From: an uncultured Pseudomonadales bacterium
Lineage (GTDB): Bacteria > Patescibacteriota > Microgenomatia > UBA1400 > MFAQ01
Assembly: GCA_964439805.1 (NCBI GenBank)
Contig: CAYTOI010000003.1
Span: forward strand, 36,844-100,843
DNA: 64,000 bases
Reading direction: 5' to 3'
Below, one piece after another: positions 1 to 64,000 of this stretch. The notes beneath the pieces are model-generated. The model was not told where the DNA came from, did no database searches, and saw only the letters and a list, made by a program, of their open reading frames with translations. How positions within the stretch are numbered: position 1 is the stretch's first letter; each line of letters starts with the position of its first letter. The translations under genes were made by a program, and so were the position numbers.

Positions 1-84
1 AACCACAGTGGGCCAGTTGCAGTCATTTACTGCAAGCAAATAACATTAAATGAACTTGAAGAGCGAAAAACCCACCTTGGAGTA

Positions 85-309
85 ATGGCGATCATGTCAG
101 CAGTAACATTTGCCGACATTTTCAACTGGATTGGAAACGCCAATGTCCATATCGAACCTACCACAGTAAGAGAATATGACGCTGGCGATCCAGAGCTGTA
201 TGAACTAGCAAAAGCGCTGATCTGTCACCACACAAAACTTGAGTGGGATGATGAGTTTCTGCGCAAAAAGTACCATGAAGGCGTAAAACAGTTTTTAAGT
301 AACATATAG
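85..309 (+). CDS. hypothetical protein (74 aa)
   Basis: Intact ORF followed by a hairpin plus T-run at 321-352. No recognisable motif. Confidence 0.3.
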   Translation: MAIMSAVTFADIFNWIGNANVHIEPTTVREYDAGDPELYELAKALICHHTKLEWDDEFLRKKYHEGVKQFLSNI

Positions 310-320
310 AATACCAAAGA

Positions 321-352
321 GAGTTCACAAAAGGGCTCTCTTTTTTTGTACC
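321..352 (+). terminator. rho-independent terminator
   Basis: agagag...ctctct stem followed by TTTTTTT, directly after the 85..309 ORF. Confidence 0.5.
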
Positions 353-374
353 AAAAAACAAGTAAAATAATTAC

Positions 375-662
375 ATGGATCAATACAGCCCAATTTACAT
401 AAACATTCCTTGCCCAACCACAGAAGAAGCTCAGAAAATCTGCACCGAGCTCCTTACCCAAGACCTTTGCGGCACGGCCAAAATCTACCCCAAAGTTGAA
501 CTCTTTTTCAAAAAAGATGATGTGGACTCAGAAATTGTTTGCATCATAAACCTCAAAACCACAAACATAAACCTCCCCAAAATTCACGAATACATTCTCA
601 AAAATCATAGCTGGGGCACACCTTGCATAGAGGTCTTACCATTACAATCCGATCTTTGTTAA
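375..662 (+). CDS. cutA: divalent-cation tolerance protein CutA family
   Basis: 95 aa with a CutA-like layout (..CVNI.. / Y.W.G... / ..LL.KT.. pattern: IYPKVELFF, CIINLKTT, WGTPCIEV). Confidence 0.55.
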   Translation: MDQYSPIYINIPCPTTEEAQKICTELLTQDLCGTAKIYPKVELFFKKDDVDSEIVCIINLKTTNINLPKIHEYILKNHSWGTPCIEVLPLQSDLC

Positions 663-667
663 AAAAT

Positions 668-1198
668 ATGCAAATAACCTTTGTCACTGGAAACAAAAAC
701 AAGTTTGAAGAAGCCATCCAAATTATCCCTGGTCTAACCCAAAAGAGCTTAGATTTGGTAGAAATACAAGAAATAGACTCCAAAAAAGTAATCGTGCACA
801 AGCTAGAAGAAGCCAGAAAAGTATTATCTGGAAACATAGTTGTAGAAGACAATGCCTTTTACCTTGAAGCCATAAACGGTCTTCCTGGTCCACTAATCAA
901 GTGGTTTCAAAAGACAATAGGCAATGAAGGACTCGTAAGCATTTGTGATTCCTTCAAAAACCATAAAGCAATAGCAAAAGTAACAATCGGTTTTAGCAAA
1001 GAGAATGGAGATATTGAGTTTTTTGAGGGTTCAATAGAAGGGGAGATTGTCAAACCCAGAGGCGAAAACGGCTTTGACTGGGATGCAATTTTCCAACCGA
1101 CAGGATACACCAAAACCTTTGGGGAAATGACTCGAGAAGAGAAAAACAGCATTAGTATGCGCAAAATCGCCTTCGAAAAACTAAAAAATTCACTCTAA
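668..1198 (+). CDS. rdgB: non-canonical purine NTP pyrophosphatase (RdgB/HAM1, ITPase)
   Basis: N-terminus ITFVTGNKNKFEE and FDWDAIFQP motifs typical of the Ham1/RdgB family. Start moved to the ATG at 668 (the ORF-track start at 623 is a TTG lying within the cutA 3' end). Confidence 0.85.
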   Translation: MQITFVTGNKNKFEEAIQIIPGLTQKSLDLVEIQEIDSKKVIVHKLEEARKVLSGNIVVEDNAFYLEAINGLPGPLIKWFQKTIGNEGLVSICDSFKNHKAIAKVTIGFSKENGDIEFFEGSIEGEIVKPRGENGFDWDAIFQPTGYTKTFGEMTREEKNSISMRKIAFEKLKNSL

Positions 1199-1210
1199 TA
1201 TAGGCACAAT

Positions 1211-1513
1211 TTGTGCTTAAATAAATCTTATAGTACAATATCTCAACCCAAAACCTTAACAGATTGGAGAAGAATATTGGCTAAAAAATATAAAGTTTTA
1301 CTATCTAGTAAGACAGAATTTGTTGACTACACAAAAACAGGCAGCGAAAGGTACGAGCCGACAATGCAAGCAGGTGAATACGTAGTAACTCTCATCCCCA
1401 ACCCAAGCAAGAAAAAAGGGGATTCAAACTGGCTTCTGTTTGAAGGCACCACAATTGGGGCTACAGTCGAGTACTTCAAGTTAAAGTGTGAATCTATAAC
1501 AAAAATTATATAA
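1211..1513 (+). CDS. hypothetical protein
   Basis: ORF only; start uncertain. Confidence 0.25.
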   Translation: MCLNKSYSTISQPKTLTDWRRILAKKYKVLLSSKTEFVDYTKTGSERYEPTMQAGEYVVTLIPNPSKKKGDSNWLLFEGTTIGATVEYFKLKCESITKII

Positions 1514-1525
1514 AAAGGATTACAA

Positions 1526-1717
1526 ATGCAAAATCAACCCATGAACCCTGTTTACCCAGTAGCAATAATCTTAATTGCGATCAACTATCTCATTGTTTGG
1601 CTCTGCACAAAATTGTCAAGTGAATATCACATTCCCGTGATCATTGCGCTGAGCTTTATCGAAACTACTATTGCAGCCCATTTCTTTTCCAAATTTTTCA
1701 CCTTTCGAAAAAAATAA
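1526..1717 (+). CDS. small hydrophobic protein (63 aa)
   Basis: Single predicted TM segment; followed by a strong terminator at 1729-1755. Confidence 0.3.
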   Translation: MQNQPMNPVYPVAIILIAINYLIVWLCTKLSSEYHIPVIIALSFIETTIAAHFFSKFFTFRKK

Positions 1718-1728
1718 AATATACCTCA

Positions 1729-1755
1729 AACCGCCCCTCATTGGGCGGTTTTTTG
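1729..1755 (+). terminator. rho-independent terminator
   Basis: ccgccc-ctcatt-gggcgg hairpin followed by TTTTTT. Confidence 0.65.
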
Positions 1756-1774
1756 ATGTTAGTTATAATCAAGT

Positions 1775-2350
1775 ATGGTTTTTACAAAAGACTGCTACTT
1801 CCAAGAAAAATTTACCGATCTCCAATTCGGCAAAGAAACAATCAAAGAAATTGAGTTTGAAGAATGCGAATTTGTAAATTGCAGCTTTTTGGAAACAGAA
1901 TTTAATAGGTGCCTAATACTGGACTGCGAATTTAGTAACTGCAACATTAGTGCTATTAATCTTAACAACAGCAATATTAATGATATTCACTTTAATAACT
2001 GTAAAGCAATCGGCATAGACTGGTCCAAAGCAGGCAAAATCCAAGGATTGTCCTTTACCGGCTCACAATTAAACTATTCAAACTTTAGTTTCCAAAAACT
2101 CCCAAGAACCAGTATTTTAAACTGCGAAGCCAAGGAATTAGATTTTAGCGAAACAGACCTCACAGAGAGTAACTTTACTAGCTCAAACCTAGAAAAAACA
2201 TTGTTCCACAAATCCAACCTCAATAGGTGCGACTTCCGAGAGGCAAAAAACTACTACATAAATCCCCAGACAAATACCCTCAAAAAAGCCAAGTTTAGCC
2301 AGCCAGAGGTCCTGAATCTGCTCTCTGGGCTCAATATAATCATAGAATAA
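1775..2350 (+). CDS. pentapeptide-repeat protein (Qnr/MfpA-like fold)
   Basis: Tandem A(D/N)LxX-type pentapeptides throughout (CEFVNCSFLETEFNRCLILDCEFSNCNISAINLNNSNINDIHFNNC...). Confidence 0.75.
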   Translation: MVFTKDCYFQEKFTDLQFGKETIKEIEFEECEFVNCSFLETEFNRCLILDCEFSNCNISAINLNNSNINDIHFNNCKAIGIDWSKAGKIQGLSFTGSQLNYSNFSFQKLPRTSILNCEAKELDFSETDLTESNFTSSNLEKTLFHKSNLNRCDFREAKNYYINPQTNTLKKAKFSQPEVLNLLSGLNIIIE

Positions 2351-2433
2351 ACCCCTTATCCAACCAAAATCGGCCTTTGGATGTAAAATAAGCCTAAGCA
2401 ACTTAACATTTTACATATACAAGTCAGGAGCCT

Positions 2434-3036
2434 TTGCGAATGGACAAAATCAAGGCATATCTTAACAGACTCAATTATTATGAAAAAAAGTATCTTACTG
2501 GTCTTACATTTTTGATTATCTATTCAATTGTAATAATCATATTTTTCCCAGATAAAAGCTCGTTTAAGTTTGGTGACTACATCTTGTTCAGAGGCAATCT
2601 ATTCTCTTTCCTAATTCTAATTCCAACAACCATAACCATAGCAGCATTATTAAAGAACATTACAAAAAGAACTTTTGTAACAAAAGAAGAGATACCAGAA
2701 AAAACAAAGGTATTTATCTCATTCGCTATTCTCGAAGAAATTGGCTTTAACTACTTAATGCTCTACTGCCTCACGGCCACGCTTAACCTGATTTTTAACG
2801 ATCACTTTCAAGTAGCAATAGAGGTAATGTCGGCGCTAATTATTGCAATGGTTTTTGCAACCCAGCACAGATGGGATCAAAATCAAAAACTATTTTCCTT
2901 TTTATACTTTACCGCAGCAGGGTTGCTACTAAGAATATTCTTCCTATGTTTTGGCCTTCTAGGTTCAATAGTTTTGCATTTTACCCACAATATGGCAGGA
3001 ACCTTAACTGATTATTACTTTCCGGAAAGTTTTTAA
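2434..3036 (+). CDS. CPBP-family (CAAX-type) intramembrane metalloprotease-like protein
   Basis: Multi-TM protein with EE-containing motif 1 (ILEEIGF), FxxxH (FATQH) and HxxxN (HFTHN) motifs. Confidence 0.5.
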   Translation: MRMDKIKAYLNRLNYYEKKYLTGLTFLIIYSIVIIIFFPDKSSFKFGDYILFRGNLFSFLILIPTTITIAALLKNITKRTFVTKEEIPEKTKVFISFAILEEIGFNYLMLYCLTATLNLIFNDHFQVAIEVMSALIIAMVFATQHRWDQNQKLFSFLYFTAAGLLLRIFFLCFGLLGSIVLHFTHNMAGTLTDYYFPESF

Positions 3037-3164
3037 TATTCCAAAAAAATCAGGGGACAAGCGAATAGGGGAGAGGGGTATAAGAAATACTTTTAACTAA
3101 ATACAACTTCAATACATAATGACCCATAGTATCTATAAAATAAATTAAAAGAAAGGAGGACGAT

Positions 3165-3419
3165 ATGAACAAAGAATCGGTACATAATATTTCCGTAAGC
3201 CTCATCAAGTCCGGTATTGAACCTCCAGGCATGTTCGAATCAGAACATGTTAAAGAATGTCGGGTACTTATAGATTTATTCAACCAAGATCCAAACAAAC
3301 CAGAAATCAAAATAAAAATTAAAGATATTCTTACGACTATGAACCTTAAACCTTCTGAGGCGGACATTCTTGCCGTCATGGCCGAAGTTAAGAAACTCTA
3401 TATCGACGACTATATGTAA
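3165..3419 (+). CDS. hypothetical protein (84 aa)
   Basis: Strong RBS AAGGAGGA 6 nt upstream; terminator immediately downstream. Confidence 0.45.
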   Translation: MNKESVHNISVSLIKSGIEPPGMFESEHVKECRVLIDLFNQDPNKPEIKIKIKDILTTMNLKPSEADILAVMAEVKKLYIDDYM

Positions 3420-3433
3420 AATTAAGACAAACA

Positions 3434-3458
3434 AGCCCTGCCATTGGCAGGGTTTTTT
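3434..3458 (+). terminator. rho-independent terminator
   Basis: ccctgcc-att-ggcaggg followed by TTTTTT. Confidence 0.65.
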
Positions 3459-3556
3459 AGTGTCCATACAATACCTCTAAAACGGCTTCTGGAAACTTTT
3501 GCGAGTACTTACTCATAAAGTATTTACATTGATATATCAACAAATACAAAACAAGA

Positions 3557-3621
3557 GTCATTGCGCGAAGCACAGTAGTGCTGAGTCCCGACTCACAGTC
3601 GGGAAGAATCTGTGGCAATCC
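3557..3621 (+). repeat. repeat family C copy 1 (GTCATTGCGCGA...hairpin...GCAATC)
   Basis: About 75% identical to 52888-52952; contains two hairpins (agcac-agt-agtgct and cccgact-cac-agtcggg). Confidence 0.5.
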
Positions 3622-4202
3622 AGAAATAAAACAGAAAAACATTCGGGTTTATATACAAATAAATAGAACCAGTAAATAGAAACCAAAAAGTAGAAGAAAA
3701 ACTCAAGAACCTTCCTTAAGAGAGTAACTAGCTACAAGTTTCGGGATTTTATCCGAAATGATCAGGAACAGAAAACTTATACTCCCCAGGCTCACTGGAT
3801 TGAGATACGTCGCAAAAGTATCATTGTGCGACATATAGGAAACCATTCTTCTCCGGTCTACACTAACTCCCCAAGTGGGGAACAGCAGAAGAAAAATAAA
3901 AATCTATAAATAATTTCAATTAAAACTGTGCTCAATACGCCTTCGGTCGAGCACAAAACAATTACCTTTACTTTGGAGAAAAGCCTAACCCCACTCCGAG
4001 CCTCTAGGCACGAATTTCTATATCACACTGTATCATTTACACTTATCCACAAATATCGTGAAAACAATTCTATTTCGTGAAAATTATAAGACACTCTGTG
4101 CCTAATGTTTATATTATAGGATATATACTATAGGTCTCTCCCCTTCCCCTCTTAGCCTCAACAAAAAATATTTTGTGCCTAATTGAATTATTTCAAGCTT
4201 GT

Positions 4203-5030
4203 TTAGCCTCCGGTCCAGGATGTAGTCAAAAATCCAATGATTACGATAATAAAGACCGTGGCCAGGTACTCCACTGCACTCTCCAAGTAGACTTTACTAG
4301 ACAGTCTCTGCTCCATCACGCCTAATAAGGCATAAAGAATTGATGTCAGCATTAGCCCACCCATAAAAGGCTTAACGGGCCAAAAGGCCAAGACTAGAGA
4401 AACAAGCCCCACTAGCCACCCTACAGTCAAAGAAAACCTTCCTATCTCCGCAACATAGTTATTCTTTAGGTCCACACTCCAAAACGAAGGAAAGCTCAAA
4501 ATAAATGACGTCGCAAAAGCTCCTAAAAATATCCAATAAAACGGTAGTTTTAGGCTCAAAATAGCTGTGAAAAAAAACAGGGATGTTACCAAGGTCAAAA
4601 TAAAGTTTACCGATCTTGCAGCCCTAAAAAGCTGAATAGTTCTAATTGATGCCACCGAAAATATATTTTCGATAAGCATTACACCATAAAGTCCAATCGC
4701 AAAGAAAATGTAATAGATAATTCTGAAGATACTGGCAAAGAGCATAGCAGACTCCACTTGAAATACTTTCCCAAAAATTCTAGGAATAGAGTTTGGCAAA
4801 AAGTTCGAAAATAACGCGCTCCCCAATGTAAACATTACCGGCAATACTAGTAATGTCAGCCACTCCATACCCTTCAAATCGTCAAAAAGAACCCAAACCG
4901 AGAGAATATATGCAAAAGCTGAAATACCGAGAGACAAACCAAATCGATACTCTACAGGTGCCAAACTTGATAGCCACAAAGAAAGTGCGACCAAAAAAGC
5001 AACTAATACAAATCTTGTTCTTTTATACAT
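4203..5030 (-). CDS. integral membrane protein, function unknown
   Basis: 275 aa with 7-8 hydrophobic segments. Confidence 0.45.
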   Translation of the reverse strand: MYKRTRFVLVAFLVALSLWLSSLAPVEYRFGLSLGISAFAYILSVWVLFDDLKGMEWLTLLVLPVMFTLGSALFSNFLPNSIPRIFGKVFQVESAMLFASIFRIIYYIFFAIGLYGVMLIENIFSVASIRTIQLFRAARSVNFILTLVTSLFFFTAILSLKLPFYWIFLGAFATSFILSFPSFWSVDLKNNYVAEIGRFSLTVGWLVGLVSLVLAFWPVKPFMGGLMLTSILYALLGVMEQRLSSKVYLESAVEYLATVFIIVIIGFLTTSWTGG

Positions 5031-5032
5031 TT

Positions 5033-5557
5033 TTAAGCCAAGTTGCTCCAGACATCCACCACATCATCCATGTCCAAAAGCAACTGAAATAGTTTTTCTA
5101 ACTGTTTTTTATCTTCGTCAGGTAAAGAAATAGTTGGTAATGGACTAATAGATTTCATATAAGAAACAGAGCCAGGTCCACCTAACTTAGCTGAATTTTT
5201 TTCGAGAACATTTTTTACTTCGCCTCCAGTGCGATTACGATTATCAGTAATAACAGTTACCAAAATTCCTACGCCACCCAAACCATACGCTTCATAGACA
5301 ATTTCTTCCGCCACGTCTCCCTCATTATTTCCCAAAGCTTTATCAATTGCTCTTTTAATGTTTTCCATCGGCATATTTACAGATCTAGCGTCTTCTACAC
5401 AAGCTCTCAAAAATGGATTGGCGTTAACATCGCCAGAACCACCATTTTGGACGGCTATACGGATCTTTTTTGCTATTTTTGTAAATACAGCGCTACGTTT
5501 GCTGTCTTCTATAGCTTTTTGGTGTTTTATGGTAGACCATTTTGAGTGCCCTGACAT
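5033..5557 (-). CDS. yebC: YebC/PmpR-family transcriptional regulator (short form)
   Basis: N-terminus MSGHSKWSTIKHQK and TDNRNRT motif; 174 aa, shorter than the canonical ~240 aa. Confidence 0.85.
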   Translation of the reverse strand: MSGHSKWSTIKHQKAIEDSKRSAVFTKIAKKIRIAVQNGGSGDVNANPFLRACVEDARSVNMPMENIKRAIDKALGNNEGDVAEEIVYEAYGLGGVGILVTVITDNRNRTGGEVKNVLEKNSAKLGGPGSVSYMKSISPLPTISLPDEDKKQLEKLFQLLLDMDDVVDVWSNLA

Positions 5558-5610
5558 GTTTCAAGTATATCATTGACATCTTTATCACAAAATTATATAT
5601 TCACTGCAGC

Positions 5611-6321
5611 ATGCAAAACGAATTAACTAAAGATTTGAATCAGGAAGCAATAAAAGCCGCCGTAGCCAACAACTGGCCACTAGCAATAGAACACAATTTA
5701 GCCATTTTGGAATCCGACCCACTAGACGTCGCCGCTCTTAACAGATTAGGTATTGCCTACTCCATGACACAGAAGAATTCTGAGGCGATGAAAACATTTC
5801 AAAAAGCTCTAGAGCTCGACTCACGCAACCAAATAGCCAAAAACAATATCAGCCGTTTAAAAATAAATAAGTCCTCTGGGCTTATGAACCGATCTCTTCA
5901 AAGCACCGTCAGTTTCATTGAGGAGCCAGGCAAATCAAAAGTCATTCCACTAGTAAGTCAAGGTGAGCCAAAAGTTTTCTCCGAAATTACCATTGGTGAA
6001 GAAGCAAATCTCGTTGCTAACAAGCACAAAATCAAAGTTGTTTCAGACAGCAAACAATTTATTGGTTACCTACCTGATAATATTGCCCACAGAATGATAG
6101 AACTACTCAATGCAGGCTACAAATACAAAACTACAATTAAGTCTGTAAATCCCAAGAGCCCCTGTGTCTTTATACAAGAAACTCACTCTAGTAAAAAACT
6201 CAAAGGTGCACCATCTTTCCCCTTGGACGACGCCGACCACTTGCCATCTTTATCCGCAGGAGACTCTAGCGAAACCCCTCCCTTGGAAATTTTCGACCCC
6301 ATGGCCGGAGAAGAAAACTAA
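5611..6321 (+). CDS. TPR-repeat protein
   Basis: TPR-like helices (AALNRLGIAYSMTQKNSEAMKTFQKALELD). Start chosen at the ATG (MQNELTKD) because the longer ORF would overlap yebC. Confidence 0.5.
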   Translation: MQNELTKDLNQEAIKAAVANNWPLAIEHNLAILESDPLDVAALNRLGIAYSMTQKNSEAMKTFQKALELDSRNQIAKNNISRLKINKSSGLMNRSLQSTVSFIEEPGKSKVIPLVSQGEPKVFSEITIGEEANLVANKHKIKVVSDSKQFIGYLPDNIAHRMIELLNAGYKYKTTIKSVNPKSPCVFIQETHSSKKLKGAPSFPLDDADHLPSLSAGDSSETPPLEIFDPMAGEEN

Positions 6322-6322
6322 G

Positions 6323-7183
6323 TTACAGAATCCAAACCTCCACTCCATCGCCACCCGCCTTTTTCTCTGCTTTGGTGGTAATATTTCTACACCCAGAATA
6401 ATTCGTAAGCAAATAATCTGTGTATTCATGTCCTCCAACAGACTTATATACGCACCCTGATCCGGAAAATTTTTCCCCTGTCCCTGCAGTAACTTCTACT
6501 ACTCTAAGCCCTGCAGACTCTAACTGGCGAGATAATAGTAGCCCTGCTCCATTTACATTAGTTAAGTTTCGCACTTTTACATTAGAATTTTCACCAAGCA
6601 ATGTATCAAAAACAAATTTATTTTTGGTCCATAAGTTTATGACACTATTTATTTCCATAAATTCTTTTCCATCTGGATCAGCCTTAATATCTAGTGCAGC
6701 GTCAGGAATTTCTACTTCAAAATATTTTTTTGAGCTTACACTATTTACCAAGTCTTTCCGAAAAGCTATCCTATCTCTGATACTCAAATCTGTTTGTAAA
6801 CTAATTTTATGAAGCACTCCTAACAAGTTCTCTGGGGTCGCTAAGCCCTTCACCTTAACCACTCTGGGTAACAAGACACCCAAAGTATTAGAAAGAGACT
6901 TACCCACTATTTGATAAGCATTGTGCTCCGACAAACCATACTTCCAAAGGGATAGTAAAGGATAGACTGCACTAGAGTTATAAATCCGCACCGATAGGTT
7001 TTGAGGCAGTCTCACCCAAGTCATCATCCCCTCTTGTGGCCGAATAAGAACAAGAGACACATCCAAGTCCCCTACAACAACGATATTAACCCCAAGCTTA
7101 CTAGAATATATTCCTTTCTTTGCAAAACCAGCTATCAAAAGAACCACAAAAACAGCCACAAATAAATATCCCAAACGTCTCAT
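6323..7183 (-). CDS. LytR_C / LCP-like cell-envelope protein with N-terminal membrane anchor
   Basis: N-terminal TM segment; C-terminal V.V.NG.G..GLA (VRNLTNVNGAGLLLSRQLESAGL) resembles the LytR C-terminal domain. Confidence 0.4.
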   Translation of the reverse strand: MRRLGYLFVAVFVVLLIAGFAKKGIYSSKLGVNIVVVGDLDVSLVLIRPQEGMMTWVRLPQNLSVRIYNSSAVYPLLSLWKYGLSEHNAYQIVGKSLSNTLGVLLPRVVKVKGLATPENLLGVLHKISLQTDLSIRDRIAFRKDLVNSVSSKKYFEVEIPDAALDIKADPDGKEFMEINSVINLWTKNKFVFDTLLGENSNVKVRNLTNVNGAGLLLSRQLESAGLRVVEVTAGTGEKFSGSGCVYKSVGGHEYTDYLLTNYSGCRNITTKAEKKAGGDGVEVWIL

Positions 7184-7201
7184 AAATCATTCTAACAAAA
7201 A

Positions 7202-7954
7202 TCAATCTACTTCCTTTAGTGTTTTCAACAAATACTCACAGTCCTCTGGCAGCGGTGCCTTTACTTCTACTTTTTCTCCAAACTCATCTTTAAAACTTAG
7301 ATAGTAAGCATGCAAAAAATGATGATATAGCAGATGTTTCTCTCTACTAAACTGCTTACCATTCAAATATTTTGCATCAGCAAAAATTGGCCAACCCAAA
7401 AAAGACAAATGAACTCGAATCTGATGAGTTCTGCCTGTTTTCAAACCTACGTCAAGTAATGACAAAGTATTTTTCCATTGCTCGTTTTCTGTGCCAAACT
7501 CAAAGTACTTCAATACTTTCCACATAGTTATAGCTTTCTTTCCATCAAACCGGACTTTCCATCTATCTCTATCAATGATGCTTCGTTTAAGTGGCAAAAT
7601 CACATCACCCTCTTTGGGGTCAACTCGTCCATGAACTAGAGCCAGATAAGATTTCGTAATTTTTCGATCTTTAAAAAGACCCAAAAAATACTTCATGGTG
7701 GTAGGATTCTTAGCAATAAGCAGACAACCACTAGTTTCTTTATCTAGTCTATGGCACACTCCACTTCTAGCTAAAAACAATTCATTATCTTGAGTTCTTG
7801 ATTCCTTGAGTTCTTGAGTTTTTAAATCATATCTACTCTCCACCCAGTCCTGTACCGTCCTGCCTTTTATCGAATCAGCTCTGTTAACCACCACCCCAAA
7901 GGGCTTATTAATTATCAAAAAGTTCTCATTCTCAAATAGTATTGGTAGATCCAT
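7202..7954 (-). CDS. RluA-family 23S rRNA pseudouridine synthase
   Basis: HRLDKETSG catalytic motif and GRTHQIRVH. Contains an in-frame family-A repeat insertion ([14 protein letters not shown]). Confidence 0.85.
   Translation of the reverse strand: MDLPILFENENFLIINKPFGVVVNRADSIKGRTVQDWVESRYDLKTQELKESRTQDNELFLARSGVCHRLDKETSGCLLIAKNPTTMKYFLGLFKDRKITKSYLALVHGRVDPKEGDVILPLKRSIIDRDRWKVRFDGKKAITMWKVLKYFEFGTENEQWKNTLSLLDVGLKTGRTHQIRVHLSFLGWPIFADAKYLNGKQFSREKHLLYHHFLHAYYLSFKDEFGEKVEVKAPLPEDCEYLLKTLKEVD
7788..7823. repeat. repeat family A copy, (GAGTTCTT)n octamer array, in frame inside rluA-family gene
   Basis: tcttgagttcttgattccttgagttcttgagttttt; 40 nt including flank identical to the copy in cysS at 39351-39390. 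Confidence 0.8.
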
Positions 7955-8360
7955 CTGGGCTTAGTATATACGACAATACCGAAAAGGTAATCAAAAGATC
8001 CGACAGATTCACCCACAGTCCTACAGTTTTGAAGATAATATAATCCCATACATCACCAAAAATAAGCCTAGGAAGTACGTTACCCAATGCCCCAAAAGCT
8101 AAAGCAATCAAAAATACGTTGACTCCCTTCCCCTTCCATACCAAAGAAAATATAAAACTCAAAAAAATAATTGCTGGCAAAACCAATACCCAAAAGTTCA
8201 AGTTCTGAGCAAAGCCAAAGGATATCCCTGAGTTTGCCAAGCCAAAATTTATTTTACGAAAGTGCGATTGTAGAAAAAAGTCCAGCAAAACAACTATCAC
8301 ACCGACCAACACAAACAGCGAACTAAAGCTGTCCTTTTTCTTTTTTGGATTCACATTCAA
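7932..8360 (-). CDS. lspA: lipoprotein signal peptidase II
   Basis: NSGISFGF and GALGNVLPRLIFGDVWDYI match the LspA conserved boxes; 4 TM segments. Confidence 0.7.
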   Translation of the reverse strand: MNVNPKKKKDSFSSLFVLVGVIVVLLDFFLQSHFRKINFGLANSGISFGFAQNLNFWVLVLPAIIFLSFIFSLVWKGKGVNVFLIALAFGALGNVLPRLIFGDVWDYIIFKTVGLWVNLSDLLITFSVLSYILSPDGSTNTI

Positions 8361-8709
8361 TACAGAACTCTGCTGTAGGAGTAATTGCCAATCTGTCAGT
8401 ATCTATCATCTTGTGACACGCTGTACAAATTCCATACTTACCCACCTTAATTCTAGCCAAAGTTTTTCGAATTGATATTATAGATCTACTTACCATTTTG
8501 CGCATCGCAAAGGCTCTATCGTGTTCTACGTTCTCTGCTACATCTGCATCAACAGAGTTATCATCATCTCGGTTACCAATTATAAAAGGATCAACTTTTT
8601 TTAGCTCTTTCTTTGAGTCTTTTAATTTTTTTTCTTCTCCTTTAAGAAATCGCACCAAAGGAGCTAACACTGTAGATGGGAAGCCTACTTTTTGATTCTT
8701 TTGTTCCAT
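8323..8709 (-). CDS. DksA/TraR-family C4 zinc-finger protein
   Basis: C-terminal CTACHKMIDTDRLAITPTAEFCIEC (CxxC...CxxC) typical of DksA/TraR. Confidence 0.65.
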   Translation of the reverse strand: MEQKNQKVGFPSTVLAPLVRFLKGEEKKLKDSKKELKKVDPFIIGNRDDDNSVDADVAENVEHDRAFAMRKMVSRSIISIRKTLARIKVGKYGICTACHKMIDTDRLAITPTAEFCIECESKKEKGQL

Positions 8710-9425
8710 ATATTTATGCTTTTTAAATCGTCTGCTAATAACCTACCTGACCTAATATACACCAAAACCATTCCTCCAATAAACAGTATAAACATTAAAA
8801 CTACATTAAAAGCCCCAAAACCTCGAAACAAAATATTCTCTAGTACAAAACTAGCTCCCAAAAACACCAAGGTGAAACCGGAAACAAAACCAGACTTTGC
8901 AAATGTCTTTGAACCTCTATACCAAGAAATATGCCTATATGTTTTCTCTAGCTGCCAAAACCACAAAAATCCCAAGAAATTTACCCCCGCAATTACCAAG
9001 TTCTGCCAGTAAAAATTAATAAAGTTAAGTCCTACCCAAAAAAACGCAGAACCTGATAGCACTCCCAGTGCAGCCAAATCATAATAATCAAAGTACTTTC
9101 CCTTTTTCTTTTTGACAATATAAAAAACTGCAAGAATTATACCTATAAGTGCTCCCCATCTCTCTATTCCAGGATAATTAACCAGTAAAAATATTCTGGA
9201 CCAATGACCAGCAAAGCTTTCCAAGTGAGTCAATACAAAGCTAATTCTTCCCAAAATAAAACTCCAAAACGCAGACAGAACAACAATATCCAGAGCCACA
9301 TTATCTTCAATATGAGACTCAATAGCTTTTTTATAAAAAACAAAACCACCCCACAAATAAACAAAAAACACCACCAGACCAAGCGTGTAGATCATAAAAT
9401 TTGATACTGCAATTGTCTCTCCCAT
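8685..9425 (-). CDS. polytopic membrane protein, possible prolipoprotein diacylglyceryl transferase-like
   Basis: 7 TM segments; weak resemblance to Lgt (GRISFVLTH, W..G...HW) and adjacency to lspA. Not secure. Confidence 0.3.
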   Translation of the reverse strand: MGETIAVSNFMIYTLGLVVFFVYLWGGFVFYKKAIESHIEDNVALDIVVLSAFWSFILGRISFVLTHLESFAGHWSRIFLLVNYPGIERWGALIGIILAVFYIVKKKKGKYFDYYDLAALGVLSGSAFFWVGLNFINFYWQNLVIAGVNFLGFLWFWQLEKTYRHISWYRGSKTFAKSGFVSGFTLVFLGASFVLENILFRGFGAFNVVLMFILFIGGMVLVYIRSGRLLADDLKSINIWNKRIKK

Positions 9426-9434
9426 AAGTCTCTA

Positions 9435-9899
9435 GTGTATACTAAAAAAGAAATGCTATCTATTGCTCACGGCCCAACTGGGGCATTTATCACAACCAAA
9501 ATCAGCAACCCCTTCATTAGCATTCCCCTAACTCTTTTGGCTCATTACCTTCAAGACCGGGTACCTCATTGGGATGTAGGACAAGGTATAACCAACGGCA
9601 GCAAAAACAAAACTCACTCTTTCCTTCAAGAACTATTTTTTGACTTTCCTCTTTCTATACTAATTACTTATCTTATTTTTCAGCACGGCAGAGAGTTTGA
9701 TTACCGGATATGGATGGGCTGGTTTGCAGGTTTACTTCCCGACTTCATTGAATTCCCTAGACTGTTTCTCAAAAAATATTTACCTGTCTTAGAATACCAC
9801 CATCGCTTTCACAAATGGTTCCACGTCTCAACACCAGATAGATTTTGGGGCACTATTCCCCAAATCGCCGTCCTCCTCGCCATCCTCTACTTCAAATAA
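9435..9899 (+). CDS. hypothetical membrane protein
   Basis: ORF with hydrophobic segments; followed immediately by repeat family C copy 2. Confidence 0.4.
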   Translation: MYTKKEMLSIAHGPTGAFITTKISNPFISIPLTLLAHYLQDRVPHWDVGQGITNGSKNKTHSFLQELFFDFPLSILITYLIFQHGREFDYRIWMGWFAGLLPDFIEFPRLFLKKYLPVLEYHHRFHKWFHVSTPDRFWGTIPQIAVLLAILYFK

Positions 9900-9954
9900 G
9901 TCCGTCATTGCGCGAGTCCGTCATTGCGAGGAGTGTAATAACGACGTGGCAATC
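9899..9954 (+). repeat. repeat family C copy 2
   Basis: gtccgtcattgcgcgagtccgtcattgcgagg...gtggcaatc; shares both termini with copies at 3557 and 52888. Confidence 0.45.
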
Positions 9955-10015
9955 TACAACCTGTTAATTTTGGACTACCACAGCTCTTTGTGCTTGGCAG
10001 TGACGACATCAATTA

Positions 10016-10047
10016 GAGTTTTGCGTTTTTGAATTTTAGAGTTTTTT
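10016..10047. repeat. degenerate repeat family A copy (intergenic)
   Basis: gagttttgcgtttttgaattttagagtttttt. Confidence 0.4.
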
Positions 10048-10606
10048 AATTCGCTCTCCCTGTATACTCCCCAGTTTCTGTATTTACCTTTATTGTGTCT
10101 CCCTCAGAAATGAACAAGGGCACCATTACAATTAAACCAGACGCAGTCTTTGCAGGCTTAAGAACGTTGCTTACCGTGTTTCCCCTAGCACCAGGTTCTG
10201 TCTCGGTAATGGTAACTATTACAGTGGCTTGTAGCTCTACTCCCAAGATCATTTCTCCCCAAAAAAGCACCCATGCCTTTTCACCTTCTACGAGATACAA
10301 ATAGTCGTCTCCCAAAATCTTCATAGGGATCTCTACCTGTTCAAAGGTATTAGGATCCATAAAATAGGCCTTATCTTCATCCTTGTACAAATACTGGAGG
10401 TGCTTCTTGTCCAAAGTGATATCTTCCACCATGTTGCCAGAAATATAGCCTTTGGTCTCAATTGAGCCTGTAAAAAGGTTCTTAGCCTTAACTTTAATTG
10501 TGGCGTGGCCTCTACCCATCTTGGTAAAGTCATACTTGGTTACACGATAAGGAGTACCTTCTTCGGTAAAAGTTACGCCTACTTTGAGCTTATTTACGTC
10601 AATCAT
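10046..10606 (-). CDS. efp: translation elongation factor P
   Basis: 186 aa with KPGKG-type motifs (FTKMGRGHATIKVKAKNLFTG) and the three-domain EF-P layout. Confidence 0.9.
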   Translation of the reverse strand: MIDVNKLKVGVTFTEEGTPYRVTKYDFTKMGRGHATIKVKAKNLFTGSIETKGYISGNMVEDITLDKKHLQYLYKDEDKAYFMDPNTFEQVEIPMKILGDDYLYLVEGEKAWVLFWGEMILGVELQATVIVTITETEPGARGNTVSNVLKPAKTASGLIVMVPLFISEGDTIKVNTETGEYTGRAN

Positions 10607-10825
10607 GTGGCTATTTTATACCAATCCCCATAATGGCGCAAAGCGATTATGGGGTTTCAGTATAAGAGGAAGCGCAAGATTTTTCATCTAAATAACGATA
10701 GTTATTGGGAAAAATCGAGCAAGCTCTTAAACCTCAACCTATCCCACGCACAACCCCCTCATGTGCCATAGTAGCTCTATCATACCGGCACCTGTAGGCA
10801 TCTAGTAGCCAAAAAGATAAGAATA

Positions 10826-10834
10826 TGTTATAAT
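10826..10834 (+). promoter_or_regulatory. extended -10 promoter element TGtTATAAT
   Basis: tgttataatatagg; the same TGnTATAATATAGG motif recurs at 12963, 21583, 25185, 53008, 57322 and 44812. Confidence 0.4.
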
Positions 10835-10891
10835 ATAGGCCTACGAACGTTCAAATTTTAGTTAGGCCTTTAGGCCAAAAAGGACAAATGT

Positions 10892-11086
10892 ATGAATACC
10901 AAAAAGTTGTGTTATGTTACGATTTTTGTAAGTGCAGCACTGAATTTACTTATGTCATTGATGGGAAGATTTTCAGAGAAATTTATGACAGTCCCGGTTT
11001 TTGAGATCAGAGGCATCCTGATCTTGATTTTCATTTTTGCGATTGTTGGGCTTTACTGGAAACCAAAAGGAGAAAATATCAAATGA
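10892..11086 (+). CDS. small membrane protein (64 aa)
   Basis: Two hydrophobic helices; ATGA overlap with the next small ORF. Confidence 0.3.
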   Translation: MNTKKLCYVTIFVSAALNLLMSLMGRFSEKFMTVPVFEIRGILILIFIFAIVGLYWKPKGENIK

Positions 11087-11262
11087 ACTTGCTAATTAGA
11101 TCAATTCAAATACTCTTCATAATCTACGCTGGGTTAATTCTCAGCCAACTTGGCTTTTTCAAAAACGCCAATTGGCCAAATGTTATTTGTGCAGCGTTCG
11201 TGTCAGGAGTATTTGCTTTCTATAGCCTTCGGGCTACAATACGAACAATCAATTCAAAATAA
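11083..11262 (+). CDS. small membrane protein (59 aa, below ORF-track cutoff)
   Basis: ATG overlaps the stop of the previous ORF (ATGA); hydrophobic; terminator follows. Confidence 0.25.
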   Translation: MNLLIRSIQILFIIYAGLILSQLGFFKNANWPNVICAAFVSGVFAFYSLRATIRTINSK

Positions 11263-11269
11263 AGTTAAG

Positions 11270-11310
11270 CATCGTCCCCTGTGGCTTAGTAGCCATAGGG
11301 GATTTTTTTG
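11270..11310. terminator. bidirectional hairpin terminator
   Basis: cccctgtggc...gccatagggg followed by TTTTTTT on + and an A-run on the other side; sits between convergent genes. Confidence 0.5.
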
Positions 11311-11323
11311 CGAAAAAACTAAA

Positions 11324-12574
11324 CTAATTCAAATCAATCTTTGTGTCGCAACTCTCACCAACTTTCTCAACATCAACAACATCCACCAGATTCTTACTTT
11401 GGTTTATAGAAACTTTATAACACAATTTAGAATCTGGATTAAAAGGAACCTTCTCTATGTATTTTGGTTCCAAATCTTTCAAATCACCTGGCAATTTATT
11501 TGTCTCAGTAAAATACAAAACTACAGCATTCTGAATCTGTAGTACATTGTTTTTATTCTGAGCATCTCTTGCTTTTTTTATTTGTTTGGCAGGATCAATT
11601 GCCACAAAAATTGCAAAAACTGGTATTACAAGAATACTGAGCAATCCAATCACAGCCATCACCACATAGCCAGTTTTACTCTTCTCAGAAACATCAACTT
11701 TTCCACCCTTAACAGACTTAATATTCTTAAACATGGTAACCAAAAACACTTGTGAATATAGCATTGCCAAATAACCACCAATACTTTGTAAAAACATTAA
11801 AAATTTATTTGTTTCCAAACCTAAAAACATCAAAACAACTTTAATAATTAAAAATACTGAACCTACAAAAACTCCAAATAACAAAAATCTTAAAAAAATT
11901 GACCAGCCAAATCCCCTAACATATTCCCTACTAGCCTGCATAGCTTTAATTCCTCTCAAGTCATCTGAAAGTAGAACAAGTATTGAAAATATAAGTGTCC
12001 CACCCAAAATAATTCCAGGAATTATAAATAACAACAAACCACCAGTGGTGACAAACATTATCAACATAGTAACCCAGAAATACCCAGCAGCAAACTTCCA
12101 GCTTCGCTTGTATGAGTCTATTGCCCCAATATCATCATTCGAAATCAAATTAATTAGAAGAGCAATACTTCCCAAATATTGAGTAATAAAGCCAAAAACA
12201 ACAATTAAAATATAAAATATTACAGTTCCAATGAAAACAAACGTGTTGTAGGGGGCGTTCTTTAAAGCCAAGTTAGACACTGTCGCAGTCAAAATCCCCG
12301 CCAAAACAGCTAATGTGCTTAACAAAAAGTAAGGCAAAACAGATATAAAAAATATGCTCTTAAATTTTCGAACAAATAGAAAATATGCTTCACAAAACAA
12401 GTCAACTATACCCAAATACTCTTCCTTTTCTTTTGGACTAATTGTTTTACCAAGTGCCTCATCCAAATCAGCCTCTGACCATTTATTTAAAACTAACTCC
12501 TTTCGAATATCCTCATCCGGAACTCCTACCAACCTTTTGGTTTTGACATATTCCTGCAGGCTGGGTGTTATCAT
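11324..12574 (-). CDS. polytopic membrane protein with C-terminal extracytoplasmic domain
   Basis: Start moved to Met59 of the track ORF (12574) because the longer ORF reads antisense through the tRNA-Leu. 6-8 TM segments. Confidence 0.45.
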   Translation of the reverse strand: MITPSLQEYVKTKRLVGVPDEDIRKELVLNKWSEADLDEALGKTISPKEKEEYLGIVDLFCEAYFLFVRKFKSIFFISVLPYFLLSTLAVLAGILTATVSNLALKNAPYNTFVFIGTVIFYILIVVFGFITQYLGSIALLINLISNDDIGAIDSYKRSWKFAAGYFWVTMLIMFVTTGGLLLFIIPGIILGGTLIFSILVLLSDDLRGIKAMQASREYVRGFGWSIFLRFLLFGVFVGSVFLIIKVVLMFLGLETNKFLMFLQSIGGYLAMLYSQVFLVTMFKNIKSVKGGKVDVSEKSKTGYVVMAVIGLLSILVIPVFAIFVAIDPAKQIKKARDAQNKNNVLQIQNAVVLYFTETNKLPGDLKDLEPKYIEKVPFNPDSKLCYKVSINQSKNLVDVVDVEKVGESCDTKIDLN

Positions 12575-12649
12575 AAATTTAGTATAACTCCCAATATATT
12601 CAGGAATCCAGTGAATTAGTGCCCAATTTAAGGTAAAATAACAACTATT

Positions 12650-12735
12650 GCCGAGATGGCGGAATGGTATACGCTCAAGTCTCAAAAACTTGTGGTCGCA
12701 AGGCCGTGAGGGTTCGATCCCCTCTCTCGGCACCA
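12650..12735 (+). tRNA. tRNA-Leu (anticodon CAA), class II with long variable arm, CCA encoded
   Basis: Acceptor GCCGAGA/TCTCGGC, anticodon loop CTCAAAA, T-arm GAGGG-TTCGATC-CCCTC, discriminator A plus CCA. Confidence 0.85.
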
Positions 12736-12742
12736 AGAAAAT

Positions 12743-12770
12743 GTTCACCCTTGTGGTGAATATTTTTTTG
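12743..12770 (+). terminator. rho-independent terminator after tRNA-Leu
   Basis: ttcacc-cttg-tggtgaa followed by TATTTTTTT. Confidence 0.55.
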
Positions 12771-12859
12771 GTCTAACAAGGGGATCGAAAGCCGCAGGAT
12801 CGACGGATCCGAGGCGGGCCTTGAAAAAATTTCAGCAGAAATTTATTAAAAGGCGATCC

Positions 12860-12957
12860 CCTCTCGATTAATGTCAAAAAAGGGATCGAACAGGCGAAAT
12901 CAAGCTCGTAACGATCTTGATGAGCCCGGGACTCGATCCCCTCTCTCGCCCTCCCCT
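12860..12957. repeat. degenerate tRNA 3'-end-like fragments
   Basis: ggcgatcccctctcgatt and ggactcgatcccctctctcgcc (20/22 match to the tRNA-Leu T-arm/acceptor 3' half), plus inverted ggggatcgaa fragments at 12772-12790 and 12886-12900. Confidence 0.45.
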
Positions 12958-13019
12958 TCTGCTGTATAATATAGGTCAATTACCCAGCACCATAAAATTT
13001 AAATTCCCAAGGAGATTCA

Positions 13020-13397
13020 ATGAAAAGAAAGATTAAACAGATTACTCTATCTGAAACACACGCTGCCGTACTCGAAGTCAGTTTTCAAATTCTAATTAAC
13101 GAAGCCATTTCAGATCTCGCCAAAAATCACCCAAATCCTCCAAAGATTGAAATCATTACAGATTTTGGCGATTCCTTACAAGGCATGACAAGCTGCAATG
13201 CAAGTGTTGATGATTTTATACATACATTGGAGAAGGATGAAACCGTTGACGACGTTGATATTATTTTTACCTCAGATGGTAACGGCAAATTCTATTACTT
13301 TTTTGTCATTAATCCTGTGCCGGAAATTACTTTCCAATTCACCTCAGACAATAGCTACATAAAAGTCTGCATCATCTATCGCCAAAACAAGGAATGA
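13020..13397 (+). CDS. hypothetical protein (125 aa)
   Basis: RBS GGAG upstream; extended -10 tgtataat at 12963-12970; terminator downstream. Confidence 0.4.
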   Translation: MKRKIKQITLSETHAAVLEVSFQILINEAISDLAKNHPNPPKIEIITDFGDSLQGMTSCNASVDDFIHTLEKDETVDDVDIIFTSDGNGKFYYFFVINPVPEITFQFTSDNSYIKVCIIYRQNKE

Positions 13398-13411
13398 AAA
13401 TCTAATATTCA

Positions 13412-13437
13412 AACCGACTCGCAAGAGTCGGTTTTTT
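13412..13437. terminator. bidirectional rho-independent terminator
   Basis: ccgactc-gcaa-gagtcgg followed by TTTTTT; lies between convergent 13020 (+) and sodA (-). Confidence 0.6.
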
Positions 13438-13442
13438 AGTTC

Positions 13443-14039
13443 CTATAGACCCAACAACTCCTCCACCTTCTCCCAGTTCACCACTTGCCACCAAGCCTTT
13501 ACATAATCTACTCTTTTATTTTTGTACTTCAAGTAATATGCATGTTCCCAAACATCAATCGTGAGTATCGGTGTTTTGTTCTCCACGAGGGGGTTATCTT
13601 GATTTGCAGTAGACATAATTTCCAAACTTCCATCAATATTTTTTACTAGCCAAGCCCAGCCACTACCAAATCTTCCCATAGCCGCTTTCTCAAAAAGTCC
13701 CATAAATTCCTCCACAGTTCCAAAATTCTCTTCCAACTTCATTTTTACCGCTTCACTCATTTTTGAGGTATTTGGCTTGGTCATTATTCCCCAGAAAAAA
13801 TCATGATTCCAAACTCCCCCTGCATTATTTTTTACAGTTACATCAGTACAGGCGAGAAGATTTTGCAAATCATCCCCCTGCAAACCAACATTCCCGTCCA
13901 ACAATTTATTCAAGTTGTCTGCATAAGTCTGATGATGCTTATCGTGGTGAATCTCCATCGTCTCCTTGTCAATCACCGGCTCCAAAAAATCATATGTGTA
14001 TTCCAAACTATTAATACTGAAAGGGTAATTTTTATTCAT
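13443..14039 (-). CDS. sodA: Fe/Mn superoxide dismutase
   Basis: HHDKHHQTY, DVWEHAYY and WNHDFFW signatures of Fe/Mn SOD. Confidence 0.9.
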   Translation of the reverse strand: MNKNYPFSINSLEYTYDFLEPVIDKETMEIHHDKHHQTYADNLNKLLDGNVGLQGDDLQNLLACTDVTVKNNAGGVWNHDFFWGIMTKPNTSKMSEAVKMKLEENFGTVEEFMGLFEKAAMGRFGSGWAWLVKNIDGSLEIMSTANQDNPLVENKTPILTIDVWEHAYYLKYKNKRVDYVKAWWQVVNWEKVEELLGL

Positions 14040-14075
14040 ACTTGGACTTAATTTGTATAAGTTAATAATAACATA

Positions 14076-15392
14076 CTAGTCTTTTCTTCCATGATCCACT
14101 CCGTAAAATTTGACTCTATCACCCTTAAATTTCAAATCAATTACTCCAAGTCCACCATTACGATGTTTAGCAATAGAAAGCTTAACATCTTCTACCAAGT
14201 TATCATCATTTCTGTACAAAAACATAACTACGTCAGCATCTTGCTCAATACTTCCAGACTCACGCAAGTCCGAAAGTTGTGGAGACTTGTCAGTTCTATT
14301 TTCAATTCCACGATTAAGCTGTGAAAGCGCCAGAACCGGAACACGAAGTTCACGAGCTAAGTTTTTTAAACCCTGAGAAATAGCACCAACTTCTTGCACG
14401 CGACTCTCATAACTTTTATCTCCCACCACTAGCTGCAAGTAGTCAACCACCAATAATTTCAGACCTACTTGCGAGTGCAGCTTACGAGCTTTGGTACGAA
14501 TTTCTAGAATCGATTGTCCAGGAGTATCGTCAATAAACAGTGGCGAGTCGGCCATCACTCCCATTGCTTCCGAAAGTTTTGCAAAGTCATCATCTTTAAG
14601 GTTTCCTGTCTTCAATTTCCATGCATCAATATTGGCCTGTCCTACAAGCATACGATCAACCATTTCCAAGTTACTCATTTCTAGTGCAAAGTACCCAACC
14701 GGCATTTTTTTCTCTACTGCCACGTACTGTGCAATATTTGTGGCAAAAGTAGTTTTACCAATACCAGGGCGAGCCGCCAAAATAATCAAGTTAGAGTCTT
14801 GCATACCAGCCAGCATATTATCAAGATCAGCAAAACCGGAAGGTACACCACGCAAACCATCAGGAGAGTTGTGCAGAGAATCTAGTCGATCAAAACTTTC
14901 AGCGAGTGCGTCTTTAATAGCCACAAATGATTTTTTGATATGTGTTTGCGAAAGTGCGTAAATACTTTGCTCTGCTTTATCCAAAATTTCTATTAAGGGC
15001 TTACCTTCATCAAATCCCATCTCTCCCATCTCTGCTCCAGCCGAAATCAAAAGCCTCTTTATATAACAATCGCGAACAATTTGTGAATACTTTATAACGT
15101 GAGAAGCCACAGGCACTTCATTAGAAAGCTCGGCCAAATAAGACTTGCCTCCTACCCTATCCAAAAGTTTTTCTTTTTTCAGCCAATCCGATACAGTCAA
15201 TACATCGATAGGATCTCTATTCTCATATAGAGTCATCATGCCCTCATAAATTTTTCCGTTATTCTCGTTATAAAACATCTCCGATCGCAGTGCCACCGAA
15301 ATATCCACAATTGCATTTTTATCAATAAGAATAGCGCCAAGAATTGATTTCTCGGCATCGTCTGCGTGTGGAGGAACTCGAAAGTTAGCCAT
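14076..15392 (-). CDS. dnaB: replicative DNA helicase DnaB
   Basis: N-terminal DnaB domain (PPHADDAEKSILGAIL), Walker A GIGKTTFATNIAQ, RecA-like C-terminal domain; 438 aa. Confidence 0.9.
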   Translation of the reverse strand: MANFRVPPHADDAEKSILGAILIDKNAIVDISVALRSEMFYNENNGKIYEGMMTLYENRDPIDVLTVSDWLKKEKLLDRVGGKSYLAELSNEVPVASHVIKYSQIVRDCYIKRLLISAGAEMGEMGFDEGKPLIEILDKAEQSIYALSQTHIKKSFVAIKDALAESFDRLDSLHNSPDGLRGVPSGFADLDNMLAGMQDSNLIILAARPGIGKTTFATNIAQYVAVEKKMPVGYFALEMSNLEMVDRMLVGQANIDAWKLKTGNLKDDDFAKLSEAMGVMADSPLFIDDTPGQSILEIRTKARKLHSQVGLKLLVVDYLQLVVGDKSYESRVQEVGAISQGLKNLARELRVPVLALSQLNRGIENRTDKSPQLSDLRESGSIEQDADVVMFLYRNDDNLVEDVKLSIAKHRNGGLGVIDLKFKGDRVKFYGVDHGRKD

Positions 15393-16050
15393 TCATGAGT
15401 AATACCTGAGTGTCGTCGGGCAAACTACTCTGGTCTAATTTAATTTTATGAACCGATTCTGCGGTTACTGGATATTTATTTTTCTCCAAAAACTTAGACA
15501 AAGGCTCCAATGTAGTTAGCTCGCCTTTGGTTTTGTCTGTTTTGTAGTGCATAGGAATTAAGTAGCTCGGAGAAATTTCTTTTACCACTTCATGAACTTG
15601 TTCTGGAGTAAGGCTAATACTTCCACCTACAGGTGTCATCATAATATCTACCGACCCCAAGCGTTCTACTTGTGAAGCACTCAAGTTGTGACCCAAGTCA
15701 CCAAGATGAACCACATTCATACCATCCATTATTATGGAAAAAATTAAGTTCTTTCCTCTTTCGTCTCCATTTGTTTTATCGTGATATGTTTTTAAAGCCG
15801 TTATCAACACTCCCGCAATTTCGTACTCCCCTTCTTTATCTATTACAAATACTTTCTCTCTATTAATAGGTCCAGTTATTACTTCTGCGGCATTGTGATC
15901 ATCATGATTGTGAGAAATGAGCAGTACATCAGCCACATCTTTTGGCAAAGTTTCTCCTACAAACTCTGATTTGTATGGATCTATATACAACACCAATCCA
16001 GATTTATTTTTAAGCTTAAAACAAGAGTGACCCAAATATGTAATTTCCAT
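15385..16050 (-). CDS. metallo-beta-lactamase-fold metal-dependent hydrolase (UPF0173-like)
   Basis: ISHNHDDHN (HxHxDH) motif and the MBL fold pattern. Confidence 0.75.
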   Translation of the reverse strand: MEITYLGHSCFKLKNKSGLVLYIDPYKSEFVGETLPKDVADVLLISHNHDDHNAAEVITGPINREKVFVIDKEGEYEIAGVLITALKTYHDKTNGDERGKNLIFSIIMDGMNVVHLGDLGHNLSASQVERLGSVDIMMTPVGGSISLTPEQVHEVVKEISPSYLIPMHYKTDKTKGELTTLEPLSKFLEKNKYPVTAESVHKIKLDQSSLPDDTQVLLMNG

Positions 16051-16135
16051 GAAACAATATTACCATGAGAATCAACTAATCGTAAAAAGAAAGTTGCAAA
16101 TCTCCCTACAAACTGCTATTCTTTGTCGAAAGACA

Positions 16136-16579
16136 ATGAGAAAAGAAGTATCTATTGCAATCATTATCGGTGTCATCCTTGGAGGCATCATTCTTTATGG
16201 AATAAACTTTGCCAACAACGGACTCAGCACCATCCCAAAACCTACCCCCACTCCTACTATCACACCTCTCCCTACATCTATACCTAGCAATCCAAACGCA
16301 GCTGCAAACTCCACTCTTAGTATTACTTCCCACATCGACGGACAAGTTCTCTTCGAAAAAGATATAGTCCTCACAGGCAAAGCAAATCCCAATGCAAGCG
16401 TTTCCATAATCTGGGAAGACAACGAAGAAATTATTTCAGCAGATGCTACCGGCAACTTTTCCCAAAAAATCACACTTGTCGCCGGCGAAAACAATATTCA
16501 GGTAGATACTACAAAGTCCGACAAGACCTTAGATTCCAAAGTTATAAAGATTTTTTATAGCTCCAAAATAATCGAATGA
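16136..16579 (+). CDS. membrane-anchored secreted protein with Pro/Thr-rich linker
   Basis: N-terminal TM segment, PTPTPTITPLPTSIPS linker, beta-rich C-terminus. Start set at an internal Met. Confidence 0.4.
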   Translation: MRKEVSIAIIIGVILGGIILYGINFANNGLSTIPKPTPTPTITPLPTSIPSNPNAAANSTLSITSHIDGQVLFEKDIVLTGKANPNASVSIIWEDNEEIISADATGNFSQKITLVAGENNIQVDTTKSDKTLDSKVIKIFYSSKIIE

Positions 16580-17223
16580 ACAAAAAAATAATCACAATTT
16601 TAGTTTTTTGCTTTTTTGTGTTTTTGACTTTTTCAAAAGCTGCAAATGCCGTTACCAGCACCCCATCCGCTACTCCTAGCATGCAACTAGAAGAAAAAAT
16701 AAAAACCCTAGTCAAAGAAAATCTCGAAACCACCGAAGGCTTAGTTCAAAAAGAAGTCGTCGCCAAGTCTCTCCTAGGCTATTCCGGAAAAGTAAAGTCA
16801 GTTGGTACCAAAAACATTACTTTAGAAATAGACAAAGACCTTCTCCAAATCGCTGTCCTCCCTACTACCACAATCACCAAAGCAGGTGCTGAAATAAAAA
16901 CATCAGCTCTAGCTCTAGGTGACAAGTTGATTGTCATTGGCTCAAAAACCAAAGATGCTGCTATAGAAGCAAAAGTCATCAATGTCATTCCAGAAGTTGA
17001 CGAAGCCACACTAGTAATCACCAAAGCCGAAGTAGCAATAATTTCCAAAATAGATCTTAAGAAAAAAACTTTTAGCCTAAACATCAAAGGCCAAGACGTT
17101 GCCTTCACTCTCTCAAAAAAATCGACCGTCAAACTAGAAAACTTCACCGATGGCGACCAAATCCTCGCAATCACAAAGAAGTACCAAGGCAAATTCTCCC
17201 TCTCCCGCGCAATCAAAATATAA
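16576..17223 (+). CDS. secreted protein with signal peptide
   Basis: Signal peptide (FSKAANA cleavage-like site); ATGA overlap with the upstream gene. Confidence 0.4.
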   Translation: MNKKIITILVFCFFVFLTFSKAANAVTSTPSATPSMQLEEKIKTLVKENLETTEGLVQKEVVAKSLLGYSGKVKSVGTKNITLEIDKDLLQIAVLPTTTITKAGAEIKTSALALGDKLIVIGSKTKDAAIEAKVINVIPEVDEATLVITKAEVAIISKIDLKKKTFSLNIKGQDVAFTLSKKSTVKLENFTDGDQILAITKKYQGKFSLSRAIKI

Positions 17224-17271
17224 AATTTTCGAAGTGCAGAAGTATAGCAAAAACTGCACGGAACATTCCCT

Positions 17272-17295
17272 GTCATTCCTGCGAGGCAGGAATCC
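17272..17295 (+). repeat. repeat family C-related hairpin (gtcattcctgcgaggcaggaatcc)
   Basis: Perfect 8-bp stem attcctgc-gag-gcaggaat; shares its GTCATT...GCGAGG core with family C. Confidence 0.4.
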
Positions 17296-17315
17296 ATTCA
17301 GACACTCCATATTTA

Positions 17316-17349
17316 GAGTTTTTGAGTTCTTGAGTTCTTGAGTTTTTTT
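17316..17349. repeat. repeat family A copy (intergenic)
   Basis: gagtttttgagttcttgagttcttgagttttttt. Confidence 0.75.
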
Positions 17350-17364
17350 CTTTATCATTAACCA

Positions 17365-18243
17365 ATGCCCGCTATTTCCAAAAACCGCTTTTTTGCGTAC
17401 TCCCTTCTATTGTTAAACTCCGCACTCTGGGGCTTTTCTGTTCCCATTATCAAGTACTCACTTCAATTCGTCTCCCCTCCCCTTTTCCTTTTTTATCGTT
17501 ATCTCCTCGCTACTTTTTTATTCTTTCCCATTTTTCTTATTTACAAAGCAAGAAACAAACACCAAAAAATAAATCATCAGCATCACATCACTCTCGCCCT
17601 TCTTGGTACTCCTCTCACTCTTCTCCCTCTTTTTTATGGTCTTATGGCCAGCTCTGCCATAGAAAGTTCTATTCTCGAGTCCTCTGCTCCCATCTTTGTT
17701 ATTCTTGGTGGACTAGTATATTTGAAAGAGAAAGTGAGACCAAAGGAATGGCTAGGAATCATTATTGCTTTAGCAGGAACTCTTTTTCTCAGTCTTTATC
17801 CCCTCCTCGGATCCACTGGTTTTAACAACCTTTCTCTCAAAGGTAATCTTTTAATCATCTTCAGCAACATTATCTGGGCAGCTTTTCTTATCATGAGCAA
17901 AAAGGACCACACCAACCCTATTTACCTTAGCTTTTATTCTTTTCTCCTCAGTATCCCTTTTTTCTTACTTATTTCCCTCAACAGTCCTACTAGCCTAAAC
18001 CTCAATCCTCAAGCTCTACCAGGAATCCTATACATGGCCATCTGCGGATCCATAATTGCCTTTTGGGCCTATATCGAGGGCCAGCGACGCATAGAAGCTT
18101 CCGAAGCTGCTATTTTTAGCTACCTGAAGCCAGCCTTTACTATCCCCCTCGCCTACATCTGGCTCAAAGAACCGTTCACACCTATAGCTGCCATCTCCAC
18201 GCTCGTCATCCTCCTTGGTGTATATCTCTCCGAGCACAGATAG
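17365..18243 (+). CDS. EamA/DMT-superfamily transporter
   Basis: 10 TM segments in two EamA-like halves; 292 aa. Confidence 0.65.
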   Translation: MPAISKNRFFAYSLLLLNSALWGFSVPIIKYSLQFVSPPLFLFYRYLLATFLFFPIFLIYKARNKHQKINHQHHITLALLGTPLTLLPLFYGLMASSAIESSILESSAPIFVILGGLVYLKEKVRPKEWLGIIIALAGTLFLSLYPLLGSTGFNNLSLKGNLLIIFSNIIWAAFLIMSKKDHTNPIYLSFYSFLLSIPFFLLISLNSPTSLNLNPQALPGILYMAICGSIIAFWAYIEGQRRIEASEAAIFSYLKPAFTIPLAYIWLKEPFTPIAAISTLVILLGVYLSEHR

Positions 18244-18281
18244 TATCCATCGTAATTGCAGCCTCAAATACCCCATAGCAT

Positions 18282-18310
18282 TTGACTTTTAGCCTCAAGT
18301 GTGCTAATAT
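18282..18310 (+). promoter_or_regulatory. sigma70-type promoter (TTGACT - 17 nt - TAATAT)
   Basis: Near-consensus -35 (18282-18287) and -10 (18305-18310) with 17-nt spacer, 60 nt upstream of the 18374 ORF. Confidence 0.45.
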
Positions 18311-18373
18311 CCTACAGATTCGACTGAATCAAACTTTGATAAATTATGGCCACAGGCCAAAGGATGGTAAAAA

Positions 18374-18844
18374 ATGAAAATTTTCAGAATGATGTTCGGT
18401 ACGGATAGCGAGCAGGCTGCTCGCGATCGCGCAAGTTTCTTCTTGACAGCCTGCGTGATATTTATTGCCGTCAGTCTTCCCGTGTACGTTAGCGGGTTGA
18501 CCCCATACAACTGGACAAAGTTAAGCATCGGAACGTTTGGCATCTTCGTTGGCATGTTCTTCTTCGGAGTCTTTACTGTCAACTATGTCAAGTTGACAGG
18601 ACCATTCATCAACAAAAAGGTATTCATTGCCTCACTGGACTATTGGTCCATGCCTGTTTTCATAGCAAGCGTATTTGCCATTTTGGTTCTCCTCGGCATA
18701 TCAACAATCAATGGCCAGCTTTGGGAAAACGGTTTAATCAACCCCTGGACAGTTACAATAATGGGATTACTAGGGATGGGCTCCATAGCCTTCATCGCTA
18801 AAGCCCTCATTTGGAACAATAAGGCGAACAACCATGAGCTTTAA
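18374..18844 (+). CDS. hypothetical membrane protein
   Basis: 4 TM segments. Confidence 0.4.
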   Translation: MKIFRMMFGTDSEQAARDRASFFLTACVIFIAVSLPVYVSGLTPYNWTKLSIGTFGIFVGMFFFGVFTVNYVKLTGPFINKKVFIASLDYWSMPVFIASVFAILVLLGISTINGQLWENGLINPWTVTIMGLLGMGSIAFIAKALIWNNKANNHEL

Positions 18845-19058
18845 TTTCCAGATGCCGGGAGAAAGCGACAGGGGTCTCTCAGAAGCCCAAAAAGCAATAT
18901 CATTTCAGATATTCTTAAGGCTCTTGATAGCTGCAGTTGTTCTTGGTTTGCTTGGTGGGTTTCTAGTAATCCTAATGCAAACTTGGGCATGGGTTCTGAT
19001 CTGGTTTGCCGTTGTTATCGGCTTTTGGGCTCTACTGTATGGTTCAGCCAGCCAATAG
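18834..19058 (+). CDS. small membrane protein
   Basis: Two TM segments; overlaps the previous gene by 11 nt. Confidence 0.35.
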   Translation: MSFNFQMPGESDRGLSEAQKAISFQIFLRLLIAAVVLGLLGGFLVILMQTWAWVLIWFAVVIGFWALLYGSASQ

Positions 19059-19126
19059 GCATGAATCGCTTCTACGACTCGTCACTTTAAAAGGTGGCGA
19101 GTTTTTTATGGCCAAAAATACCTAAA

Positions 19127-19150
19127 CCTGACATCTGAGATCTGAGAACT
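19127..19150. repeat. repeat family B copy (AGATCTG heptamer array), intergenic
   Basis: cctgacatctgagatctgagaactg. Confidence 0.6.
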
Positions 19151-19186
19151 GCAAACTTGCCCCAGGCGTGTTAAAATACTGGAGCT

Positions 19187-19540
19187 ATGAAACAGAATAT
19201 TCATCCTCAATACGAACAAATGGAAGTAAATTGTGCCTGCGGCAACAAATTTGTTGTTGGCGGAACCCGCAAAACACTTCACATCGACGTATGTGACAAA
19301 TGCCACCCTTTCTTTACTGGTACCCAAAAATTCATCGACGCTCTAGGTAGAGTAGACAAATTTATGGCCAAGAGAACTGCTGCTGCAGGATATGTAAAGA
19401 AGAACAAAAAAGGTTCTGATACTGTAGACTCCACTCCTAAGACACTCAAAGAAATGCTCGAGGCCAAAAAAGCCGCCGATGCTAAAGTGAAAAAAGAAGT
19501 TGTTGAAGCTGTCGAAGAAGCCACTCCAGCCACTGTCTAG
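19187..19540 (+). CDS. rpmE: 50S ribosomal protein L31 with Lys/Ala-rich C-terminal extension
   Basis: MKQNIHPQY, CxC...CxxCHPFFTG zinc ribbon; about 45 extra C-terminal residues. Confidence 0.85.
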   Translation: MKQNIHPQYEQMEVNCACGNKFVVGGTRKTLHIDVCDKCHPFFTGTQKFIDALGRVDKFMAKRTAAAGYVKKNKKGSDTVDSTPKTLKEMLEAKKAADAKVKKEVVEAVEEATPATV

Positions 19541-19570
19541 ATCCATTTAACCCCAAAAGACTCCCATTAC

Positions 19571-19600
19571 CTGACATCTGAGATCTGAAATCTGTGATCT
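19571..19600. repeat. repeat family B copy, intergenic
   Basis: ctgacatctgagatctgaaatctgtgatct. Confidence 0.6.
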
Positions 19601-19609
19601 AATAATATT

Positions 19610-20533
19610 ATGGACAACAATCCCTACATCCAAGCAGAAATTGAGCGTCTCAAGGCTGAAATAGCCTCAAACGAAGCCTTAATTGCAGACCCAGAACTAG
19701 GACCTCTTGCCGTGTCCGAAATCGAAAGGCTAAACCAAGCCATCAGCCAGCTTACCCAAACCAACACCCACGAAGAATCAGCCTCAGAATCAGAAAATTT
19801 CAACTCCGCACCTGCTATTATCGAAGTCCGAGGCGCAGCCGGTGGTGACGAATCAAAAATCTTCGCCGAGGATCTTCTCCGAATGTATACCCGCTTTGCC
19901 CAAAACCATGGCTTCTCCCTAGAATACCTAGACGACGACGTCATCAAAATTAGCCGACCAGATCGCACCCTATGGAATCATGGTGCTTATGAGACCTTCC
20001 AATACGAGTCTGGCGTTCACCGCGTCCAGAGAGTCCCAGAAACCGAGGCCCAAGGCAGAATCCACACTAGCACAGCTACAATTGCCGTATTGCCAGAGAT
20101 CAAGTCCAATCAGTATGAAGTTAAAGACCAAGACCTATCCTGGCAGTTTACTCGTGCAGGTGGACCAGGAGGCCAAAACGTCAATAAAGTAAACACTGCT
20201 GTTCGCCTTACCCACGTTCCCACAGGCGTTACCGTCTTTGTGCGTGAGGAACGATATCAAGCTAGAAACAAAGAAATTGCTCTAAACCTACTCAGATCCC
20301 GCCTCTGGCAAGCAGAAGAAGACAAAAGAATGGCCGCAATCTCTAGCCAGCGCGCAGAAGCAGTTGGGTCAGGATCACGCTCGGAAAAAATAAAAACCTA
20401 CAACTTCCCCCAAAACAGACTCACCGACCACAGACTAAACCAATCTTGGCACAATCTCAAAGATGTCATGGAAGGCGAACTCGAAGACGTCTTCGAAACA
20501 ACCCTATCCTTCTTCTCCCCTCCTCAACAATAA
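19610..20533 (+). CDS. prfA: peptide chain release factor 1
   Basis: GGQ motif (AGGPGGQNVNKV) and PET tripeptide (RVPETEAQGRIHTS) as in RF1. Confidence 0.9.
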   Translation: MDNNPYIQAEIERLKAEIASNEALIADPELGPLAVSEIERLNQAISQLTQTNTHEESASESENFNSAPAIIEVRGAAGGDESKIFAEDLLRMYTRFAQNHGFSLEYLDDDVIKISRPDRTLWNHGAYETFQYESGVHRVQRVPETEAQGRIHTSTATIAVLPEIKSNQYEVKDQDLSWQFTRAGGPGGQNVNKVNTAVRLTHVPTGVTVFVREERYQARNKEIALNLLRSRLWQAEEDKRMAAISSQRAEAVGSGSRSEKIKTYNFPQNRLTDHRLNQSWHNLKDVMEGELEDVFETTLSFFSPPQQ

Positions 20534-20627
20534 GGTCATTACAATATTTTTTTGGCTAAATAGCCAAAAACTGAACTTAATGCTAAAATAGCCATCGAAC
20601 GCAAATTTATAAGTTAAGGAGTTGTAC

Positions 20628-21248
20628 ATGGAATTAAAGTCGGTTGGCTATTGGACAGTTAAGGTTGCAAATAAGTATATGATTTTGGTTGCAGGTGAGG
20701 TGACCCAAAAAATTCCCCTACCCGTAACAGCCAATACAGTAAGGCTGGAAGATTCCCTGGGCACCAAAATTTGCTACCGTAGTCCCGAAAATTATCTTGA
20801 AGTTTTCAGCTCCGTCTCCATCTTGGCAATTTTTGACCCTCGGTTTGACGAACTAAAGCTTGTTGAACCAACTCCCTCAGAATGGTTAGAATTTTTAATC
20901 AGCGCGGTCTCCGATCACGAGTCAATACAGCAAGCAAAAAACATTTTGGCAATACTCAAAAATCGCCTTGCTGCACAGCTTGAAGTCCTTAATAAGATCA
21001 AAGACAACCTTCCCAAAAATGGCATTGTCAAACAGTCAGCCAATGTCTTGAAAACAATTAATTGGAAAGGCTCAATAATGGAAGTCTGGCGAGCGTACGA
21101 CAAGGCTTACCCCGATAAATCTTTGTCAATTCAAGAAAAAACCCCAGAAATGATCAAATCATGGCTCAAGAGCTGGTTAACATCTTACTCCCGACCCGAA
21201 AACACCACCAGAACTACTGAAAAAAGTGAGGTAAAAGAAAATGACTAA
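20628..21248 (+). CDS. hypothetical protein
   Basis: ATG with AAGGAG RBS 6 nt upstream (the track start at 20622 is TTG). Confidence 0.4.
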   Translation: MELKSVGYWTVKVANKYMILVAGEVTQKIPLPVTANTVRLEDSLGTKICYRSPENYLEVFSSVSILAIFDPRFDELKLVEPTPSEWLEFLISAVSDHESIQQAKNILAILKNRLAAQLEVLNKIKDNLPKNGIVKQSANVLKTINWKGSIMEVWRAYDKAYPDKSLSIQEKTPEMIKSWLKSWLTSYSRPENTTRTTEKSEVKEND

Positions 21249-21522
21249 TAAAAATAATCTCCCCATCGACGATGGAAGCAACAATCGCGACAATCCCGAA
21301 CGTGACAATATCCATTGGACTGGCAGCATTCAAGTAAAGCCTGTACGATTCCATGTTGGACCTACCCAAAAACGCCAGTTTCACTGGATCGTATTTGCGC
21401 TGGCCCTCCTGCTCTACTTCATCGCCAAGGCAGTTTCAGTCAGCCTCAACTTACCGATCGATATGTATGCTGTGGTAATTATCGTGGCCGCACTTGCTGC
21501 CTACCACCACTACTACAAGTAG
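21241..21522 (+). CDS. hypothetical protein with C-terminal TM helix
   Basis: Overlaps the upstream stop; hydrophobic C-terminus; terminator follows. Confidence 0.35.
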   Translation: MTNKNNLPIDDGSNNRDNPERDNIHWTGSIQVKPVRFHVGPTQKRQFHWIVFALALLLYFIAKAVSVSLNLPIDMYAVVIIVAALAAYHHYYK

Positions 21523-21530
21523 TTCTCCTC

Positions 21531-21571
21531 AAACCCAAAAGCCCTCGAATTCGAGGGCTTTTTCATATTTT
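21531..21571 (+). terminator. rho-independent terminator (paralogous to 22667-22714)
   Basis: aacccaaaagccctcgaattcgagggcttttt. Confidence 0.6.
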
Positions 21572-21640
21572 GACCACAAATCTACCAAAATGTGGTATAA
21601 TATAGGATATCCCAAATCGCAGTTTTAAAAGGAGCTAAAG

Positions 21641-22066
21641 ATGGCAAAAGATATTACAGATGGAATTGATCTAAAGTGCAAAAAAGCTGGGTGCGAAGGC
21701 AAGATTCATGTGACATTCCGTCAATGGTACAAACGTGATTTTATGATTGCAGAAGATGGTAAGTGCATTCAATTTTGCGATGGAAACGCTACCGACTCAC
21801 CGATTGTGTGTAGTCTTTGCGGATCCCAATACAAATTCAACACTCTCTTCGAAGTGAGTGAAGAAGATCTGGCCGCAATTATGACTTACATTAAAGCTAC
21901 AGCACCAAAAGCATACCCGTATGTCATCGGTGGTGGAGCATATGCAAGCCCAGGCGGTACTGCAGTCGGCGAAGGTGGAATTTTAATAGAAAACCAACGT
22001 AACGATTTAGAAATTAATATCATTACCAACGGCAAAAAACGAACCATCTCGATTTCATCGAAATAA
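21641..22066 (+). CDS. hypothetical zinc-ribbon protein with Gly-rich beta C-terminus
   Basis: CKKAGC...CSLCG (CxxxC/CxxC) N-terminus. RBS AAAGGAG; extended -10 tggtataat at 21583. Confidence 0.45.
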   Translation: MAKDITDGIDLKCKKAGCEGKIHVTFRQWYKRDFMIAEDGKCIQFCDGNATDSPIVCSLCGSQYKFNTLFEVSEEDLAAIMTYIKATAPKAYPYVIGGGAYASPGGTAVGEGGILIENQRNDLEINIITNGKKRTISISSK

Positions 22067-22132
22067 ATCCAAAAGTCTCACTGATTTACAGAAGTTTGGC
22101 TTAATTTTTTATCTCAACGAAAGGAGAAAAAA

Positions 22133-22663
22133 ATGGAATTCACATGCACAAGATGCACGTCTGAAATAAAAATCATTGGACCATACACACCAAAACTTGC
22201 TCGAACAACACGGTTAATAACATCCCATGATGGTTTAAATAAAATGGCAGTAACCAACGACGTTGTACACTGTAGCAATTGCGGTGCCATAAGCCATGTC
22301 TTGACGTCAGCCAACTGGCTTGATCTGCTTCTCGCCGATCTAAACGAAGGTTGCTTGCTTGTAATCAAATCACTGACAGATGTCTACCTGATTTATCATA
22401 CCGAGTACGATGTTAGCAAGCCACTGTACAAACTAGATCAGGTCGAAATCGATCAGTTTGTCTCATTGTGTGGTATCACATTCAAGCAATTAGGCACCTC
22501 TAACGGCTCAACCGTTATCGCAAACCTCACAGTAAACGGAAATGTTAATGCAAACATAGTCATTGGTAACGACAACCAGAGTAAAACCACTATCAAAGCA
22601 AAAGGCATTGATATCAATGTAATCATGTTAGGAGATGGCTTAATTTTTACAAACAGAAAGTAG
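22133..22663 (+). CDS. hypothetical zinc-ribbon protein with beta-rich C-terminus (paralog-like to 21641)
   Basis: CTRC...CSNCG N-terminus, RBS AAGGAGA, same terminator type as the previous gene. Confidence 0.45.
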   Translation: MEFTCTRCTSEIKIIGPYTPKLARTTRLITSHDGLNKMAVTNDVVHCSNCGAISHVLTSANWLDLLLADLNEGCLLVIKSLTDVYLIYHTEYDVSKPLYKLDQVEIDQFVSLCGITFKQLGTSNGSTVIANLTVNGNVNANIVIGNDNQSKTTIKAKGIDINVIMLGDGLIFTNRK

Positions 22664-22666
22664 CTC

Positions 22667-22714
22667 ATCAACCCAAAAGCCCTCGAGTTTAAACGCTCGG
22701 GGGCTTCTTTTTTT
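22667..22714 (+). terminator. rho-independent terminator
   Basis: cccaaaagccctcgagtttaaacgctcgggggcttcttttttt. Confidence 0.6.
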
Positions 22715-22725
22715 GATATAGTCAT

Positions 22726-22748
22726 CAATCCGCCTTTGGCGGATATTA
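22726..22748. repeat. conserved hairpin element caatccgcc-NNNN-ggcggatatta (copy 1)
   Basis: Nearly identical to 24241-24263; 7-bp stem atccgcc/ggcggat. Confidence 0.45.
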
Positions 22749-23963
22749 CTTGGGTTCTTGAGTTTTTGAGTTCTTCAGTTCTTTAAGTACTTCCAACGCC
22801 TTCTCCAACTGATTATCAGCCTTAGGATCTTTCTCATTATATTTAAACTCCACTTTCACATCTGGTTCAAGTCCATCACCATGAATATTTTTTCCAGAAG
22901 GAAGCAACCATTCAGCAATAGTAACGTGCAAAGATGAACCATCACCAATTTCTTGTGCTTCTTGTACAGTCCCTTTTCCAAAACTCTTCTCTCCTACTAG
23001 CTTAACCCCAAGTCTTTCTTTGAGCGCTCCAGCTAATATTTCTGACGCTGATGCAGAACCTTTGTTGATAAGTACTACAAGTGGCATACCAATTAGTTTT
23101 CCTTTGCGATCTACATTAAGAGACTCAGTCCCCTTTCTGTCTCGCTGAGAAACTATCACTCCATCACTTATAAACTCACTACCAAGGTCTACAGCTCTCT
23201 GTAGGTATCCACCAGGGTTATTTCGAACGTCTAGAATTACACCAGTAGCTTTTTTTGCTAGAATTTCTTTTACAAATCCTTCCCACTCTGGCAATGTTTT
23301 CTCTCCAAACTTGTTTACTCTTATTACGGCTACTTTGCCATTATCAATCCACTCAAGCTCTGTAGAAGGTACATTTATCATGTCGCGAACCAATGCAATC
23401 TCTTTACTTTGTTTTTCTTTTACTGAAAATATTGTAAGTTTCACGGTAGTCCCCTTTTCTCCTCGAATCAGATTAACTGCCTCCTCAAGACCAATTCCAG
23501 AAGTATCTTTCTTTACTCCCTTAGCCTCATCAACAATTTTCAAGATCAAATCCCCTGCCACAATCCCGGCTTTAGCTGCCGGACTGTCTTTGATAGGGCT
23601 CATAACCGCCAAAGTTTTCTCTACATACCCTAGCTGAATTCCGACACCACCAAATTCACCTTTAAGGTCTTCTTTTGATCTTGTATTTTCTACTGGTGGA
23701 AAAAAGGCAGTGTAAGGATCGCCCAAAGAAGCAGTCATTCCCTCAGCTGCCCCATACATGAGTTTTTTAGCGTCAATTGCTTCTGGCTTAAGATAGTCTT
23801 TCTTCAACCTCTCAAGGACATTATTCATGACCTTGGTGTTTACTTCACTAGGTACATTACTACTAGATAATAGCTGTCTCTCTTTATATACAGAGCCGCC
23901 TACAAACGACATTCCAGCAACAAAAATAACAACCAAAAAGTTACGAACGTTCTTCAAGTTCAT
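22746..23963 (-). CDS. ctpA: carboxyl-terminal processing protease (S41 family)
   Basis: PDZ plus S41 peptidase domain; N-terminal membrane anchor. The last 12 codons including the stop are built from a family-A repeat. Confidence 0.85.
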   Translation of the reverse strand: MNLKNVRNFLVVIFVAGMSFVGGSVYKERQLLSSSNVPSEVNTKVMNNVLERLKKDYLKPEAIDAKKLMYGAAEGMTASLGDPYTAFFPPVENTRSKEDLKGEFGGVGIQLGYVEKTLAVMSPIKDSPAAKAGIVAGDLILKIVDEAKGVKKDTSGIGLEEAVNLIRGEKGTTVKLTIFSVKEKQSKEIALVRDMINVPSTELEWIDNGKVAVIRVNKFGEKTLPEWEGFVKEILAKKATGVILDVRNNPGGYLQRAVDLGSEFISDGVIVSQRDRKGTESLNVDRKGKLIGMPLVVLINKGSASASEILAGALKERLGVKLVGEKSFGKGTVQEAQEIGDGSSLHVTIAEWLLPSGKNIHGDGLEPDVKVEFKYNEKDPKADNQLEKALEVLKELKNSKTQEPK

Positions 23964-23998
23964 GGGCAGAGCAATATATATTTTTGTAATTTCAATCC

Positions 23999-24229
23999 TT
24001 ACGCCTTATCAGTGAAAGGAAGAAGAGCCAAGTGTCTGGCTTGTTTCACGGAACGTGCCATTCTTAGCTGGTGTTTTTCGCAAACTCCAGTTGTCCATCG
24101 GGCAACAATTCTTTTTTTAGGTGAAATACCAATAGCCAAGGATTCTAGATCCGAGTACTTAGGCTCAACTTTTTTAACACAAAAAGGGCATGGCTTTTTG
24201 GACTTACGATTTTTTTTCTTTAATATCAT
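23999..24229 (-). CDS. rpsR: 30S ribosomal protein S18
   Basis: 76 aa; CPFC...KYSDLESL...RMARSVKQARHLALLP conserved S18 core. Confidence 0.85.
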   Translation of the reverse strand: MILKKKNRKSKKPCPFCVKKVEPKYSDLESLAIGISPKKRIVARWTTGVCEKHQLRMARSVKQARHLALLPFTDKA

Positions 24230-24240
24230 TTTCTTGTATT

Positions 24241-24263
24241 CAATCCGCCTATGGCGGATATTA
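24241..24263. repeat. conserved hairpin element (copy 2)
   Basis: caatccgcctatggcggatatta between ssb and rpsR. Confidence 0.45.
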
Positions 24264-24271
24264 TTAATTAT

Positions 24272-24775
24272 TTAAAATGGGATCTCATCTGTATTGTCTA
24301 CAGTTGAGGTGGTCTTGGAATCATCTGCACTAAATATCTCTTCAGCTGGTGAAGTAGTACTTGTTGATGTGGTTGGGCTAGGAGCATAAGCAGAAGCGTC
24401 AAAGTTAGTGGTATAGTTTCCTGCATTATTACCGTTCTTTGGAGCGTCCAAAGCCATCATTTCTTCAATGACTATTTCAGTAATTTGCTTGTCACTACCA
24501 TCTTGGGTTTTCCATTGTCTGGTTTGAAGTCTTCCTTCTACAAAAACCTTGCGGCCTTTTTGAAGTAATTGACTACAAATTTCGCCCAATTTTCCCCAGG
24601 CTACTATGCGGTGAAACTCAGCACCTTCTTGCTTTTGGCCAGAAGAGTCGGTCCACTCACGATTGGTAGCGATACCAAAGGTACAAACTGCACTACCCTG
24701 AGGGGTATATTTTAGTTCTGGGTCTCTTGTTAAGTTCCCTATTAAGGTAACTCTGTTTAAACTTCTTGTGCTCAT
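24272..24775 (-). CDS. ssb: single-stranded DNA-binding protein
   Basis: OB-fold core (NRVTLIGNLTRDPELKYTPQG...), disordered tail, C-terminal acidic DEIPF. Confidence 0.9.
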   Translation of the reverse strand: MSTRSLNRVTLIGNLTRDPELKYTPQGSAVCTFGIATNREWTDSSGQKQEGAEFHRIVAWGKLGEICSQLLQKGRKVFVEGRLQTRQWKTQDGSDKQITEIVIEEMMALDAPKNGNNAGNYTTNFDASAYAPSPTTSTSTTSPAEEIFSADDSKTTSTVDNTDEIPF

Positions 24776-24785
24776 ATTTTTAGAA

Positions 24786-25103
24786 TTAAATTCTAATCAT
24801 TAAAAATCTTAACATTTTGTCATCCATCTGCAAATCCTTCTCCAGGAGTTTTGCTGACTCTGTGCTACCCTCAATTACCAGCTTAAGGTAATATCCTCGG
24901 GACTGTTTTTTAATCTCGTATGCCATGGTTTTGGTTCCCCATTTGTCAGTTTCTACTACCTTCAAACCGCGCTTTTTGCACTTCTCGTTGATCTGCTTCT
25001 CAGCACCAACTTCGTTTTCGGAGGTAGGATAAATGACAACGAGCTCATACTTAGCTTCCGCTGAGCCCATGGACTTTGTGTTTTCGGTTGTCTTTTTAGC
25101 CAT
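24786..25103 (-). CDS. rpsF: 30S ribosomal protein S6
   Basis: YELVVIYP start and rpsF-ssb-rpsR gene order. Confidence 0.85.
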   Translation of the reverse strand: MAKKTTENTKSMGSAEAKYELVVIYPTSENEVGAEKQINEKCKKRGLKVVETDKWGTKTMAYEIKKQSRGYYLKLVIEGSTESAKLLEKDLQMDDKMLRFLMIRI

Positions 25104-25230
25104 ATTTAGCTTATTTTATTAACTTATGTATTCTACTACATATACCCCACCCAAACCAGCCCTAAGGATATAGGCCTATATATATGCTATAATACCCACA
25201 GCTTCGCATCTTGATAAATAGGAGAAAGAC

Positions 25231-25404
25231 ATGAAATACATACCCGCACTTATTTTTACCATTCCAATCGCAGTTAGCATGGTCAAGTTAATAGATTTAG
25301 TGAAAAACTCCACTGGATTAGAGAGCGTCTTAGCTTATGGATTTTGGTTCATTGGATCGTGCTTGTTGCTTATCGCTGCCTTGTATTTTGCAAAAAACAG
25401 CTAA
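25231..25404 (+). CDS. small membrane protein (57 aa), tandem paralog 1
   Basis: Preceded by CTTGATAAATAGGAGAAA, the same 18-nt RBS context as the next ORF; two TM helices. Confidence 0.35.
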   Translation: MKYIPALIFTIPIAVSMVKLIDLVKNSTGLESVLAYGFWFIGSCLLLIAALYFAKNS

Positions 25405-25447
25405 TTCGCTGACATCATATTACAACTTGATAAATAGGAGAAATTGT

Positions 25448-25624
25448 ATGAATAAAATACCGGTATTTTTAGCAGCTTTACCAACAGTAATTATCATGTC
25501 ATTGTTAATACGTTCATTGGAAACTGCCAAAGGAATAGAAATTATCTTAATCTTAGGCTTTTTGTTCATTGGATACTGCATAATGCTGGTTGCAGCAATG
25601 TATTGGGCAACAAAAAACAAATAA
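25448..25624 (+). CDS. small membrane protein (58 aa), tandem paralog 2
   Basis: Same RBS context; similar 2-TM architecture; terminator follows. Confidence 0.4.
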   Translation: MNKIPVFLAALPTVIIMSLLIRSLETAKGIEIILILGFLFIGYCIMLVAAMYWATKNK

Positions 25625-25628
25625 ATCA

Positions 25629-25656
25629 AGAGCCACCGCAAGGTGGCTTTTTTATG
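25629..25656 (+). terminator. rho-independent terminator
   Basis: gccaccgcaaggtggc followed by TTTTTT. Confidence 0.6.
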
Positions 25657-26698
25657 CCCCTATCATGTATTCCACGACATCTCCGTCTTTCATCACATAT
25701 TCCTTTCCCTCCATCCCCACCTTGCCCTTCTCCGCCGCTTCCTTCCAACCACCTAGTGCCACAAAGTCATCATACTTACATACTTTGGCTTTTATAAACT
25801 TCTTTTCAAAATCAGTGTGAATTACTCCAGCTGCCTGAGGGGCTCTTGTTCCATCTGTTATCGTCCAAGCTCTAGTTTCGGTAACTCCAGTCGTCAAAAA
25901 GCTAATAAGACCTAAAGTTTCGTAAGCTTTACGAATCAATCTATCTAGCCCTGACTCATTTAATCCCATCTCAGCAAGAAACATTTCCGCTTCCTCCTCT
26001 GGCAAACTACTTATTTCCGCCTCTATCTTGGCAGAAACACACAAATCTCCTCCGCTCACTCTCAACCTAGCATCATTTTCACTCACATTAAACACTTTAA
26101 TCTCTTTCTTCGCAGTCAACATACACAAATCTTTCACCAGCTCCAGCTCATCAAAAGCCAAAATCTCCCTTGCGGGTTTATTTTCATTTAAACCAACCCA
26201 AAGTCTCTCAACTAATTCTTTTTTCTTTAACTGTCTTGGGTCCTTGAGTTCTGGAGTTCTAGAGTTCTTTACTTTATCTACTGTTTCCAAATCCTTAAGT
26301 ATCAGCTCAGTTTCTATTACTTCGTAGTCAGTTTTTGGATCAACACTCCCCTCTTTTACAATTTCTTTATCATTAAAGTCGCGCAAAACCTGAAGTATTA
26401 CGTCCACCTCTCTAATATGTGTCAAAAACTTGTTTCCAAGACCAGCTCCAGTAGCAGCTCCAGCTACAAGACCAGCAATATCTACAAACTCCACAGTAGC
26501 AGGAACAATTTTGACACTACTAGACATCTTAGCTAGCACCTCAAGACGCTTATCTGGAACCTCAACAATACCCACGTTCGGCTCAATGGTGGCAAAGGGA
26601 TAATTGGCTACCAAAGCTTGCTGCTTCTTTAGAAGCGCATTAAATAACGTCGATTTCCCGACGTTTGGCAACCCCACAATCCCTACTTTAAGTGACAT
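25652..26698 (-). CDS. ychF: ribosome-binding ATPase YchF (Obg-family GTPase)
   Basis: GIVGLPNVGKSTLFNAL P-loop; TGS-like C-terminus. In-frame family-A repeat (VKNSRTPELKDPRQ) in the central helical domain. Confidence 0.9.
   Translation of the reverse strand: MSLKVGIVGLPNVGKSTLFNALLKKQQALVANYPFATIEPNVGIVEVPDKRLEVLAKMSSSVKIVPATVEFVDIAGLVAGAATGAGLGNKFLTHIREVDVILQVLRDFNDKEIVKEGSVDPKTDYEVIETELILKDLETVDKVKNSRTPELKDPRQLKKKELVERLWVGLNENKPAREILAFDELELVKDLCMLTAKKEIKVFNVSENDARLRVSGGDLCVSAKIEAEISSLPEEEAEMFLAEMGLNESGLDRLIRKAYETLGLISFLTTGVTETRAWTITDGTRAPQAAGVIHTDFEKKFIKAKVCKYDDFVALGGWKEAAEKGKVGMEGKEYVMKDGDVVEYMIGA
26235..26270. repeat. repeat family A copy, in frame inside ychF
   Basis: tccttgagttctggagttctagagttcttt. 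Confidence 0.7.
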
Positions 26699-26724
26699 CA
26701 GGCTATTTTAACGTAAAACCCCGC

Positions 26725-27249
26725 CTATTGCAGCGGGGTTAAGAGTTTTGAATACCAACGAGATTGAAGATAGGATTTATTCTTTTTGTATGCGATTATC
26801 GCTTCATAGTCACCTACTTCAGCCAAAAAATCAAAAACATCAGCAATCCTATATCTGTTATTTGAGGCATGAACAATAATTTGAGCTGCAATGTCAGCCA
26901 AAACAAGATTCGGATCGTCCATGCCACACAAAATAAACTGATGGCTTCTTTCTGATAGATTAAAAAACCTATCTTCTTTTGAGTATTTATTAAAGAATTT
27001 CTTCATACTCCTATCAGATGACTTTATTTGAACAGGTAATGTATAACTATTTCCTCCTAGCTTCAGTCTGTCTCCAAACAAATCAGTTACTTTTACATAC
27101 ATATCATAACCATGTTTGTCTTCTGGGCTGTTTTGAACTGTTTCAGTTACTGACAACACCCAGGGTCTATCAGAAAACACCATCCAAACTAATTTTGTGG
27201 ATATTTGACCTCTCTCATCAGGATCGGTAATGTCAGGCTGCTTTTTCAA
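26725..27249 (-). CDS. hypothetical protein (174 aa)
   Basis: ORF with its own terminator at 26706-26740 on the - strand. Confidence 0.4.
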   Translation of the reverse strand: MKKQPDITDPDERGQISTKLVWMVFSDRPWVLSVTETVQNSPEDKHGYDMYVKVTDLFGDRLKLGGNSYTLPVQIKSSDRSMKKFFNKYSKEDRFFNLSERSHQFILCGMDDPNLVLADIAAQIIVHASNNRYRIADVFDFLAEVGDYEAIIAYKKNKSYLQSRWYSKLLTPLQ

Positions 27250-27311
27250 ATAGTCATCTCCTTTATAAAAGAACTTGGACTATTCTATATCAAAGAGTCG
27301 TATTTAAGCTA

Positions 27312-27530
27312 TTACTTATTTTCTTCGCATTCCTTATATTTATTCTTAAAACTTATTATTTCTCGCCATGGCTTCTTTCTATCAATCACCAGCTTCCATC
27401 CCAAAAGCTCAATTCCTATCAAAGCCACCCACCATCCTGGAAGTATGGGCAAAATCATCCCAGCAATTCCAAAGATAATTAGGAAAATTCCCAAAGCTGT
27501 TCTAAGTGTGGTGATGGTCTTCTGATACAT
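27312..27530 (-). CDS. small membrane protein (72 aa)
   Basis: Two TM helices with an LPILPGWW motif. Confidence 0.35.
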   Translation of the reverse strand: MYQKTITTLRTALGIFLIIFGIAGMILPILPGWWVALIGIELLGWKLVIDRKKPWREIISFKNKYKECEENK

Positions 27531-27558
27531 GAATAGATATCAGTATACCCTACTCGTT

Positions 27559-28176
27559 TTATCTACCCAAGATAAAGCGAACGAGTCTCTGCCAGAAAGT
27601 TAATTCTCTTACTTCTGGAACCACAACTTCTTCGTTTACAGACGGAATGGTTATTACTCTCTCCTCTGTCTCTGTTGGAGTTGGGGTAACTACTGCGGGA
27701 GTTTCAGTTACTCTACTTAATACACTTCCTCTGGAAGTTCTAATACCAAACACACTTCCATTAGCACCTACAGTAATTTTTCTCTCATCCGAAAAAGGTC
27801 CAGGCATACAACCATTGTTAGCTTTTACAGCTGCATAATATGTTCCAGCTGGTAACATGTTGATGTTTACAGATCGAGAGTTGTTATCTCCAAAGTTCGA
27901 CATACCATATATATATTTACCAGGTTGGTTACCATAAGCCAAAGTCCAAGAAGTTGCACCAGATACTTCATTCCAACCAACTTCAATTTCACTAGCACCA
28001 GACTTTCGAACAAAAGAAAATGCAGCTTTTGCAGGAACTGAATTATTACAAACAGGAGCACTAGCAGGAGAAGATCCATAACCAGCAAAAACAGAAGATG
28101 CAAATACCGAGAGTAAAGAAACAGAAAGTACTGAAGCACTTGTAACTCCTACAAACTTTATTTTGTTGTTTTTCAT
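27559..28176 (-). CDS. secreted protein with signal peptide (FN3-like beta domain plus Thr/Pro linker)
   Basis: N-terminal signal peptide (SVFASSVFAGY); beta-rich middle; TPTPTETEE linker. Confidence 0.4.
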   Translation of the reverse strand: MKNNKIKFVGVTSASVLSVSLLSVFASSVFAGYGSSPASAPVCNNSVPAKAAFSFVRKSGASEIEVGWNEVSGATSWTLAYGNQPGKYIYGMSNFGDNNSRSVNINMLPAGTYYAAVKANNGCMPGPFSDERKITVGANGSVFGIRTSRGSVLSRVTETPAVVTPTPTETEERVITIPSVNEEVVVPEVRELTFWQRLVRFILGR

Positions 28177-28311
28177 TTTGTCTTATAACCTTTTTAATAA
28201 AGGTAAAAATATATGTAACTGCTGAGATTGTAGCATAACTTTCTAAAAGTAAATACCATTAAATATTATAGAGTGCATTTATGCGATGTTTCGTATATAA
28301 TCCGCGTTGCT

Positions 28312-29262
28312 ATGAGCCGAAAACTTATCATAATTATCCCTTGTTTAAACGAAGAAACCACACTACCCCTGGTGTTTTGTGATATTCCTCACAGAATAGA
28401 CGGCATAGACACTATAGAAACTCTTATAATCGATGATGGCAGTAGTGATAAAACCATAGAAGTAGCAAAAAGTTTGGGTGTAACTCACATAATAAAAAAC
28501 ACCAGAAACCGCGGACTCGCCAAATCTTTTTCCCTCGGTATCAACTCTGCTCTCTTTCACGGCGCCGACATAATAGTAAATACAGATGGAGATAACCAAT
28601 ATCCTCAAGGAGAAATTTCTGCTTTAGTACTACCAATAATAGAAGGTAGGGCCGACATTGTCATTGCCGACAGGCAAACAAAAAATATCGCCCACTTCTC
28701 CCCTCTCAAAAAACTTCTTCAAAAGGTTGGCTCGCAAGCCGTCTGCAAACTAGCAGGTATAGACGTCCCTGATGCAGTCTCTGGATTCCGAGCCTATTCA
28801 CGCCAAGCCGCCATGGAACTCAATGTCGTTACCGAGTTTTCATACTGCACCGAAACAATCATTCAAGCAGGCAAAAAGAAACTAAAGGTTCTTTCAGTTC
28901 CCGTCACCACAAACGAAAAGACCAGAGAATCTAGACTTTTTAAAAATATTTATCAGCACATGCGCCTCACTGGCTCTACCATGGTCCGCGTCTACGCTAT
29001 GTATGAGCCCCTCAAAACTTTTTTCAATGTCTCTGCCATTTTTCTCTTTATTGGTACCGTCTTTTTTCTTCGCTTCTTCTACTACATGACACTCGGAAAC
29101 GGCGCGGGTCACTTACAATCTATTCTCTTTGGAGCCGTTATGTTCCTTGCTGGTTTTCAGATCTTTATCCTTGGCCTCGTCGCCGACCTTATCGCCGGCA
29201 ACCGCAAACTTATAGAAGAAGTCCTCTATCAGCAACGCCGCCAAAACTACAAAAAGCAATGA
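28312..29262 (+). CDS. GT2 glycosyltransferase, polyprenyl-phosphate sugar transferase type (DPM1/GtrB/ArnC-like)
   Basis: IIIPCLNEE, IDDGSSDKT and DGD motifs; two C-terminal TM helices. Start set at the ATG at 28312. Confidence 0.8.
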   Translation: MSRKLIIIIPCLNEETTLPLVFCDIPHRIDGIDTIETLIIDDGSSDKTIEVAKSLGVTHIIKNTRNRGLAKSFSLGINSALFHGADIIVNTDGDNQYPQGEISALVLPIIEGRADIVIADRQTKNIAHFSPLKKLLQKVGSQAVCKLAGIDVPDAVSGFRAYSRQAAMELNVVTEFSYCTETIIQAGKKKLKVLSVPVTTNEKTRESRLFKNIYQHMRLTGSTMVRVYAMYEPLKTFFNVSAIFLFIGTVFFLRFFYYMTLGNGAGHLQSILFGAVMFLAGFQIFILGLVADLIAGNRKLIEEVLYQQRRQNYKKQ

Positions 29263-30368
29263 GGATAACAATGATCAGTACCCTTCCGCCACTGATCGGA
29301 TTAAGCCCTTACACTGTTGGGTTGGTGTCAGCTTTATCGAAAAAAATTGAAATTGATTTTATTGGTTTCAAAAAACTCTATCCAGATTTTCTTTACCCAG
29401 GTGGATGCATAGATAAAAATGGTAAAGCGCCAAAATTCAATAAAAATGTGAATGTAAACAACTCCTTGGTGTGGTGGAATCCAATTACTTGGATCACATC
29501 TGGACTTTCAATAGATACAAAAATAGTTCACGCTCAATGGTGGAGTTGGTTCCTTGCCCCAGTATTTTTAACAGTATTGGGAATAGCAAAATTAAGAGGC
29601 AAAAAAATAATTATTACAATACACAATGTTAAACCCCACGAAAAAGAGTTTTATAAAATTTGGCTAAATAATTCGGTTATATCTCTAGGTGATGAATATC
29701 TTGTTCACAATCAATCAAACAAAGTTCTGTTTCAAAAAACCAACAATACAAAAAAACCTATCCATGTCTATCCAATAGGAATTACAGAAATAAAAAAATC
29801 AAATGTGCCAACAAGCGTACTTAGAAAAAAATATAAATTTGATAAAAACGACAAGATAGTTTTATTCTTTGGGAATATAAGAAACTATAAAGGTTTGGAC
29901 ATTCTAATTAAGTCAGTTAAATTTATAAAAAACAAAAATATCAAACTATTTATAGTGGGCAAACCATGGAAAAACTTTTCAAGTTACAACAACTTAATTA
30001 AGAAAGAAAAAATAACCACAAGAATACATAAAATACTTGAATATGTACCAGAATCAAAAGTTGCAGAAATATTTAAACTCTCAAACGTAGTAGTACTGCC
30101 ATATACAGATTTTGAGTCTTCTTCTGCTGCGGGCACACTGACTATAAATTTCCACAAACCACTAGTAGTTACTAATGTTGGAGGATTAACCAACCTAGTA
30201 TCTGACAAAAACACAATATCTGAACCAAATAACCCGTTAAATCTCTCCATAAAAATTGATTACGCGTTAAGGAAGCAAAGCTGGCTGTCAACAAAATCCA
30301 AAGAGATAAAAAACCAAATGATGTGGAACAAGATTGCCAAAAAATACCTACTAAATGTATACATATGA
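29259..30368 (+). CDS. GT4 (group 1) glycosyltransferase
   Basis: C-terminal GT4 pattern LFFGNIRNYKGLDILI...FIVGK; ATGA overlap with the upstream gene. Confidence 0.65.
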   Translation: MRITMISTLPPLIGLSPYTVGLVSALSKKIEIDFIGFKKLYPDFLYPGGCIDKNGKAPKFNKNVNVNNSLVWWNPITWITSGLSIDTKIVHAQWWSWFLAPVFLTVLGIAKLRGKKIIITIHNVKPHEKEFYKIWLNNSVISLGDEYLVHNQSNKVLFQKTNNTKKPIHVYPIGITEIKKSNVPTSVLRKKYKFDKNDKIVLFFGNIRNYKGLDILIKSVKFIKNKNIKLFIVGKPWKNFSSYNNLIKKEKITTRIHKILEYVPESKVAEIFKLSNVVVLPYTDFESSSAAGTLTINFHKPLVVTNVGGLTNLVSDKNTISEPNNPLNLSIKIDYALRKQSWLSTKSKEIKNQMMWNKIAKKYLLNVYI

Positions 30369-31252
30369 AACCTTTAGTCTACATAATAATTGTAAATTGG
30401 AATGGCATTAAAGATACCATTGAATGTTTAGAGTCACTAAAAACAATTAAGTATACTAATTACAAAGTAGTTCTAGTAGACAACGGTTCAAAAAACAATG
30501 AAGGTGGAAAAATTAAAGAACAGTTCCCTGAAATAATATTAATAAAAAATTCAACAAACACTGGTTTTGTGGTAGCTAACAATCAAGGTATTAAAAAGGC
30601 ACTGGTAGATAAAGCAGATTACGTACTGTTATTAAATAACGATACTGTAGTTTCAAATAATTTTCTTAATGTTTTAGTTGAGTTGGCTGAAAAAGACAAA
30701 AAGATTGGTGTGGTTACCCCAAAAATTCTTTACTATAAATCGGACAAAATATGGTCCATGGGAGGATATGTTTCAAAAGTAACAGGAATAAGCAGGATGA
30801 TCGGTAAAGGAAAGTTATCTCAATACTTTATAGACTACATTGAGCCTGAATTTGCCACAGGTTGTGCTTTTCTGGTAAAAACAAAAATCTTAAAAAAAGT
30901 TGGTCTACTTGACCATATTTATTTCGCATATTATGAAGATGTTGACTGGAGTTTTCGAATAAGAAAAGCTGGTTACAAAATTGTTACAAATCCAAACAGT
31001 ATTATTTATCATAAAAAATCTGCTAGTGCAGGAATAGCTGGAACTAGCAAGTTCAGCTCTATACAAACATATTATTTAGCTAGAAATTCAATAATTTTCG
31101 CAAAAACAAATTTACACTCAGTAGATAAAATTATTTATTTAATAGGATCATATTCAATTAGGGTTATTTACTTAATATTAAATTTTAATAAATTAATCAA
31201 TTTTAAATACCTATATAAAGGTCTTGTAGATGGATGGAATTATGAAAAATAA
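30365..31252 (+). CDS. GT2 glycosyltransferase (rhamnosyltransferase-like)
   Basis: YIIIVNWNG...VVLVDNGS and DTV (DxD-like) motifs. Confidence 0.8.
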   Translation: MKPLVYIIIVNWNGIKDTIECLESLKTIKYTNYKVVLVDNGSKNNEGGKIKEQFPEIILIKNSTNTGFVVANNQGIKKALVDKADYVLLLNNDTVVSNNFLNVLVELAEKDKKIGVVTPKILYYKSDKIWSMGGYVSKVTGISRMIGKGKLSQYFIDYIEPEFATGCAFLVKTKILKKVGLLDHIYFAYYEDVDWSFRIRKAGYKIVTNPNSIIYHKKSASAGIAGTSKFSSIQTYYLARNSIIFAKTNLHSVDKIIYLIGSYSIRVIYLILNFNKLINFKYLYKGLVDGWNYEK

Positions 31253-32882
31253 TATAGTTGCAATATTTATTATATTTCTGCTAATCATCTTTGGAAATAT
31301 TAGTAATATTTTTGGAAACAATTGGTTCTTACACCCAGATGAAACAGGATCATACTTTGTAGCTCAAAATATCTACAAAACAGGAAAAATTATCTATACC
31401 AATAAATACAATAGTTTGTATAAAACAACTGCGTTTACACCTGCAGATCTATACTTCAATGGTAAATATGACCTGCCAAGAAAGCCAATAGCATACTATT
31501 TATTAATATCACCAAGTTTTATATTAGGGGAAAATGGACCATTTTATCTAAGTTTTCTTATATCTGTTTTTTCAGTCATTTCAATATACTATTTATCTTT
31601 AAAATTTACTGATAATCATAACATTGCTACAATTGCATCGATTGTGTGGTCTTCTTCTGCGTCTTTCTTATATTGGTCAAATTTTTTATATGGCAACTTA
31701 TTGTCAATATCTTTATTGTTTATAGGTATTGGATTTTTATTAAACAAAAACGAATTAAATAACAAATTCATATACGGGTCAATATTATTAGCAATGTCAG
31801 TTTTAATTAGATACGAATTTATATTATTTACACTACCTGCAATAATTATGTTTTCAATATTTAAGATTAAAAACTCCAAAAGAATTACAATATTTTTTTT
31901 AGCAATATTTTCGTCAATAATATTACTGATTCCAATTTCAAATTACAAAATTTTCGGGTCAATAATACCAACATCATACATGAATGATTTATCTGAATAT
32001 GACAAATCAAATTTAAATACAAAACAAAACTTATACCAAAACAGTTTAAACAAAATCATTTATGGCTTTAAAAGCGTATACACCCGGTTTCTATCCAATG
32101 ATTTCAAACCAAACTGGAACAGAATATATAATAATTTTCATACAAACATTGCAGAAGGAAATGTATTAATTTACGTATTAGGTTCTATTGGAATAATTTT
32201 ATTCATACTAAATAATAAAAATAGCAATCAAAAAAAGTTAATCGCAACCGCACTTACAATTGCAGTTTTATATTGGAGCTATAACACATTAGGTGGATAT
32301 CATTGGGGAGAAGGTTCTGAAGGAATAGGTCTTGTGTACACCAGATACTTATTGGTTACAGTAGCACTTTATTCAATTTTCACAGCCATTTTTATTAATT
32401 TTCTTATTAAAAAATCAAATGGTAGATTTATTAGCAAAATTGTTATTTTATTATTACTTGTTCTTCATGTTTTCCAATCTGTTCAAATTCTATTCTATAA
32501 AAATAATAATTTGATTCAATCAATATCTCAAAAAAATGATCTTCTAAAAATCAATAACATAGTAAATCAACTGCCTACTGACTCAGTAATTGTAACCAAC
32601 CTACTAAGTAAGGGAATAAATAATATAACAGTACTAGACTATCAAAAAATTCAGGAAATTGATGAAATTAAAATTAAAAATACAACAAATTATATAGAAA
32701 ATTTACTGATAAACAAAACAGATGTTTATCTACTAGAAGCTTTTACACACAAAGCTAGTTATTTAAATATTGAGGAAAATTTATCAAAAAATAACGACAT
32801 AATATCTACTGGAACAGATACTGAAATTAAAACTAAAAATTTTGGTGATCTAAAATTAACAAAATTAGTCTTCAATAAGTGA
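31230..32882 (+). CDS. large polytopic membrane protein, candidate GT-C glycosyltransferase or polymerase
   Basis: 550 aa with at least 10 TM segments; extremely AT-rich; sits inside the glycosyltransferase cluster. Confidence 0.4.
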   Translation: MDGIMKNNIVAIFIIFLLIIFGNISNIFGNNWFLHPDETGSYFVAQNIYKTGKIIYTNKYNSLYKTTAFTPADLYFNGKYDLPRKPIAYYLLISPSFILGENGPFYLSFLISVFSVISIYYLSLKFTDNHNIATIASIVWSSSASFLYWSNFLYGNLLSISLLFIGIGFLLNKNELNNKFIYGSILLAMSVLIRYEFILFTLPAIIMFSIFKIKNSKRITIFFLAIFSSIILLIPISNYKIFGSIIPTSYMNDLSEYDKSNLNTKQNLYQNSLNKIIYGFKSVYTRFLSNDFKPNWNRIYNNFHTNIAEGNVLIYVLGSIGIILFILNNKNSNQKKLIATALTIAVLYWSYNTLGGYHWGEGSEGIGLVYTRYLLVTVALYSIFTAIFINFLIKKSNGRFISKIVILLLLVLHVFQSVQILFYKNNNLIQSISQKNDLLKINNIVNQLPTDSVIVTNLLSKGINNITVLDYQKIQEIDEIKIKNTTNYIENLLINKTDVYLLEAFTHKASYLNIEENLSKNNDIISTGTDTEIKTKNFGDLKLTKLVFNK

Positions 32883-33653
32883 TTCATGATTGTATCTAAT
32901 TTCTAGAAATTTTAAAAAAGATAAAATTGGATAAAAACTTCTGACTATAGCAATAATTAACCCATGGACACCATCCAAATAACCTCTTTTGACTATCAAC
33001 CTTCCAAAAAACTGTTTATTGACTTCAAATATTAGTTCAAAAATAAGAGGCAACATGCCTTTACCTTTTGAATACTTTTTGTAAATCTCCTTCGCTTCCA
33101 ATTCAGTGTATGTATTATAACCGGATATTGTGTCTGAAATTTTATTATGGGAATAATGAAGTATTTCTCCTTTCTTTATTTCACCCAAACATTTTTTATC
33201 GATATTAATCTTTTCATGTACTGTGCCATTAAATTTACAAAATTTTCTGTTATACAATCTATGTCTTGGATACCTACAATAACCAGATCCTCTTACAAGT
33301 TTTCCATACATGTAGTCAGTCTCATACATAACATAAGCATTTACAGATTTATTTAAAAAATTAATACTTAATAACGACACAGAGAGTTCTTCATTAATCA
33401 CTTCATCAGCATCTATATTCAATATCCAATCATTTGAAGCTTTTTTTGCAGCAAAATTTTTCTGGTCAGTATAACCTTTCCACTTATTTTCATAAAAAAT
33501 TACATTCTTATATTTAGAACATATTTTTTTTGTTGAATCACTACTAAAACTGTCTACAACAATGACTTCATCAACAAACTTAAGAGAGTTCAGACAACGA
33601 GCTATGTTTTTCTCTTCATTAAAAGTTATAACTGTCGCCGATAAATTCCTCAT
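32865..33653 (-). CDS. GT2 glycosyltransferase
   Basis: ATVITFNEEKNI...VVDSFSSD...DADE motifs. Confidence 0.8.
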   Translation of the reverse strand: MRNLSATVITFNEEKNIARCLNSLKFVDEVIVVDSFSSDSTKKICSKYKNVIFYENKWKGYTDQKNFAAKKASNDWILNIDADEVINEELSVSLLSINFLNKSVNAYVMYETDYMYGKLVRGSGYCRYPRHRLYNRKFCKFNGTVHEKINIDKKCLGEIKKGEILHYSHNKISDTISGYNTYTELEAKEIYKKYSKGKGMLPLIFELIFEVNKQFFGRLIVKRGYLDGVHGLIIAIVRSFYPILSFLKFLEIRYNHESLIED

Positions 33654-34870
33654 CTTTTTATATATTTAGTAATAATAAATCCGAGAACGATTATTTCACT
33701 CAGCAGTACCGACACAGACGACACCACAAATCCATATCTTGGCATTACCAGTAGGTTAATAAGTAGACTACAAACTAGTCCCACAGAGACCGCATAAAAA
33801 ACTTGTTTCTGTTTGTGTCGAGCAAAGAGCAGATTACTAGCAAAGATTCGGAAATAGTTAACCACCCCAGCCCAAACCAATATGGCCATGGCGGGCGCAG
33901 CCGATAGATAGACCGAGCCATATATGGCTTTTACAATTTGGCTTTGAAAAATTGTAATAAACGCAGCCAAAGGCAAAAGTCCTATTACCGAGTAGGTAAT
34001 CACCATTCTAATGAGCTTTCTAAGAGTTTCTTGCTTCTTCTCTTGAATCAGTACATTGATACGAGGGAAAATAGCATTGTTGATGACATTGATACTCTGA
34101 AAGGCAAAAAGAATTTTGTAAGCAGCCTGGTAAAATCCCACTTCCCTACTCCCAAAGAACTTACCTATTAGTAGTGTGTCTGCGTTCGCATAAATTGTCC
34201 CCACTACCGCAAGCCCCATAAATGGCACTGTTTCTCGTAGTATTTTCTCCCAAAACTCTTTTTCAAAAAGTACTTTTATTTTTACCTTCATTCCCCTAGC
34301 AAGCAAGATAGAAACAATTAGCGAAACAATAGTCGTAACAGCATAAGCAAGCACCACCTGCATCGCGCTCCCTTTAAGAGCAATAACTCCCAAAGCCGAA
34401 ACAAGAATTCCTAAGTAATAAGTAATTCTGGCTACAAACACATACTGCATTTTTTCCCAAGCCGAAAAGATGGCGACAAACACTCCAGAAAGATTCTGAC
34501 TAAGATTGTAAAGCAACACCGCCAAGATCATAGATCTTGTAGTATTTGTCGGTACAAAAATAAAACTCAAGAGAATAAGTAAAGTAATAAGAAGAGACAG
34601 ACTAATCTTTAACCCCAACAAGTTCCCCAAATATTTTTCTGTTTCTTTTTTGTTTTTTGCTACATCTCTAGTGGACACAGTGTTTAAGCCAAAGTCACCA
34701 GCAATCATAAACAACGCTACGTAAGAAAAAGCCAAGTTAAAAGCTCCAAAATCTTTTGGACCTAAGCATCTTACTAGCCCTATAGTGACACCAAACATTA
34801 CCACCTTAGAAATGAGTTCAGTGATGCCAAGCCAGAAGGCACTTTGTACTAGAATAATGCGGTTTGACAT
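33650..34870 (-). CDS. polysaccharide flippase (Wzx/PST family, MOP superfamily)
   Basis: 12 TM segments; N-terminal LGITELISKVVMFGVTIGLVRCLGPKDFGAFN pattern typical of Wzx. Confidence 0.7.
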   Translation of the reverse strand: MSNRIILVQSAFWLGITELISKVVMFGVTIGLVRCLGPKDFGAFNLAFSYVALFMIAGDFGLNTVSTRDVAKNKKETEKYLGNLLGLKISLSLLITLLILLSFIFVPTNTTRSMILAVLLYNLSQNLSGVFVAIFSAWEKMQYVFVARITYYLGILVSALGVIALKGSAMQVVLAYAVTTIVSLIVSILLARGMKVKIKVLFEKEFWEKILRETVPFMGLAVVGTIYANADTLLIGKFFGSREVGFYQAAYKILFAFQSINVINNAIFPRINVLIQEKKQETLRKLIRMVITYSVIGLLPLAAFITIFQSQIVKAIYGSVYLSAAPAMAILVWAGVVNYFRIFASNLLFARHKQKQVFYAVSVGLVCSLLINLLVMPRYGFVVSSVSVLLSEIIVLGFIITKYIKR

Positions 34871-34891
34871 GGTACGATACTACCACATAAT

Positions 34892-36385
34892 ATGAAAAAT
34901 AATAATATGAAAAATATATTGAATTCATCGCTAAATTTTGTTAGAAATCTCACAAAATCTAAGGAGTTTATGACTCTAAACAAAACAGGCCTATATGCTT
35001 CCATATTAGCTTTTATCACCATCGTTGTTATGGGCATTGCTCTCCGCTACTTCGGACCATTTGGCAGAAACTCCATTTACGAATTCAAACCCACTCTTCC
35101 AAACACCGAAAGTTTTCTCTCACTAAACAAAACAGGTGACAAACTAGAACTTGGCGGACTCCTTCTCAAAAACAAAGTTACTCGATTCTCCCTAGATAAT
35201 CAAAAATATTTAAAAGACATCAAAGTTGCCCTCAACTACAAACCAGGTCAAAAGGAAATAAAAATTGGAGTCAGAGCAAACGAAACGGATCCTTTCATCT
35301 ACAAGTCTCTCTTCTTTGACCCTATCAATAGTCTTTCCTGGGCCAAGATTCAGTCAAATGGTATGACTTTGTTCCAAAAGACCAAACAATTCGACTCCAT
35401 CCCTGCATTCCTCAGTCAGCTAACTCCAGACAAAAAGGTCGGACTCTACCAAATAAATGTTAACGACCTCATTCCTTTCATATACCCTAATCTCAAACAA
35501 ACCAATACTGTCATCACTGCCCCTATCCGCGGCAATGCCACTATGTACGTCTTAGTTTCCAAAGGCGACTTAAACATCAAAGTCAGCAAACAAGACTTAA
35601 ACATGACCGACGGAGCCGACTCCCTCAGCCTTTCCTTGTCTCTTAATAATATAAAGGTTACCGAAGCCAATATCCCAGACGATGGCTTTGCCGACAGAAG
35701 CAAAAGCAAAACAGCTGCTCAGACAACCAGTCTCTCTGTACCAAAAGCCAAACCAGGTGTCTACAAGCTAGATATTAAGTTCGACAGTGCTGGCAACGAC
35801 GGCCTAATATCTAAGATTGAGGTCAACCAAGCCAAAGTAGTCTTTGGCGGCTCTGTACTAATCTGGAACGGTGCCCCAACCGCTTTCTACACCTTTGACC
35901 CAAAAATTGTTACTTCTACCTCTTGGGCTGATGCTATCCAAAACCTCAAAGTCGACGACAAAGCTGATCTAGCTATTAAAGACATCAAAAACAAATTCAA
36001 CTTTGATCTGGCCAAAACTATGAAGGGTAAACCAGCTGAAGAAATCTACAAAGTTTTCTCACCAAAAGGTAATATCAACTTCGGTACTGGTAGTTACTTC
36101 TCCTTCAACCCAGACACCTACTTCGATCCAAAAATAATTAAGGCTCAAGTGCTAAACACCAATAGTGTTCAAGCAGATATCGAAAAAAACCTAGACTTTA
36201 TCCTTACCACTCTAAACCCCAACAAGGAACAAGACTACTGGCTAATGTCCGAACTAAACTTTAACCCTGCAGACTTTCAGCTCAAGGGTGACAAAATCTT
36301 CTTCTCTCTAGAAGTACCAGATTTGGACAAGCAAGGCGGATCTCTAGAGCTAGGTGGACTTACAGTAACCCTTATTTCCAAATAA
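34892..36385 (+). CDS. hypothetical membrane-anchored extracytoplasmic protein (497 aa)
   Basis: N-terminal TM helix followed by a large beta-rich domain. Alternative start at the ATG at 34970 with an AAGGAG RBS. Confidence 0.4.
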   Translation: MKNNNMKNILNSSLNFVRNLTKSKEFMTLNKTGLYASILAFITIVVMGIALRYFGPFGRNSIYEFKPTLPNTESFLSLNKTGDKLELGGLLLKNKVTRFSLDNQKYLKDIKVALNYKPGQKEIKIGVRANETDPFIYKSLFFDPINSLSWAKIQSNGMTLFQKTKQFDSIPAFLSQLTPDKKVGLYQINVNDLIPFIYPNLKQTNTVITAPIRGNATMYVLVSKGDLNIKVSKQDLNMTDGADSLSLSLSLNNIKVTEANIPDDGFADRSKSKTAAQTTSLSVPKAKPGVYKLDIKFDSAGNDGLISKIEVNQAKVVFGGSVLIWNGAPTAFYTFDPKIVTSTSWADAIQNLKVDDKADLAIKDIKNKFNFDLAKTMKGKPAEEIYKVFSPKGNINFGTGSYFSFNPDTYFDPKIIKAQVLNTNSVQADIEKNLDFILTTLNPNKEQDYWLMSELNFNPADFQLKGDKIFFSLEVPDLDKQGGSLELGGLTVTLISK

Positions 36386-36389
36386 GCCT

Positions 36390-37154
36390 ATGCGCCGAAT
36401 ACTGGCGGATCTCTTCTCCATCTCACTAGTCTTTTATTTGCTGATGTTTTTGCTGGAAAATATTTTCCCCAAAATCATCAGCAATGTCTTTAATCTTAAC
36501 TACTTACTAATTCCCGTCATGATCTTTGGCGTTCTCTCAGCGCTGCTTCCTCTACCAGAAAGTGAACAACCAAAAGACGAGTACAAAAGATCAGACCTCT
36601 GGTGGTCCTTACTTCTTTCTATTTTGGGCGGCGCACTTATCTACTACAAAATCGACTTACAACCTACTCTCCGCATTAGCATCTCTCTCCTCTCTACTCT
36701 CCTTATTGGCCTTATGTCTGTCCTCATAATTTTGCCCGAAGACTACGAAATCTCCGTGCCAAAAATTAAGTGGTGGATATCACTAATCCTTATTCCTGTT
36801 TTAATTTTTGGCTACTCAAAAATAAATTTCACTTCACAACCAACAGTAATTGAAGAAACCATCATCAGAAAGTCACCTGATCTTTACCAAATAATTCTTA
36901 TCAATAGAAGTGAGGACAAAGACTTTGGCGAAACCTATCGCCAGCTAATAGTAAACAATGACTACAAAAACATCACCACAGTTAGCACAGATACCTACCC
37001 CCAGACCACTTCTCAAGCCACTGTTATCTTTAGCCCGGAAGACGCTAGTGCCGGCCAAGAAATCGCCGATCTACTGCACCAATCCATCCCAAATGTACAG
37101 ACCATGCCACCTAGCAAAAACATTCCTCAACAAATAATTATTATCCTAAAGTGA
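36390..37154 (+). CDS. hypothetical membrane protein
   Basis: 5-6 TM segments. Confidence 0.4.
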   Translation: MRRILADLFSISLVFYLLMFLLENIFPKIISNVFNLNYLLIPVMIFGVLSALLPLPESEQPKDEYKRSDLWWSLLLSILGGALIYYKIDLQPTLRISISLLSTLLIGLMSVLIILPEDYEISVPKIKWWISLILIPVLIFGYSKINFTSQPTVIEETIIRKSPDLYQIILINRSEDKDFGETYRQLIVNNDYKNITTVSTDTYPQTTSQATVIFSPEDASAGQEIADLLHQSIPNVQTMPPSKNIPQQIIIILK

Positions 37155-38458
37155 TTTACCTTATCTTTGCTTTTTATCTTCTTGCTCGTCTTTACCCTTA
37201 TTTTTTCTCACCCGTTCCCCTAGGCTACGACGCCGGACTATACATTTATCTATGGCAAAAATATAGTGAGCTAGGCTTGGTTCAGTTTACTAGCCTCCCC
37301 AAGTGGCTAGTAGAAGTCTATCCTCCCTTTATCGCTATTGTCGGCAAGCTATTCGGTCTACTCGCCTCCCCTGCTACTTTTGCTATTCCCCTATCAATAA
37401 TTATTTCTTCTGTACTATTCCATGCAGTTTATTTATTTGTCGCCAAAAGGTACGACAAAAACACCACCCTCTGGATAATGTTTTTCTTGGCTGCATCCAT
37501 TGTCCAATACAAATTTTTCTGGTGGTTTTATATCAAAAATATTCTTGCTCTCGCCTTTGTTTTTTATTATCTGAACTTCAAAAACCAGAAGCCCTACCTC
37601 AGCTACCTATTTGTAGTTCTCACAATCCTTACTCACCAGCCCACCTCAATAATTTTATTTTTGGCGATTATCTTTAGTAACAGTTTTTCCTCTCTAATCC
37701 CCTTCTTTGCTACCTTCACCCTTTACTACATACCAAACTTCAGTCTTACAGTTGCCCCGTTCCTCCCAGGAGTTTCTTCTACAATTGGTGAAGCTTCTGG
37801 AACTTTTTGGAATATCCGAGAATCTCTTTTCTACATGCTCCACTATCTCCCTTTTTCTCTCTACGGACTATACGTAAATAGAAAAGCCAAAAATAAATTA
37901 GTTCCACAACTAGCCCTAGTCTCTTTTCTTATTCCCCTTTTTGGATTATTTTTATCTCGTCGCTTCATCCCTTTCTTTGATATTTTTGCTCTAATACTGG
38001 CAGGCCTAGGTGCTAGCAAATTTTTCAAAGATTTTCCCAAATTAAAATACTTTTATATCCACCTAGTTATTATTTCTATAAGTTTATTCGTGTTCCAATA
38101 CTCCGCTGCAGCCATAAATATAGATGAATTTGAGGAAATTAAGTTGCTGACTACCACCCCATCTTCTGCCTCCATTTTGGTTACTGATAATGAGTACACA
38201 CCTTGGATATATGGCTACACAAACCGTCGTTCTATTACTCCAGGGTTTGGTGAATTTGATATTTACTGGACAACCTATGAGTGGCAACAATACTGGCTCT
38301 CCGGCAATCAAACTTTAGAGATTTCTCTTCTCCAAAAACTTCCTCAACCTCTCTATATTTGGAAAGGCGACAAAAATGCCCTCACAAAGTTTTCTTTGCA
38401 AGGGCCTTGTTTTGAACGCTTCTCTTGGCACACTTATCGCTTTGTGTGCCAGCAATAA
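37151..38458 (+). CDS. polytopic membrane protein (possible second GT-C-like or polymerase component)
   Basis: 435 aa, at least 10 TM segments plus a C-terminal soluble domain; ATGA overlap with the upstream gene. Confidence 0.4.
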   Translation: MIYLIFAFYLLARLYPYFFSPVPLGYDAGLYIYLWQKYSELGLVQFTSLPKWLVEVYPPFIAIVGKLFGLLASPATFAIPLSIIISSVLFHAVYLFVAKRYDKNTTLWIMFFLAASIVQYKFFWWFYIKNILALAFVFYYLNFKNQKPYLSYLFVVLTILTHQPTSIILFLAIIFSNSFSSLIPFFATFTLYYIPNFSLTVAPFLPGVSSTIGEASGTFWNIRESLFYMLHYLPFSLYGLYVNRKAKNKLVPQLALVSFLIPLFGLFLSRRFIPFFDIFALILAGLGASKFFKDFPKLKYFYIHLVIISISLFVFQYSAAAINIDEFEEIKLLTTTPSSASILVTDNEYTPWIYGYTNRRSITPGFGEFDIYWTTYEWQQYWLSGNQTLEISLLQKLPQPLYIWKGDKNALTKFSLQGPCFERFSWHTYRFVCQQ

Positions 38459-39217
38459 CTATTTCTTTGCAGCGTCTCCCGCTATCATTTTCATAGCATC
38501 CTGAACCGTTGTCATAAACTGAGCAGGGAAAATAATTGTCGAATTCTTTTCTACCGAAATCTCGGCCATGGTCTGTAAGGTACGGAGCTGCAATGCCACT
38601 GGGTGAGCAGAAATAACATCAGCTGCCTCAGCAAGCTTCTGCGCAGATTGGAACTCTCCTTCTGCTGCTACCACTTTGGCTCTTCGCTCTCTTTCGGCTT
38701 CAGCTTCTTTGGCCATAGCTCTTTGCATATTGTCTGGCAAGGAAATATCTTTTATTTCTACAGCAGTCACTTGTGCACCCCATGGTTCGGTGTGAGTATC
38801 AATAACCTTTTGAATCTGTTGATTTATTTTTGTGGTCTGAGACAAAAGCTCATCAAGAGTAAACTGACCAACTACGTTTCGGACTGTGGTCTGAGAAATT
38901 TGATTGACGGCATTATAAATATCATCAATGGCCACTACTGACTTTTGGGGATCCACAATGTGGTAATAAGCTACAGCGGCAATATCTATAGACACATTGT
39001 CTTTGGTAATAATTTTTTGCGAAGGAATTCCCATGGTAATAGTACGAAGTTGCACTTTTCTCATCACTTCCAAAAAAGGAATCAAAATAATAAGCCCAGG
39101 TCCACGAACGCCGACTACTCTACCCAAGAAGAAAACCACCCCTCTCTCGTACTCTTGGACGATCTTTAGGCTAGCAAATAACACAAACAGAATAATAGAA
39201 ACTATTGTGAAGTTCAT
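38459..39217 (-). CDS. SPFH/band-7 (stomatin/HflK-like) protein
   Basis: N-terminal TM helix, SPFH domain ([23 protein letters not shown]), [11 protein letters not shown] coiled coil. Confidence 0.85.
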
Positions 39218-39233
39218 ACTCTCTAGTATATTC

Positions 39234-40613
39234 CTATTTGTCTTTTACCGTAACTCCCATAGCTATTAGCTGATCGCGAAGTCTATCCGCCTCTGCCCAG
39301 TTCTTCTCGGCTCTAAATCTCTCCCTCTCCTCCACCATTTTATTTATATCTTCATTATCTTGAGTTCTTGATTCCTTGAGTTCTTGAGTTCCCAAATTTA
39401 GCCCCATCACCTTATCAAACTCTAGTAACAAATATTTTTTCTCTTCGTCGGCCAGATCACCCTTCATCATCTCCCAAACTACTGCTAGAGCCTTTGGCAT
39501 ATTCAAATCATCCTCCACCGCTTCAGCAAATTTACTTATAAATACTTCCACATCTTGAGCTCTTGATTCCTTGAGTTCTAGAGTTCTTGACATGAAATTT
39601 ACCAATTTCATATACGCCTTCTCCGCCCCCTCTATCGCTTCCCAAGTAAAGTTCATTTGTTTTCGGTAGTGCGCAGTTAGGTACAGATACCGAAGTGCCA
39701 TGGCCGAATACCCTTTCTCTACTATGTCACTGACTCTATAAACATTCCCCAAGCTTTTACTCATCTTCTTTCCATCTACCATCAAAAAACTGCTATGAAA
39801 CCAATATTTCACAAATGGCTTCTTACCCGTGCCTGCTTCACTCTGAGCAATCTCATTTGGGTGATGAATAGAAACGTGATCTTCTCCTCCAGTATGCAAA
39901 TCTATTTGCTCACCCAAGTACTTCATACTCATCGCCGAACACTCTATGTGCCAACCAGGAAATCCATCTCCCCAAGGGCTGTTCCAATGCATTACATGAT
40001 CTTTATGTTTACCAACAGTTTTAAACCACAAGGCAAAATCAGCAGGACTCTTTTTGCTATTATCTGTCACCACTTCTTCTCTCACTCCCACTAGCTTTTC
40101 ATCTATAGACTGGCCAAAAAGTTTTCCATAATCAGGGAATCTACTCACATCAAAATAAACTGCTTCTGGAGTGTCGTAGGCGTATCCATTGGCAATTATT
40201 TTCTTGATTAGTTCTATCTGATCTTCTACATGTTCCGTAGCTTTGCACTGAATAGTGGGCCGAATAATATTGAGTGAGTCCATTTCTTTTAGGAAATAAT
40301 CTGTGTACTCCTCTGCTACTTGCCATACTGTTTTCCCGTACTTCATAGCCCCCTTCTCTAGCTTGTCTTCGCCTTCGTCTCCGTCAGAAACCAAGTGACC
40401 TACATCGGTAATATTTTGAACATGAGTAACATTTAAGTTTTCAGTGTTTTCCAAAACTCTTTTGAGAATATCGTCGTTGACATATTTACGGCCGTGACCA
40501 ATATGAGGAAAGTCGTAAACCGTAGGGCCACAAGCATACATTCCCACTTCACCAGGTTTACTAGGAACAAACTCTTCAGTTTGTTTGGAAAGAGAATTAA
40601 AAATCTTGAGCAT
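39234..40613 (-). CDS. cysS: cysteine--tRNA ligase
   Basis: HIGH ([10 protein letters not shown]) and KMSKS motifs. Two in-frame family-A repeat insertions near the C-terminus. Confidence 0.9.
39358..39390. repeat. repeat family A copy, in frame in cysS (copy 1)
   Basis: 40 nt identical to the rluA copy. Confidence 0.8.
39554..39588. repeat. repeat family A copy, in frame in cysS (copy 2)
   Basis: tcttgagctcttgattccttgagttctagagttcttga. Confidence 0.75.
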
Positions 40614-40666
40614 GCTCTATTTTAACCCAAAAAAAAGCGCTCTCAACTAAGAGAGCGCTAGGAACA

Positions 40667-41143
40667 CTAAACCGCAACCAAAACTGGAACTCTTTTCCTC
40701 ATTCCTGTAATTACATCGGCCAGAACATCTAATAATTCAATCATTAAATTGAGCGTATAACTCGAATTGTAAAACTTTCGAGCCAAATCCTTAGAATCAA
40801 AGACAAGTTTTAAAACCAGCAATATTCCAGTTACAAAATTAGGAACATATTCTTGTTTTGGATCCACATGCTCAACGCTAAAGGCAATGCTAAGATCAGG
40901 AATTTCTAGCATTTCATAAATAATCTGCAAGTGGTCAGATACAGAAACTGAATCGTACTTGTCATTTTTCAAATATCGAATCAAAAGATCTGGACAATAC
41001 TTATCAGTTTTAATGAAATAATTAGCAAGTGCCAACCCAAAGAGCATGCCATCTAGCATTTCTCCTTTATCTATGGCGCGACACTCCATGTACCTTTGGA
41101 CCAAACTTAATAGGCCGTTATCAAACTCTTCCATACTACTCAC
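40667..41143 (-). CDS. hypothetical protein (158 aa), tandem paralog family member
   Basis: ORF with a strong terminator at 40618-40660; weak similarity to 41136..41624. Confidence 0.4.
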   Translation of the reverse strand: MSSMEEFDNGLLSLVQRYMECRAIDKGEMLDGMLFGLALANYFIKTDKYCPDLLIRYLKNDKYDSVSVSDHLQIIYEMLEIPDLSIAFSVEHVDPKQEYVPNFVTGILLVLKLVFDSKDLARKFYNSSYTLNLMIELLDVLADVITGMRKRVPVLVAV

Positions 41144-41624
41144 CTCTTGAAATCGAAGTATCTTTAACTTCCATCAACGTAAACTTCAGACCATTTAGTA
41201 ACGCATTAAATGACGAAACGTATACTCCAATAAATAAATCACTTCTCCCCTTGGCGGGATAAAATTCAATAATGCTCAAAAAAGCTTTCATTGTAATCTC
41301 ATAACCCATTCTCATAGCATTGACATAATCCGTTCGAAAATCTACCTCAAACAACCTTCCGGATGTAGTAAACATTTCATCCCGAACGACAATGTCTTTA
41401 GTAGTCTTGAGAATTTGAAAATGCCTCTGAAGTGAAAACTTAACATTACTTACATCAAGTAGGTATTTGTCAAGCTCACGAGAAAAACCGTTTTCATTTC
41501 TTGCAGACAAAAGAGCAATTTTAAAACCAAGCTCCAGCCCCTCGAGAAATTGACTTTTCATATCATCTGGGCACTTACCAAATTCTTTGATCAAAAAAAC
41601 TACAGGATCATTATCTTCCATCAC
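41136..41624 (-). CDS. hypothetical protein (162 aa), tandem paralog family member
   Basis: ORF; overlaps its neighbour by 8 nt. Confidence 0.4.
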   Translation of the reverse strand: MMEDNDPVVFLIKEFGKCPDDMKSQFLEGLELGFKIALLSARNENGFSRELDKYLLDVSNVKFSLQRHFQILKTTKDIVVRDEMFTTSGRLFEVDFRTDYVNAMRMGYEITMKAFLSIIEFYPAKGRSDLFIGVYVSSFNALLNGLKFTLMEVKDTSISRGE

Positions 41625-41657
41625 ACACTCCTTGTAAAGGTTTAGTTATAGGGTATT

Positions 41658-42137
41658 TTACCACGATTGGTAAATCTTTTCCAAAAATGCCATTTCTCCA
41701 TATATCCAAGCCACGTAGCGGTTGTATAGATTCACCTCACTTTCAGCCTCAATAATGTTCCTAGCGAGAGACTCACAAGGAATTAAGAGGTTCTTAATGG
41801 CAAGTGCGTAATACTTACCAGGGTGTCCGTAGCGCAAGCCTGAGTTTGGGATCTTTGACTCATCCAAAACAATCTTACCGTCCGAAAGACTTTCAATTTC
41901 TTTGACAAAATCAGGAGTAGGCCAAAACGGACTAGTTTGGTTTTGCAAAAAGATCCATAAGTAGCTATCTTCACTTATAAATGGTCTTCCCTGTTCTTCG
42001 TAAACTAAAGCAAAATACAAACAAAAATAGGCACCAGCTATATAGGCGTCACGACATTTGGGTAAATTTTTCAGTTCAAACACTTTCTCCAAAACATGAA
42101 TCTTCAGCATTGCGTTCAAATTATCAGAATTAAACAT
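41658..42137 (-). CDS. hypothetical protein (159 aa)
   Basis: ORF of similar size in the same array. Confidence 0.4.
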   Translation of the reverse strand: MFNSDNLNAMLKIHVLEKVFELKNLPKCRDAYIAGAYFCLYFALVYEEQGRPFISEDSYLWIFLQNQTSPFWPTPDFVKEIESLSDGKIVLDESKIPNSGLRYGHPGKYYALAIKNLLIPCESLARNIIEAESEVNLYNRYVAWIYGEMAFLEKIYQSW

Positions 42138-42207
42138 AATCCTCCATGTAAAAGATCAAACTAGGCTCAAAGTTTCTGACCCATTATATTACACCCCAGT
42201 CGACCTA

Positions 42208-42648
42208 CTATTCCTTCTGTCTATCTGTTTCCCCGTGAGATCCTCTCGCAAGCCGAGCCATCATCTGTTGCAAAAAAGACTCCTTCTTCTGCTTTTCGAC
42301 CTGCTTCTTTTGATCGGATTGCTGCTTTTCCTCCATCTTCTCTCTGTTTACTTGAGCATCAACTTGTTTTTTGTGTTCAATATATTCTTGTAGGCGGGAC
42401 TTTACTTCATTAAACTGTCTTTTTTCTGACTGCTTCTTCATAGCCTGCTTTTGCTCAGTAGCAGGATCTTTTTGTTGCTTCTTCTCACCCAAGTCAGACT
42501 GGATAAGACCGGCCGGAGCGCTAAGGATCTGTTCTATAGAATCAGTGGCAATATCTGTAGCAGCTTTTGCCGTACCTTTTACAACACCTTTACCCAGTTC
42601 AAATAAGTCGCCAACAACTTGCTGGCCAATTCCTCCCAAAGCAGACAT
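42208..42648 (-). CDS. hypothetical charged coiled-coil protein (K/Q/E-rich)
   Basis: Low-complexity EKKQQ-rich C-terminus; Gly-rich N-terminus. Confidence 0.35.
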   Translation of the reverse strand: MSALGGIGQQVVGDLFELGKGVVKGTAKAATDIATDSIEQILSAPAGLIQSDLGEKKQQKDPATEQKQAMKKQSEKRQFNEVKSRLQEYIEHKKQVDAQVNREKMEEKQQSDQKKQVEKQKKESFLQQMMARLARGSHGETDRQKE

Positions 42649-42701
42649 AGATTAATTTAACCACAAAAAATGGTCCCGAACTTCGGGACCATTCAAAAAA
42701 A

Positions 42702-43052
42702 TCACTCAACAAAGAGATAGTCACTCAAACCGTCTGGCCCACCAAGCTTACCCCATTGGGGTTGAACCTTGAGCACTTCCATCAATTCATCTGCCCTGTC
42801 TTCCAAGAAGACCCTTTCTTCTTCAACAAAGTCACCTTTTGTAAAGACAATTAAGTCGCCTTCCATAACGACACCACGATCAGTAGAAAAGCAAATCTTC
42901 ACTGCTTCCTCAAAACATTTTTCCTCAATGGTTTGGTTTACAACGGATATTCTTATGACAAACCCATCACTTCCTTCTCGACGACCTTGCCCTTCAAAAC
43001 GCATAACAAATAATCCACCCCTATCTATTTCTTCATACCATGCTGGCAACAT
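42702..43052 (-). CDS. hypothetical protein (116 aa)
   Basis: ORF only. Confidence 0.3.
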   Translation of the reverse strand: MLPAWYEEIDRGGLFVMRFEGQGRREGSDGFVIRISVVNQTIEEKCFEEAVKICFSTDRGVVMEGDLIVFTKGDFVEEERVFLEDRADELMEVLKVQPQWGKLGGPDGLSDYLFVE

Positions 43053-43167
43053 AAAAGCCTCCTTAAAAAGTTAATATTACAGGCTTATTATAATCCTATA
43101 CTTCCCAAATTTCAAGCTCTAGGATATAATCCACACACGCACATTTTAAACCTAAGAAGGAGGCATT

Positions 43168-44367
43168 TTGAACCAATACAACCACTTATATCTTGGCGTT
43201 AACTATGCAGTACTCGCCCCAGGAAGACAGATAAAAACCAAAACTGAAAATCACATTCTTTTTACCGATGGCTCGCAAGTAGATCTCGACACGGGACAAG
43301 TAATTGATCTTGCCGAACAAGATGAAAAATTTTTGGTGGTAATTCCACTCTCACAAGGATTAAATCACTTCAACCTTGGTGACCTGAACACTGCACCAAA
43401 AGCAATGGCATGGACCAGTTCAAAACTAAAAATTAACTATCCAGGTCCAGTCAACATTATCCCCAGCTTAAACGAAATATTGACAGTCCACGAAAATAAA
43501 TACTGTACAGCCGTAAAACTAGGCACCGAAGAAGTTATTGTTACAGCCGTTGCCATGGACGAGGTTAGCTATTTCCACGATCAAAAGAACGGCACCAACA
43601 CTCCAAACTTCGACTACAAAACCAAGAACTTCCCCGCCATAAACATCTGGGCACCAGTGAACACAACTGTTACTGGCGAAGCTACAGCTTTAAACTTTTC
43701 CAAGTTAAAGCACATTGATATGAAAGTAAACATTGTAAACGGCCAGCTGGCCACCGAAGACATCTTTGTCGACGGAGAAGGACATCTATCTCTAAGTTTA
43801 GTTTCAACGCCACTAATTGGCGTAAATCAAATAGGTGATGTTAATATCGTCACAAGCGGCCAAGTAGATAAAATTGATGTAATTGGTACGGGAGATGTTC
43901 GCGTCATCTGCAAGGATGCTGGCAATATCAGCGTCGATGCGGGTGGCGAAGCATATGTCTCGGCCAGTAATGTTGACGGTCTATATATTGCAGCAGCAGA
44001 AGACGTTACTGTCAATATAGCTAACAACACTGATTTTATTGTAGTAAAGTCTGACGGCAGCATAAACATAAACGGCGGAAAATACAAAGAAATCACAAGT
44101 CTAGAAGCAGAGTTCGATATTTCCTTAGACGTTGAATCCTTTGAAATAGCTGTGGTTAAATGTGGTGGCAATTTGAATGTCAAAGCCAATATCGGCACTC
44201 AAAGCATCGCTGCTTCAAGCAAGAAAATCGCCAAGTTGACACTTGCCACTGCCAATGTTGTAGATGTCAGGGCTGAAGAAATCTCCATAATGGCCTACGA
44301 ATACCTCAAAGACCCTATTGTTCCTGCCAACAACCCCAACAACTTCATCTCCTATCGTGGTGCGTAA
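43168..44367 (+). CDS. beta-solenoid repeat protein (DUF4097/adhesin-like), paralog 1
   Basis: RBS AAGGAGG; N-terminal domain shared with 44853 (LKINYPG motif); C-terminal periodic beta repeats (VDVIGTGDVRVI... / VNIKANIGTQSIAAS...). Confidence 0.5.
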   Translation: MNQYNHLYLGVNYAVLAPGRQIKTKTENHILFTDGSQVDLDTGQVIDLAEQDEKFLVVIPLSQGLNHFNLGDLNTAPKAMAWTSSKLKINYPGPVNIIPSLNEILTVHENKYCTAVKLGTEEVIVTAVAMDEVSYFHDQKNGTNTPNFDYKTKNFPAINIWAPVNTTVTGEATALNFSKLKHIDMKVNIVNGQLATEDIFVDGEGHLSLSLVSTPLIGVNQIGDVNIVTSGQVDKIDVIGTGDVRVICKDAGNISVDAGGEAYVSASNVDGLYIAAAEDVTVNIANNTDFIVVKSDGSININGGKYKEITSLEAEFDISLDVESFEIAVVKCGGNLNVKANIGTQSIAASSKKIAKLTLATANVVDVRAEEISIMAYEYLKDPIVPANNPNNFISYRGA

Positions 44368-44374
44368 CCCAAAA

Positions 44375-44412
44375 GACCCGGCTGACTATGTCACCCGGGT
44401 CTTATTTTTTTA
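44375..44412 (+). terminator. rho-independent terminator
   Basis: gacccgg...ccgggtc followed by TTATTTTTTT. Confidence 0.6.
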
Positions 44413-44416
44413 AACA

Positions 44417-44704
44417 CTAACCAAAATTTATACTTATGACGTTTGCCCCAAAAACACTTTCTAGATGTCTAGAAAGCTCCAGCATGATTTTTACATCAAT
44501 TGAGTTAACACTAATTGAAAGAATCATTTTCCCACCAGTTACCTTAGGCGCTTCAAAACTTGCTACGAATTGGGTTATTGATCCAGTTTCCAATGAAAAA
44601 GAGTTTGCATCAATAAATTTTGTTTCCAGATCCCCAAAAACCTTCTTCTCCTCCAAATACTGCTCAATTGCCTTAATTATTGTCAAAATACCAATTTGTA
44701 TCAT
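44417..44704 (-). CDS. hypothetical small protein (95 aa)
   Basis: ORF between the two beta-solenoid paralogs, on the opposite strand. Confidence 0.3.
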   Translation of the reverse strand: MIQIGILTIIKAIEQYLEEKKVFGDLETKFIDANSFSLETGSITQFVASFEAPKVTGGKMILSISVNSIDVKIMLELSRHLESVFGANVISINFG

Positions 44705-44852
44705 TTTGCCTCCAGTAGGTTAAAAGATGGTCTAATATACCATATTACAGGCCAATTCGCAACACTAAATAATTAAATACAGGCACAAAAACACCAATCT
44801 TCAAGCTTATAGGGTATAATATGCCAAGCACGTTAAACCAACTACAAAAGAG

Positions 44853-46265
44853 GTGAATATGGAAATTTATTACAACGGCTTGATACTTTTTGGAAACTAC
44901 CTACTTGTAACAAACGGCAGGTCAGTAAGAAACTCTAACAACGGAATCTATACCTTTTCAGACGGATCTATTGTTAACCTAAAATTAGGAATCATAGTTA
45001 CAAATAACAAGAATGAAAATCAAAAAGATTTTACTATCATCACCCTTGTTCCAGGAACTCAAATAATCGAGATTGGCAATAAGAACAGAGACCCCCAAAG
45101 CAAACTATGGCTCTCGGATTCGTTAAAAATTAATTATCCGGGAAAGGTTGTAATTACAGAATCAACCGATGGCACGATCTCAGTAAAAGAAAATGAGTTT
45201 TGTGTTGCAAATGAAAGTAATGGGTTAGTATCAGTTTCGTTAGTTGACTACACAAAACTCGTCGTCAATACCGAAACTTCTTCAATCAACGAAGTTTATT
45301 TGGGAAAACTACCAACTCTCGAAATTTCAGCCCCAGCAAACGTACAAATTACAAACAATTCTGGAAGTTTAACTTTTGATACGGCCAAGAGTGTAGAGCT
45401 GTTAGGTGGAGATCTCACTGGAAACAATGTTGACTCGATAACTGGATCAGCAGATAGCAGCGTTGAAATAAAAATCAATTCTGTAAATACGCTGACATTT
45501 AAAACATCTAGCTTTTTAGCAATCAGCCTAGACATCGCAAACACCGTATCAGTTGAGGCAGAATCAGCCTTAAAAATTAATGTTTCAGGCGAAATTAAAG
45601 CTCTCAACATCAATGGAGAAAGTTCTGTAGAAATCAAAGGTGGAACTTTTGAAAAAATAACGGTTCAGGAATGCATTGGTTCATTTAATTTGGCAGACTT
45701 TACACACGTAGGCAAATTAGTTGTTTCTTCTGAATCGTTTGTAAATATTACTGGGCAATCGGTTGATATTGTTGACATAAAAAAATCAGACAGTAAAACT
45801 GCAATTAAAGTCAAAAAAAGCAAAGATATTACCGTTTATTCAGACTCAGCAGTTACCATTGAAGGCGAAGATTTGGATATCATTAATCTTCTCTACGCTG
45901 ATGGAGCTGTAAACATAAAAACTACGACTTCAAAGAAAATAACTGTTAAGAGTGATAGCAGCGTCAATATCACCGGTTCAAAAGTGGATGTTGTCGATGT
46001 AACTTATGCTGATGGCCGAGTTGAAATTGATGCTGATACAATCAACAACATTCGCGTTGTCTCAGACTCCGCTGTTTCAGTGAATACAAACAGCGGTGAA
46101 CAGACTGTTAGTATTGAAGCGGACAGTCGAGTAAATCTCCAACTGGCTAAGGTTAAAAGTCTAAAGGTAATTTCCGACTCTGCGGTCAGCGTATCTGCTT
46201 ACCATTACTACACAAACCCAGATATAACCGCAGATGGAAGAATAACTGTAACCGATCGTAAATAA
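44853..46265 (+). CDS. beta-solenoid repeat protein (DUF4097/adhesin-like), paralog 2
   Basis: Shares its N-terminal domain with 43168. Long C-terminal array of roughly 20-aa repeats (xSDSAVxIxG...). Confidence 0.5.
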   Translation: MNMEIYYNGLILFGNYLLVTNGRSVRNSNNGIYTFSDGSIVNLKLGIIVTNNKNENQKDFTIITLVPGTQIIEIGNKNRDPQSKLWLSDSLKINYPGKVVITESTDGTISVKENEFCVANESNGLVSVSLVDYTKLVVNTETSSINEVYLGKLPTLEISAPANVQITNNSGSLTFDTAKSVELLGGDLTGNNVDSITGSADSSVEIKINSVNTLTFKTSSFLAISLDIANTVSVEAESALKINVSGEIKALNINGESSVEIKGGTFEKITVQECIGSFNLADFTHVGKLVVSSESFVNITGQSVDIVDIKKSDSKTAIKVKKSKDITVYSDSAVTIEGEDLDIINLLYADGAVNIKTTTSKKITVKSDSSVNITGSKVDVVDVTYADGRVEIDADTINNIRVVSDSAVSVNTNSGEQTVSIEADSRVNLQLAKVKSLKVISDSAVSVSAYHYYTNPDITADGRITVTDRK

Positions 46266-46274
46266 TTCAAACAA

Positions 46275-46300
46275 AACCCGCCGAAAGGTGGGTTTTTTTA
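46275..46300. terminator. bidirectional terminator
   Basis: aacccgcc-gaaa-ggtgggtt followed by TTTTTTT; between convergent genes. Confidence 0.5.
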
Positions 46301-46906
46301 CATCCCTCGCCTGCCCTCAAAAGCTCTCAGAAGTGTCTGTCCATCAGCAAACTCTATGTCTGCTCCAGTCGGCAAACCTCTACCTATTCGGGTAACACTC
46401 ATACTACCAGCAAGACCCATGTCCTTAATTCTTTCTGCAATATACATAGCTGTCGCCTCCCCTTCCATATTTGGATTTGTAGCTAAAATAAGCTCTTCTA
46501 TCCCCCGTGTTTTAATTCTCGCTAGTAGCTGTGGAATTCTCAAATCATTAGGACCTATACCCGCCATAGGATTTATAATTCCACCCAAAACATGGTAAAC
46601 GCCTTTGTATCCCTCGGCTTTTTCAAAAGCCAAAAGGTCCAGTGCATTCTCCACTACACAAACTTGTTTTTTGCTTCTATTTGCGTCTTGGCAAACCGGG
46701 CAAAATTGTTCCTCACCCACATTAAAACAAAGTTCGCAAAACTTTGTATCTTTCTTTAATCGAGATAGTGATTCCCCAAATTTATCCAGCCTTTCTTGTG
46801 GCATATTCAACATGTAATAAGCCAAGCGGGCTGCCGACTTTGGCCCAATCCCTGGCAAGGCCTCAAAACCATCAATAACTTTCTGAACCGGACGAATACT
46901 TCTCAT
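46298..46906 (-). CDS. recR: recombination protein RecR
   Basis: C4 zinc finger (CELCFNVGEEQFCPVC), Toprim domain; 202 aa. Confidence 0.9.
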   Translation of the reverse strand: MRSIRPVQKVIDGFEALPGIGPKSAARLAYYMLNMPQERLDKFGESLSRLKKDTKFCELCFNVGEEQFCPVCQDANRSKKQVCVVENALDLLAFEKAEGYKGVYHVLGGIINPMAGIGPNDLRIPQLLARIKTRGIEELILATNPNMEGEATAMYIAERIKDMGLAGSMSVTRIGRGLPTGADIEFADGQTLLRAFEGRRGM

Positions 46907-46909
46907 GTC

Positions 46910-47230
46910 CTACATTCCTTGTGGCAAATTTCCAAGAACTTTGGATAAGTCGCCCATAGAATCTTTCATTTCCTCAGCTGCATATTTTTGAGCTTTGGTA
47001 ATTGCTTCATTAATTACTTTTACTGCTTTGTTCATGTTTTCACCATCGATAAAAAGCTCTTTTAGTTTTCCATCTCCGGTAACTGATGCCTTTACTCCAT
47101 TTTCCTCAACTTCAGTTTTGTGACCAGCAATCTTTCGCTGTAGCAAAGCGAGTTTTGTAAGAGCTGCACCTTGTGATCCAAATTTTTTTATTCCGTCAAA
47201 CATATATTTTTGTATTTTTCTAACCTTCAC
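46910..47230 (-). CDS. ybaB: nucleoid-associated protein YbaB/EbfC
   Basis: 106 aa; conserved dnaX-ybaB-recR order. Confidence 0.7.
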   Translation of the reverse strand: MKVRKIQKYMFDGIKKFGSQGAALTKLALLQRKIAGHKTEVEENGVKASVTGDGKLKELFIDGENMNKAVKVINEAITKAQKYAAEEMKDSMGDLSKVLGNLPQGM

Positions 47231-47245
47231 ATTTTACCTCATTTT

Positions 47246-47316
47246 GAGTTTTTGCGTTTTTGCACTTTGAGTTTTATTTTCTTGAGTTCTTGATTTCTAG
47301 AGTTCTCGAGTTCTTA
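47246..47316. repeat. repeat family A, longest copy (about 9 degenerate octamer units), intergenic between dnaX and ybaB
   Basis: gagtttttgcgtttttgcactttgagttttattttcttgagttcttgatttctagagttctcgagttctt. Confidence 0.75.
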
Positions 47317-48831
47317 ACTAAATATCTTCTCCACATCCACCGCCACAGTATTCACATTCGCATCCTCCGAATTCGGCTCTGTCCTCGCCGGCATGTCTAT
47401 CAAAACCGTTTTCAATGTCACCGGTCCCCAAATTCTTTGCATTTCTTGTTCAATTATTTTTTTCTTTGTATCCCTCTCAATCATGTCTTGCTGAAAACGC
47501 GACTTTACTGACAAGGTCAAAGACTTTCCTTGCAAATCCATAGGTGCCGAGTTTCTTAGCATTCCAGCAAGAGACCCATTACTTGCTGCAAAATTATCCA
47601 AAAATCCTCCCCATTCTTCTTTTATTTTTTCTATCGATGCTTTCATATCAGCTACGCTCTCTAGAGAAACTACTTTATCAACTTCTTTTTTTTCTTCTAT
47701 CACTACTGGAATTTCCTCTACAGGTGCAGGACGAACTACAGTTTCAACCTTCCTTTCAATTGCTGGTGCTTTAGCCGGCTCTACTTCTTTCGGCACCCCA
47801 CCACCACTATTATTGATAGAACTAGACAAAATTGCCATCTCCAAAGGCAGTAACGGATCTGGAGATATTTTTATTTTCTCTGCCGAGCTGACTAGCCCAT
47901 CAACCAAAGCAATTAAACTGCGAACATTTGCCCCACTTTTTACCGATATTTCAATTTGAGATTTTAGATACGTAAGCATCGCTACCAAAACCACTTGAGC
48001 CTTTACCCCATTACTTTCCATAATCATAAAGCTCTCCACAACCTCAGAAGATTTTCCAGACAATGCCGCCTCAATCACTTTTTTGACCAAGACATTACTT
48101 ACCGATCCCAGGTTCTTATTTACCAAATCCCTGTCGATATCCACCCCAAAGCTAGCCAGCTGTTCCAGCACCTTGTGGGCTTCCCGGAAACTCCCGTCCG
48201 CCACCTCTGTAATGGCCTCCAAGGCCTCCATATCGGCTTTCAGCTTCTCTCCTGCAACTACACGCATCAGAGACTCTACCATCTCGGATTTGGTCGCTTT
48301 GGTGAAGTTTATCTTTGAGCACCTGCTGACTATAGTCTCAGGCACCTTGTGAGCCTCTGTTGTACAGAGAATAAACATGGCGTGCTTAGGAGGTTCTTCT
48401 AGGGTTTTAAGAAGTGCATTAAACCCAGCAGTAGACACCATGTGAACTTCATCGATAATATAAATTTTCTTTCTAAGCTGTAGCGGAGAAAGGCGAACTT
48501 TGTCTCTCAAATCTCTAATGTCTTCCACTAGTCCATTACTTGCCGCATCAATTTCTATTACATCTACACCACTTCCATGAATCAGAGATTTGCATGGTTC
48601 ACAAACCCCACATGGTTCATGCAACTCACTCACCAAATCTTTATTAAGATCACAATTGACAACTTGCGAAAGGATTCTCGCCGTACTAGTTTTCCCAGAT
48701 CCGCGAGGACCCACAAACAGATACGCATGAGACACTTTTCCACTTTTCAAAGCAGCCTCCAAAGCACCACGAACCGACAACAAATTCAGCTCTGCAATTT
48801 TTTGGGGTCGATACTTTTGGTAATAACTCAC
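47314..48831 (-). CDS. dnaX: DNA polymerase III subunit gamma/tau
   Basis: Walker A GPRGSGKTSTARIL; zinc module CGVCEPC; clamp-loader boxes. Confidence 0.9.
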   Translation of the reverse strand: MSYYQKYRPQKIAELNLLSVRGALEAALKSGKVSHAYLFVGPRGSGKTSTARILSQVVNCDLNKDLVSELHEPCGVCEPCKSLIHGSGVDVIEIDAASNGLVEDIRDLRDKVRLSPLQLRKKIYIIDEVHMVSTAGFNALLKTLEEPPKHAMFILCTTEAHKVPETIVSRCSKINFTKATKSEMVESLMRVVAGEKLKADMEALEAITEVADGSFREAHKVLEQLASFGVDIDRDLVNKNLGSVSNVLVKKVIEAALSGKSSEVVESFMIMESNGVKAQVVLVAMLTYLKSQIEISVKSGANVRSLIALVDGLVSSAEKIKISPDPLLPLEMAILSSSINNSGGGVPKEVEPAKAPAIERKVETVVRPAPVEEIPVVIEEKKEVDKVVSLESVADMKASIEKIKEEWGGFLDNFAASNGSLAGMLRNSAPMDLQGKSLTLSVKSRFQQDMIERDTKKKIIEQEMQRIWGPVTLKTVLIDMPARTEPNSEDANVNTVAVDVEKIFS

Positions 48832-48898
48832 TCTCTAACGTTAGGTCTTTTTGAAACTTCTGTCAACAGTAAAAAACTGATACAAAAAGAACCCCACA

Positions 48899-49246
48899 TT
48901 ATATGGGGTTCGTAGTAATACGTAACGTTTTACTGCTAGCTGTTTTTTCAAAAACTCTGGTGATCACAATGTCACCACCATTCTCAAACTTCACCGAAAC
49001 ACGCTCACAATTAAGATCCCAGGAGATCGACTCACCCGGCAAAAAAGCAATTCTTGCTTGCATGCCTTTTACAAAATACTCGCCTTTAACAGATCGATTG
49101 CGAAATTTTGTGAGTCTGGGTTGCGTCTCTCCAAGTTTAATTGATAAAACTGCAAAATTAACTTGCTTTCCAACCAATTCCTCATAAATTCTCTTGATTA
49201 CAGACTCGTGATTTGAACCACTTACAGTCATGGAAATGCCAATCAT
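48899..49246 (-). CDS. hypothetical protein (115 aa)
   Basis: ORF upstream of dnaX. Confidence 0.35.
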   Translation of the reverse strand: MIGISMTVSGSNHESVIKRIYEELVGKQVNFAVLSIKLGETQPRLTKFRNRSVKGEYFVKGMQARIAFLPGESISWDLNCERVSVKFENGGDIVITRVFEKTASSKTLRITTNPI

Positions 49247-49302
49247 TTTGCCTCCAGTAAATTAATGTGAATTTCCCAAAATTATACACCTATTGCCAAA
49301 AA

Positions 49303-49692
49303 TCAATCGTGGTGCACGCCCAAAAGGTGCAGTAACCCGTGACAAGCCAAAAACTCAATTTCTTCATCAACTAGTCTATTCCACTGCATGGCCTGCCTCT
49401 TTGCCTGTGGGTAGCAAACGACTATATCTCCCAAACTTTCTTCATCCAAGTCTTTTGGCATCTCCATACCTTCTTCTAGGGGAAAGGATAGCACATCAGT
49501 AATTTCATCTCTCTGAAAATACTTCATCTCCAGCTCTCGAATTTTGCGTTCTCCAACAACACTCAAAGAAATATTAAAAACTCCAGTGTCTCTTCCCTGC
49601 TCCAGAAGAACTTTTTCCAAGCCAGCCTTTACCTTCTTACGGTCAAAGCTATAACGACTATCCGAAGAAACGGACAAATTTAGTTTAAACAT
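49303..49692 (-). CDS. ybeY: endoribonuclease YbeY (rRNA maturation factor)
   Basis: HGLLHLLGVHHD (H3xH5xH) zinc motif. Confidence 0.85.
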   Translation of the reverse strand: MFKLNLSVSSDSRYSFDRKKVKAGLEKVLLEQGRDTGVFNISLSVVGERKIRELEMKYFQRDEITDVLSFPLEEGMEMPKDLDEESLGDIVVCYPQAKRQAMQWNRLVDEEIEFLACHGLLHLLGVHHD

Positions 49693-49695
49693 ATT

Positions 49696-50127
49696 TTATG
49701 AAAATTTCTCGTTGACCAGTTTTTGCACTACTCCCCCATCAGTCTTTCCTTTTAACTTTCCCATCACAGCTCCCATCAGTCTTCCACCTCTAAGTCCTGT
49801 CTCTTCTGCCACTTTAGCAATTTCCACAGACACTTCCTCTTCAGTCATCTGAACAGGCAAATATCCTTCAATTATCTTCAGTTCATTTTTCTCAGACTCC
49901 ACTAGCTCAGGTCTATTAGCATTGGTATATGCCTCTATAGAGTCTTTTCTCTTTTTGGCTTCTTTCGCCAAAACTCGAATAACTTCTGTGTCTGGCAATT
50001 CACCACCCTTAAAGTCTACCTGTGCATACGACAACTCAGACAAAATGAGTTTTAATACTCCAACCAAATAAGAGTTTTTCTCTTTTTGGGCTGTAGTTAA
50101 ATCTGATTTTATCTGAGTGTATAACAT
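49696..50127 (-). CDS. yqeY: GatB/YqeY-domain protein
   Basis: YqeY-like sequence; conserved rpsU-yqeY pairing. Confidence 0.7.
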   Translation of the reverse strand: MLYTQIKSDLTTAQKEKNSYLVGVLKLILSELSYAQVDFKGGELPDTEVIRVLAKEAKKRKDSIEAYTNANRPELVESEKNELKIIEGYLPVQMTEEEVSVEIAKVAEETGLRGGRLMGAVMGKLKGKTDGGVVQKLVNEKFS

Positions 50128-50128
50128 G

Positions 50129-50353
50129 CTATTTGGTGAAACCTGCGTTTCGCTTGTTTCTACGTCTTATTCTGGCTGAAGCTTTACGAAGCTCAGTCAT
50201 CTTAACGCTTTTAATTTTAGAAGGCTTAAGAAATCCAGTCATTCCTACCGTTCTTACACGGTCCAAACCCTGATCTTCATAAGTAAGTTTCTTAAACTCA
50301 CTAATGAGTTGTTGAGTACTTTGTCCTTGTTTTCTTTTTGATACTAATGCCAC
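50129..50353 (-). CDS. rpsU: 30S ribosomal protein S21
   Basis: EFKKL...F.KPS.K basic pattern resembling S21 (RFKR...FYEKPS); position upstream of yqeY. Confidence 0.6.
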   Translation of the reverse strand: MALVSKRKQGQSTQQLISEFKKLTYEDQGLDRVRTVGMTGFLKPSKIKSVKMTELRKASARIRRRNKRNAGFTK

Positions 50354-50420
50354 AAAAATGCACCTACCTTCCTATTTTTTATTTAATTAAATAATTCGTA
50401 ATTTTAACAAACCCTCCAAA

Positions 50421-50457
50421 TCTTGAGTTTTTGAGTTCTTGATTCTTTGAGTTCTTT
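50421..50457. repeat. repeat family A copy (intergenic)
   Basis: tcttgagtttttgagttcttgattctttgagttcttt. Confidence 0.7.
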
Positions 50458-50843
50458 TATGTGGTTCCCCCTGGCTCCTTGGCCGATCCTCCCAGAATGT
50501 GCACGTGTTCATGCTCAAAATGGTTGTATCCTGCTCCATTGTTGACCAGTTTGTAGCCCGTCTTGTCCAATCCAAGCTCCGTAACTACAGTAAAAACCGA
50601 CAACATCATTTTACCCCAGAACTCACTCAATGTCACCCCCACATTTGGAGCCTCAATCCAAGCTTTTTTAGCCTCGTGGGATTTGGGAATTACTAGCACA
50701 TGGACCGGTGCTACAGGATATTTGTTCTCAATGCACATAAACTCCTCATTCTCCCAAACAATGACCGCTGGCTCCTCCTTGGCCGCTATTTTGCAAAACA
50801 GACACTTTTCATCTTTCATATCAAAATAACTTAATAATGTCAC
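50457..50843 (-). CDS. HIT-family (histidine triad) nucleotide hydrolase
   Basis: HEHVHILGG HxHxHxx motif; N-terminal CLFCKI. Confidence 0.8.
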   Translation of the reverse strand: MTLLSYFDMKDEKCLFCKIAAKEEPAVIVWENEEFMCIENKYPVAPVHVLVIPKSHEAKKAWIEAPNVGVTLSEFWGKMMLSVFTVVTELGLDKTGYKLVNNGAGYNHFEHEHVHILGGSAKEPGGTT

Positions 50844-51897
50844 GGACTGTCACCACTGCCATAAGGGTTAGTAGCAGCACCATACCAATTGTGTGAACGT
50901 ACCCCTCAAACTTATTCTTAAGCCTCTTCCCAATAACCATTTCTACAAGCAAAAAGAAAAGTCTTCCACCATCCAAAGCTGGGAAAGGCATAATATTCAA
51001 AACACCTAAGTTGATAGATAGTATGGCCATAAACTGAATTACTGCCAAAAACCCTACGCTATACGCTTGCTTGCTGACGTTATAAATCCCTACTGGCCCA
51101 GCAATGTCTTTTGGTATTCCCTTTCCGGTCACAATTCCCCAAACAAAAGTTCCCAAGCCACTTACAATTTCCTTACCCCAAGCCCAAGCTTCCCCCATAC
51201 CAACCCACATTCCTCGGAAAGGCCTCTCCCAAAGTGGATACATCTTCATTTCCATATTTCCTAGAGCTACTCCCAAAGAACCTTGGCCTACTGGCGGATT
51301 CTGTCTTGGAGTTATTTTTGTTTCTCTCCCCTCCCCTTTTTCATTTTTCAAACTCAATGTAATTTCTTTTCCTTTTAAAGGTTCTAGTTGTTTTATAAAC
51401 CCTTCTACCCCTTCAAATTTAACAATCCCTTTGCCAAAAGAAACTCCCACTATTTGATCTTTTTCCTTTAACCCAGCTATCTCTGCAGGAGACCCACTGG
51501 CAACTTCTACAATAAAAACTTTATCTGTTTTTGTGGGAATTCCTAAATATGTATAGATCGCCCCAAAAGCAAAAACTCCAAGTAAAAAGTTCATAAACAC
51601 CCCAGCCAAGAGTACCAAAGCTCTTTGCAAAATGGGCTTATTAAAAAAAGCTTCAGGAGAATTTGCCTGCACCGAGTCGTCCGGGTCTTCACCATAAAGC
51701 TTTACAAACCCACCCAAAGGAATCCAGTTCAAACTGAACAAAGTTCCCCACCTGGTAAATAACCCTTTTGCTCGTGGTGGCAAACCAATACCAAACTCAT
51801 CAACACGCATTCCAAAAAATTTGGCAACCACATAATGGCCTACCTCATGAATCAATACTAAAAGTGAAAGAATAAGAACAAAAACAACAATTTGCAT
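50821..51897 (-). CDS. rseP: RIP (site-2) zinc metalloprotease RseP
   Basis: HEVGHYVVAKFFG HExxH in TM1, PDZ domain, C-terminal LDGG motif. Confidence 0.85.
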   Translation of the reverse strand: MQIVVFVLILSLLVLIHEVGHYVVAKFFGMRVDEFGIGLPPRAKGLFTRWGTLFSLNWIPLGGFVKLYGEDPDDSVQANSPEAFFNKPILQRALVLLAGVFMNFLLGVFAFGAIYTYLGIPTKTDKVFIVEVASGSPAEIAGLKEKDQIVGVSFGKGIVKFEGVEGFIKQLEPLKGKEITLSLKNEKGEGRETKITPRQNPPVGQGSLGVALGNMEMKMYPLWERPFRGMWVGMGEAWAWGKEIVSGLGTFVWGIVTGKGIPKDIAGPVGIYNVSKQAYSVGFLAVIQFMAILSINLGVLNIMPFPALDGGRLFFLLVEMVIGKRLKNKFEGYVHTIGMVLLLTLMAVVTVRDIIKLF

Positions 51898-51952
51898 TAT
51901 TCAATTCTAAACTATAAACTTCGCACCAACCACTAGGCACTTCGCACTCCAA

Positions 51953-52516
51953 TCAAAACGCCATTATCTCCGCCTCTTTTTTACTAGCCATCTCCTCTAT
52001 TTTTGCAGTGTATTCGTTGGTTACTTTATCTAGCTGCTCCAGAAGAGAAAAGATCTGATCCTCAGAAACAGTCTTAGATTCTTTAAGAGCATCAATTTTT
52101 TCTTTTACATCTTGTCTGGCTTGTCGCAAAATTATTTTTGCCGACTCCATCTTTTGCTTTAATAGTTTTACAAAATCAATTCTTCTTTCTTGAGTAAGTG
52201 AAGGAATAACAATGCGTATAATGTCTCCTGATACTGCCGGCGAAAGTCTCATTTCACTGCTACTAATAGCTTTTTCAATTGCTCCCATTAAACCTTTGTC
52301 GTAAGGCGATACCACTAATAAGTTTGGATCAGGAGCTGAAATACTTGCCAGTTCCAATAGCTTCATCCAACCACCATAAGCGGGAACCATTAAACCCTCC
52401 ACAAGATCTGGCTTGGCTCTGCCCACCCGAACCGTGGCAAAATCTTCCTCTGTGTTTTCCATTACCTTGGCAAAGTTTTGCTTAAGCAAAACAATCAAAT
52501 CTGCATCTGTATTCAT
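51953..52516 (-). CDS. frr: ribosome recycling factor
   Basis: 187 aa; conserved RRF core (RVGRAKPDLVEGLMVPAYG...). Confidence 0.9.
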   Translation of the reverse strand: MNTDADLIVLLKQNFAKVMENTEEDFATVRVGRAKPDLVEGLMVPAYGGWMKLLELASISAPDPNLLVVSPYDKGLMGAIEKAISSSEMRLSPAVSGDIIRIVIPSLTQERRIDFVKLLKQKMESAKIILRQARQDVKEKIDALKESKTVSEDQIFSLLEQLDKVTNEYTAKIEEMASKKEAEIMAF

Positions 52517-52564
52517 ATCCTCAATTTTATCACTACCAACATTTTTATATGATTTAATAAATAT

Positions 52565-52885
52565 ATGCTAACCAAAACTGACTTAGCCCAAATTAAAGAT
52601 CTGCTTAAAGACCTTCCTACCAAAAAAGAAGTTAAAAAAGAAATTGAATCATCAATTATCGATAATAATAAGCGCATGGCTAAAATTTTTGTGACCAAGC
52701 AAGACCTAGAATGCCTTGTTTCCAAAGATGAATACCACAAGGCTGTGGATCAAATACTCACAACTCTGGATGGTATCTACGGAATCGTCAAAAACTTTGA
52801 TCAAGAAAATCTTATTACTTCCCACAAGCTTAGTGATCACGATATAAGAATCTCCAAAATTGAGAAAAGCATCTTCGCCAACTAA
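52565..52885 (+). CDS. hypothetical protein (106 aa)
   Basis: ORF followed 3 nt later by repeat family C copy. Confidence 0.4.
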   Translation: MLTKTDLAQIKDLLKDLPTKKEVKKEIESSIIDNNKRMAKIFVTKQDLECLVSKDEYHKAVDQILTTLDGIYGIVKNFDQENLITSHKLSDHDIRISKIEKSIFAN

Positions 52886-52887
52886 CC

Positions 52888-52952
52888 GTCATTGCACGAA
52901 ACACAGCAGTGCTGATTCCGACTCACTGTCGGGAAACAACCGCAGCAATCTC
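52888..52952 (+). repeat. repeat family C copy 3
   Basis: gtcattgcacgaaacacagcagtgctgattccgactcactgtcgggaaacaaccgcagcaatctc; compensatory change in the hairpin relative to copy 1. Confidence 0.5.
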
Positions 52953-53007
52953 ATCACAAATAGTTCCTCTTTATAGACACAAATAGCCTCAGCAAATGTC
53001 AAGTTAT

Positions 53008-53016
53008 AGGATAAAT
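53008..53016 (+). promoter_or_regulatory. extended -10 element TGgTATAAT
   Basis: tggtataataccc, 50 nt upstream of the 53067 ORF. Confidence 0.4.
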
Positions 53017-53066
53017 GTGGTATAATACCCCAAAGTTCTTTCCAAACCTAAAAACAGGAGATTATC

Positions 53067-53894
53067 ATGAAATTCGTATCCAACTTCTTCCGCCACCTTC
53101 TAAATATTCCCAATGACATCGACTTCTTCTGGTGGCTCAAAGACAAACAGGACACTCCAGCCATGCAAACCATCGGATACCTTGTCTTTTTTGTAGGTAT
53201 TTCCCTGGCTTTTAAAGATATTCGTGCAGGTTTTGCCTTTATGATCGCTACCGGCTTACACGAAGTGGGTCATTTGTATCAGTTTCTCAAATACGGCATA
53301 GATTCTCACTTTCGAGTAATCCTTCCATTTGGGTTCGCCGCTGCACCAAAAACCAAATATGAAAACAAAAGATCCGACTTGCTACACTGGTGGAAAATTG
53401 CAAACATTTTGCAAGCTGGCCCAATTGTAAACACAATTCTCCTTGCCATAGGTGTATTTATGGTCAAGCAAGGATTATTTGTAGAATTTGCAAAATATCT
53501 GGTCTATATGAATGGTGTCCTGTGCATCTTCAACATGCTCCCTTTTGGCATGATGGATGGTGGACAGTTCTTCATAACCATCTTTTCATCAATGAAGAAA
53601 CAATTTGATATTCTGTTAGCATCCGTAGTAAGCATTGCTGTTTTAATTGCAACCATAGAAATAACCATGCCTTACTGGTCACACGGAGGTTGGGGTATTG
53701 CCTATGGATTGTGGCAGGCAAAAGGATGGTGGATATTTGCTTTTCTCTTTGCCATCGGTACAGCCCACAAACAGGGCATGGACAACGATGAATATTGGAA
53801 AAGCGCCCAAGCTATGTCTCCAATCCAAATTTTCATTCAGTTGGCAATATATGCTGTCAATATATCGGCAGCTCTCTGGCTCTTCTCAATTTAA
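53067..53894 (+). CDS. peptidase M50-like membrane metalloprotease
   Basis: LHEVGHLYQF HExxH inside a TM helix; 6 TM segments; terminator at 53897-53935. Confidence 0.55.
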   Translation: MKFVSNFFRHLLNIPNDIDFFWWLKDKQDTPAMQTIGYLVFFVGISLAFKDIRAGFAFMIATGLHEVGHLYQFLKYGIDSHFRVILPFGFAAAPKTKYENKRSDLLHWWKIANILQAGPIVNTILLAIGVFMVKQGLFVEFAKYLVYMNGVLCIFNMLPFGMMDGGQFFITIFSSMKKQFDILLASVVSIAVLIATIEITMPYWSHGGWGIAYGLWQAKGWWIFAFLFAIGTAHKQGMDNDEYWKSAQAMSPIQIFIQLAIYAVNISAALWLFSI

Positions 53895-53961
53895 TACAAA
53901 ACAGCCCCGTAAATCGGGGCTGTTTTTCGTTATTTCGAGTTTTTGATTTATTGAGTTTTTA

Positions 53962-54414
53962 TTATTTCACTCCTAGTTTAAACCTAGCAAATCTCATTAC
54001 TCGGATGTTTTCACCAGTTTTACCAATTAGCTCTTTGACTAATTGTTCCATTGTCTTACTTCCATCTCGGATATAAGCCATAGCCATAAGATCTTCTACT
54101 GTTTCTGGGTTCATAGAACAGATTTGCATAGCAATTTCTTTGCAAAGTTCAGAAAACTCTGGGTTATTGGCCACAAAGTCTGTTTCACAAGCTACTTCTA
54201 CCATGGCAGCAGCCACACCACCATTGTGGGTGTAACAAAAAACTTTGCCACTGTTTACTTCACGGTCAGATTTACTTTCCGCCTTGGCCAAACCCTTGGC
54301 TCTAATAATCTCAATAGCTTTTTGCAAGTCGCCTTTGGTTTCATCCAAAGCATTCTTAGCTGCCATTACTCCAGCACCAGTAATCTCTCTTAATTCCTTG
54401 ATTTTGTCTAACAT
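53962..54414 (-). CDS. tsf: translation elongation factor Ts (short form)
   Basis: UBA-like N-terminus LREITGAGVMAAKNALDETKGDLQKAIE; 150 aa, single dimerisation subdomain. Confidence 0.85.
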   Translation of the reverse strand: MLDKIKELREITGAGVMAAKNALDETKGDLQKAIEIIRAKGLAKAESKSDREVNSGKVFCYTHNGGVAAAMVEVACETDFVANNPEFSELCKEIAMQICSMNPETVEDLMAMAYIRDGSKTMEQLVKELIGKTGENIRVMRFARFKLGVK

Positions 54415-54415
54415 G

Positions 54416-55408
54416 TTATTTTGATTTTAAATTTTTTAATCCGGTTTCTAATGCTCTGCCTAGTTCTCCAATAACAATTTCCAAGCCTTTAGCTGAGTCA
54501 TCATTCATAGGAATAACATAATCTACTTTATCAGGGTTTGCGTTAGAGTCTACCAAACCAATTACAGTAACACCTTTACTGTGAGCTTCTTTTACAACCA
54601 ACTTTTCTTTGTGTGTGTCTATTACCACAACCACTTCTGGAGCTTCTTTGAGGGTAGAAATACCACCGACAATTCTCTCAAGTCGAGAAATTTCTTTATC
54701 AAAAAGAATTTGTTCCTTTTTGGTATATTTCTTAAGATTTCCTTCTTCTTTGTCTTTTTTAAGCTTGTTCAATCGATCTATGGTTAGTTTTACTTGTTTC
54801 CAGTTGGTAATCAGTCCACCCATCCAGCGTTGGGTAATAAAAGGTACTCCAAGTCTTCTGGCTTCATCTTCTACCATTTGTTTGGCCTGTCTCTTGGTTC
54901 CTACTATTACAATTCTCTTGCCTGTACTGGCCAAAGTGGAAAGTGTCTTGCAAGCTTCTTCTAAACCTTTTACAGTTTGTTCCAAATCAAAGATGTGAAT
55001 TCCGTTCATAGAACCCCAAAGGTAACCTTTCATTTTTGGATTCCATTTTTTAACTACGTGTCCGTAGTGAGCACCAGCTTCAAAAAGCTCTTCTACGGTT
55101 ACCTTACTTCCTGCAACTCGAGGAGTCTTGACTACTTCTGGAGCTACTTCGACAGCAACTTCTGGGGTTACTTCTGCAACTACATCAGCCACAACTTCTA
55201 CTGGCTCAACAGCCACGACAGCTTCTTTTTTAACTACTTTCTTAGGGGTTTTTGCAACAGCCTTTTCGGCGACTACAGCTTTTTTACTTACACTTTTAAC
55301 TTTTTCTGTCTTGAGTTCTTGAGTTTTTGAGTTCTCGAGTTCTTTAACAGCCTTCTTAACTACTTTTTTGGGAGCTTTTTCCTCCACTGTTTTTGCGGCT
55401 TTAGCCAT
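54416..55408 (-). CDS. rpsB: 30S ribosomal protein S2 with ~95-aa low-complexity N-terminal extension
   Basis: S2 core from VEELFEAGAHYGH onward; A/V/E/K-rich N-terminal extension containing an in-frame family-A repeat. Confidence 0.9.
   Translation of the reverse strand: MAKAAKTVEEKAPKKVVKKAVKELENSKTQELKTEKVKSVSKKAVVAEKAVAKTPKKVVKKEAVVAVEPVEVVADVVAEVTPEVAVEVAPEVVKTPRVAGSKVTVEELFEAGAHYGHVVKKWNPKMKGYLWGSMNGIHIFDLEQTVKGLEEACKTLSTLASTGKRIVIVGTKRQAKQMVEDEARRLGVPFITQRWMGGLITNWKQVKLTIDRLNKLKKDKEEGNLKKYTKKEQILFDKEISRLERIVGGISTLKEAPEVVVVIDTHKEKLVVKEAHSKGVTVIGLVDSNANPDKVDYVIPMNDDSAKGLEIVIGELGRALETGLKNLKSK
55309..55345. repeat. repeat family A copy, in frame in the rpsB N-terminal extension
   Basis: tcttgagttcttgagtttttgagttctcgagttcttt. 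Confidence 0.75.
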
Positions 55409-55583
55409 ATTTTTTATCTCTTTTTAACTCACTAGACTCTTATTAAGAGATTCGTCTAGGAGCAAATTATTAATATTTAACTTCAATATTCTACCACAAA
55501 CCAGCCTCAAGACCCAATTCAATACTTGCAACCTGTAACATAAAGACTTATAATATCCCAAAATCATAATTCGGAGGAATTAC

Positions 55584-55898
55584 ATGAACAACTTATGTCC
55601 TGAAGGAATGCAGAATTTTTTCATAATCGTCCTTGCCTTAGGCACAACCGGAATGCAACTTGGCTGGCTACTTGGCTACTTTTTGTTCAAAAAAGCACCA
55701 AGTTGGTCAAGATACAGACATGGCCATATCTACCTTTGCGCTATAGGTGGCGGAGGGATTATTACTATTCTGTCGGGAGCTCTTTTTAACACATGCTCAT
55801 CATTTGACTCAATTTCCATCATTACTGTGCTAATACTTGTTGTCGCAGTACCACTTCTCATCTCATATTTCAAAAATGACTGGAACCAAACCGAGTAA
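55584..55898 (+). CDS. hypothetical membrane protein (104 aa)
   Basis: 3 TM segments; terminator follows. Confidence 0.35.
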   Translation: MNNLCPEGMQNFFIIVLALGTTGMQLGWLLGYFLFKKAPSWSRYRHGHIYLCAIGGGGIITILSGALFNTCSSFDSISIITVLILVVAVPLLISYFKNDWNQTE

Positions 55899-55908
55899 AT
55901 CATTACCA

Positions 55909-55940
55909 AGCCTTGCAGCCAAAAGTTGCAAGGCTTTTTT
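55909..55940 (+). terminator. rho-independent terminator (copy 1 of a repeated terminator)
   Basis: agccttgcagccaaaagttgcaaggcttttttat. Confidence 0.6.
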
Positions 55941-56013
55941 ATGCCTTGACTTATAGTTTTTTAAATCTTATAATACGCCAGAAATCCATTCGCTCGTTTA
56001 AAAGGAGTTTTGC

Positions 56014-56406
56014 ATGACCATTATCAATAAAGTTGTGTTTGTAAAACAAATAATTGAAATTCTGAGGAACAACCTGTCTTGTGACTTTGGTGATTACAGC
56101 GATAGACGTGTGTCAAATATCGAGGAGATCTATGATCTCGATATGTTTTCCGCTTTGGAACCACTCAAAGAATTCAAACTTGTGAAATTCTTCATTTTTT
56201 CATTACAAGAAAGGCCTCGCTCCCGCAAGTTATTTACTGTTCATTTGATTTACCCAGCAAATTTCGCGCAATCAAAGCCATCTCAAGTAGAACTTCATTG
56301 TCATGGACTAGACCTTGAAGAAAAGTCCAAAATCATTGATCAACTGCTCACAGAAGCGGGCTTCCATGTCGTTACCTATCTTCAATCCACCGAAGAGTTG
56401 GTATAA
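56014..56406 (+). CDS. hypothetical protein (130 aa)
   Basis: RBS AAAGGAG; the same terminator type downstream. Confidence 0.35.
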   Translation: MTIINKVVFVKQIIEILRNNLSCDFGDYSDRRVSNIEEIYDLDMFSALEPLKEFKLVKFFIFSLQERPRSRKLFTVHLIYPANFAQSKPSQVELHCHGLDLEEKSKIIDQLLTEAGFHVVTYLQSTEELV

Positions 56407-56453
56407 CCCACCCAAAGGATAAGAAAAAACACTGTAGTCTTCTAAAAACCCTA

Positions 56454-56485
56454 GCCTTGCAGCAAAAAGTTGCAAGGCTTTTTTT
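56454..56485 (+). terminator. rho-independent terminator (copy 2, nearly identical to 55909-55940)
   Basis: agccttgcagcaaaaagttgcaaggcttttttt. Confidence 0.6.
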
Positions 56486-56486
56486 G

Positions 56487-57251
56487 TTAAATCTCTGCCA
56501 AGTTTTCGTACAGACCCACTACTGTCAACGGACCAACACCATTTGGCACTGGAGTAATCAAACTGGCTTTCAAACCTGCCTCTTTTGAAATATCTCCTTT
56601 GGGATAACCTAAATCTATTCCTATATATCCATCTGTCACCATATCTTCGGTAATCAATCCCTCAACTCCAGTAGTACTTATAATTACATCAAACTCTTTC
56701 AGTCTACTGAGATCATCTCCTTTATCAAAACCCTCAAAAGGTAGTCTCAAAACATTAAGTCTCTCCCCTATTCTTTTTCCAACCATTCCATTTGACCCTA
56801 CCAAAGCAATCTTCTGATCATCATCAATATTAAAACTTTCCACAACTCTCTCCACAGCTCTAACTGCAGCAGGTAAAAATTTACTCTGAGGATTCAATCC
56901 ATCCACATCTTTACTTGGTTTTATCATTCCCAAAATCTCCGCCCTACTGACATCTGATATCTGAGATCCGAGATCTAATATTGGCAACTGAATCAATATC
57001 CCGTCCACAGTGACATCTTCATTCATATCAATTAGCATATTTTTCAAGTCTTCCACATCGTGGGCAAAAATAACATGAACCAAAACTCCAAGCCTCTCCC
57101 CCATCTCGGTTTTTAGCTTTACATACTGACTCATCTCAGTTTTGCCATCACATTGAAAAATCACCAAACTTTTACCCAAAAGTTTCTCACTTTCTTCCAA
57201 AAATGTCGCAATCTTTTCTGCCTCTTTTTTTCCATTAAATACAATATTCAT
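56487..57251 (-). CDS. folD: bifunctional methylenetetrahydrofolate dehydrogenase/cyclohydrolase (short form)
   Basis: KDVDGLNP and ITPVPNGVGPLTV motifs. In-frame family-B heptamer repeat (GSQISDVS). Confidence 0.8.
   Translation of the reverse strand: MNIVFNGKKEAEKIATFLEESEKLLGKSLVIFQCDGKTEMSQYVKLKTEMGERLGVLVHVIFAHDVEDLKNMLIDMNEDVTVDGILIQLPILDLGSQISDVSRAEILGMIKPSKDVDGLNPQSKFLPAAVRAVERVVESFNIDDDQKIALVGSNGMVGKRIGERLNVLRLPFEGFDKGDDLSRLKEFDVIISTTGVEGLITEDMVTDGYIGIDLGYPKGDISKEAGLKASLITPVPNGVGPLTVVGLYENLAEI
56947..56978. repeat. repeat family B copy, in frame inside folD
   Basis: ctgacatctgatatctgagatccgagatctaa. Confidence 0.65.
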
Positions 57252-57365
57252 CTGACTATTTTAACTCACCATCCATTGCAAATCACCTATAAGCCTATAG
57301 CTAGCATTTATGGCTCTTATTTGCTATAATCACCCAAAATCGAACTTTAATTGGAGGCAAAAACG

Positions 57366-57974
57366 GTGAACGAATTTTTTGAAAGAAATCCAGGGCTAAA
57401 AACGCCAGGAATCGTGCTTGGAATCATAATTACCCTGGTGCTACTTGGCTGGGGAATCAATCGTATTTGGTATTGGAACTTTGACACCGAATCAAGGCCA
57501 GGGAAAGTAGTAAGTGTCTCCTGGCAAATGGATGTCAATGAATACTACTGGAAATCAGTTAGCCACAGTGACTGGCATGAAAGTGTCCCAGACAACGCAC
57601 ATAACGAATGGTGCTATAACAAGTCAAGAACAATATCAGTCACCCGCGAAGATGGTACCAGTGAAAATATTACATACATTGATACCTATTGTGAATACTA
57701 CCTCGACGAGTGGGTTTACCAACAAACCTATCGAAGAACTGGTACGGACAAAAACCCGGTTTATGTTGAATACCCGGAAAATACTTCAACGGTAGAATAT
57801 CGGGAAGTACCCGGTGTATTTACTGTCACTTTCAGCTCAGTGGAGTATGTACGCGGGCAATTTAGCTTCAATTACGACCGACAAACCTGGGATAAATTTC
57901 AAACCGGAATGAGAGTAACAGTCGGGGTTAACAAAAAAGGAAAAGTCCCGTTTCGCCCCGAGCTACCAAGGTAA
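57366..57974 (+). CDS. hypothetical membrane-anchored protein
   Basis: GTG start with GGAGG RBS 8 nt upstream; -10 tgctataat at 57322; N-terminal TM helix; Trp/Tyr-rich. Confidence 0.4.
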   Translation: MNEFFERNPGLKTPGIVLGIIITLVLLGWGINRIWYWNFDTESRPGKVVSVSWQMDVNEYYWKSVSHSDWHESVPDNAHNEWCYNKSRTISVTREDGTSENITYIDTYCEYYLDEWVYQQTYRRTGTDKNPVYVEYPENTSTVEYREVPGVFTVTFSSVEYVRGQFSFNYDRQTWDKFQTGMRVTVGVNKKGKVPFRPELPR

Positions 57975-58021
57975 CAACATCAAATCTCCACAATATCCGT
58001 GGAGATTTTTTTATTGAACAT

Positions 58022-58612
58022 CTACCACCTATTGCAAATCACCTCCAAAACTCTCTCATGAACCTGTTCTGGCGTGCCTTCGGCCTCAACGACCTCCCAC
58101 CCAAACTCCCTTGCCAGTTCTCTGTGGATTTCCCTATTTCTCTCCCACGTTCCCTCAGCAGACGACTCAAACCTGTGCCCAGACTCAATCCCGCTGCTAA
58201 ACCTTTCCCCATCCAGCAGTATCGAGACATCTGGCACCAAGAGGTCAGAGTTTATCTCATATAAATAAGACCTTGAAACCCCCTTAGTAAGCCCCCAAGC
58301 TATCCCTGTGCCCAAATAGTCTTCGGCAAAAACGTCACCATCCTTGAGCATCTCCAGGAGGCAAGGCTCATATTCACGCCTGTCTTGTGCGTAGACCGTT
58401 TGCAGTTCGAGCTCGCTTAGGATTCTCTCTTCTGGCGCTCCCCGCAGCTCCCTATTGATAATTATTCCAGTAGGAGTGTCATACCTAGGATACTTAATGC
58501 GAAAATACGGCCTTTCTAGCTCTCTCCAGGTTTCTTCCAACAAGTCTAGCTGCTTGGATTTACCCAAATTATTTGCCGCATAAACAACAACAAACTTACC
58601 TCTGCTGGACAT
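58022..58612 (-). CDS. thymidylate-kinase-like P-loop kinase (divergent Walker A)
   Basis: KFVVVYAANNLGKSKQ resembles the Tmk P-loop; EDYLGTGIAWG resembles the DRY/LID region; PDVSILLDGE resembles Tmk PDLTLYLDV. Locally higher GC. Confidence 0.45.
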   Translation of the reverse strand: MSSRGKFVVVYAANNLGKSKQLDLLEETWRELERPYFRIKYPRYDTPTGIIINRELRGAPEERILSELELQTVYAQDRREYEPCLLEMLKDGDVFAEDYLGTGIAWGLTKGVSRSYLYEINSDLLVPDVSILLDGERFSSGIESGHRFESSAEGTWERNREIHRELAREFGWEVVEAEGTPEQVHERVLEVICNRW

Positions 58613-58769
58613 CCTCTTTTTTCACCTTTCCCAGCTTTTTAAGTTCTTCCACAATATCAGCAGGAAGTTCAGCCTGAGGATCTTTTATATACATCCTGTA
58701 TTCTTTCAAAATATCTTCGTAAGATTGTGGTTCAACCCTGTTTTCTGGCCAATAGTTTTTTTCAGTCAT
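58596..58769 (-). CDS. small ORF (57 aa) overlapping the start of the kinase-like gene
   Basis: ATG at 58769 to TAA at 58596; overlaps the downstream ATG out of frame; below the ORF-track cutoff. Confidence 0.25.
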   Translation of the reverse strand: MTEKNYWPENRVEPQSYEDILKEYRMYIKDPQAELPADIVEELKKLGKVKKEDVQQR

Positions 58770-58814
58770 AACTACAAACTTAAACCATATCTCAACGATT
58801 GTCCATCCTTATTT

Positions 58815-58840
58815 TGAGTTTTTGATTTTTTGAGTTTTTT
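58815..58840. repeat. repeat family A copy
   Basis: gagtttttgatttttgagtttttt, directly 3' of the Nramp gene. Confidence 0.6.
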
Positions 58841-60150
58841 CACTTCCCCCAATTCCAAAACATCAAAAGCACCGACAGTGCCATAAACACAAAAGTAATC
58901 CAAGCAATTACCAAATATTTTTTCTCAGTTTTAAACTTCCCCACCACGTCTTCCCTACCAGCAAGCTTAATGATTATAAAAATAAGCGGCACAGCCACTA
59001 CACCATTTACCACAGCCGCATAATACAATGCCTGCATAGTATTAATTCCAAACAAATTCATAAAAACGCCTACCATAGTAGCCACTGCCAAAATCAAATA
59101 AAATCCCTTTGCGGAACTAAACTTTTTATTCAACCCCTCCTTAATACCCAGCGCTTCTGAAACTGCATAAGCTACCGACCCAGCCAACACTGGAACAGAC
59201 TGCAAGCCTATACCAATAATTCCAAAAGCAAACAATAGATAGGCAAATTCTCCAGCAAGAGGTCTGAGGGCGAGAGCTGCTTGCTCCGCACTTTGTATTT
59301 CAAAAATTCCATTTGCATGCAAAGTCCCTGCAGTAGTAACCACAATAAAAAAAGTCATCAAGTTGGAAAACAACATTCCCACCTTCGTATCCAACCTCAT
59401 CTTTTTAATTTCACTCATATTTACCACCGGCTTTTGTCCGAAATCCGATATCTGATATCTGACATCTGAGATCTCTTCCTCCACTTCTTGTGAAGCTTGC
59501 CAAAAAAATAAATATGGCGAAATTGTCGTCCCCAAAAATCCCACTAAAGTCATAATGTAGTCTGTACTCCAATCAATTCTGGGAACCAGAGTCACTTTCA
59601 AAATCTCTAGCCAGTCAGGGTGAATCATAAAAGCCGTAATCACATAAACTACTAACGAAAGACCAAGCCACTTCAGCACTTCAGAATATTTTTTGTACGG
59701 TACCCAAATCTCCAAAACCACCACAAACATGGCAACCAGAAATAGCCAAAAGATAAAGTTCAGCCCAAAAACCATTTGCAATGACGAAGCCATAATCCCC
59801 AGATCAGCTCCAATATTTACAATATTTGCAAATGCGAGAAGTGATACAGCAAACCACATTACTCTTTTGGAACTAAACTTTTTAAGAATTCCAGCTAAAC
59901 CTCTCCCTGTAGTCATCCCTACTCTGCCACACATCTCTTGAATAGATATCATGGCTGGCAGCAAAAACAGAGCAAGCCATGTCATCCCAAAACCAAACTT
60001 TGCCCCAGCAATAGAATAAGTAGCTATTCCGCTCGGATCATCATCTGCCGCGCCGGTGACAAAACCTGGACCAACTCTTTTTACAAACTTTTTAAAAAAT
60101 ACCGGAAACTTCATTAATCTAATAATACACAAAAAAGACCCTATCACCAA
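58840..60150 (-). CDS. mntH: Nramp-family divalent metal cation transporter (MntH-like)
   Basis: GPGFVTGAADDDPSGIATYSIAGAKFGFGMTWLALFLLPAMISIQEMCGRVGMTTGRGLAG matches the Nramp N-terminal consensus; 11 TM segments. In-frame family-B repeat. Confidence 0.85.
   Translation of the reverse strand: MVIGSFLCIIRLMKFPVFFKKFVKRVGPGFVTGAADDDPSGIATYSIAGAKFGFGMTWLALFLLPAMISIQEMCGRVGMTTGRGLAGILKKFSSKRVMWFAVSLLAFANIVNIGADLGIMASSLQMVFGLNFIFWLFLVAMFVVVLEIWVPYKKYSEVLKWLGLSLVVYVITAFMIHPDWLEILKVTLVPRIDWSTDYIMTLVGFLGTTISPYLFFWQASQEVEEEISDVRYQISDFGQKPVVNMSEIKKMRLDTKVGMLFSNLMTFFIVVTTAGTLHANGIFEIQSAEQAALALRPLAGEFAYLLFAFGIIGIGLQSVPVLAGSVAYAVSEALGIKEGLNKKFSSAKGFYLILAVATMVGVFMNLFGINTMQALYYAAVVNGVVAVPLIFIIIKLAGREDVVGKFKTEKKYLVIAWITFVFMALSVLLMFWNWGK
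59445..59475. repeat. repeat family B copy, in frame inside the Nramp gene
   Basis: ccgatatctgatatctgacatctgagatctc. Confidence 0.65.
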
Positions 60151-60176
60151 AAGGCAATAGGGTCACTCGTAAATTA

Positions 60177-60710
60177 CTATCCTTCCCAATTTGAAACCTG
60201 AAAACCAATAGCTCCCATATCACTCTTGTCAACTTCAAGTTTATGGTCTACATAAGTTACATAGTTTGCAGACTTTGCTCTTACCATGGTGCCATTCACA
60301 CCATCATCAATAAAAGATACAAGTACCATTAGATTTCTGTCTTGCACCTTTCCGATCCAGTCCAAAGCATTACTCTTCGATATTTCAGGTGTACTGATTC
60401 TTTCCCAACAGTGATCCGGACCAGCAACCAGCACCACCCATCGAAGCTCGTCTTTGATTTTTTTGGATGAATATTCCTTTTCCATAAGATCTTGAAAGAA
60501 TTTTGCCGATGACTGAAACAAAAATGAGACATCCAAAGTTTTATCTGCCAGCACTTTTACAATTGCCACATTTACCTTTTTGTAACGAATTGCAAAATAC
60601 TCTCCATTGTTACAAGAAACAACTTCGTAGCTCTTTCTGAGGTTTTTGGGGATAGACAGGGATACTAACTCAAAGTCTGTAATCTCAACAGCATCACGAG
60701 CAATTTTCAT
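60177..60710 (-). CDS. hypothetical protein (177 aa), paralog of 61031..61585
   Basis: Shared LFQ...EL.W..L...S...AL..IG pattern with 61031..61585. Confidence 0.4.
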   Translation of the reverse strand: MKIARDAVEITDFELVSLSIPKNLRKSYEVVSCNNGEYFAIRYKKVNVAIVKVLADKTLDVSFLFQSSAKFFQDLMEKEYSSKKIKDELRWVVLVAGPDHCWERISTPEISKSNALDWIGKVQDRNLMVLVSFIDDGVNGTMVRAKSANYVTYVDHKLEVDKSDMGAIGFQVSNWEG

Positions 60711-60759
60711 ACATCCTCCAGTTAAGTTAATGTAAGTTCTGCGAGAATTATATCAGCAC

Positions 60760-60788
60760 AAAAAAAGACGAGCCCGAAAGCCCGTCTC
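60760..60788 (-). terminator. terminator (copy 1 of repeated gacgagccc...gcccgtct hairpin)
   Basis: On the - strand: agacgggctttcgggctcgtc followed by TTTTTTT. Confidence 0.55.
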
Positions 60789-60794
60789 GACAAC

Positions 60795-61028
60795 CTAGTT
60801 TCTATTCTTTTCAAAAATCTCCTGAAACTTAACAGATTCTTGCAACTCAGGAAAATACCAAAAATCAAACATTGATCCGTTTAGCTTAAACTTAGCAACT
60901 ACCGTTTTTGGGTCAGACTCCAATATTACTTTACAATCTCCATCGACATCATCAGGAGTTTGAATTCTGTAACCTTCAGGCAGAGCCAAACGGATAAAAT
61001 ACAAAAAATGAAATGAGGATGAGGCCAC
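60795..61028 (-). CDS. hypothetical small protein (77 aa), paralog of 61673..61948
   Basis: Shares P(E/K)(G/N)YRI(Q/R) motif with 61673..61948. Confidence 0.35.
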   Translation of the reverse strand: MASSSFHFLYFIRLALPEGYRIQTPDDVDGDCKVILESDPKTVVAKFKLNGSMFDFWYFPELQESVKFQEIFEKNRN

Positions 61029-61030
61029 GT

Positions 61031-61585
61031 CTACCCCGATTCCAAAGTGGTGAATTCAATCATTGCTGGCCCCAGATCAGTCAAGCCAAGCAATGGATCT
61101 TCCACCGTTCCAAGCAGTTGAAAACTGTGGACATATTCCAAACCATTGATCATTTCGTCCCACTTATTAGAATAAAAGCCAATCAGCATGGCGCCTTGTT
61201 TCATAACCGATGGCCCAATATTAGCCAAAGCTTCATCTTTGCTTGTCGCTGGGGCACCCATATATCCCCACTTTCTCTCATAGGAGGGGAAGACCAGAAG
61301 CCAATTTAGCTCCTTGGTGGGGAAAAAGCGCTCGCTAAGCAACTTTTCGAAACGATCACCTTTAGAGCCTGCGGTAATCTGGAACAAAAAGCCTGTAGTT
61401 TCGGCAGAGACGACAGCAATTTGAGATGATCCACATAAAACTACAAACTTATCAGCTTCACCTTCTGCAGTTTCAAGCTGATCAAACGTATACCCATCGG
61501 GCAAGGTTCGATCCAGTCTTAATGCAGTCGAATCCGGAACCAAATTATATGGAACAATCATGATTAACTCCTTGTTATAGTGCAA
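61031..61585 (-). CDS. hypothetical protein (184 aa)
   Basis: Paralog of 60177..60710. Confidence 0.4.
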   Translation of the reverse strand: MHYNKELIMIVPYNLVPDSTALRLDRTLPDGYTFDQLETAEGEADKFVVLCGSSQIAVVSAETTGFLFQITAGSKGDRFEKLLSERFFPTKELNWLLVFPSYERKWGYMGAPATSKDEALANIGPSVMKQGAMLIGFYSNKWDEMINGLEYVHSFQLLGTVEDPLLGLTDLGPAMIEFTTLESG

Positions 61586-61638
61586 AAATGTGTACTCATA
61601 TATTATAAGCCTAATACCAGTTTATGTCAAATACGCAC

Positions 61639-61666
61639 AAAAAAGACGAGCCCAAAGGCCCGTCTT
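61639..61666 (-). terminator. terminator (copy 2, about 25 nt identical to copy 1)
   Basis: aaaaagacgagcccaaaggcccgtctta. Confidence 0.55.
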
Positions 61667-61672
61667 AGCATC

Positions 61673-61948
61673 CTATTTTTCTTCAATAAACAAGCACTCA
61701 ACCTCATCAGTACTATTGTGCTTTTCAAAGGCAGCAATAAAAGCCCGCTTGATACTCTCGGTAGGTGTGTATGCATAAACCGATAAAGTTTTTCCTGCTG
61801 TAATTTGGCAACTTCCAACCATACGCTTGTTAACATCATAAATTCCAAACCCAACACCCGGAGCAATACGGATCCTGTAATTTTTCGGAATTACCTTTAA
61901 AATGCTTTCCTTTGAATCACTTTCTACCTGCACTTTTACGATTTTCAT
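61673..61948 (-). CDS. hypothetical small protein (91 aa)
   Basis: ORF; paralog of 60795..61028. Confidence 0.35.
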   Translation of the reverse strand: MKIVKVQVESDSKESILKVIPKNYRIRIAPGVGFGIYDVNKRMVGSCQITAGKTLSVYAYTPTESIKRAFIAAFEKHNSTDEVECLFIEEK

Positions 61949-61961
61949 TCAACCTCCAAAA

Positions 61962-62231
61962 CTACTGAAATTTTTCAGAATGTTTATCTTTAACTAAACC
62001 GCAAATTGCCCTGCCATAGTCGTCTTTTGTAAAAACAACCACTGCTTTCTTTTCATCTTCAAAAGATACAGTTGCCAAAAGACCTAATCCCCAATAAACC
62101 TTATATTCATCATCACATTTTTCTATACGAAAAAGGAACATCAGGTCTTTAAAAATTTCCTTAACAAAATCTTCATTGTCGCCAGCAAAATTTAAAAAAT
62201 CAGATTTGTAGAAAAATAGAGTCACGGCCAC
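61962..62231 (-). CDS. hypothetical small protein (89 aa)
   Basis: ORF only. Confidence 0.3.
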   Translation of the reverse strand: MAVTLFFYKSDFLNFAGDNEDFVKEIFKDLMFLFRIEKCDDEYKVYWGLGLLATVSFEDEKKAVVVFTKDDYGRAICGLVKDKHSEKFQ

Positions 62232-62265
62232 CTCCAGACTATTATAATGTTAAGTACTTATAGGC

Positions 62266-64000
62266 TTATTTTACCACATCAACTTCACTGTCAGTCTTTG
62301 GTTCTGGCTTCTTCCAGCTTGCCCAGGTACAGTTTGGATAATCTTCACAGCCATAAAAGTCCCTATTTTTACTCGTTTTCTTCTGGACCACTCTCTTTCC
62401 ACACTTCTCGCAGACCACGTCTGGAATATAAATTATGTAAGGCGCTTTGTACTTACATTCAGGATATCTATTGCAGCTTAAGAACTTCCCAAACTTCCCG
62501 TCTCTGATTACAATATTCCCCTCTTTGCACTCTGGACATTTCTCCCCTGTCTCTTCTGTTGGCACCCCTACCCTAGCCGAGTCCTTGTCCACCTTTACAA
62601 TTTGCTCACTAAATAGTCCCCAAAAATTTGAGAGCATCTTCTCCCAGTTAAGTTTTCCGGCTGCAATTTCGTCTAGCTCTGTTTCCATCTTGGCCGTAAA
62701 CTCGTATTCCATTTCTTTAGCAAAGTTCTCCACCAAAAAGTCGACAACTGCTTTACCAATTGATGTGGGGTAGAATCTTTTCTCTTTTTGCTCTACGTAT
62801 CGCCTGTCAATAATCGTGGAAATAATTGCCGCGTAAGTACTAGGTCTTCCTATTCCCCTCTTTTCTAGCTCTTTGATTATCGAAGCGTCATTAAACCTTG
62901 CTGGTGGCTGAGTAAATTTCTGCTCACCCTTTACTTCTTTTTTCTCCAAGGTCTCTTCTGGAGCCACTTCTGGCAAAGTTTGAGAATCTTCTTCACCATT
63001 TTCGGACTTTACTTTGTCTTTGGGAAATAGTTTCTTCCAACCATCAAATACTGTTACCACTCCATTTGCAGTTAACAAGTATTTCCCAGAAACCACCTCT
63101 ACTCTTGTGTCGTCAAATATTGCTTCTGCCATCTGACAGGCCACAGTTCTTCGCCAAATTAAAGAATAAAGTTTTTTCTGATCGGGGTCGGACTCTCCCG
63201 TAAAGTTTTCTGGAGTCACAGTCAAATTTGTCGGACGTACCGCTTCGTGAGCTTCTTGAGCTACTACTTTACCTGCAGTTTTATAAAGCTTAGGAGCAGT
63301 AGGTAAATACTTTTCCCCATAGTTTAATTTAATAAAGTCTCGGACAGCTTCAATGGCCACAGGTGCCAAATTAAAAGAGTCAGTACGGTGATAGGTAATA
63401 TCTCCCTGTTCGTAAAGCCTCTGAGCCACATTCATAGTTCTCTTTGCTGACCAGCCCAAAGTGTTTGCTGCAGCTTGCTGCAAAGTAGAAGTTTTAAATG
63501 GTGCGTAAGGATTTGCTTTTCTCTTTGTCTTTTTTACATCAGCTACTTTATAAGTTCCACTTTCCAAGTCCCTAAGAACTTGTTTTGCCAATTCCGAATT
63601 ATTTACTTCCTGTTTCTTGTCACTAATCTTTGCGAGCTCCACCCAAAAGTTTTCTTGAGTTCTAGAGTTCTTGAGTTCTTGAGTTCTTAATAGTACCCTA
63701 ATCTGCCAATACTCCTGTGGCTTATGTGCTTCTATTTCTCTCTCTTTTTCTACAATCAATCTCACAGCAACACTCTGCACTCTACCAGCCGAAAGCCCTC
63801 TTCGCACTTTCTTCCACAAAATTGGAGAAAGTTTGTAGCCCACCAAACGATCCAAAAATCGCCTCGCCTGTTGCGAGTTAACAAGATCCATATCTATCTC
63901 CCTAGGGTTATCCAAAGCCTCCAAAATTGCATCTTTGGTAATAGAATGAAAAGCAATTCTCTTAAAAACCTTATCTTTTTTCTTTTTACTTTCACTGTCT
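62266..64000 (-). CDS. topA: DNA topoisomerase I (partial; N-terminus lies beyond the window end)
   Basis: Topo IA core (RFLDRLVGYKLSPILW, GRVQSVAVRLIVERE), catalytic-Tyr region ITYHRTDS, three C-terminal C4 zinc ribbons. In-frame family-A repeat. Confidence 0.9.
   Translation of the reverse strand, partial: DSESKKKKDKVFKRIAFHSITKDAILEALDNPREIDMDLVNSQQARRFLDRLVGYKLSPILWKKVRRGLSAGRVQSVAVRLIVEKEREIEAHKPQEYWQIRVLLRTQELKNSRTQENFWVELAKISDKKQEVNNSELAKQVLRDLESGTYKVADVKKTKRKANPYAPFKTSTLQQAAANTLGWSAKRTMNVAQRLYEQGDITYHRTDSFNLAPVAIEAVRDFIKLNYGEKYLPTAPKLYKTAGKVVAQEAHEAVRPTNLTVTPENFTGESDPDQKKLYSLIWRRTVACQMAEAIFDDTRVEVVSGKYLLTANGVVTVFDGWKKLFPKDKVKSENGEEDSQTLPEVAPEETLEKKEVKGEQKFTQPPARFNDASIIKELEKRGIGRPSTYAAIISTIIDRRYVEQKEKRFYPTSIGKAVVDFLVENFAKEMEYEFTAKMETELDEIAAGKLNWEKMLSNFWGLFSEQIVKVDKDSARVGVPTEETGEKCPECKEGNIVIRDGKFGKFLSCNRYPECKYKAPYIIYIPDVVCEKCGKRVVQKKTSKNRDFYGCEDYPNCTWASWKKPEPKTDSEVDVVK
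63653..63689. repeat. repeat family A copy, in frame in topA
   Basis: tcttgagttctagagttcttgagttcttgagttctta, encoding RTQELKNSRTQE. Confidence 0.8.

Follow-up and report, generated by a model that had tools for sequence, protein, structure and literature searches.

The cluster of glycosyltransferase and membrane protein genes at 28312-38458 of the window (the whole 64,000-nucleotide stretch analyzed) raises the question of whether it is a horizontally acquired AT-rich island, as originally predicted, or a resident locus, and of what pathway its products form. Our analysis identifies it as a locus for cell-surface glycan on the chromosome of a Microgenomates-type CPR (ultra-small) bacterium. 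The locus has two layers: a conserved gene frame, consisting of GT2a, Wzx and the three-gene operon U497-U254-E435, and an exchangeable, AT-rich, sugar-adding cassette of 4.4 kb between GT2a and Wzx, with genes for one GT4, two GT2s and one GT-C of the PMT_2 type. This two-layer organization replaces the acquired-island picture and, by analogy, resembles that of O-antigen and capsule loci with a swappable center. All nine ORFs originally noted are present at their coordinates, and an independent Logan assembly of this genome yields the same gene calls. The family assignments of the GT2 (28312), GT4 (29259), GT2 (30365), GT2 (32865) and Wzx (33650) genes were upheld, as were the 4-nt overlaps at gene junctions, of which three are ATGA (29259, 30365 and, on the minus strand, 33650-33653) and one is GTGA (37151). 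The suggestion of a single operon was not borne out: two of the genes, the GT2 at 32865 and Wzx, are encoded on the minus strand, giving three transcription units (+, -, +).

GC measurement confirmed the predicted shift in composition at about 29300-33600, but the AT-rich block comprises only four genes, 4.4 kb at 29259-33653, and not the full 10 kb. Its genes have a GC of 0.25-0.32, compared with 0.399±0.031 for the background (z -2.7 to -4.8), and a GC3 of 0.20-0.29, compared with 0.38±0.065; codon positions 1 and 2 show the AT shift too, and the F+Y+N+K+I share of the encoded proteins is 0.41-0.46 against 0.29±0.05. The synonymous-codon KL distance of the cassette genes is within the normal range (z -0.3 to +1.2).

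The gene order GT2 ... Wzx, 497-, 254- and 435-aa is kept in related Woese-/Shapirobacteria-type genomes (loci L002, L004, L009, L010, L016, L039 and L041). In the closest relative, L041, the frame proteins are 77% (GT2a), 69% (Wzx), 60% (U497), 47% (U254) and 55% (E435) identical to those of the window, whereas the cassette GT4 and GT2b show 26% and 34% identity and BLAST finds no match there for the polytopic cassette proteins. In blastn comparison with L041, DNA similarity ends at 29223 and restarts at 33756. The pattern is reversed in L039, where GT2b is 58% identical (68% at the nucleotide level) but Wzx only 32% and U497 29%, which indicates mosaic exchange. The genes in between are replaced among the relatives and are usually below the frame in GC; of 9 relatives examined, 8 have a low-GC center at the locus. 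A center of low GC is thus a feature of the locus itself, much as O-antigen clusters are low in GC, and is no proof of one recent transfer. Acquisition of the 10 kb as a unit is favored by the strong AT shift of the four central genes, but is very improbable: GT2a, Wzx and the genes for the 497-, 254- and 435-aa proteins (5.7 kb of the 10 kb) are native in composition and have syntenic orthologs in relatives, leaving only the inner 4.4 kb non-orthologous; synonymous codon usage in the cassette is ordinary; the low-GC center recurs; and no integrase, transposase, flanking repeats or adjacent tRNA was found at the borders of the locus. The frame being syntenic and the center replaced, this is a conserved locus whose cassette is exchangeable.

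Of all genes in the locus, GT2a (28312..29262, plus strand; GC 0.43; 66-77% identity in relatives) is conserved best; it encodes a polyprenyl-phosphate glycosyltransferase of the DPM1/GtrB/ArnC/AglJ type. The protein matches PF00535 (4.7e-20), and its top NCBIfam match is AglJ, over the full length (8.5e-30) and at 104 bits under the cut-off of 325. Its solved relatives by PDB sequence are the Dol-P-Man synthase 5MLZ (6.6e-16), GtrB and ArnC. Two TM segments were seen at the C-terminus in a Kyte-Doolittle scan, a crude method from which all hydrophobic-segment counts given here derive. A GT4 follows GT2a in L002, L004, L039 and L041. A Pfam scan of membrane proteins of the window, and the Pfam annotation of five relatives, showed no phosphoglycosyl transferase of the Bac_transf or MraY/WecA type, which fits a role of GT2a as initiator. 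A conserved divergent neighbor of GT2a, hyp205 (27559..28176, minus strand), has orthologs adjoining GT2a in L002, L011 and L039 (48-55% identity). The product is secreted: it has a signal peptide, and its further features are two conserved Cys, a linker rich in Pro and Thr and a C-terminal tail that is also conserved. A Pfam scan gave no match, N-sequons are not conserved in its alignment, and it is only a candidate for a glycoprotein substrate.

Within the cassette, the GT4 gene (29259..30368, plus strand), whose start overlaps the GT2a stop, encodes a cytoplasmic GT-B fold enzyme (PF00534, 5.5e-19), and GT2b (30365..31252, plus strand) is rhamnosyltransferase-like (PF00535, 2.4e-20; TIGR01556, 2.5e-30). 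The 550-aa cassette GT-C (31230..32882, plus strand; GC 0.25; 9 hydrophobic segments) is PMT_2-like, matching PMT_2 at 5.5e-4 and 20.6 bits, short of the gathering score of 26.1, and the NCBIfam LA_3751/3752 putative GT family at 1.3e-12. Its sole homolog in a word-seeded search of a 5.8-billion-protein collection is P0056 (32% identity, PMT_2), which occupies the same position in L039. Of 10 other loci, 6 have a protein in the equivalent position that matches PMT_2, five of them over the gathering score, and D37, after TM1, is invariant in the family. GT2c (32865..33653, minus strand; PF00535, 1e-20; a weak SunS-like match) converges on the GT-C gene, sharing 18 nt with it, while at its other end its start overlaps the stop of Wzx.

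The Wzx gene (33650..34870, minus strand; GC 0.39) encodes a MOP family flippase (PF01943, 9.8e-38, 130.6 bits) that is 32-43% identical in relatives other than L041. Wzx and U497 are divergent, and the 21-36 bp that separate them contain a promoter-like site (34864..34891, plus strand), TTGACA-16-CATAAT, which with 11 of 12 consensus matches is the best in the region and is predicted by consensus match only. U497 (34892..36385, plus strand; 497 aa, or 492 aa from the start at 34907 chosen by the gene caller), the first gene of the conserved trio, encodes a single-pass anchor followed by an all-beta, multi-jelly-roll ectodomain (AF2 pLDDT 85.8). It had no sequence match in Pfam or PDB, and Foldseek returned single-domain jelly-roll or lectin-like matches only (TMq ≤0.2); longer homologs carry a C-terminal LytR_C domain. 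U254 (36390..37154, plus strand; 254 aa) has 4-5 TM segments, an invariant E23 in 'FLLE' and a soluble C-terminal domain. The window copy had no Pfam match, but 8 of 16 family members match LytR_C (best 7.7e-11) and three archaeal members match DUF1616. For neither protein was any structural or family match informative for function. The original description of three very large polytopic proteins is thus an overstatement: the 550-aa and 435-aa products are polytopic, U254 is a small membrane protein and U497 is single-pass.

E435 (37151..38458, plus strand; 435 aa) is a compact GT-C(A) protein with 8 hydrophobic segments by Kyte-Doolittle scan and about 11 membrane helices in its AF2 model (pLDDT 92.4, pTM 0.90), which also contains a 110-aa extracytoplasmic alpha/beta domain. 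In Foldseek searches of the PDB, STT3/PglB/AglB structures took all of the first 15 places (TMq 0.49-0.67, E 8.5e-7 to 8e-5); ALG12, a further PglB entry, AftA, DPY19, ALG9, ALG6 and ArnT came next, and no WaaL or SEDS structure was among the 50 matches listed. The predicted fold is therefore closest to that of the oligosaccharyltransferases (OSTs), with a small lead in TM-score (up to 0.67, against 0.59 for ALG12 and 0.57 for ArnT). E435 lacks the OST motif WWDYG, to which 'TPWIYGY' comes nearest, and at the sequence level it matches neither a solved OST nor STT3/AglB. Residues R13, G25-Y26-D27, H162, R271 and D277 are invariant in the family; at least 90% of members also share C420 and C433. 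The E435 and cassette GT-C families, which share an invariant Asp after TM1, align in hhalign with 97% probability (E 8.7e-11). The window E435 matches neither EpsG nor PMT_2 in Pfam, but distant family members match both over the gathering score; EpsG is matched by 14 of 30 members (best 3e-7), and one distant member exceeds its gathering score (34.2 vs 30.1). Clustered at 50% identity, the family forms a discrete set of 748 clusters among 1.84 billion proteins, for the most part full-length matches, with a C-terminal domain and fixed partner genes of its own and no Pfam model. DPANN archaea also carry E435 together with U497 and U254. An MprF-type flippase domain (LPG_synthase_TM) adjoins E435 in archaeal-type loci and is fused to it in P0139, which ties E435 to a flipped lipid-linked donor. 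E435 and the 550-aa protein are both GT-C glycosyltransferases; the proposal of GT-C enzymes among the large membrane proteins holds for these two from profile matches, Foldseek and hhalign, and the statement that the locus has no Wzy or ligase candidate is misleading.

The original reading of a lipid-carrier-based surface-glycan locus in a reduced-genome bacterium is supported, with S-layer or protein glycosylation as a possible role. Gene content, family and fold assignments, frame conservation, cassette replacement and module distribution are direct results of the analysis; from them we infer donor, acceptor, step order and partner roles in a pathway that we prefer tentatively, giving it slightly less than an even chance. 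GT2a would, like AglJ, place the first, invariant sugar on undecaprenyl phosphate at the cytoplasmic face; the GT4 and GT2s of the cassette would lengthen the lipid-linked glycan; and Wzx would flip the resulting oligosaccharide. Outside, E435 would recognize the invariant lipid-proximal end and move the glycan to a conserved envelope acceptor (protein or wall polymer), with U497 and U254 as putative glycan- or wall-binding partners. The cassette GT-C may use a lipid-phosphate donor to add a strain-specific sugar, or may link units, and the cassette, which is exchanged among lineages, would set the strain-specific part of the glycan. The conserved genes GT2a and E435 are those that would handle the invariant end. 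Each step is proposed from sequence and predicted structure, and the absence of WWDYG and of sequence similarity to solved OSTs, together with the small TM-score lead, weighs against the assignment of E435 as final transferase. The initiating enzyme could also lie beyond the window; wecA is located outside the E. coli O-antigen clusters.

The PMT_2 and EpsG matches of distant E435-family members lead to two other readings. PMT_2-type enzymes normally use lipid-P-monosaccharide donors, which favors a scheme in which an Und-P-monosaccharide produced by GT2a is flipped by Wzx, after which E435 and/or the cassette GT-C adds this single sugar to a polymer or protein made elsewhere (GacI/GacK/GacL, CsbB/GtcA/YfhO or ArnC/ArnT type); the GT4 and GT2s would then build a separate glycan begun by a phosphoglycosyl transferase encoded beyond the window. 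The solved relatives of GT2a are all lipid-P-monosaccharide synthases, the cassette GT-C also matches PMT_2, all GT-C(A) families other than OST take lipid-P-monosaccharide donors (PMC10920833), and the Wzx-family GacK, proposed to flip GlcNAc-P-Und for the GT-C GacL, offers a precedent (bioRxiv 10.1101/180810). Such single-sugar addition is possible but doubtful: the locus would then contain no transferase for the flipped oligosaccharide that GT4, GT2 and Wzx imply; translation of GT2a is coupled to that of a GT4, and a GT4 also comes after it in four other loci; and the Foldseek leaders of E435 are OSTs, not ArnT.

The EpsG matches, with one over the gathering score, would make E435 a Wzy-like polymerase of flipped repeat units in a classical Wzx/Wzy exopolysaccharide or capsule locus, to which the Wzx flippase and several cytoplasmic GTs would also belong. 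We consider this unlikely. The window E435 itself does not match EpsG, its fold neighbors are GT-C(A) enzymes (OST, ALG, AftA, DPY19, ArnT), with no GT-C(B) structure (WaaL or SEDS) among the 50 listed, and its catalytic signature is an N-terminal loop Asp and not the C-terminal-loop Arg/His reported for polymerases and ligases. Conservation of E435 beside variable repeat-unit genes is the opposite of what a typical Wzy shows, and the locus has no Wzz/PCP and no initiating phosphoglycosyl transferase.

Among known systems, the preferred pathway, with GT2a priming and E435 as final transferase, can be compared with the Agl N-glycosylation pathway of Haloferax volcanii (AglJ, AglG/I/E, AglR, AglS, AglB). 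There, a GT2 (AglJ) charges polyprenyl monophosphate, soluble GTs extend the glycan, a Wzx-like flippase acts, a second GT-C adds a sugar outside and an OST-type GT-C is the final transferase; each of these components has a proposed counterpart in the locus. Unlike AglB (about 600-1000 aa), E435 has 435 aa, without WWDYG or detectable similarity to AglB/STT3; GT2a falls well under the AglJ cut-off, the host is a bacterium, and U497 and U254 have no Agl counterpart. The three-component decoration systems (GacI/GacJ-GacK-GacL, CsbB-GtcA-YfhO, ArnC-ArnT, GtrA/B/C) share with the locus a GT2 polyprenyl-P-sugar synthase, a flippase (of the Wzx family in the case of GacK, from the Gac system of Streptococcus pyogenes), a GT-C and a monoderm-type envelope, and both GT-C families of the locus are PMT_2-similar. 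They differ in that the locus combines two GT-Cs and three cytoplasmic GTs, embeds a variable cassette and lacks backbone-polymer genes (ABC transporter, rhamnan synthases), and in the OST-like rather than ArnT-like fold of E435. E435-family members match both EpsG (PF14897) and PMT_2 (PF13231) of the GT-C clan, and the cassette GT-C family matches the latter, but the window E435, with its own C-terminal domain and fixed partners, matches neither. The O-antigen and capsule (Wzx/Wzy) clusters of Proteobacteria and Firmicutes have Wzy/WaaL-type (GT-C(B)) enzymes, Wzz/PCP, nucleotide-sugar synthesis genes and an initiating phosphoglycosyl transferase that this locus lacks, its membrane transferases being of the GT-C(A) type; it shares with them conserved flanks, a non-orthologous, lower-GC center with GTs and polytopic enzymes, and mosaic exchange between lineages.

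All nine open reading frames (ORFs) of the surface-glycan locus (28312-38458) named in the original prediction were recovered by ORF calling, and gene calling on a second, independent assembly of this genome from Logan (SRR12487046) gave the same set. Searches of Pfam, NCBIfam and the sequences of PDB chains upheld the more straightforward family assignments: a GT2 enzyme (GT2a, 28312-29262, plus strand), a GT4 enzyme (29259-30368), a rhamnosyltransferase-like GT2 (GT2b, 30365-31252), a third GT2 (GT2c, 32865-33653, minus strand) and a flippase (33650-34870, minus strand). The last of these matches PF01943 with 130.6 bits (gathering score 28.2); it is polytopic, a crude Kyte-Doolittle scan giving 9 hydrophobic segments, and is a Wzx/MOP flippase. 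The ATGA and GTGA overlaps between neighboring genes are real. The proposed single operon did not survive; GT2c and Wzx are encoded on the minus strand, which divides the locus into three transcription units. Wzx and the 497-aa gene diverge from a gap of 21-36 bp, and this gap holds the best promoter-like site of the region (11/12 matches). At the other end of the locus, a strong terminator-like hairpin with a 12-bp stem and a T-rich tail (38378-38405, minus strand) is located within the 3'-terminal part of the gene for the 435-aa product, on the opposite strand, where it probably ends transcription of the convergent Band_7 gene (38459-39217).

The shift to AT richness that had been ascribed to the 10-kb region is confined to its inner part. 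The whole window has a GC content of 0.387, and the 62 ORFs of at least 120 aa that served as background have 0.399±0.031. Only four genes deviate, those of GT4, GT2b, the 550-aa product and GT2c (29259-33653, hereafter the cassette; GC 0.315, 0.284, 0.253 and 0.283, z -2.7 to -4.8), whereas the genes that frame them have native composition (GT2a, 0.43; Wzx, 0.39; the last three genes, 0.39-0.41). The shift spans all codon positions as well as amino acid content: GC3 of the cassette genes is 0.20-0.29 versus 0.38±0.065, and the F+Y+N+K+I fraction of their products is 0.41-0.46 versus 0.29±0.05. By KL distance, however, the synonymous codon usage of the cassette did not stand out from the background, so that the argument for horizontal transfer is one of synteny, GC content and amino acid composition rather than of codon preference. 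Elsewhere in the window there is a higher-GC patch at 18000-21000 (0.45 versus 0.39), which holds the most codon-atypical genes by KL distance (18374-18844, GC3 0.58; 19610-20533, GC 0.487), and a pair of adjacent paralogues on the plus strand (43168-44367 and 44853-46265; 29.5% identity over 183 aa).

To delimit the variable part, we compared 33 loci in species-representative genomes and several metagenome contigs, all found through homologues of the 435-aa product, E435 (37151-38458, plus strand). Woese-, Shapiro- and Roizmanbacteria-type genomes share the gene order GT2a, GT4, a variable center, Wzx (on the reverse strand), the 497-aa product U497 (34892-36385, plus strand), the 254-aa product U254 (36390-37154, plus strand) and E435. 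The center in these relatives contains glycosyltransferases, methyltransferases and a GT-C enzyme. The closest relative, L041, shares 47-77% identity with the window in the frame genes; for cassette genes, identity falls to 26-34% or no counterpart is detected. Nucleotide similarity by blastn ends at 29223 and restarts at 33756, two points that enclose the low-GC block exactly. Another Microgenomates locus (L039) shows the reverse pattern, with GT2b 58% identical in protein and 68% in DNA, but Wzx and U497 only 32% and 29%. Such discordant identities form a mosaic and indicate cassette exchange. With orthologous flanks, a non-orthologous center and discordant identities, the locus is, by these sequence comparisons, of the variable-cassette type known from O-antigen and capsule loci.

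These comparisons speak against an island acquired whole, since the frame is native in GC and kept in related genomes, and only the inner block, across which nucleotide similarity to L041 is lost (29223-33756), is replaced. In 8 of 9 loci examined the center had a lower GC than the frame; as a recurrent trait of the variable part, low GC is not evidence of a single recent import. With all ORFs accounted for, no integrase, transposase or flanking direct repeat was found within 27000-39500, and no tRNA insertion site is present at the cassette borders, the window having a single tRNA gene, at 12650; the locus does not qualify as a mobile genomic island. That tRNA gene (tRNA-Leu CAA, 12650-12735, plus strand) is overlapped by a mechanically called 474-aa ORF (11324-12748, minus strand) with 6 hydrophobic segments and no Pfam match; because of the overlap, the true start of this ORF is probably downstream.

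The GT2a protein has a GT2 domain (PF00535, 72.6 bits) followed by two C-terminal transmembrane segments (237-255 and 271-289). Its best solved relatives in the PDB sequence search are the Pyrococcus Dol-P-Man synthase, GtrB and ArnC, and its best NCBIfam match, over the full length, is to AglJ (8.5e-30), with a score against the AglJ equivalog TIGR04182 of 104.1 bits, under the curated cut-off of 325. This architecture and its lipid-P-sugar synthase relatives place GT2a among the polyprenyl-phosphate glycosyltransferases of the DPM1/GtrB/ArnC/AglJ type. Beside GT2a and divergent from it is the gene for a secreted 205-aa product (27559-28176, minus strand). It carries a signal peptide and a linker rich in Pro and Thr; two Cys residues and the C-terminal tail, FFxxLxxFIFGK, are conserved. 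This neighbor is conserved in three related loci (L002, L011 and L039) and may be a glycosylation substrate. We dropped the notion of a conserved N-glycoprotein, as N-glycosylation sequons are not kept among the orthologues.

The large membrane proteins had been suspected of being GT-C glycosyltransferases, a guess borne out for the 550-aa product of the cassette (31230-32882) by its family matches and for E435 by its predicted fold. The HMM searches succeeded in part: the 550-aa product matches PMT_2 (PF13231) weakly, at 20.6 bits under a gathering score of 26.1, whereas E435 itself has no Pfam match, EpsG (PF14897) included. The 550-aa product also matches an NCBIfam putative glycosyltransferase family, LA_3751/3752, at 1.3e-12, below the cut-off of that family. 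A word-seeded search of a collection of 5.8 billion proteins returned a single homologue at E ≤1e-3, 32% identical; this protein, P0056, matches PMT_2 above the gathering score and occupies the same position in the L039 locus. PMT_2 is also matched by the proteins encoded at the corresponding position in 6 of 10 other loci, five of these proteins scoring above the gathering score. Sequence and profile searches with the family against all PDB chains gave nothing at E ≤10. The L041 cassette has two polytopic genes of GT-C type (2540-4192, plus strand, and 4195-5781, minus strand) versus one in the window; they match the profile of the cassette GT-C at 1e-19 and 6e-8 (hmmsearch), and one has PMT_2.

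For E435, structure prediction gave a confident AF2 model (pLDDT 92.4, pTM 0.90) with a GT-C fold. In a Foldseek search of the PDB with this model, each of the 24 best matches was a GT-C enzyme; the probability was 1.00 and TMq reached 0.67. Ranks 1-15 are catalytic subunits of oligosaccharyltransferases (OSTs), STT3, PglB and AglB (E 8.5e-7 to 8e-5, TMq 0.49-0.67), and next come ALG12, a further entry for PglB, AftA, DPY19, ALG9, ALG6 and ArnT. Among solved structures the predicted fold is thus closest to OST, though only slightly ahead of ALG12 and ArnT. The 50 matches listed include no WaaL or SEDS structure. In 30 sequences of the E435 family, G25-Y26-D27, directly after TM1, is invariant, as are R13, H162, R271 and D277, while C420 and C433 of the 110-aa C-terminal domain are kept in at least 90% of the members. 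Alignment of the E435 family with the PMT_2-type cassette GT-C family by hhalign (97% probability, E 8.7e-11) pairs D27 with the invariant D37 of the latter. E435 thus combines a predicted GT-C fold with an acidic residue that is conserved in its first extracytoplasmic loop. In the GT-C(B) class, to which WaaL and SEDS proteins belong, catalytic residues are located in a long C-terminal loop (PMC10920833); E435 differs, its conserved catalytic candidate being in an N-terminal loop. An assignment of E435 to OST by sequence was ruled out: the WWDYG motif is absent from the C-terminal domain, which reads TPWIYGYT in the window and TPWxYGYS in the family consensus, with the Asp position variable; the 30-sequence profile matched no PDB chain at E ≤10; and neither E435 nor its family has an STT3 Pfam match. 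Single members of the family match PMT_2, PTPS_related or DUF2079.

The two products encoded between Wzx and E435 are less readily classified. U497 is predicted to have one transmembrane helix and an all-beta ectodomain (AF2 pLDDT 85.8). Its Foldseek matches (BC2L-C lectin N-domain, TNF/C1q-like, BcsB, PorU and phage tail proteins) each cover a single jelly-roll or lectin-like domain, with a whole-chain TM-score of at most 0.2, and were rejected as a guide to function; family sequence and profile searches against all PDB chains gave nothing at E ≤10. Longer U497 homologues carry LytR_C at the C-terminal end. U254 has 4-5 transmembrane segments, an invariant Glu in the sequence FLLE and a C-terminal domain. 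LytR_C (PF13399) is matched by 8 of 16 aligned U254 homologues (best 7.7e-11); the window copy has no match, and the part of it that aligns with this domain is the C-terminus. In LCP ligases of cell-wall glycopolymers, LytR_C occurs as an attached domain of unknown function (PMC11481543). Archaeal versions of U254 have a DUF1616 match instead.

The E435 family is large, with 748 clusters at 50% identity among 1.84 billion representatives (395 at E ≤1e-30), mostly matched over their full length. E435, U497 and U254 also occur together in MAGs labeled Woesearchaeota or Nanoarchaeota, in the order E435-U497-U254, and Peribacteria-type genomes have E435 alone. Apart from the adjacent Wzx and GT2a genes, the genomic context of the family includes an MprF-type flippase domain (LPG_synthase_TM), encoded just upstream in archaeal-type loci (L036, 8797-9753; L018, 7013-7939) or fused to E435 in one 823-aa protein (P0139); this context would fit use of a lipid-phosphate-linked sugar donor by E435. 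The archaeal origin of these loci is judged from record titles, DUF1616 matches and one Ski2-type helicase with a DSHCT domain; an Rfam search of the archaeal-labeled loci found nothing confirming the domain of life. It should be noted that six TPA MAG records with a CPR/DPANN-type locus (L008, L011, L013, L018, L024 and L025) are titled Gammaproteobacteria, Methanosarcinales or Dehalococcoidia, labels that look unreliable. A compact OST-like GT-C enzyme and two partners form a conserved module, apparently undescribed, that is common to CPR bacteria and DPANN archaea; our search of the literature on OST or GT-C modules in these groups found no description of it.

The most coherent self-contained model of the locus is an Agl-like pathway, in which substrates, acceptor and partner roles are putative. 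GT2a would prime polyprenyl phosphate, the GT4 and GT2 enzymes of the cassette would lengthen the glycan, Wzx would flip it, and E435 would hand it to a conserved acceptor. U497 and U254 may serve as partners that bind the glycan or the wall, and the cassette GT-C would attach strain-specific sugars outside. Such a pathway explains why the conserved enzymes are those touching the invariant lipid-proximal end, why GT4 is always coupled to GT2a, and why phosphoglycosyl transferases were found neither among the membrane proteins of the window nor in the annotated copies of the locus. The chief alternative is a single-sugar decoration system of the GacI/GacK/GacL type, favored by the PMT_2 affinities of the GT-C families found here and by the lipid-P-monosaccharide donors of most GT-C(A) families (PMC10920833). 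A role of E435 as an EpsG/Wzy polymerase is less likely. Matches to EpsG (PF14897) occur in 14 of 30 E435 relatives at E ≤1 (best 3e-7), and one distant member exceeds the gathering score (34.2 versus 30.1), but the fold class and the conservation pattern of E435 speak against this role.

Taken as a whole, the observations behind the original prediction were confirmed in part and its interpretation is partly supported: this is an ordinary variable-cassette glycan locus with an unusual conserved module. A locus of this type, in which a conserved glycan-transfer module is combined with an exchangeable specificity cassette, would be expected to control attachment to the host, susceptibility to phages and diversity among strains of these organisms, and E435, as a compact, well-predicted family with fixed partners, could be used to test the minimal needs of lipid-linked glycan transfer. 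If it is only a new GT-C family in an ordinary variable glycan locus, the result is a useful annotation and no surprise. [quoted passage not shown] If true, archaeal Agl-like glycosylation would exist in bacteria around a 435-aa enzyme lacking the WWDYG sequon-binding motif, and the exchangeable cassette would provide surface variation, and with it host or phage recognition, in ultra-small episymbionts.

What the first reader, a model, noticed from the sequence alone, without database searches (positions are those of the whole stretch)
43168..46265. Two paralogous beta-solenoid repeat proteins sharing an N-terminal domain, separated by a small antisense gene
The 399-aa and 470-aa proteins share an N-terminal module (…S(S/D)(K/S)LKINYPG(P/K)V(N/V)I…, ENKYC/ENEFC) and carry C-terminal arrays of roughly 20-residue beta-strand repeats (VxVxSDSAVxIxG…). 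These resemble DUF4097/LiaG-like or bactofilin-like beta-helices. No signal peptide is obvious. Each has its own extended -10 promoter and RBS. A 95-aa gene lies between them on the opposite strand. In a small-genome, possibly episymbiotic organism, paralogous beta-helix proteins are candidates for cell-surface attachment structures or polymer-forming cytoskeletal elements. The repeat-number difference between the paralogs suggests ongoing repeat expansion.
Basis: partly seen in the sequence, partly recalled or inferred. Interest (0 to 1): 0.55.

Follow-up and report, generated by a model that had tools for sequence, protein, structure and literature searches.

The report
Hypervariable Toastrack beta-helix gene pair
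Two neighbouring genes in a Collierbacteria-like (CPR) genome encode rod-shaped beta-helix proteins of the known but poorly understood "Toastrack" (DUF4097/DUF2807) kind. The gene keeps a fixed chromosomal slot and a conserved promoter, yet related genomes carry radically different versions of it, and this genome carries both main versions side by side.

Summary
The ORFs at 43168-44367 (P1, 399 aa) and 44859-46265 (P2, 468 aa from the likely ATG) are homologous (E=1e-20), and a real 95-aa orphan gene lies antisense between them. An AlphaFold model of P2 (pLDDT 93.9) is all-beta, with about 16 rungs of about 18.4 residues and a 37-residue super-repeat. Its best PDB matches are the DUF2807/DUF4097 "putative adhesin" structures that define the Toastrack fold. 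P1 and P2 miss every Pfam model, but two full-length homologs pass the DUF2807 and DUF4097 thresholds. There is no signal peptide, TM segment or anchor, and no bactofilin or enzyme signal.

The family is tiny: about 12 clusters among 1.84 billion representative proteins. It always sits between p146/p116 and recR-ybaB-dnaX. A family-specific promoter element, TATAGGnTATAAT, is conserved in 11 of 12 upstream regions examined. Genomes whose housekeeping proteins are 88-99% identical carry versions only 26-29% identical. Two contigs share 95%-identical flanks up to the -10 box and from the stop codon onward, around unrelated ORFs.

P1 and P2 are therefore two ancient types, not a recent duplication. 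Best reading: leaderless Toastrack docking rods encoded by a hypervariable cassette locus. Function and location remain inferred.

The parts
42208..42648 (-). p146: conserved left-flank neighbour. Gly-rich amphipathic N-terminus, charged helical middle, invariant C-terminal SHGETDRQKE. Function unknown.
   Evidence: 47-59% identical in L001, L008, L013, L016 and L017. No significant or informative Pfam or PDB match.
42702..43052 (-). p116: neighbour transcribed divergently from P1. It belongs to the variable island. Conserved C-terminal W-G-x-x-G-G-P-D motif. Function unknown.
   Evidence: Family present in L001, L009, L010, L011, L013 and L017. 27-33% identity to the window copy. Only 34% between L017 and L013, but 77% between L017 and L001.
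43113..43146 (+). Family-specific promoter element of P1: CAAGCTCTAGGATATAAT (-10 TATAAT at 43125-43130), followed by conserved CACATTT (43140-43146).
   Evidence: Read directly. TAGGnTATAAT occurs only twice in the window. A perfect or near-perfect TATAGGnTATAAT lies 45-56 nt upstream of the family gene in 11 of 12 upstream regions.
43157..43163 (+). RBS AAGGAGG of P1, 4 nt before the TTG start.
   Evidence: The TTG start agrees with homolog N-termini beginning MNQ.
43168..44367 (+). P1: 399-aa short-type family member. N-module is aa 1-182 (43168-43713). About 12 beta-helix rungs follow (43714-44364).
   Evidence: Full-length homology to P0007 (27% over 382 aa, E=8e-45), which passes Pfam DUF2807. 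Codon score 0.24. P1 itself was not modelled.
44375..44411 (+). Intrinsic terminator after P1: GACCCGG-C-TGAC/TAT/GTCA-C-CCGGGTC, then a T-run. It lies between the convergent P1 and p95.
   Evidence: Read directly. The scan tool did not flag it because its long interrupted stem falls outside the tool's stem and loop rules.
44417..44704 (-). p95: orphan 95-aa gene between the two copies, with a GGAGG RBS and a TG-extended -10-like promoter at 44762-44734.
   Evidence: Coding-like codon score 0.22, against -0.01 for the antisense ORF. No homolog in any related locus. Cluster of one. No Pfam, PADLOC or PHROG hit.
44802..44820 (+). Family-specific promoter element of P2: CAAGCTTATAGGGTATAAT (-10 TATAAT at 44815-44820).
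44850..44855 (+). RBS GAGGTG of P2. It contains the GTG at 44853 that the mechanical ORF call used as the start.
   Evidence: Long-type homologs start with ME.
44859..46265 (+). P2: 468-aa long-type family member. N-module is aa 1-178 (44859-45392). About 16 beta-helix rungs follow (45393-46262), with a 37-aa super-repeat.
   Evidence: AF2 pLDDT 93.9, pTM 0.80. Foldseek PDB top hits 3pet, 3lyc, 4qrk, 3jx8, 4ygu, 3ljy, 4opw. Lag-37 autocorrelation. dN/dS 0.17-0.20.
46274..46299 (+). Terminator after P2: AAACCCGCC-GAAA-GGTGGGTTT plus a T-run, shared with the convergent recR. It marks the right boundary of the cassette.
   Evidence: Read directly. DNA homology to L010 and L006 resumes here.
46298..46906 (-). 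recR: conserved right flank, followed by ybaB (46910-47230) and dnaX (47314-48831).
   Evidence: Pfam labels from related loci. RecR 75-97% and YbaB 82-97% identical across loci.

Best explanation
P1 and P2 are two anciently diverged members (a short and a long type) of a very small family known so far only from Collierbacteria-like CPR genomes. The proteins are leaderless, acidic and all-beta.

Shown:
- Each protein has a conserved N-module of about 180 residues. That module consists of a family-specific beta region of about 80 residues followed by what is probably the Toastrack N-terminal cap.
- A Toastrack-type (DUF4097/DUF2807 superfamily) beta-helix follows, with about 12 rungs in P1 and about 16 in P2, each of about 18.4 residues. 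The last four rungs or so are conserved and the middle varies in length.
- The gene sits in a fixed slot between p146/p116 and recR. It is bounded by a conserved family-specific promoter and a terminator.
- Related genomes carry ORFs of radically different sequence and type in that slot. This genome carries both types in tandem.

Inferred:
- The proteins are not enzymes. They are rigid rods whose two flat beta-sheet faces dock other proteins, as proposed for Toastrack domains.
- Lacking any export signal, they act inside the cell by default.
- The swapping of alleles implies that whatever they bind evolves fast. Candidates are the co-varying small neighbour proteins or a phage- or host-derived factor.
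For: Fold:
- AF2 model of P2 has pLDDT 93.9, with 17 strand elements from residue 171 onward, spaced about 18.4 residues apart.
- All top Foldseek PDB hits except one are DUF2807/DUF4097 structures, including 4QRK and 4OPW. Those two are the reference Toastrack structures named in PMC11237479.

Family link:
- P0007 scores 34.6 bits on DUF2807 (cut-off 24.2). P0011 scores 23.9 bits on Toastrack DUF4097 (cut-off 22.9).
- Both are full-length homologs of P1 (E=8e-45 and 4e-32). P0007 is also a clear homolog of P2 (E=2e-36).

Cytoplasmic by default:
- No TM segment or signal peptide. The N-terminus is conserved and modelled as strands.
- The Toastrack paper argues the domain is intracellular and serves as a docking platform.

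Functional gene:
- dN/dS is 0.17-0.20, against 0.03-0.06 for neighbouring genes. Codon usage is coding-like.

Fixed slot:
- Eight independent loci with both flanks carry a single copy between the small minus-strand genes and recR.

Hypervariability:
- L017 versus L013: RecR 98%, YbaB 98%, YbeY 99%, DnaX 90% and CysS 88% identical, but the family protein is 29% identical over 171 aa. DNA homology breaks across the island.
- L006 versus L010: flanks are 95% identical up to the -10 box and from the stop codon onward, around unrelated ORFs of 468 and 415 aa.
- Window versus L010: recR DNA is 88% identical, the family protein about 27%.

Other:
- Promoter conservation.
- Ancient types: the long-type clade has 200/200 bootstrap support and P1 lies outside it.
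Against: - P1 and P2 themselves match no Pfam or NCBIfam model and no PDB sequence.
- P1 was not modelled. Strand topology and handedness of the P2 model could not be inspected.
- Foldseek E-values are modest (1e-4 to 1e-2), with TM-scores of 0.24-0.59.
- No PspA, PspC, LiaF or SHOCT partner lies nearby, so the published Toastrack context is absent.
- Toastrack-fold proteins also occur outside the cell. LiaG's DUF4097 is described as extracellular.
- In my own knowledge, cassette-like allele replacement is more typical of exposed or conflict-related proteins than of housekeeping scaffolds.
- No binding partner has been shown.
- Loci were found by searching for the gene itself, so genomes with an empty slot would have been missed.
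Confidence: 0.5

Rival explanations
1. Exported surface rods or adhesins. The proteins leave the cell by a signal-peptide-independent route and form strain-specific attachment or receptor structures on an episymbiont's surface. Phage or host pressure drives the allele diversity.
For: - Hypervariable cassette with conserved ends and a variable, length-polymorphic middle.
- Acidic and cysteine-poor.
- The nearest solved structures are labelled 'putative adhesin'.
- LiaG's DUF4097 is described as extracellular.
- Many assemblies break at this gene (contig lengths), which fits population-level polymorphism.
Against: - None of 13 family members has a signal peptide, lipobox, TM segment, LPXTG or other anchor.
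- The N-terminus is a conserved, confidently folded beta region.
- No transporter gene is adjacent.
- The 'adhesin' labels are structural-genomics names, not tested functions.
Confidence: 0.25
2. Phage-defence or conflict module. The Toastrack rod is a sensor or decoy that binds a phage protein. It works with the variable small ORFs (p116, the p101-like genes, p95) in a defence-island-like hotspot between p146 and recR.
For: - The variable island holds the family gene plus unrelated small ORFs that differ between loci.
- An IS200-type transposase lies inside the island in L013.
- Ancient alleles are exchanged between relatives.
Against: - No PADLOC or PHROG hit for any component.
- No recognisable effector domain.
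- The gene was present in every locus examined, not patchy, although the sampling was biased toward its presence.
- The constitutive-looking conserved promoter says nothing either way.
Confidence: 0.12
3. Self-polymerising cytoskeletal filament, bactofilin-like. The conserved N-cap and the last rungs stack head to tail to build filaments.
For: - Leaderless beta-helix with rungs of about 18 residues.
- Conservation is concentrated at the two ends.
Against: - No member matched a bactofilin family in the Pfam scan.
- No bactofilin structure among the 50 listed Foldseek hits.
- Cytoskeletal proteins are normally conserved (my own knowledge), not swapped for 26-29%-identical versions among relatives.
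Confidence: 0.08
4. Beta-helix enzyme, such as a pectate-lyase-like glycan hydrolase or lyase.
For: One structural neighbour (3lyc) is titled 'putative pectinase'. The ExNxxC motif is invariant.
Against: - No enzyme family hit in Pfam or NCBIfam.
- 3lyc belongs to the same structural-genomics group of uncharacterised 'putative adhesin' structures returned, and its title is untested.
- The variable region has no conserved cleft residues.
Confidence: 0.03

Closest known systems
Toastrack domain proteins (Pfam DUF4097 PF13349, DUF2807 PF10988, DUF2154; for example B. subtilis YvlB and LiaG; structures 4QRK, 4OPW, 3PET)
   Same: - Beta-helix with two extended sheets and rungs of about 18 residues.
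- The best structural matches are exactly these entries.
- Two full-length homologs pass the Pfam thresholds.
- No catalytic signature.
- The domain itself has no TM segment or signal, as described in PMC11237479.
   Different: - P1 and P2 fall below detection by the Pfam models.
- They have roughly 12 and 16 rungs. The matched solved chains are only 166-247 residues long in total.
- An extra conserved N-terminal region of about 80 residues is present.
- There is no fusion to, or neighbourhood with, PspC, LiaI-LiaF-TM, PspA, SHOCT-like or HAAS/PadR components.
- The gene behaves as a hypervariable cassette. I found no report of this for Toastrack genes in the papers searched.
Bactofilins (DUF583)
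   Same: Leaderless cytoplasmic beta-helix with a similar rung length (my own knowledge of the family).
   Different: - No sequence or fold match here.
- Bactofilins are short (about 6 rungs), conserved, and have disordered tails (my own knowledge).
Allelic-cassette loci for exposed proteins (for example the Clostridioides difficile S-layer slpA cassette, flagellin central-domain replacement, capsule or O-antigen loci). Comparison from my own knowledge, not tested here.
   Same: - Fixed chromosomal slot with conserved flanks.
- Deeply divergent alleles exchanged among relatives.
- Conserved protein termini with a variable middle.
   Different: Those products carry export signals or are glycan-synthesis enzymes. 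P1 and P2 have no export signal. The cassette here is a single small ORF bounded by its own promoter and terminator.
Trimeric autotransporter adhesin head 'GIN' domain (the origin of the DUF2807 description)
   Same: Name and beta-helical repeat character only.
   Different: No signal peptide, no stalk and no membrane anchor or translocator domain.

Membership tests
Toastrack (DUF4097/DUF2807/DUF2154) | Direct match of the protein to PF13349, PF10988 or PF09922 at the gathering threshold | tested here: not met
   P1 and P2 have no hit to these models at E<=1.
Toastrack (DUF4097/DUF2807/DUF2154) | Homology to proteins that do pass those models (transitive membership) | tested here: met
   P0007 scores 34.6 bits on DUF2807 (GA 24.2, residues 239-334). 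P0011 scores 23.9 bits on DUF4097 (GA 22.9, residues 240-360). P1 aligns to both over nearly full length (E=8e-45 and 4e-32). P2 aligns to P0007 at E=2e-36. All sit in one family alignment.
Toastrack (DUF4097/DUF2807/DUF2154) | Single-stranded beta-helix forming two extended sheets | tested here: met
   AF2 pLDDT 93.9, regular strand-turn period of about 18.4. Top Foldseek hits 3pet, 3lyc, 4qrk, 3jx8, 4ygu, 3ljy and 4opw with probability 0.8-1.0. P1 was not modelled.
Toastrack (DUF4097/DUF2807/DUF2154) | N-terminal seven-stranded intertwined cap region (PMC11237479) | tested here: inconclusive
   The 178-aa N-module alone (pLDDT 88) again hits 3pet, 3jx8, 4opw and 4qrk over about 100 columns, but only at E=6.5e-3 to 4e-2. 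The aligned residues are not reported.
Toastrack (DUF4097/DUF2807/DUF2154) | Usual context: fusion to or neighbourhood with PspC, LiaI-LiaF-TM, PspA, SHOCT-like or HAAS-PadR (typical, not strictly defining) | tested here: not met
   The neighbouring genes scanned (34.9-39.2 kb and 40.7-43.1 kb) have no such Pfam domains. A Band_7 gene lies 4 kb away, beyond cysS.
Bactofilin (DUF583) | Pfam bactofilin match or a bactofilin structural neighbour | tested here: not met
   No bactofilin family among the Pfam matches of the 13 members at E<=1. None among the 50 listed Foldseek PDB hits.
Bactofilin (DUF583) | Nucleotide-independent polymerisation into filaments | not testable with these tools
   Needs purified protein or multimer modelling.
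Secreted or surface adhesin (autotransporter, sortase- or lipid-anchored) | N-terminal signal peptide or lipobox | tested here: not met
   Maximum 19-residue hydropathy is about 1.1. N-termini are MNQYNHLYLG and MEIYYNGLIL, modelled as beta strands.
Secreted or surface adhesin (autotransporter, sortase- or lipid-anchored) | Membrane or cell-wall anchor (translocator barrel, LPXTG, C-terminal TM) | tested here: not met
   C-termini are ...PANNPNNFISYRGA and ...ADGRITVTDRK. There is no hydrophobic tail or sorting motif, and no such Pfam domains.
Known anti-phage defence systems (PADLOC-DB 2.0) | Match of any component to a defence-system model | tested here: not met
   P1, P2, p95 and p116 have no hits. 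p146 has only a noise hit at E=0.08.

The most novel reading that the evidence does not exclude
This is a previously undescribed single-gene cassette locus in Collierbacteria-like CPR bacteria. A conserved family-specific promoter and a terminator frame a hypervariable leaderless Toastrack rod. At least two ancient allele classes (short and long) are kept by balancing selection and moved between lineages by recombination in the conserved flanks. The rod acts as a strain-specific recognition determinant, either as an intracellular sensor or decoy for phage proteins, or as an unconventionally exported host- or phage-contact structure. The window's genome carries both classes in tandem and so has double specificity.
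Probability: 0.3. Interest if true: 0.7.

Novelty: new variant of a known kind. Interest (0 to 1): 0.45.

Why it matters
Toastrack/DUF4097 domains are widespread, yet almost nothing is known about what they bind. LiaG has no phenotype, and YvlB is known only from two-hybrid interactions (PMC9239133).

This locus offers a natural experiment. The scaffold ends, promoter and chromosomal slot stay fixed while the rungs in between, and their number, are swapped between relatives. That points to the sheet faces as the specificity-bearing surface. It also gives a defined set of alleles for testing partners.

For CPR biology, the locus flags a candidate strain-level specificity determinant in organisms thought to depend on hosts. 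Conflict and recognition genes in these organisms are mostly unannotated.

If the proteins prove to be ordinary cytoplasmic scaffolds with relaxed constraint, the result is a modest extension of a known superfamily.

Tried and rejected
- Bactofilin or DUF583: no bactofilin family among the Pfam matches and no such structure among the listed fold hits.
- Enzyme: no family hit in Pfam or NCBIfam.
- Recent tandem duplication or ongoing repeat expansion: rejected. There are no DNA repeats. P1 and P2 are only 30% identical. The long-type clade has 200/200 support and excludes P1.
- Phase variation by simple repeats: none found.
- Diversity-generating retroelement: no reverse-transcriptase hit among the neighbouring ORFs scanned.
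- Phage origin: no PHROG hit. The viral structure library gave only generic 'adhesin' beta-helices. Both flanks are housekeeping genes.
- Known defence system: no PADLOC hit.
- Type IV pilin-like N-terminus: rejected. There is no long hydrophobic segment, and the region is modelled as beta strands.
- A T1SS-like C-terminal export signal (acidic, leaderless, repeat-rich) was considered but cannot be tested here. No ABC or MFP gene was seen among the neighbours examined.
- Gene-wide positive selection: not seen (omega 0.17-0.20).
- p95 as a conserved partner: rejected. It has no homolog anywhere.
- p146 and p116 profiles against PDB and Pfam: nothing significant or informative.
- Searches that led nowhere: PDB sequence searches with the family profile, P0007 and P0011. 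The genome-contig scan found only the known Collierbacteria contig. The metagenome scans gave errors, nothing, or the same organism.


Full report
**1. Observation**

- BLASTP of P1 against P2 gives 30% identity over the first 183 residues (E=1e-20) and 27% over 264 C-terminal residues (E=2e-7).
- P2's real start is almost certainly ATG 44859, giving 468 aa. GTG 44853 lies inside the Shine-Dalgarno sequence GAGGTG, and the long-type homologs begin with ME.
- P1 has AAGGAGG 4 nt before its TTG, and its N-terminus (MNQ...) matches those of short-type homologs.
- Each gene ends in a clean hairpin plus T-run (44375-44411 and 46274-46299). They are separate transcription units.
- The 95-aa ORF has a GGAGG RBS and a coding-like codon-usage score of 0.22 (true-frame mean 0.27, sd 0.12). 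Its antisense ORF scores -0.01.
- Neither P1 nor P2 has a hydrophobic segment (maximum 19-residue Kyte-Doolittle value about 1.1). Both are acidic, with net charges of -18 and -15.
- The window contains no further paralog.

**2. Repeats**

P2 shows a strong 37-residue periodicity. BLOSUM autocorrelation is 0.58 at lag 37, against a maximum of -0.08 in 200 shuffles. Laid out at 37, eight rows fall in register.

P1's periodicity is weak. Across the family, the leading lags are 18/19, 37 and 55/56, which are one, two and three times about 18.5. There is no DNA-level tandem repeat in either gene. The repeats are old and diverged.

**3. Fold**

AlphaFold2 on a four-sequence alignment gave a confident all-beta model of P2, with pLDDT 93.9 and pTM 0.80. 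From residue 171 onward there are 17 strand elements separated by three-residue turns, spaced about 18.4 residues apart.

Foldseek against the PDB returned, at the top, 3pet, 3lyc, 4qrk, 3jx8, 4ygu, 3ljy and 4opw. E-values ran from 1e-4 to 1e-2, probabilities from 0.8 to 1.0, and target-normalised TM-scores reached 0.59.

These are the structural-genomics 'putative adhesin' structures. 4QRK and 4OPW are the examples Ravi et al. (mSystems 2024, PMC11237479) cite when defining the Toastrack domain. [quoted passage not shown]

**4. Sequence membership**

- P1 and P2 hit nothing in Pfam or NCBIfam, and the family profile hits no PDB sequence.
- An exhaustive HMM search of 1.84 billion representative proteins found only about 12 family clusters (E<1e-25), of 355-468 aa.
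- Scanning those members individually, P0007 passes DUF2807 (34.6 bits, cut-off 24.2). P0011 passes 'Toastrack DUF4097' (23.9 bits, cut-off 22.9).
- Both are full-length homologs of P1. P0007 is also a clear homolog of P2.
- Membership in the superfamily is therefore transitive, backed by the fold, and not direct.
- No member matched a bactofilin family in the Pfam scan.

**5. The N-terminal module**

The first 178-182 residues are the best conserved part. Invariant positions are G44, L63, G66, G73, N76, P79, Y93, G95, E111, N112, C115, P152, I156, A158 and F173.

Modelled alone with 13 sequences (pLDDT 88.1), this module again matches 3pet, 3jx8, 4opw and 4qrk over about 100 columns, though weakly (E=6.5e-3 to 4e-2). 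I therefore read roughly its second half as the Toastrack's own N-terminal cap. Only the first 80 residues or so, a stack of short strands, look like a family-specific addition. This point is inconclusive.

**6. Genomic position**

The one named homolog is from Candidatus Collierbacteria RIFOXYD1_FULL_40_9.

The window's uniformly negative GC skew matches the strand asymmetry published for Collierbacteria and relatives (PMC7143001).

In every related locus retrieved, the family gene lies at the same place. It is downstream of small minus-strand genes (the p146 family, usually the p116 family, and sometimes a p101-like acidic protein). It is convergent with recR-ybaB-dnaX.

Eight independent loci with both flanks carry one copy. 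Only the window's organism (the window and L005) carries two.

**7. Hypervariability**

This is the main new result.

- Against the window, RecR is 75-97% identical, YbaB 82-97%, Band_7 88%, CysS 63-65% and DnaX 66%. The family protein is only 20-48% identical, apart from one 75% relative.
- L017 and L013 have RecR 98%, YbaB 98%, YbeY 99%, p148 93%, PIG-L 92%, DnaX 90% and CysS 88% identical. Their family proteins are a 376-aa short type and a 468-aa long type, 29% identical over 171 aa. DNA homology stops after p148 and resumes at recR.
- L017 and L001 share p148, p115 and p101 at 60-77%. DNA homology runs to 16 nt before the family gene's start and then ends.
- L006 (long, 468 aa) and L010 (short, 415 aa) share 95%-identical DNA for 65 nt up to and including the -10 box. 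They share another 60 nt from just after the stop codon through the terminator. The roughly 1.4 kb between is unrelated.
- L010 also shares 88% DNA identity with the window across recR, and 78% upstream of P1.

dN/dS within the long type is 0.17-0.20, against 0.03-0.06 for neighbours. The gene is functional and evolves faster than its neighbours. At that rate, in-place divergence cannot produce 26-29% identity between genomes this similar. Allele replacement is the simpler account.

A neighbour-joining tree of the N-module gives the long-type clade (P2, P0001, P0003, P0005, P0006) 200/200 bootstrap support. P1 falls among the heterogeneous short forms. P1 and P2 are thus two old types co-resident in one genome.

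**8. Conserved regulation**

TATAGG(A/G)TATAAT, usually followed by CACATTT, lies 45-56 nt upstream of the start codon in 11 of the 12 upstream regions examined, whatever the type. TAGGnTATAAT occurs only twice in the 64-kb window, upstream of P1 and of P2.

**9. Conservation along the protein**

The N-module and the last 68 residues or so are conserved and always present. Residues 179-250 are the most variable. Residues 251-400 are present in only 60-70% of members. Length differences of 355 to 468 aa come from whole-rung indels in the middle.

**10. Mechanism**

Shown:
- A leaderless Toastrack-type rod of about 12 rungs (P1, by length and alignment) or about 16 (P2, from the model).
- Conserved caps and a variable middle.
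- A fixed slot and a conserved promoter.
- Exchange of divergent alleles between relatives.

Inferred:
- A non-enzymatic docking scaffold, following the proposal for Toastrack in PMC11237479.
- Cytoplasmic location, by default.
- Binding faces that track a fast-evolving partner.

The usual PSP partners are absent nearby. The conserved neighbours p146 and p116 and the orphan p95 gave no significant or informative match in Pfam, PDB, PADLOC or PHROGs.

The main rival is export to the surface by an unrecognised route. The cassette pattern would suit that reading, but there is no signal, anchor or transporter to support it. Defence-sensor, filament and enzyme readings rank lower.

**11. Verdict**

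The bactofilin, repeat-expansion and surface-structure ideas are not supported.

These proteins are a new, very rare and divergent variant of a known fold class. An unexpected population-genetic behaviour makes them moderately interesting.

Limits:
- Only loci containing the gene were sampled.
- P1 was not modelled.
- No localisation or partner data exist.

Noticed in passing
window 42208-42648 (-): p146 is a conserved unknown protein. It has a Gly-rich amphipathic N-terminus (LGGIGQQV..LFELGK), a long K/E/Q-rich helical middle and an invariant C-terminal SHGETDRQKE. It is always the left boundary of the variable island. No significant or informative Pfam or PDB match.
   Followed up: partly
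window 42702-43052 (-): The p116 family (conserved W-G-x-x-G-G-P-D near the C-terminus) is itself mosaic. It is 77% identical between L017 and L001 but only 34% between L017 and L013, although L017 and L013 are closer genome-wide. It appears to recombine along with the Toastrack cassette.
   Followed up: partly
window 44417-44704 (-); antisense ORF 44436-44723 (+): The orphan 95-aa gene has no homolog in any related locus and sits in a 90% cluster of one. A same-length ORF on the opposite strand scores as non-coding.
   Followed up: yes
L001 9585-9890, L013 4909-5241, L017 5918-6223, L010 134-400 (all -): A second small, very acidic protein family (88-110 aa, with a VVVMITTDG-like motif) sits directly upstream of the family gene in several loci. 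It is absent from the window.
   Followed up: partly
L013 3992-4297 (-): An IS200-type Y1 transposase (PF01797) is inserted between p148 and p111, inside the variable region.
   Followed up: no
L017 8122-8643 and L008 7499-7918 (-): Unrelated ORFs of 173 and 139 aa are inserted between recR and ybaB in these loci. In the window, recR and ybaB are adjacent. This suggests a second small variable spot.
   Followed up: no
whole window: GC skew is negative in every 2-kb bin (cumulative -6.3), and most genes are on the minus strand. This matches the one-directional strand asymmetry reported for Collierbacteria, Beckwithbacteria and Ch65 (PMC7143001). The skew is weakest (-0.06) at 44-46 kb, where P1 and P2 lie on the plus strand.
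   Followed up: partly
window 30001-34000: A low-GC island (0.28-0.29 against about 0.39) sits next to multi-TM proteins at 33650-38458, which by eye look like a polysaccharide-export or glycosyltransferase-type cluster. It may be horizontally acquired surface-glycan genes. Pfam found nothing for 34892-38455.
   Followed up: no
window 40667-42137 (-): Three consecutive unknown proteins of about 160 aa lie between cysS and p146. Only the 159-aa one has a detectable counterpart in the Collierbacteria contig (37% to the L001 168-aa protein).
   Followed up: partly
contigs L003, L004, L006, L009-L012, L020; ends of L001 and L005: Many independent assemblies break at or right next to this gene. Contigs are 1-3 kb, L001's 31-kb contig ends 174 bp after the gene, and L005 ends 171 nt into P2. 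This would fit within-sample allele polymorphism.
   Followed up: no
P2 versus L006 gene: Synonymous divergence is very uneven along the gene. dS is about 4 (saturated) in the N-module and 0.5 in the rungs. This hints at intragenic recombination between alleles.
   Followed up: no
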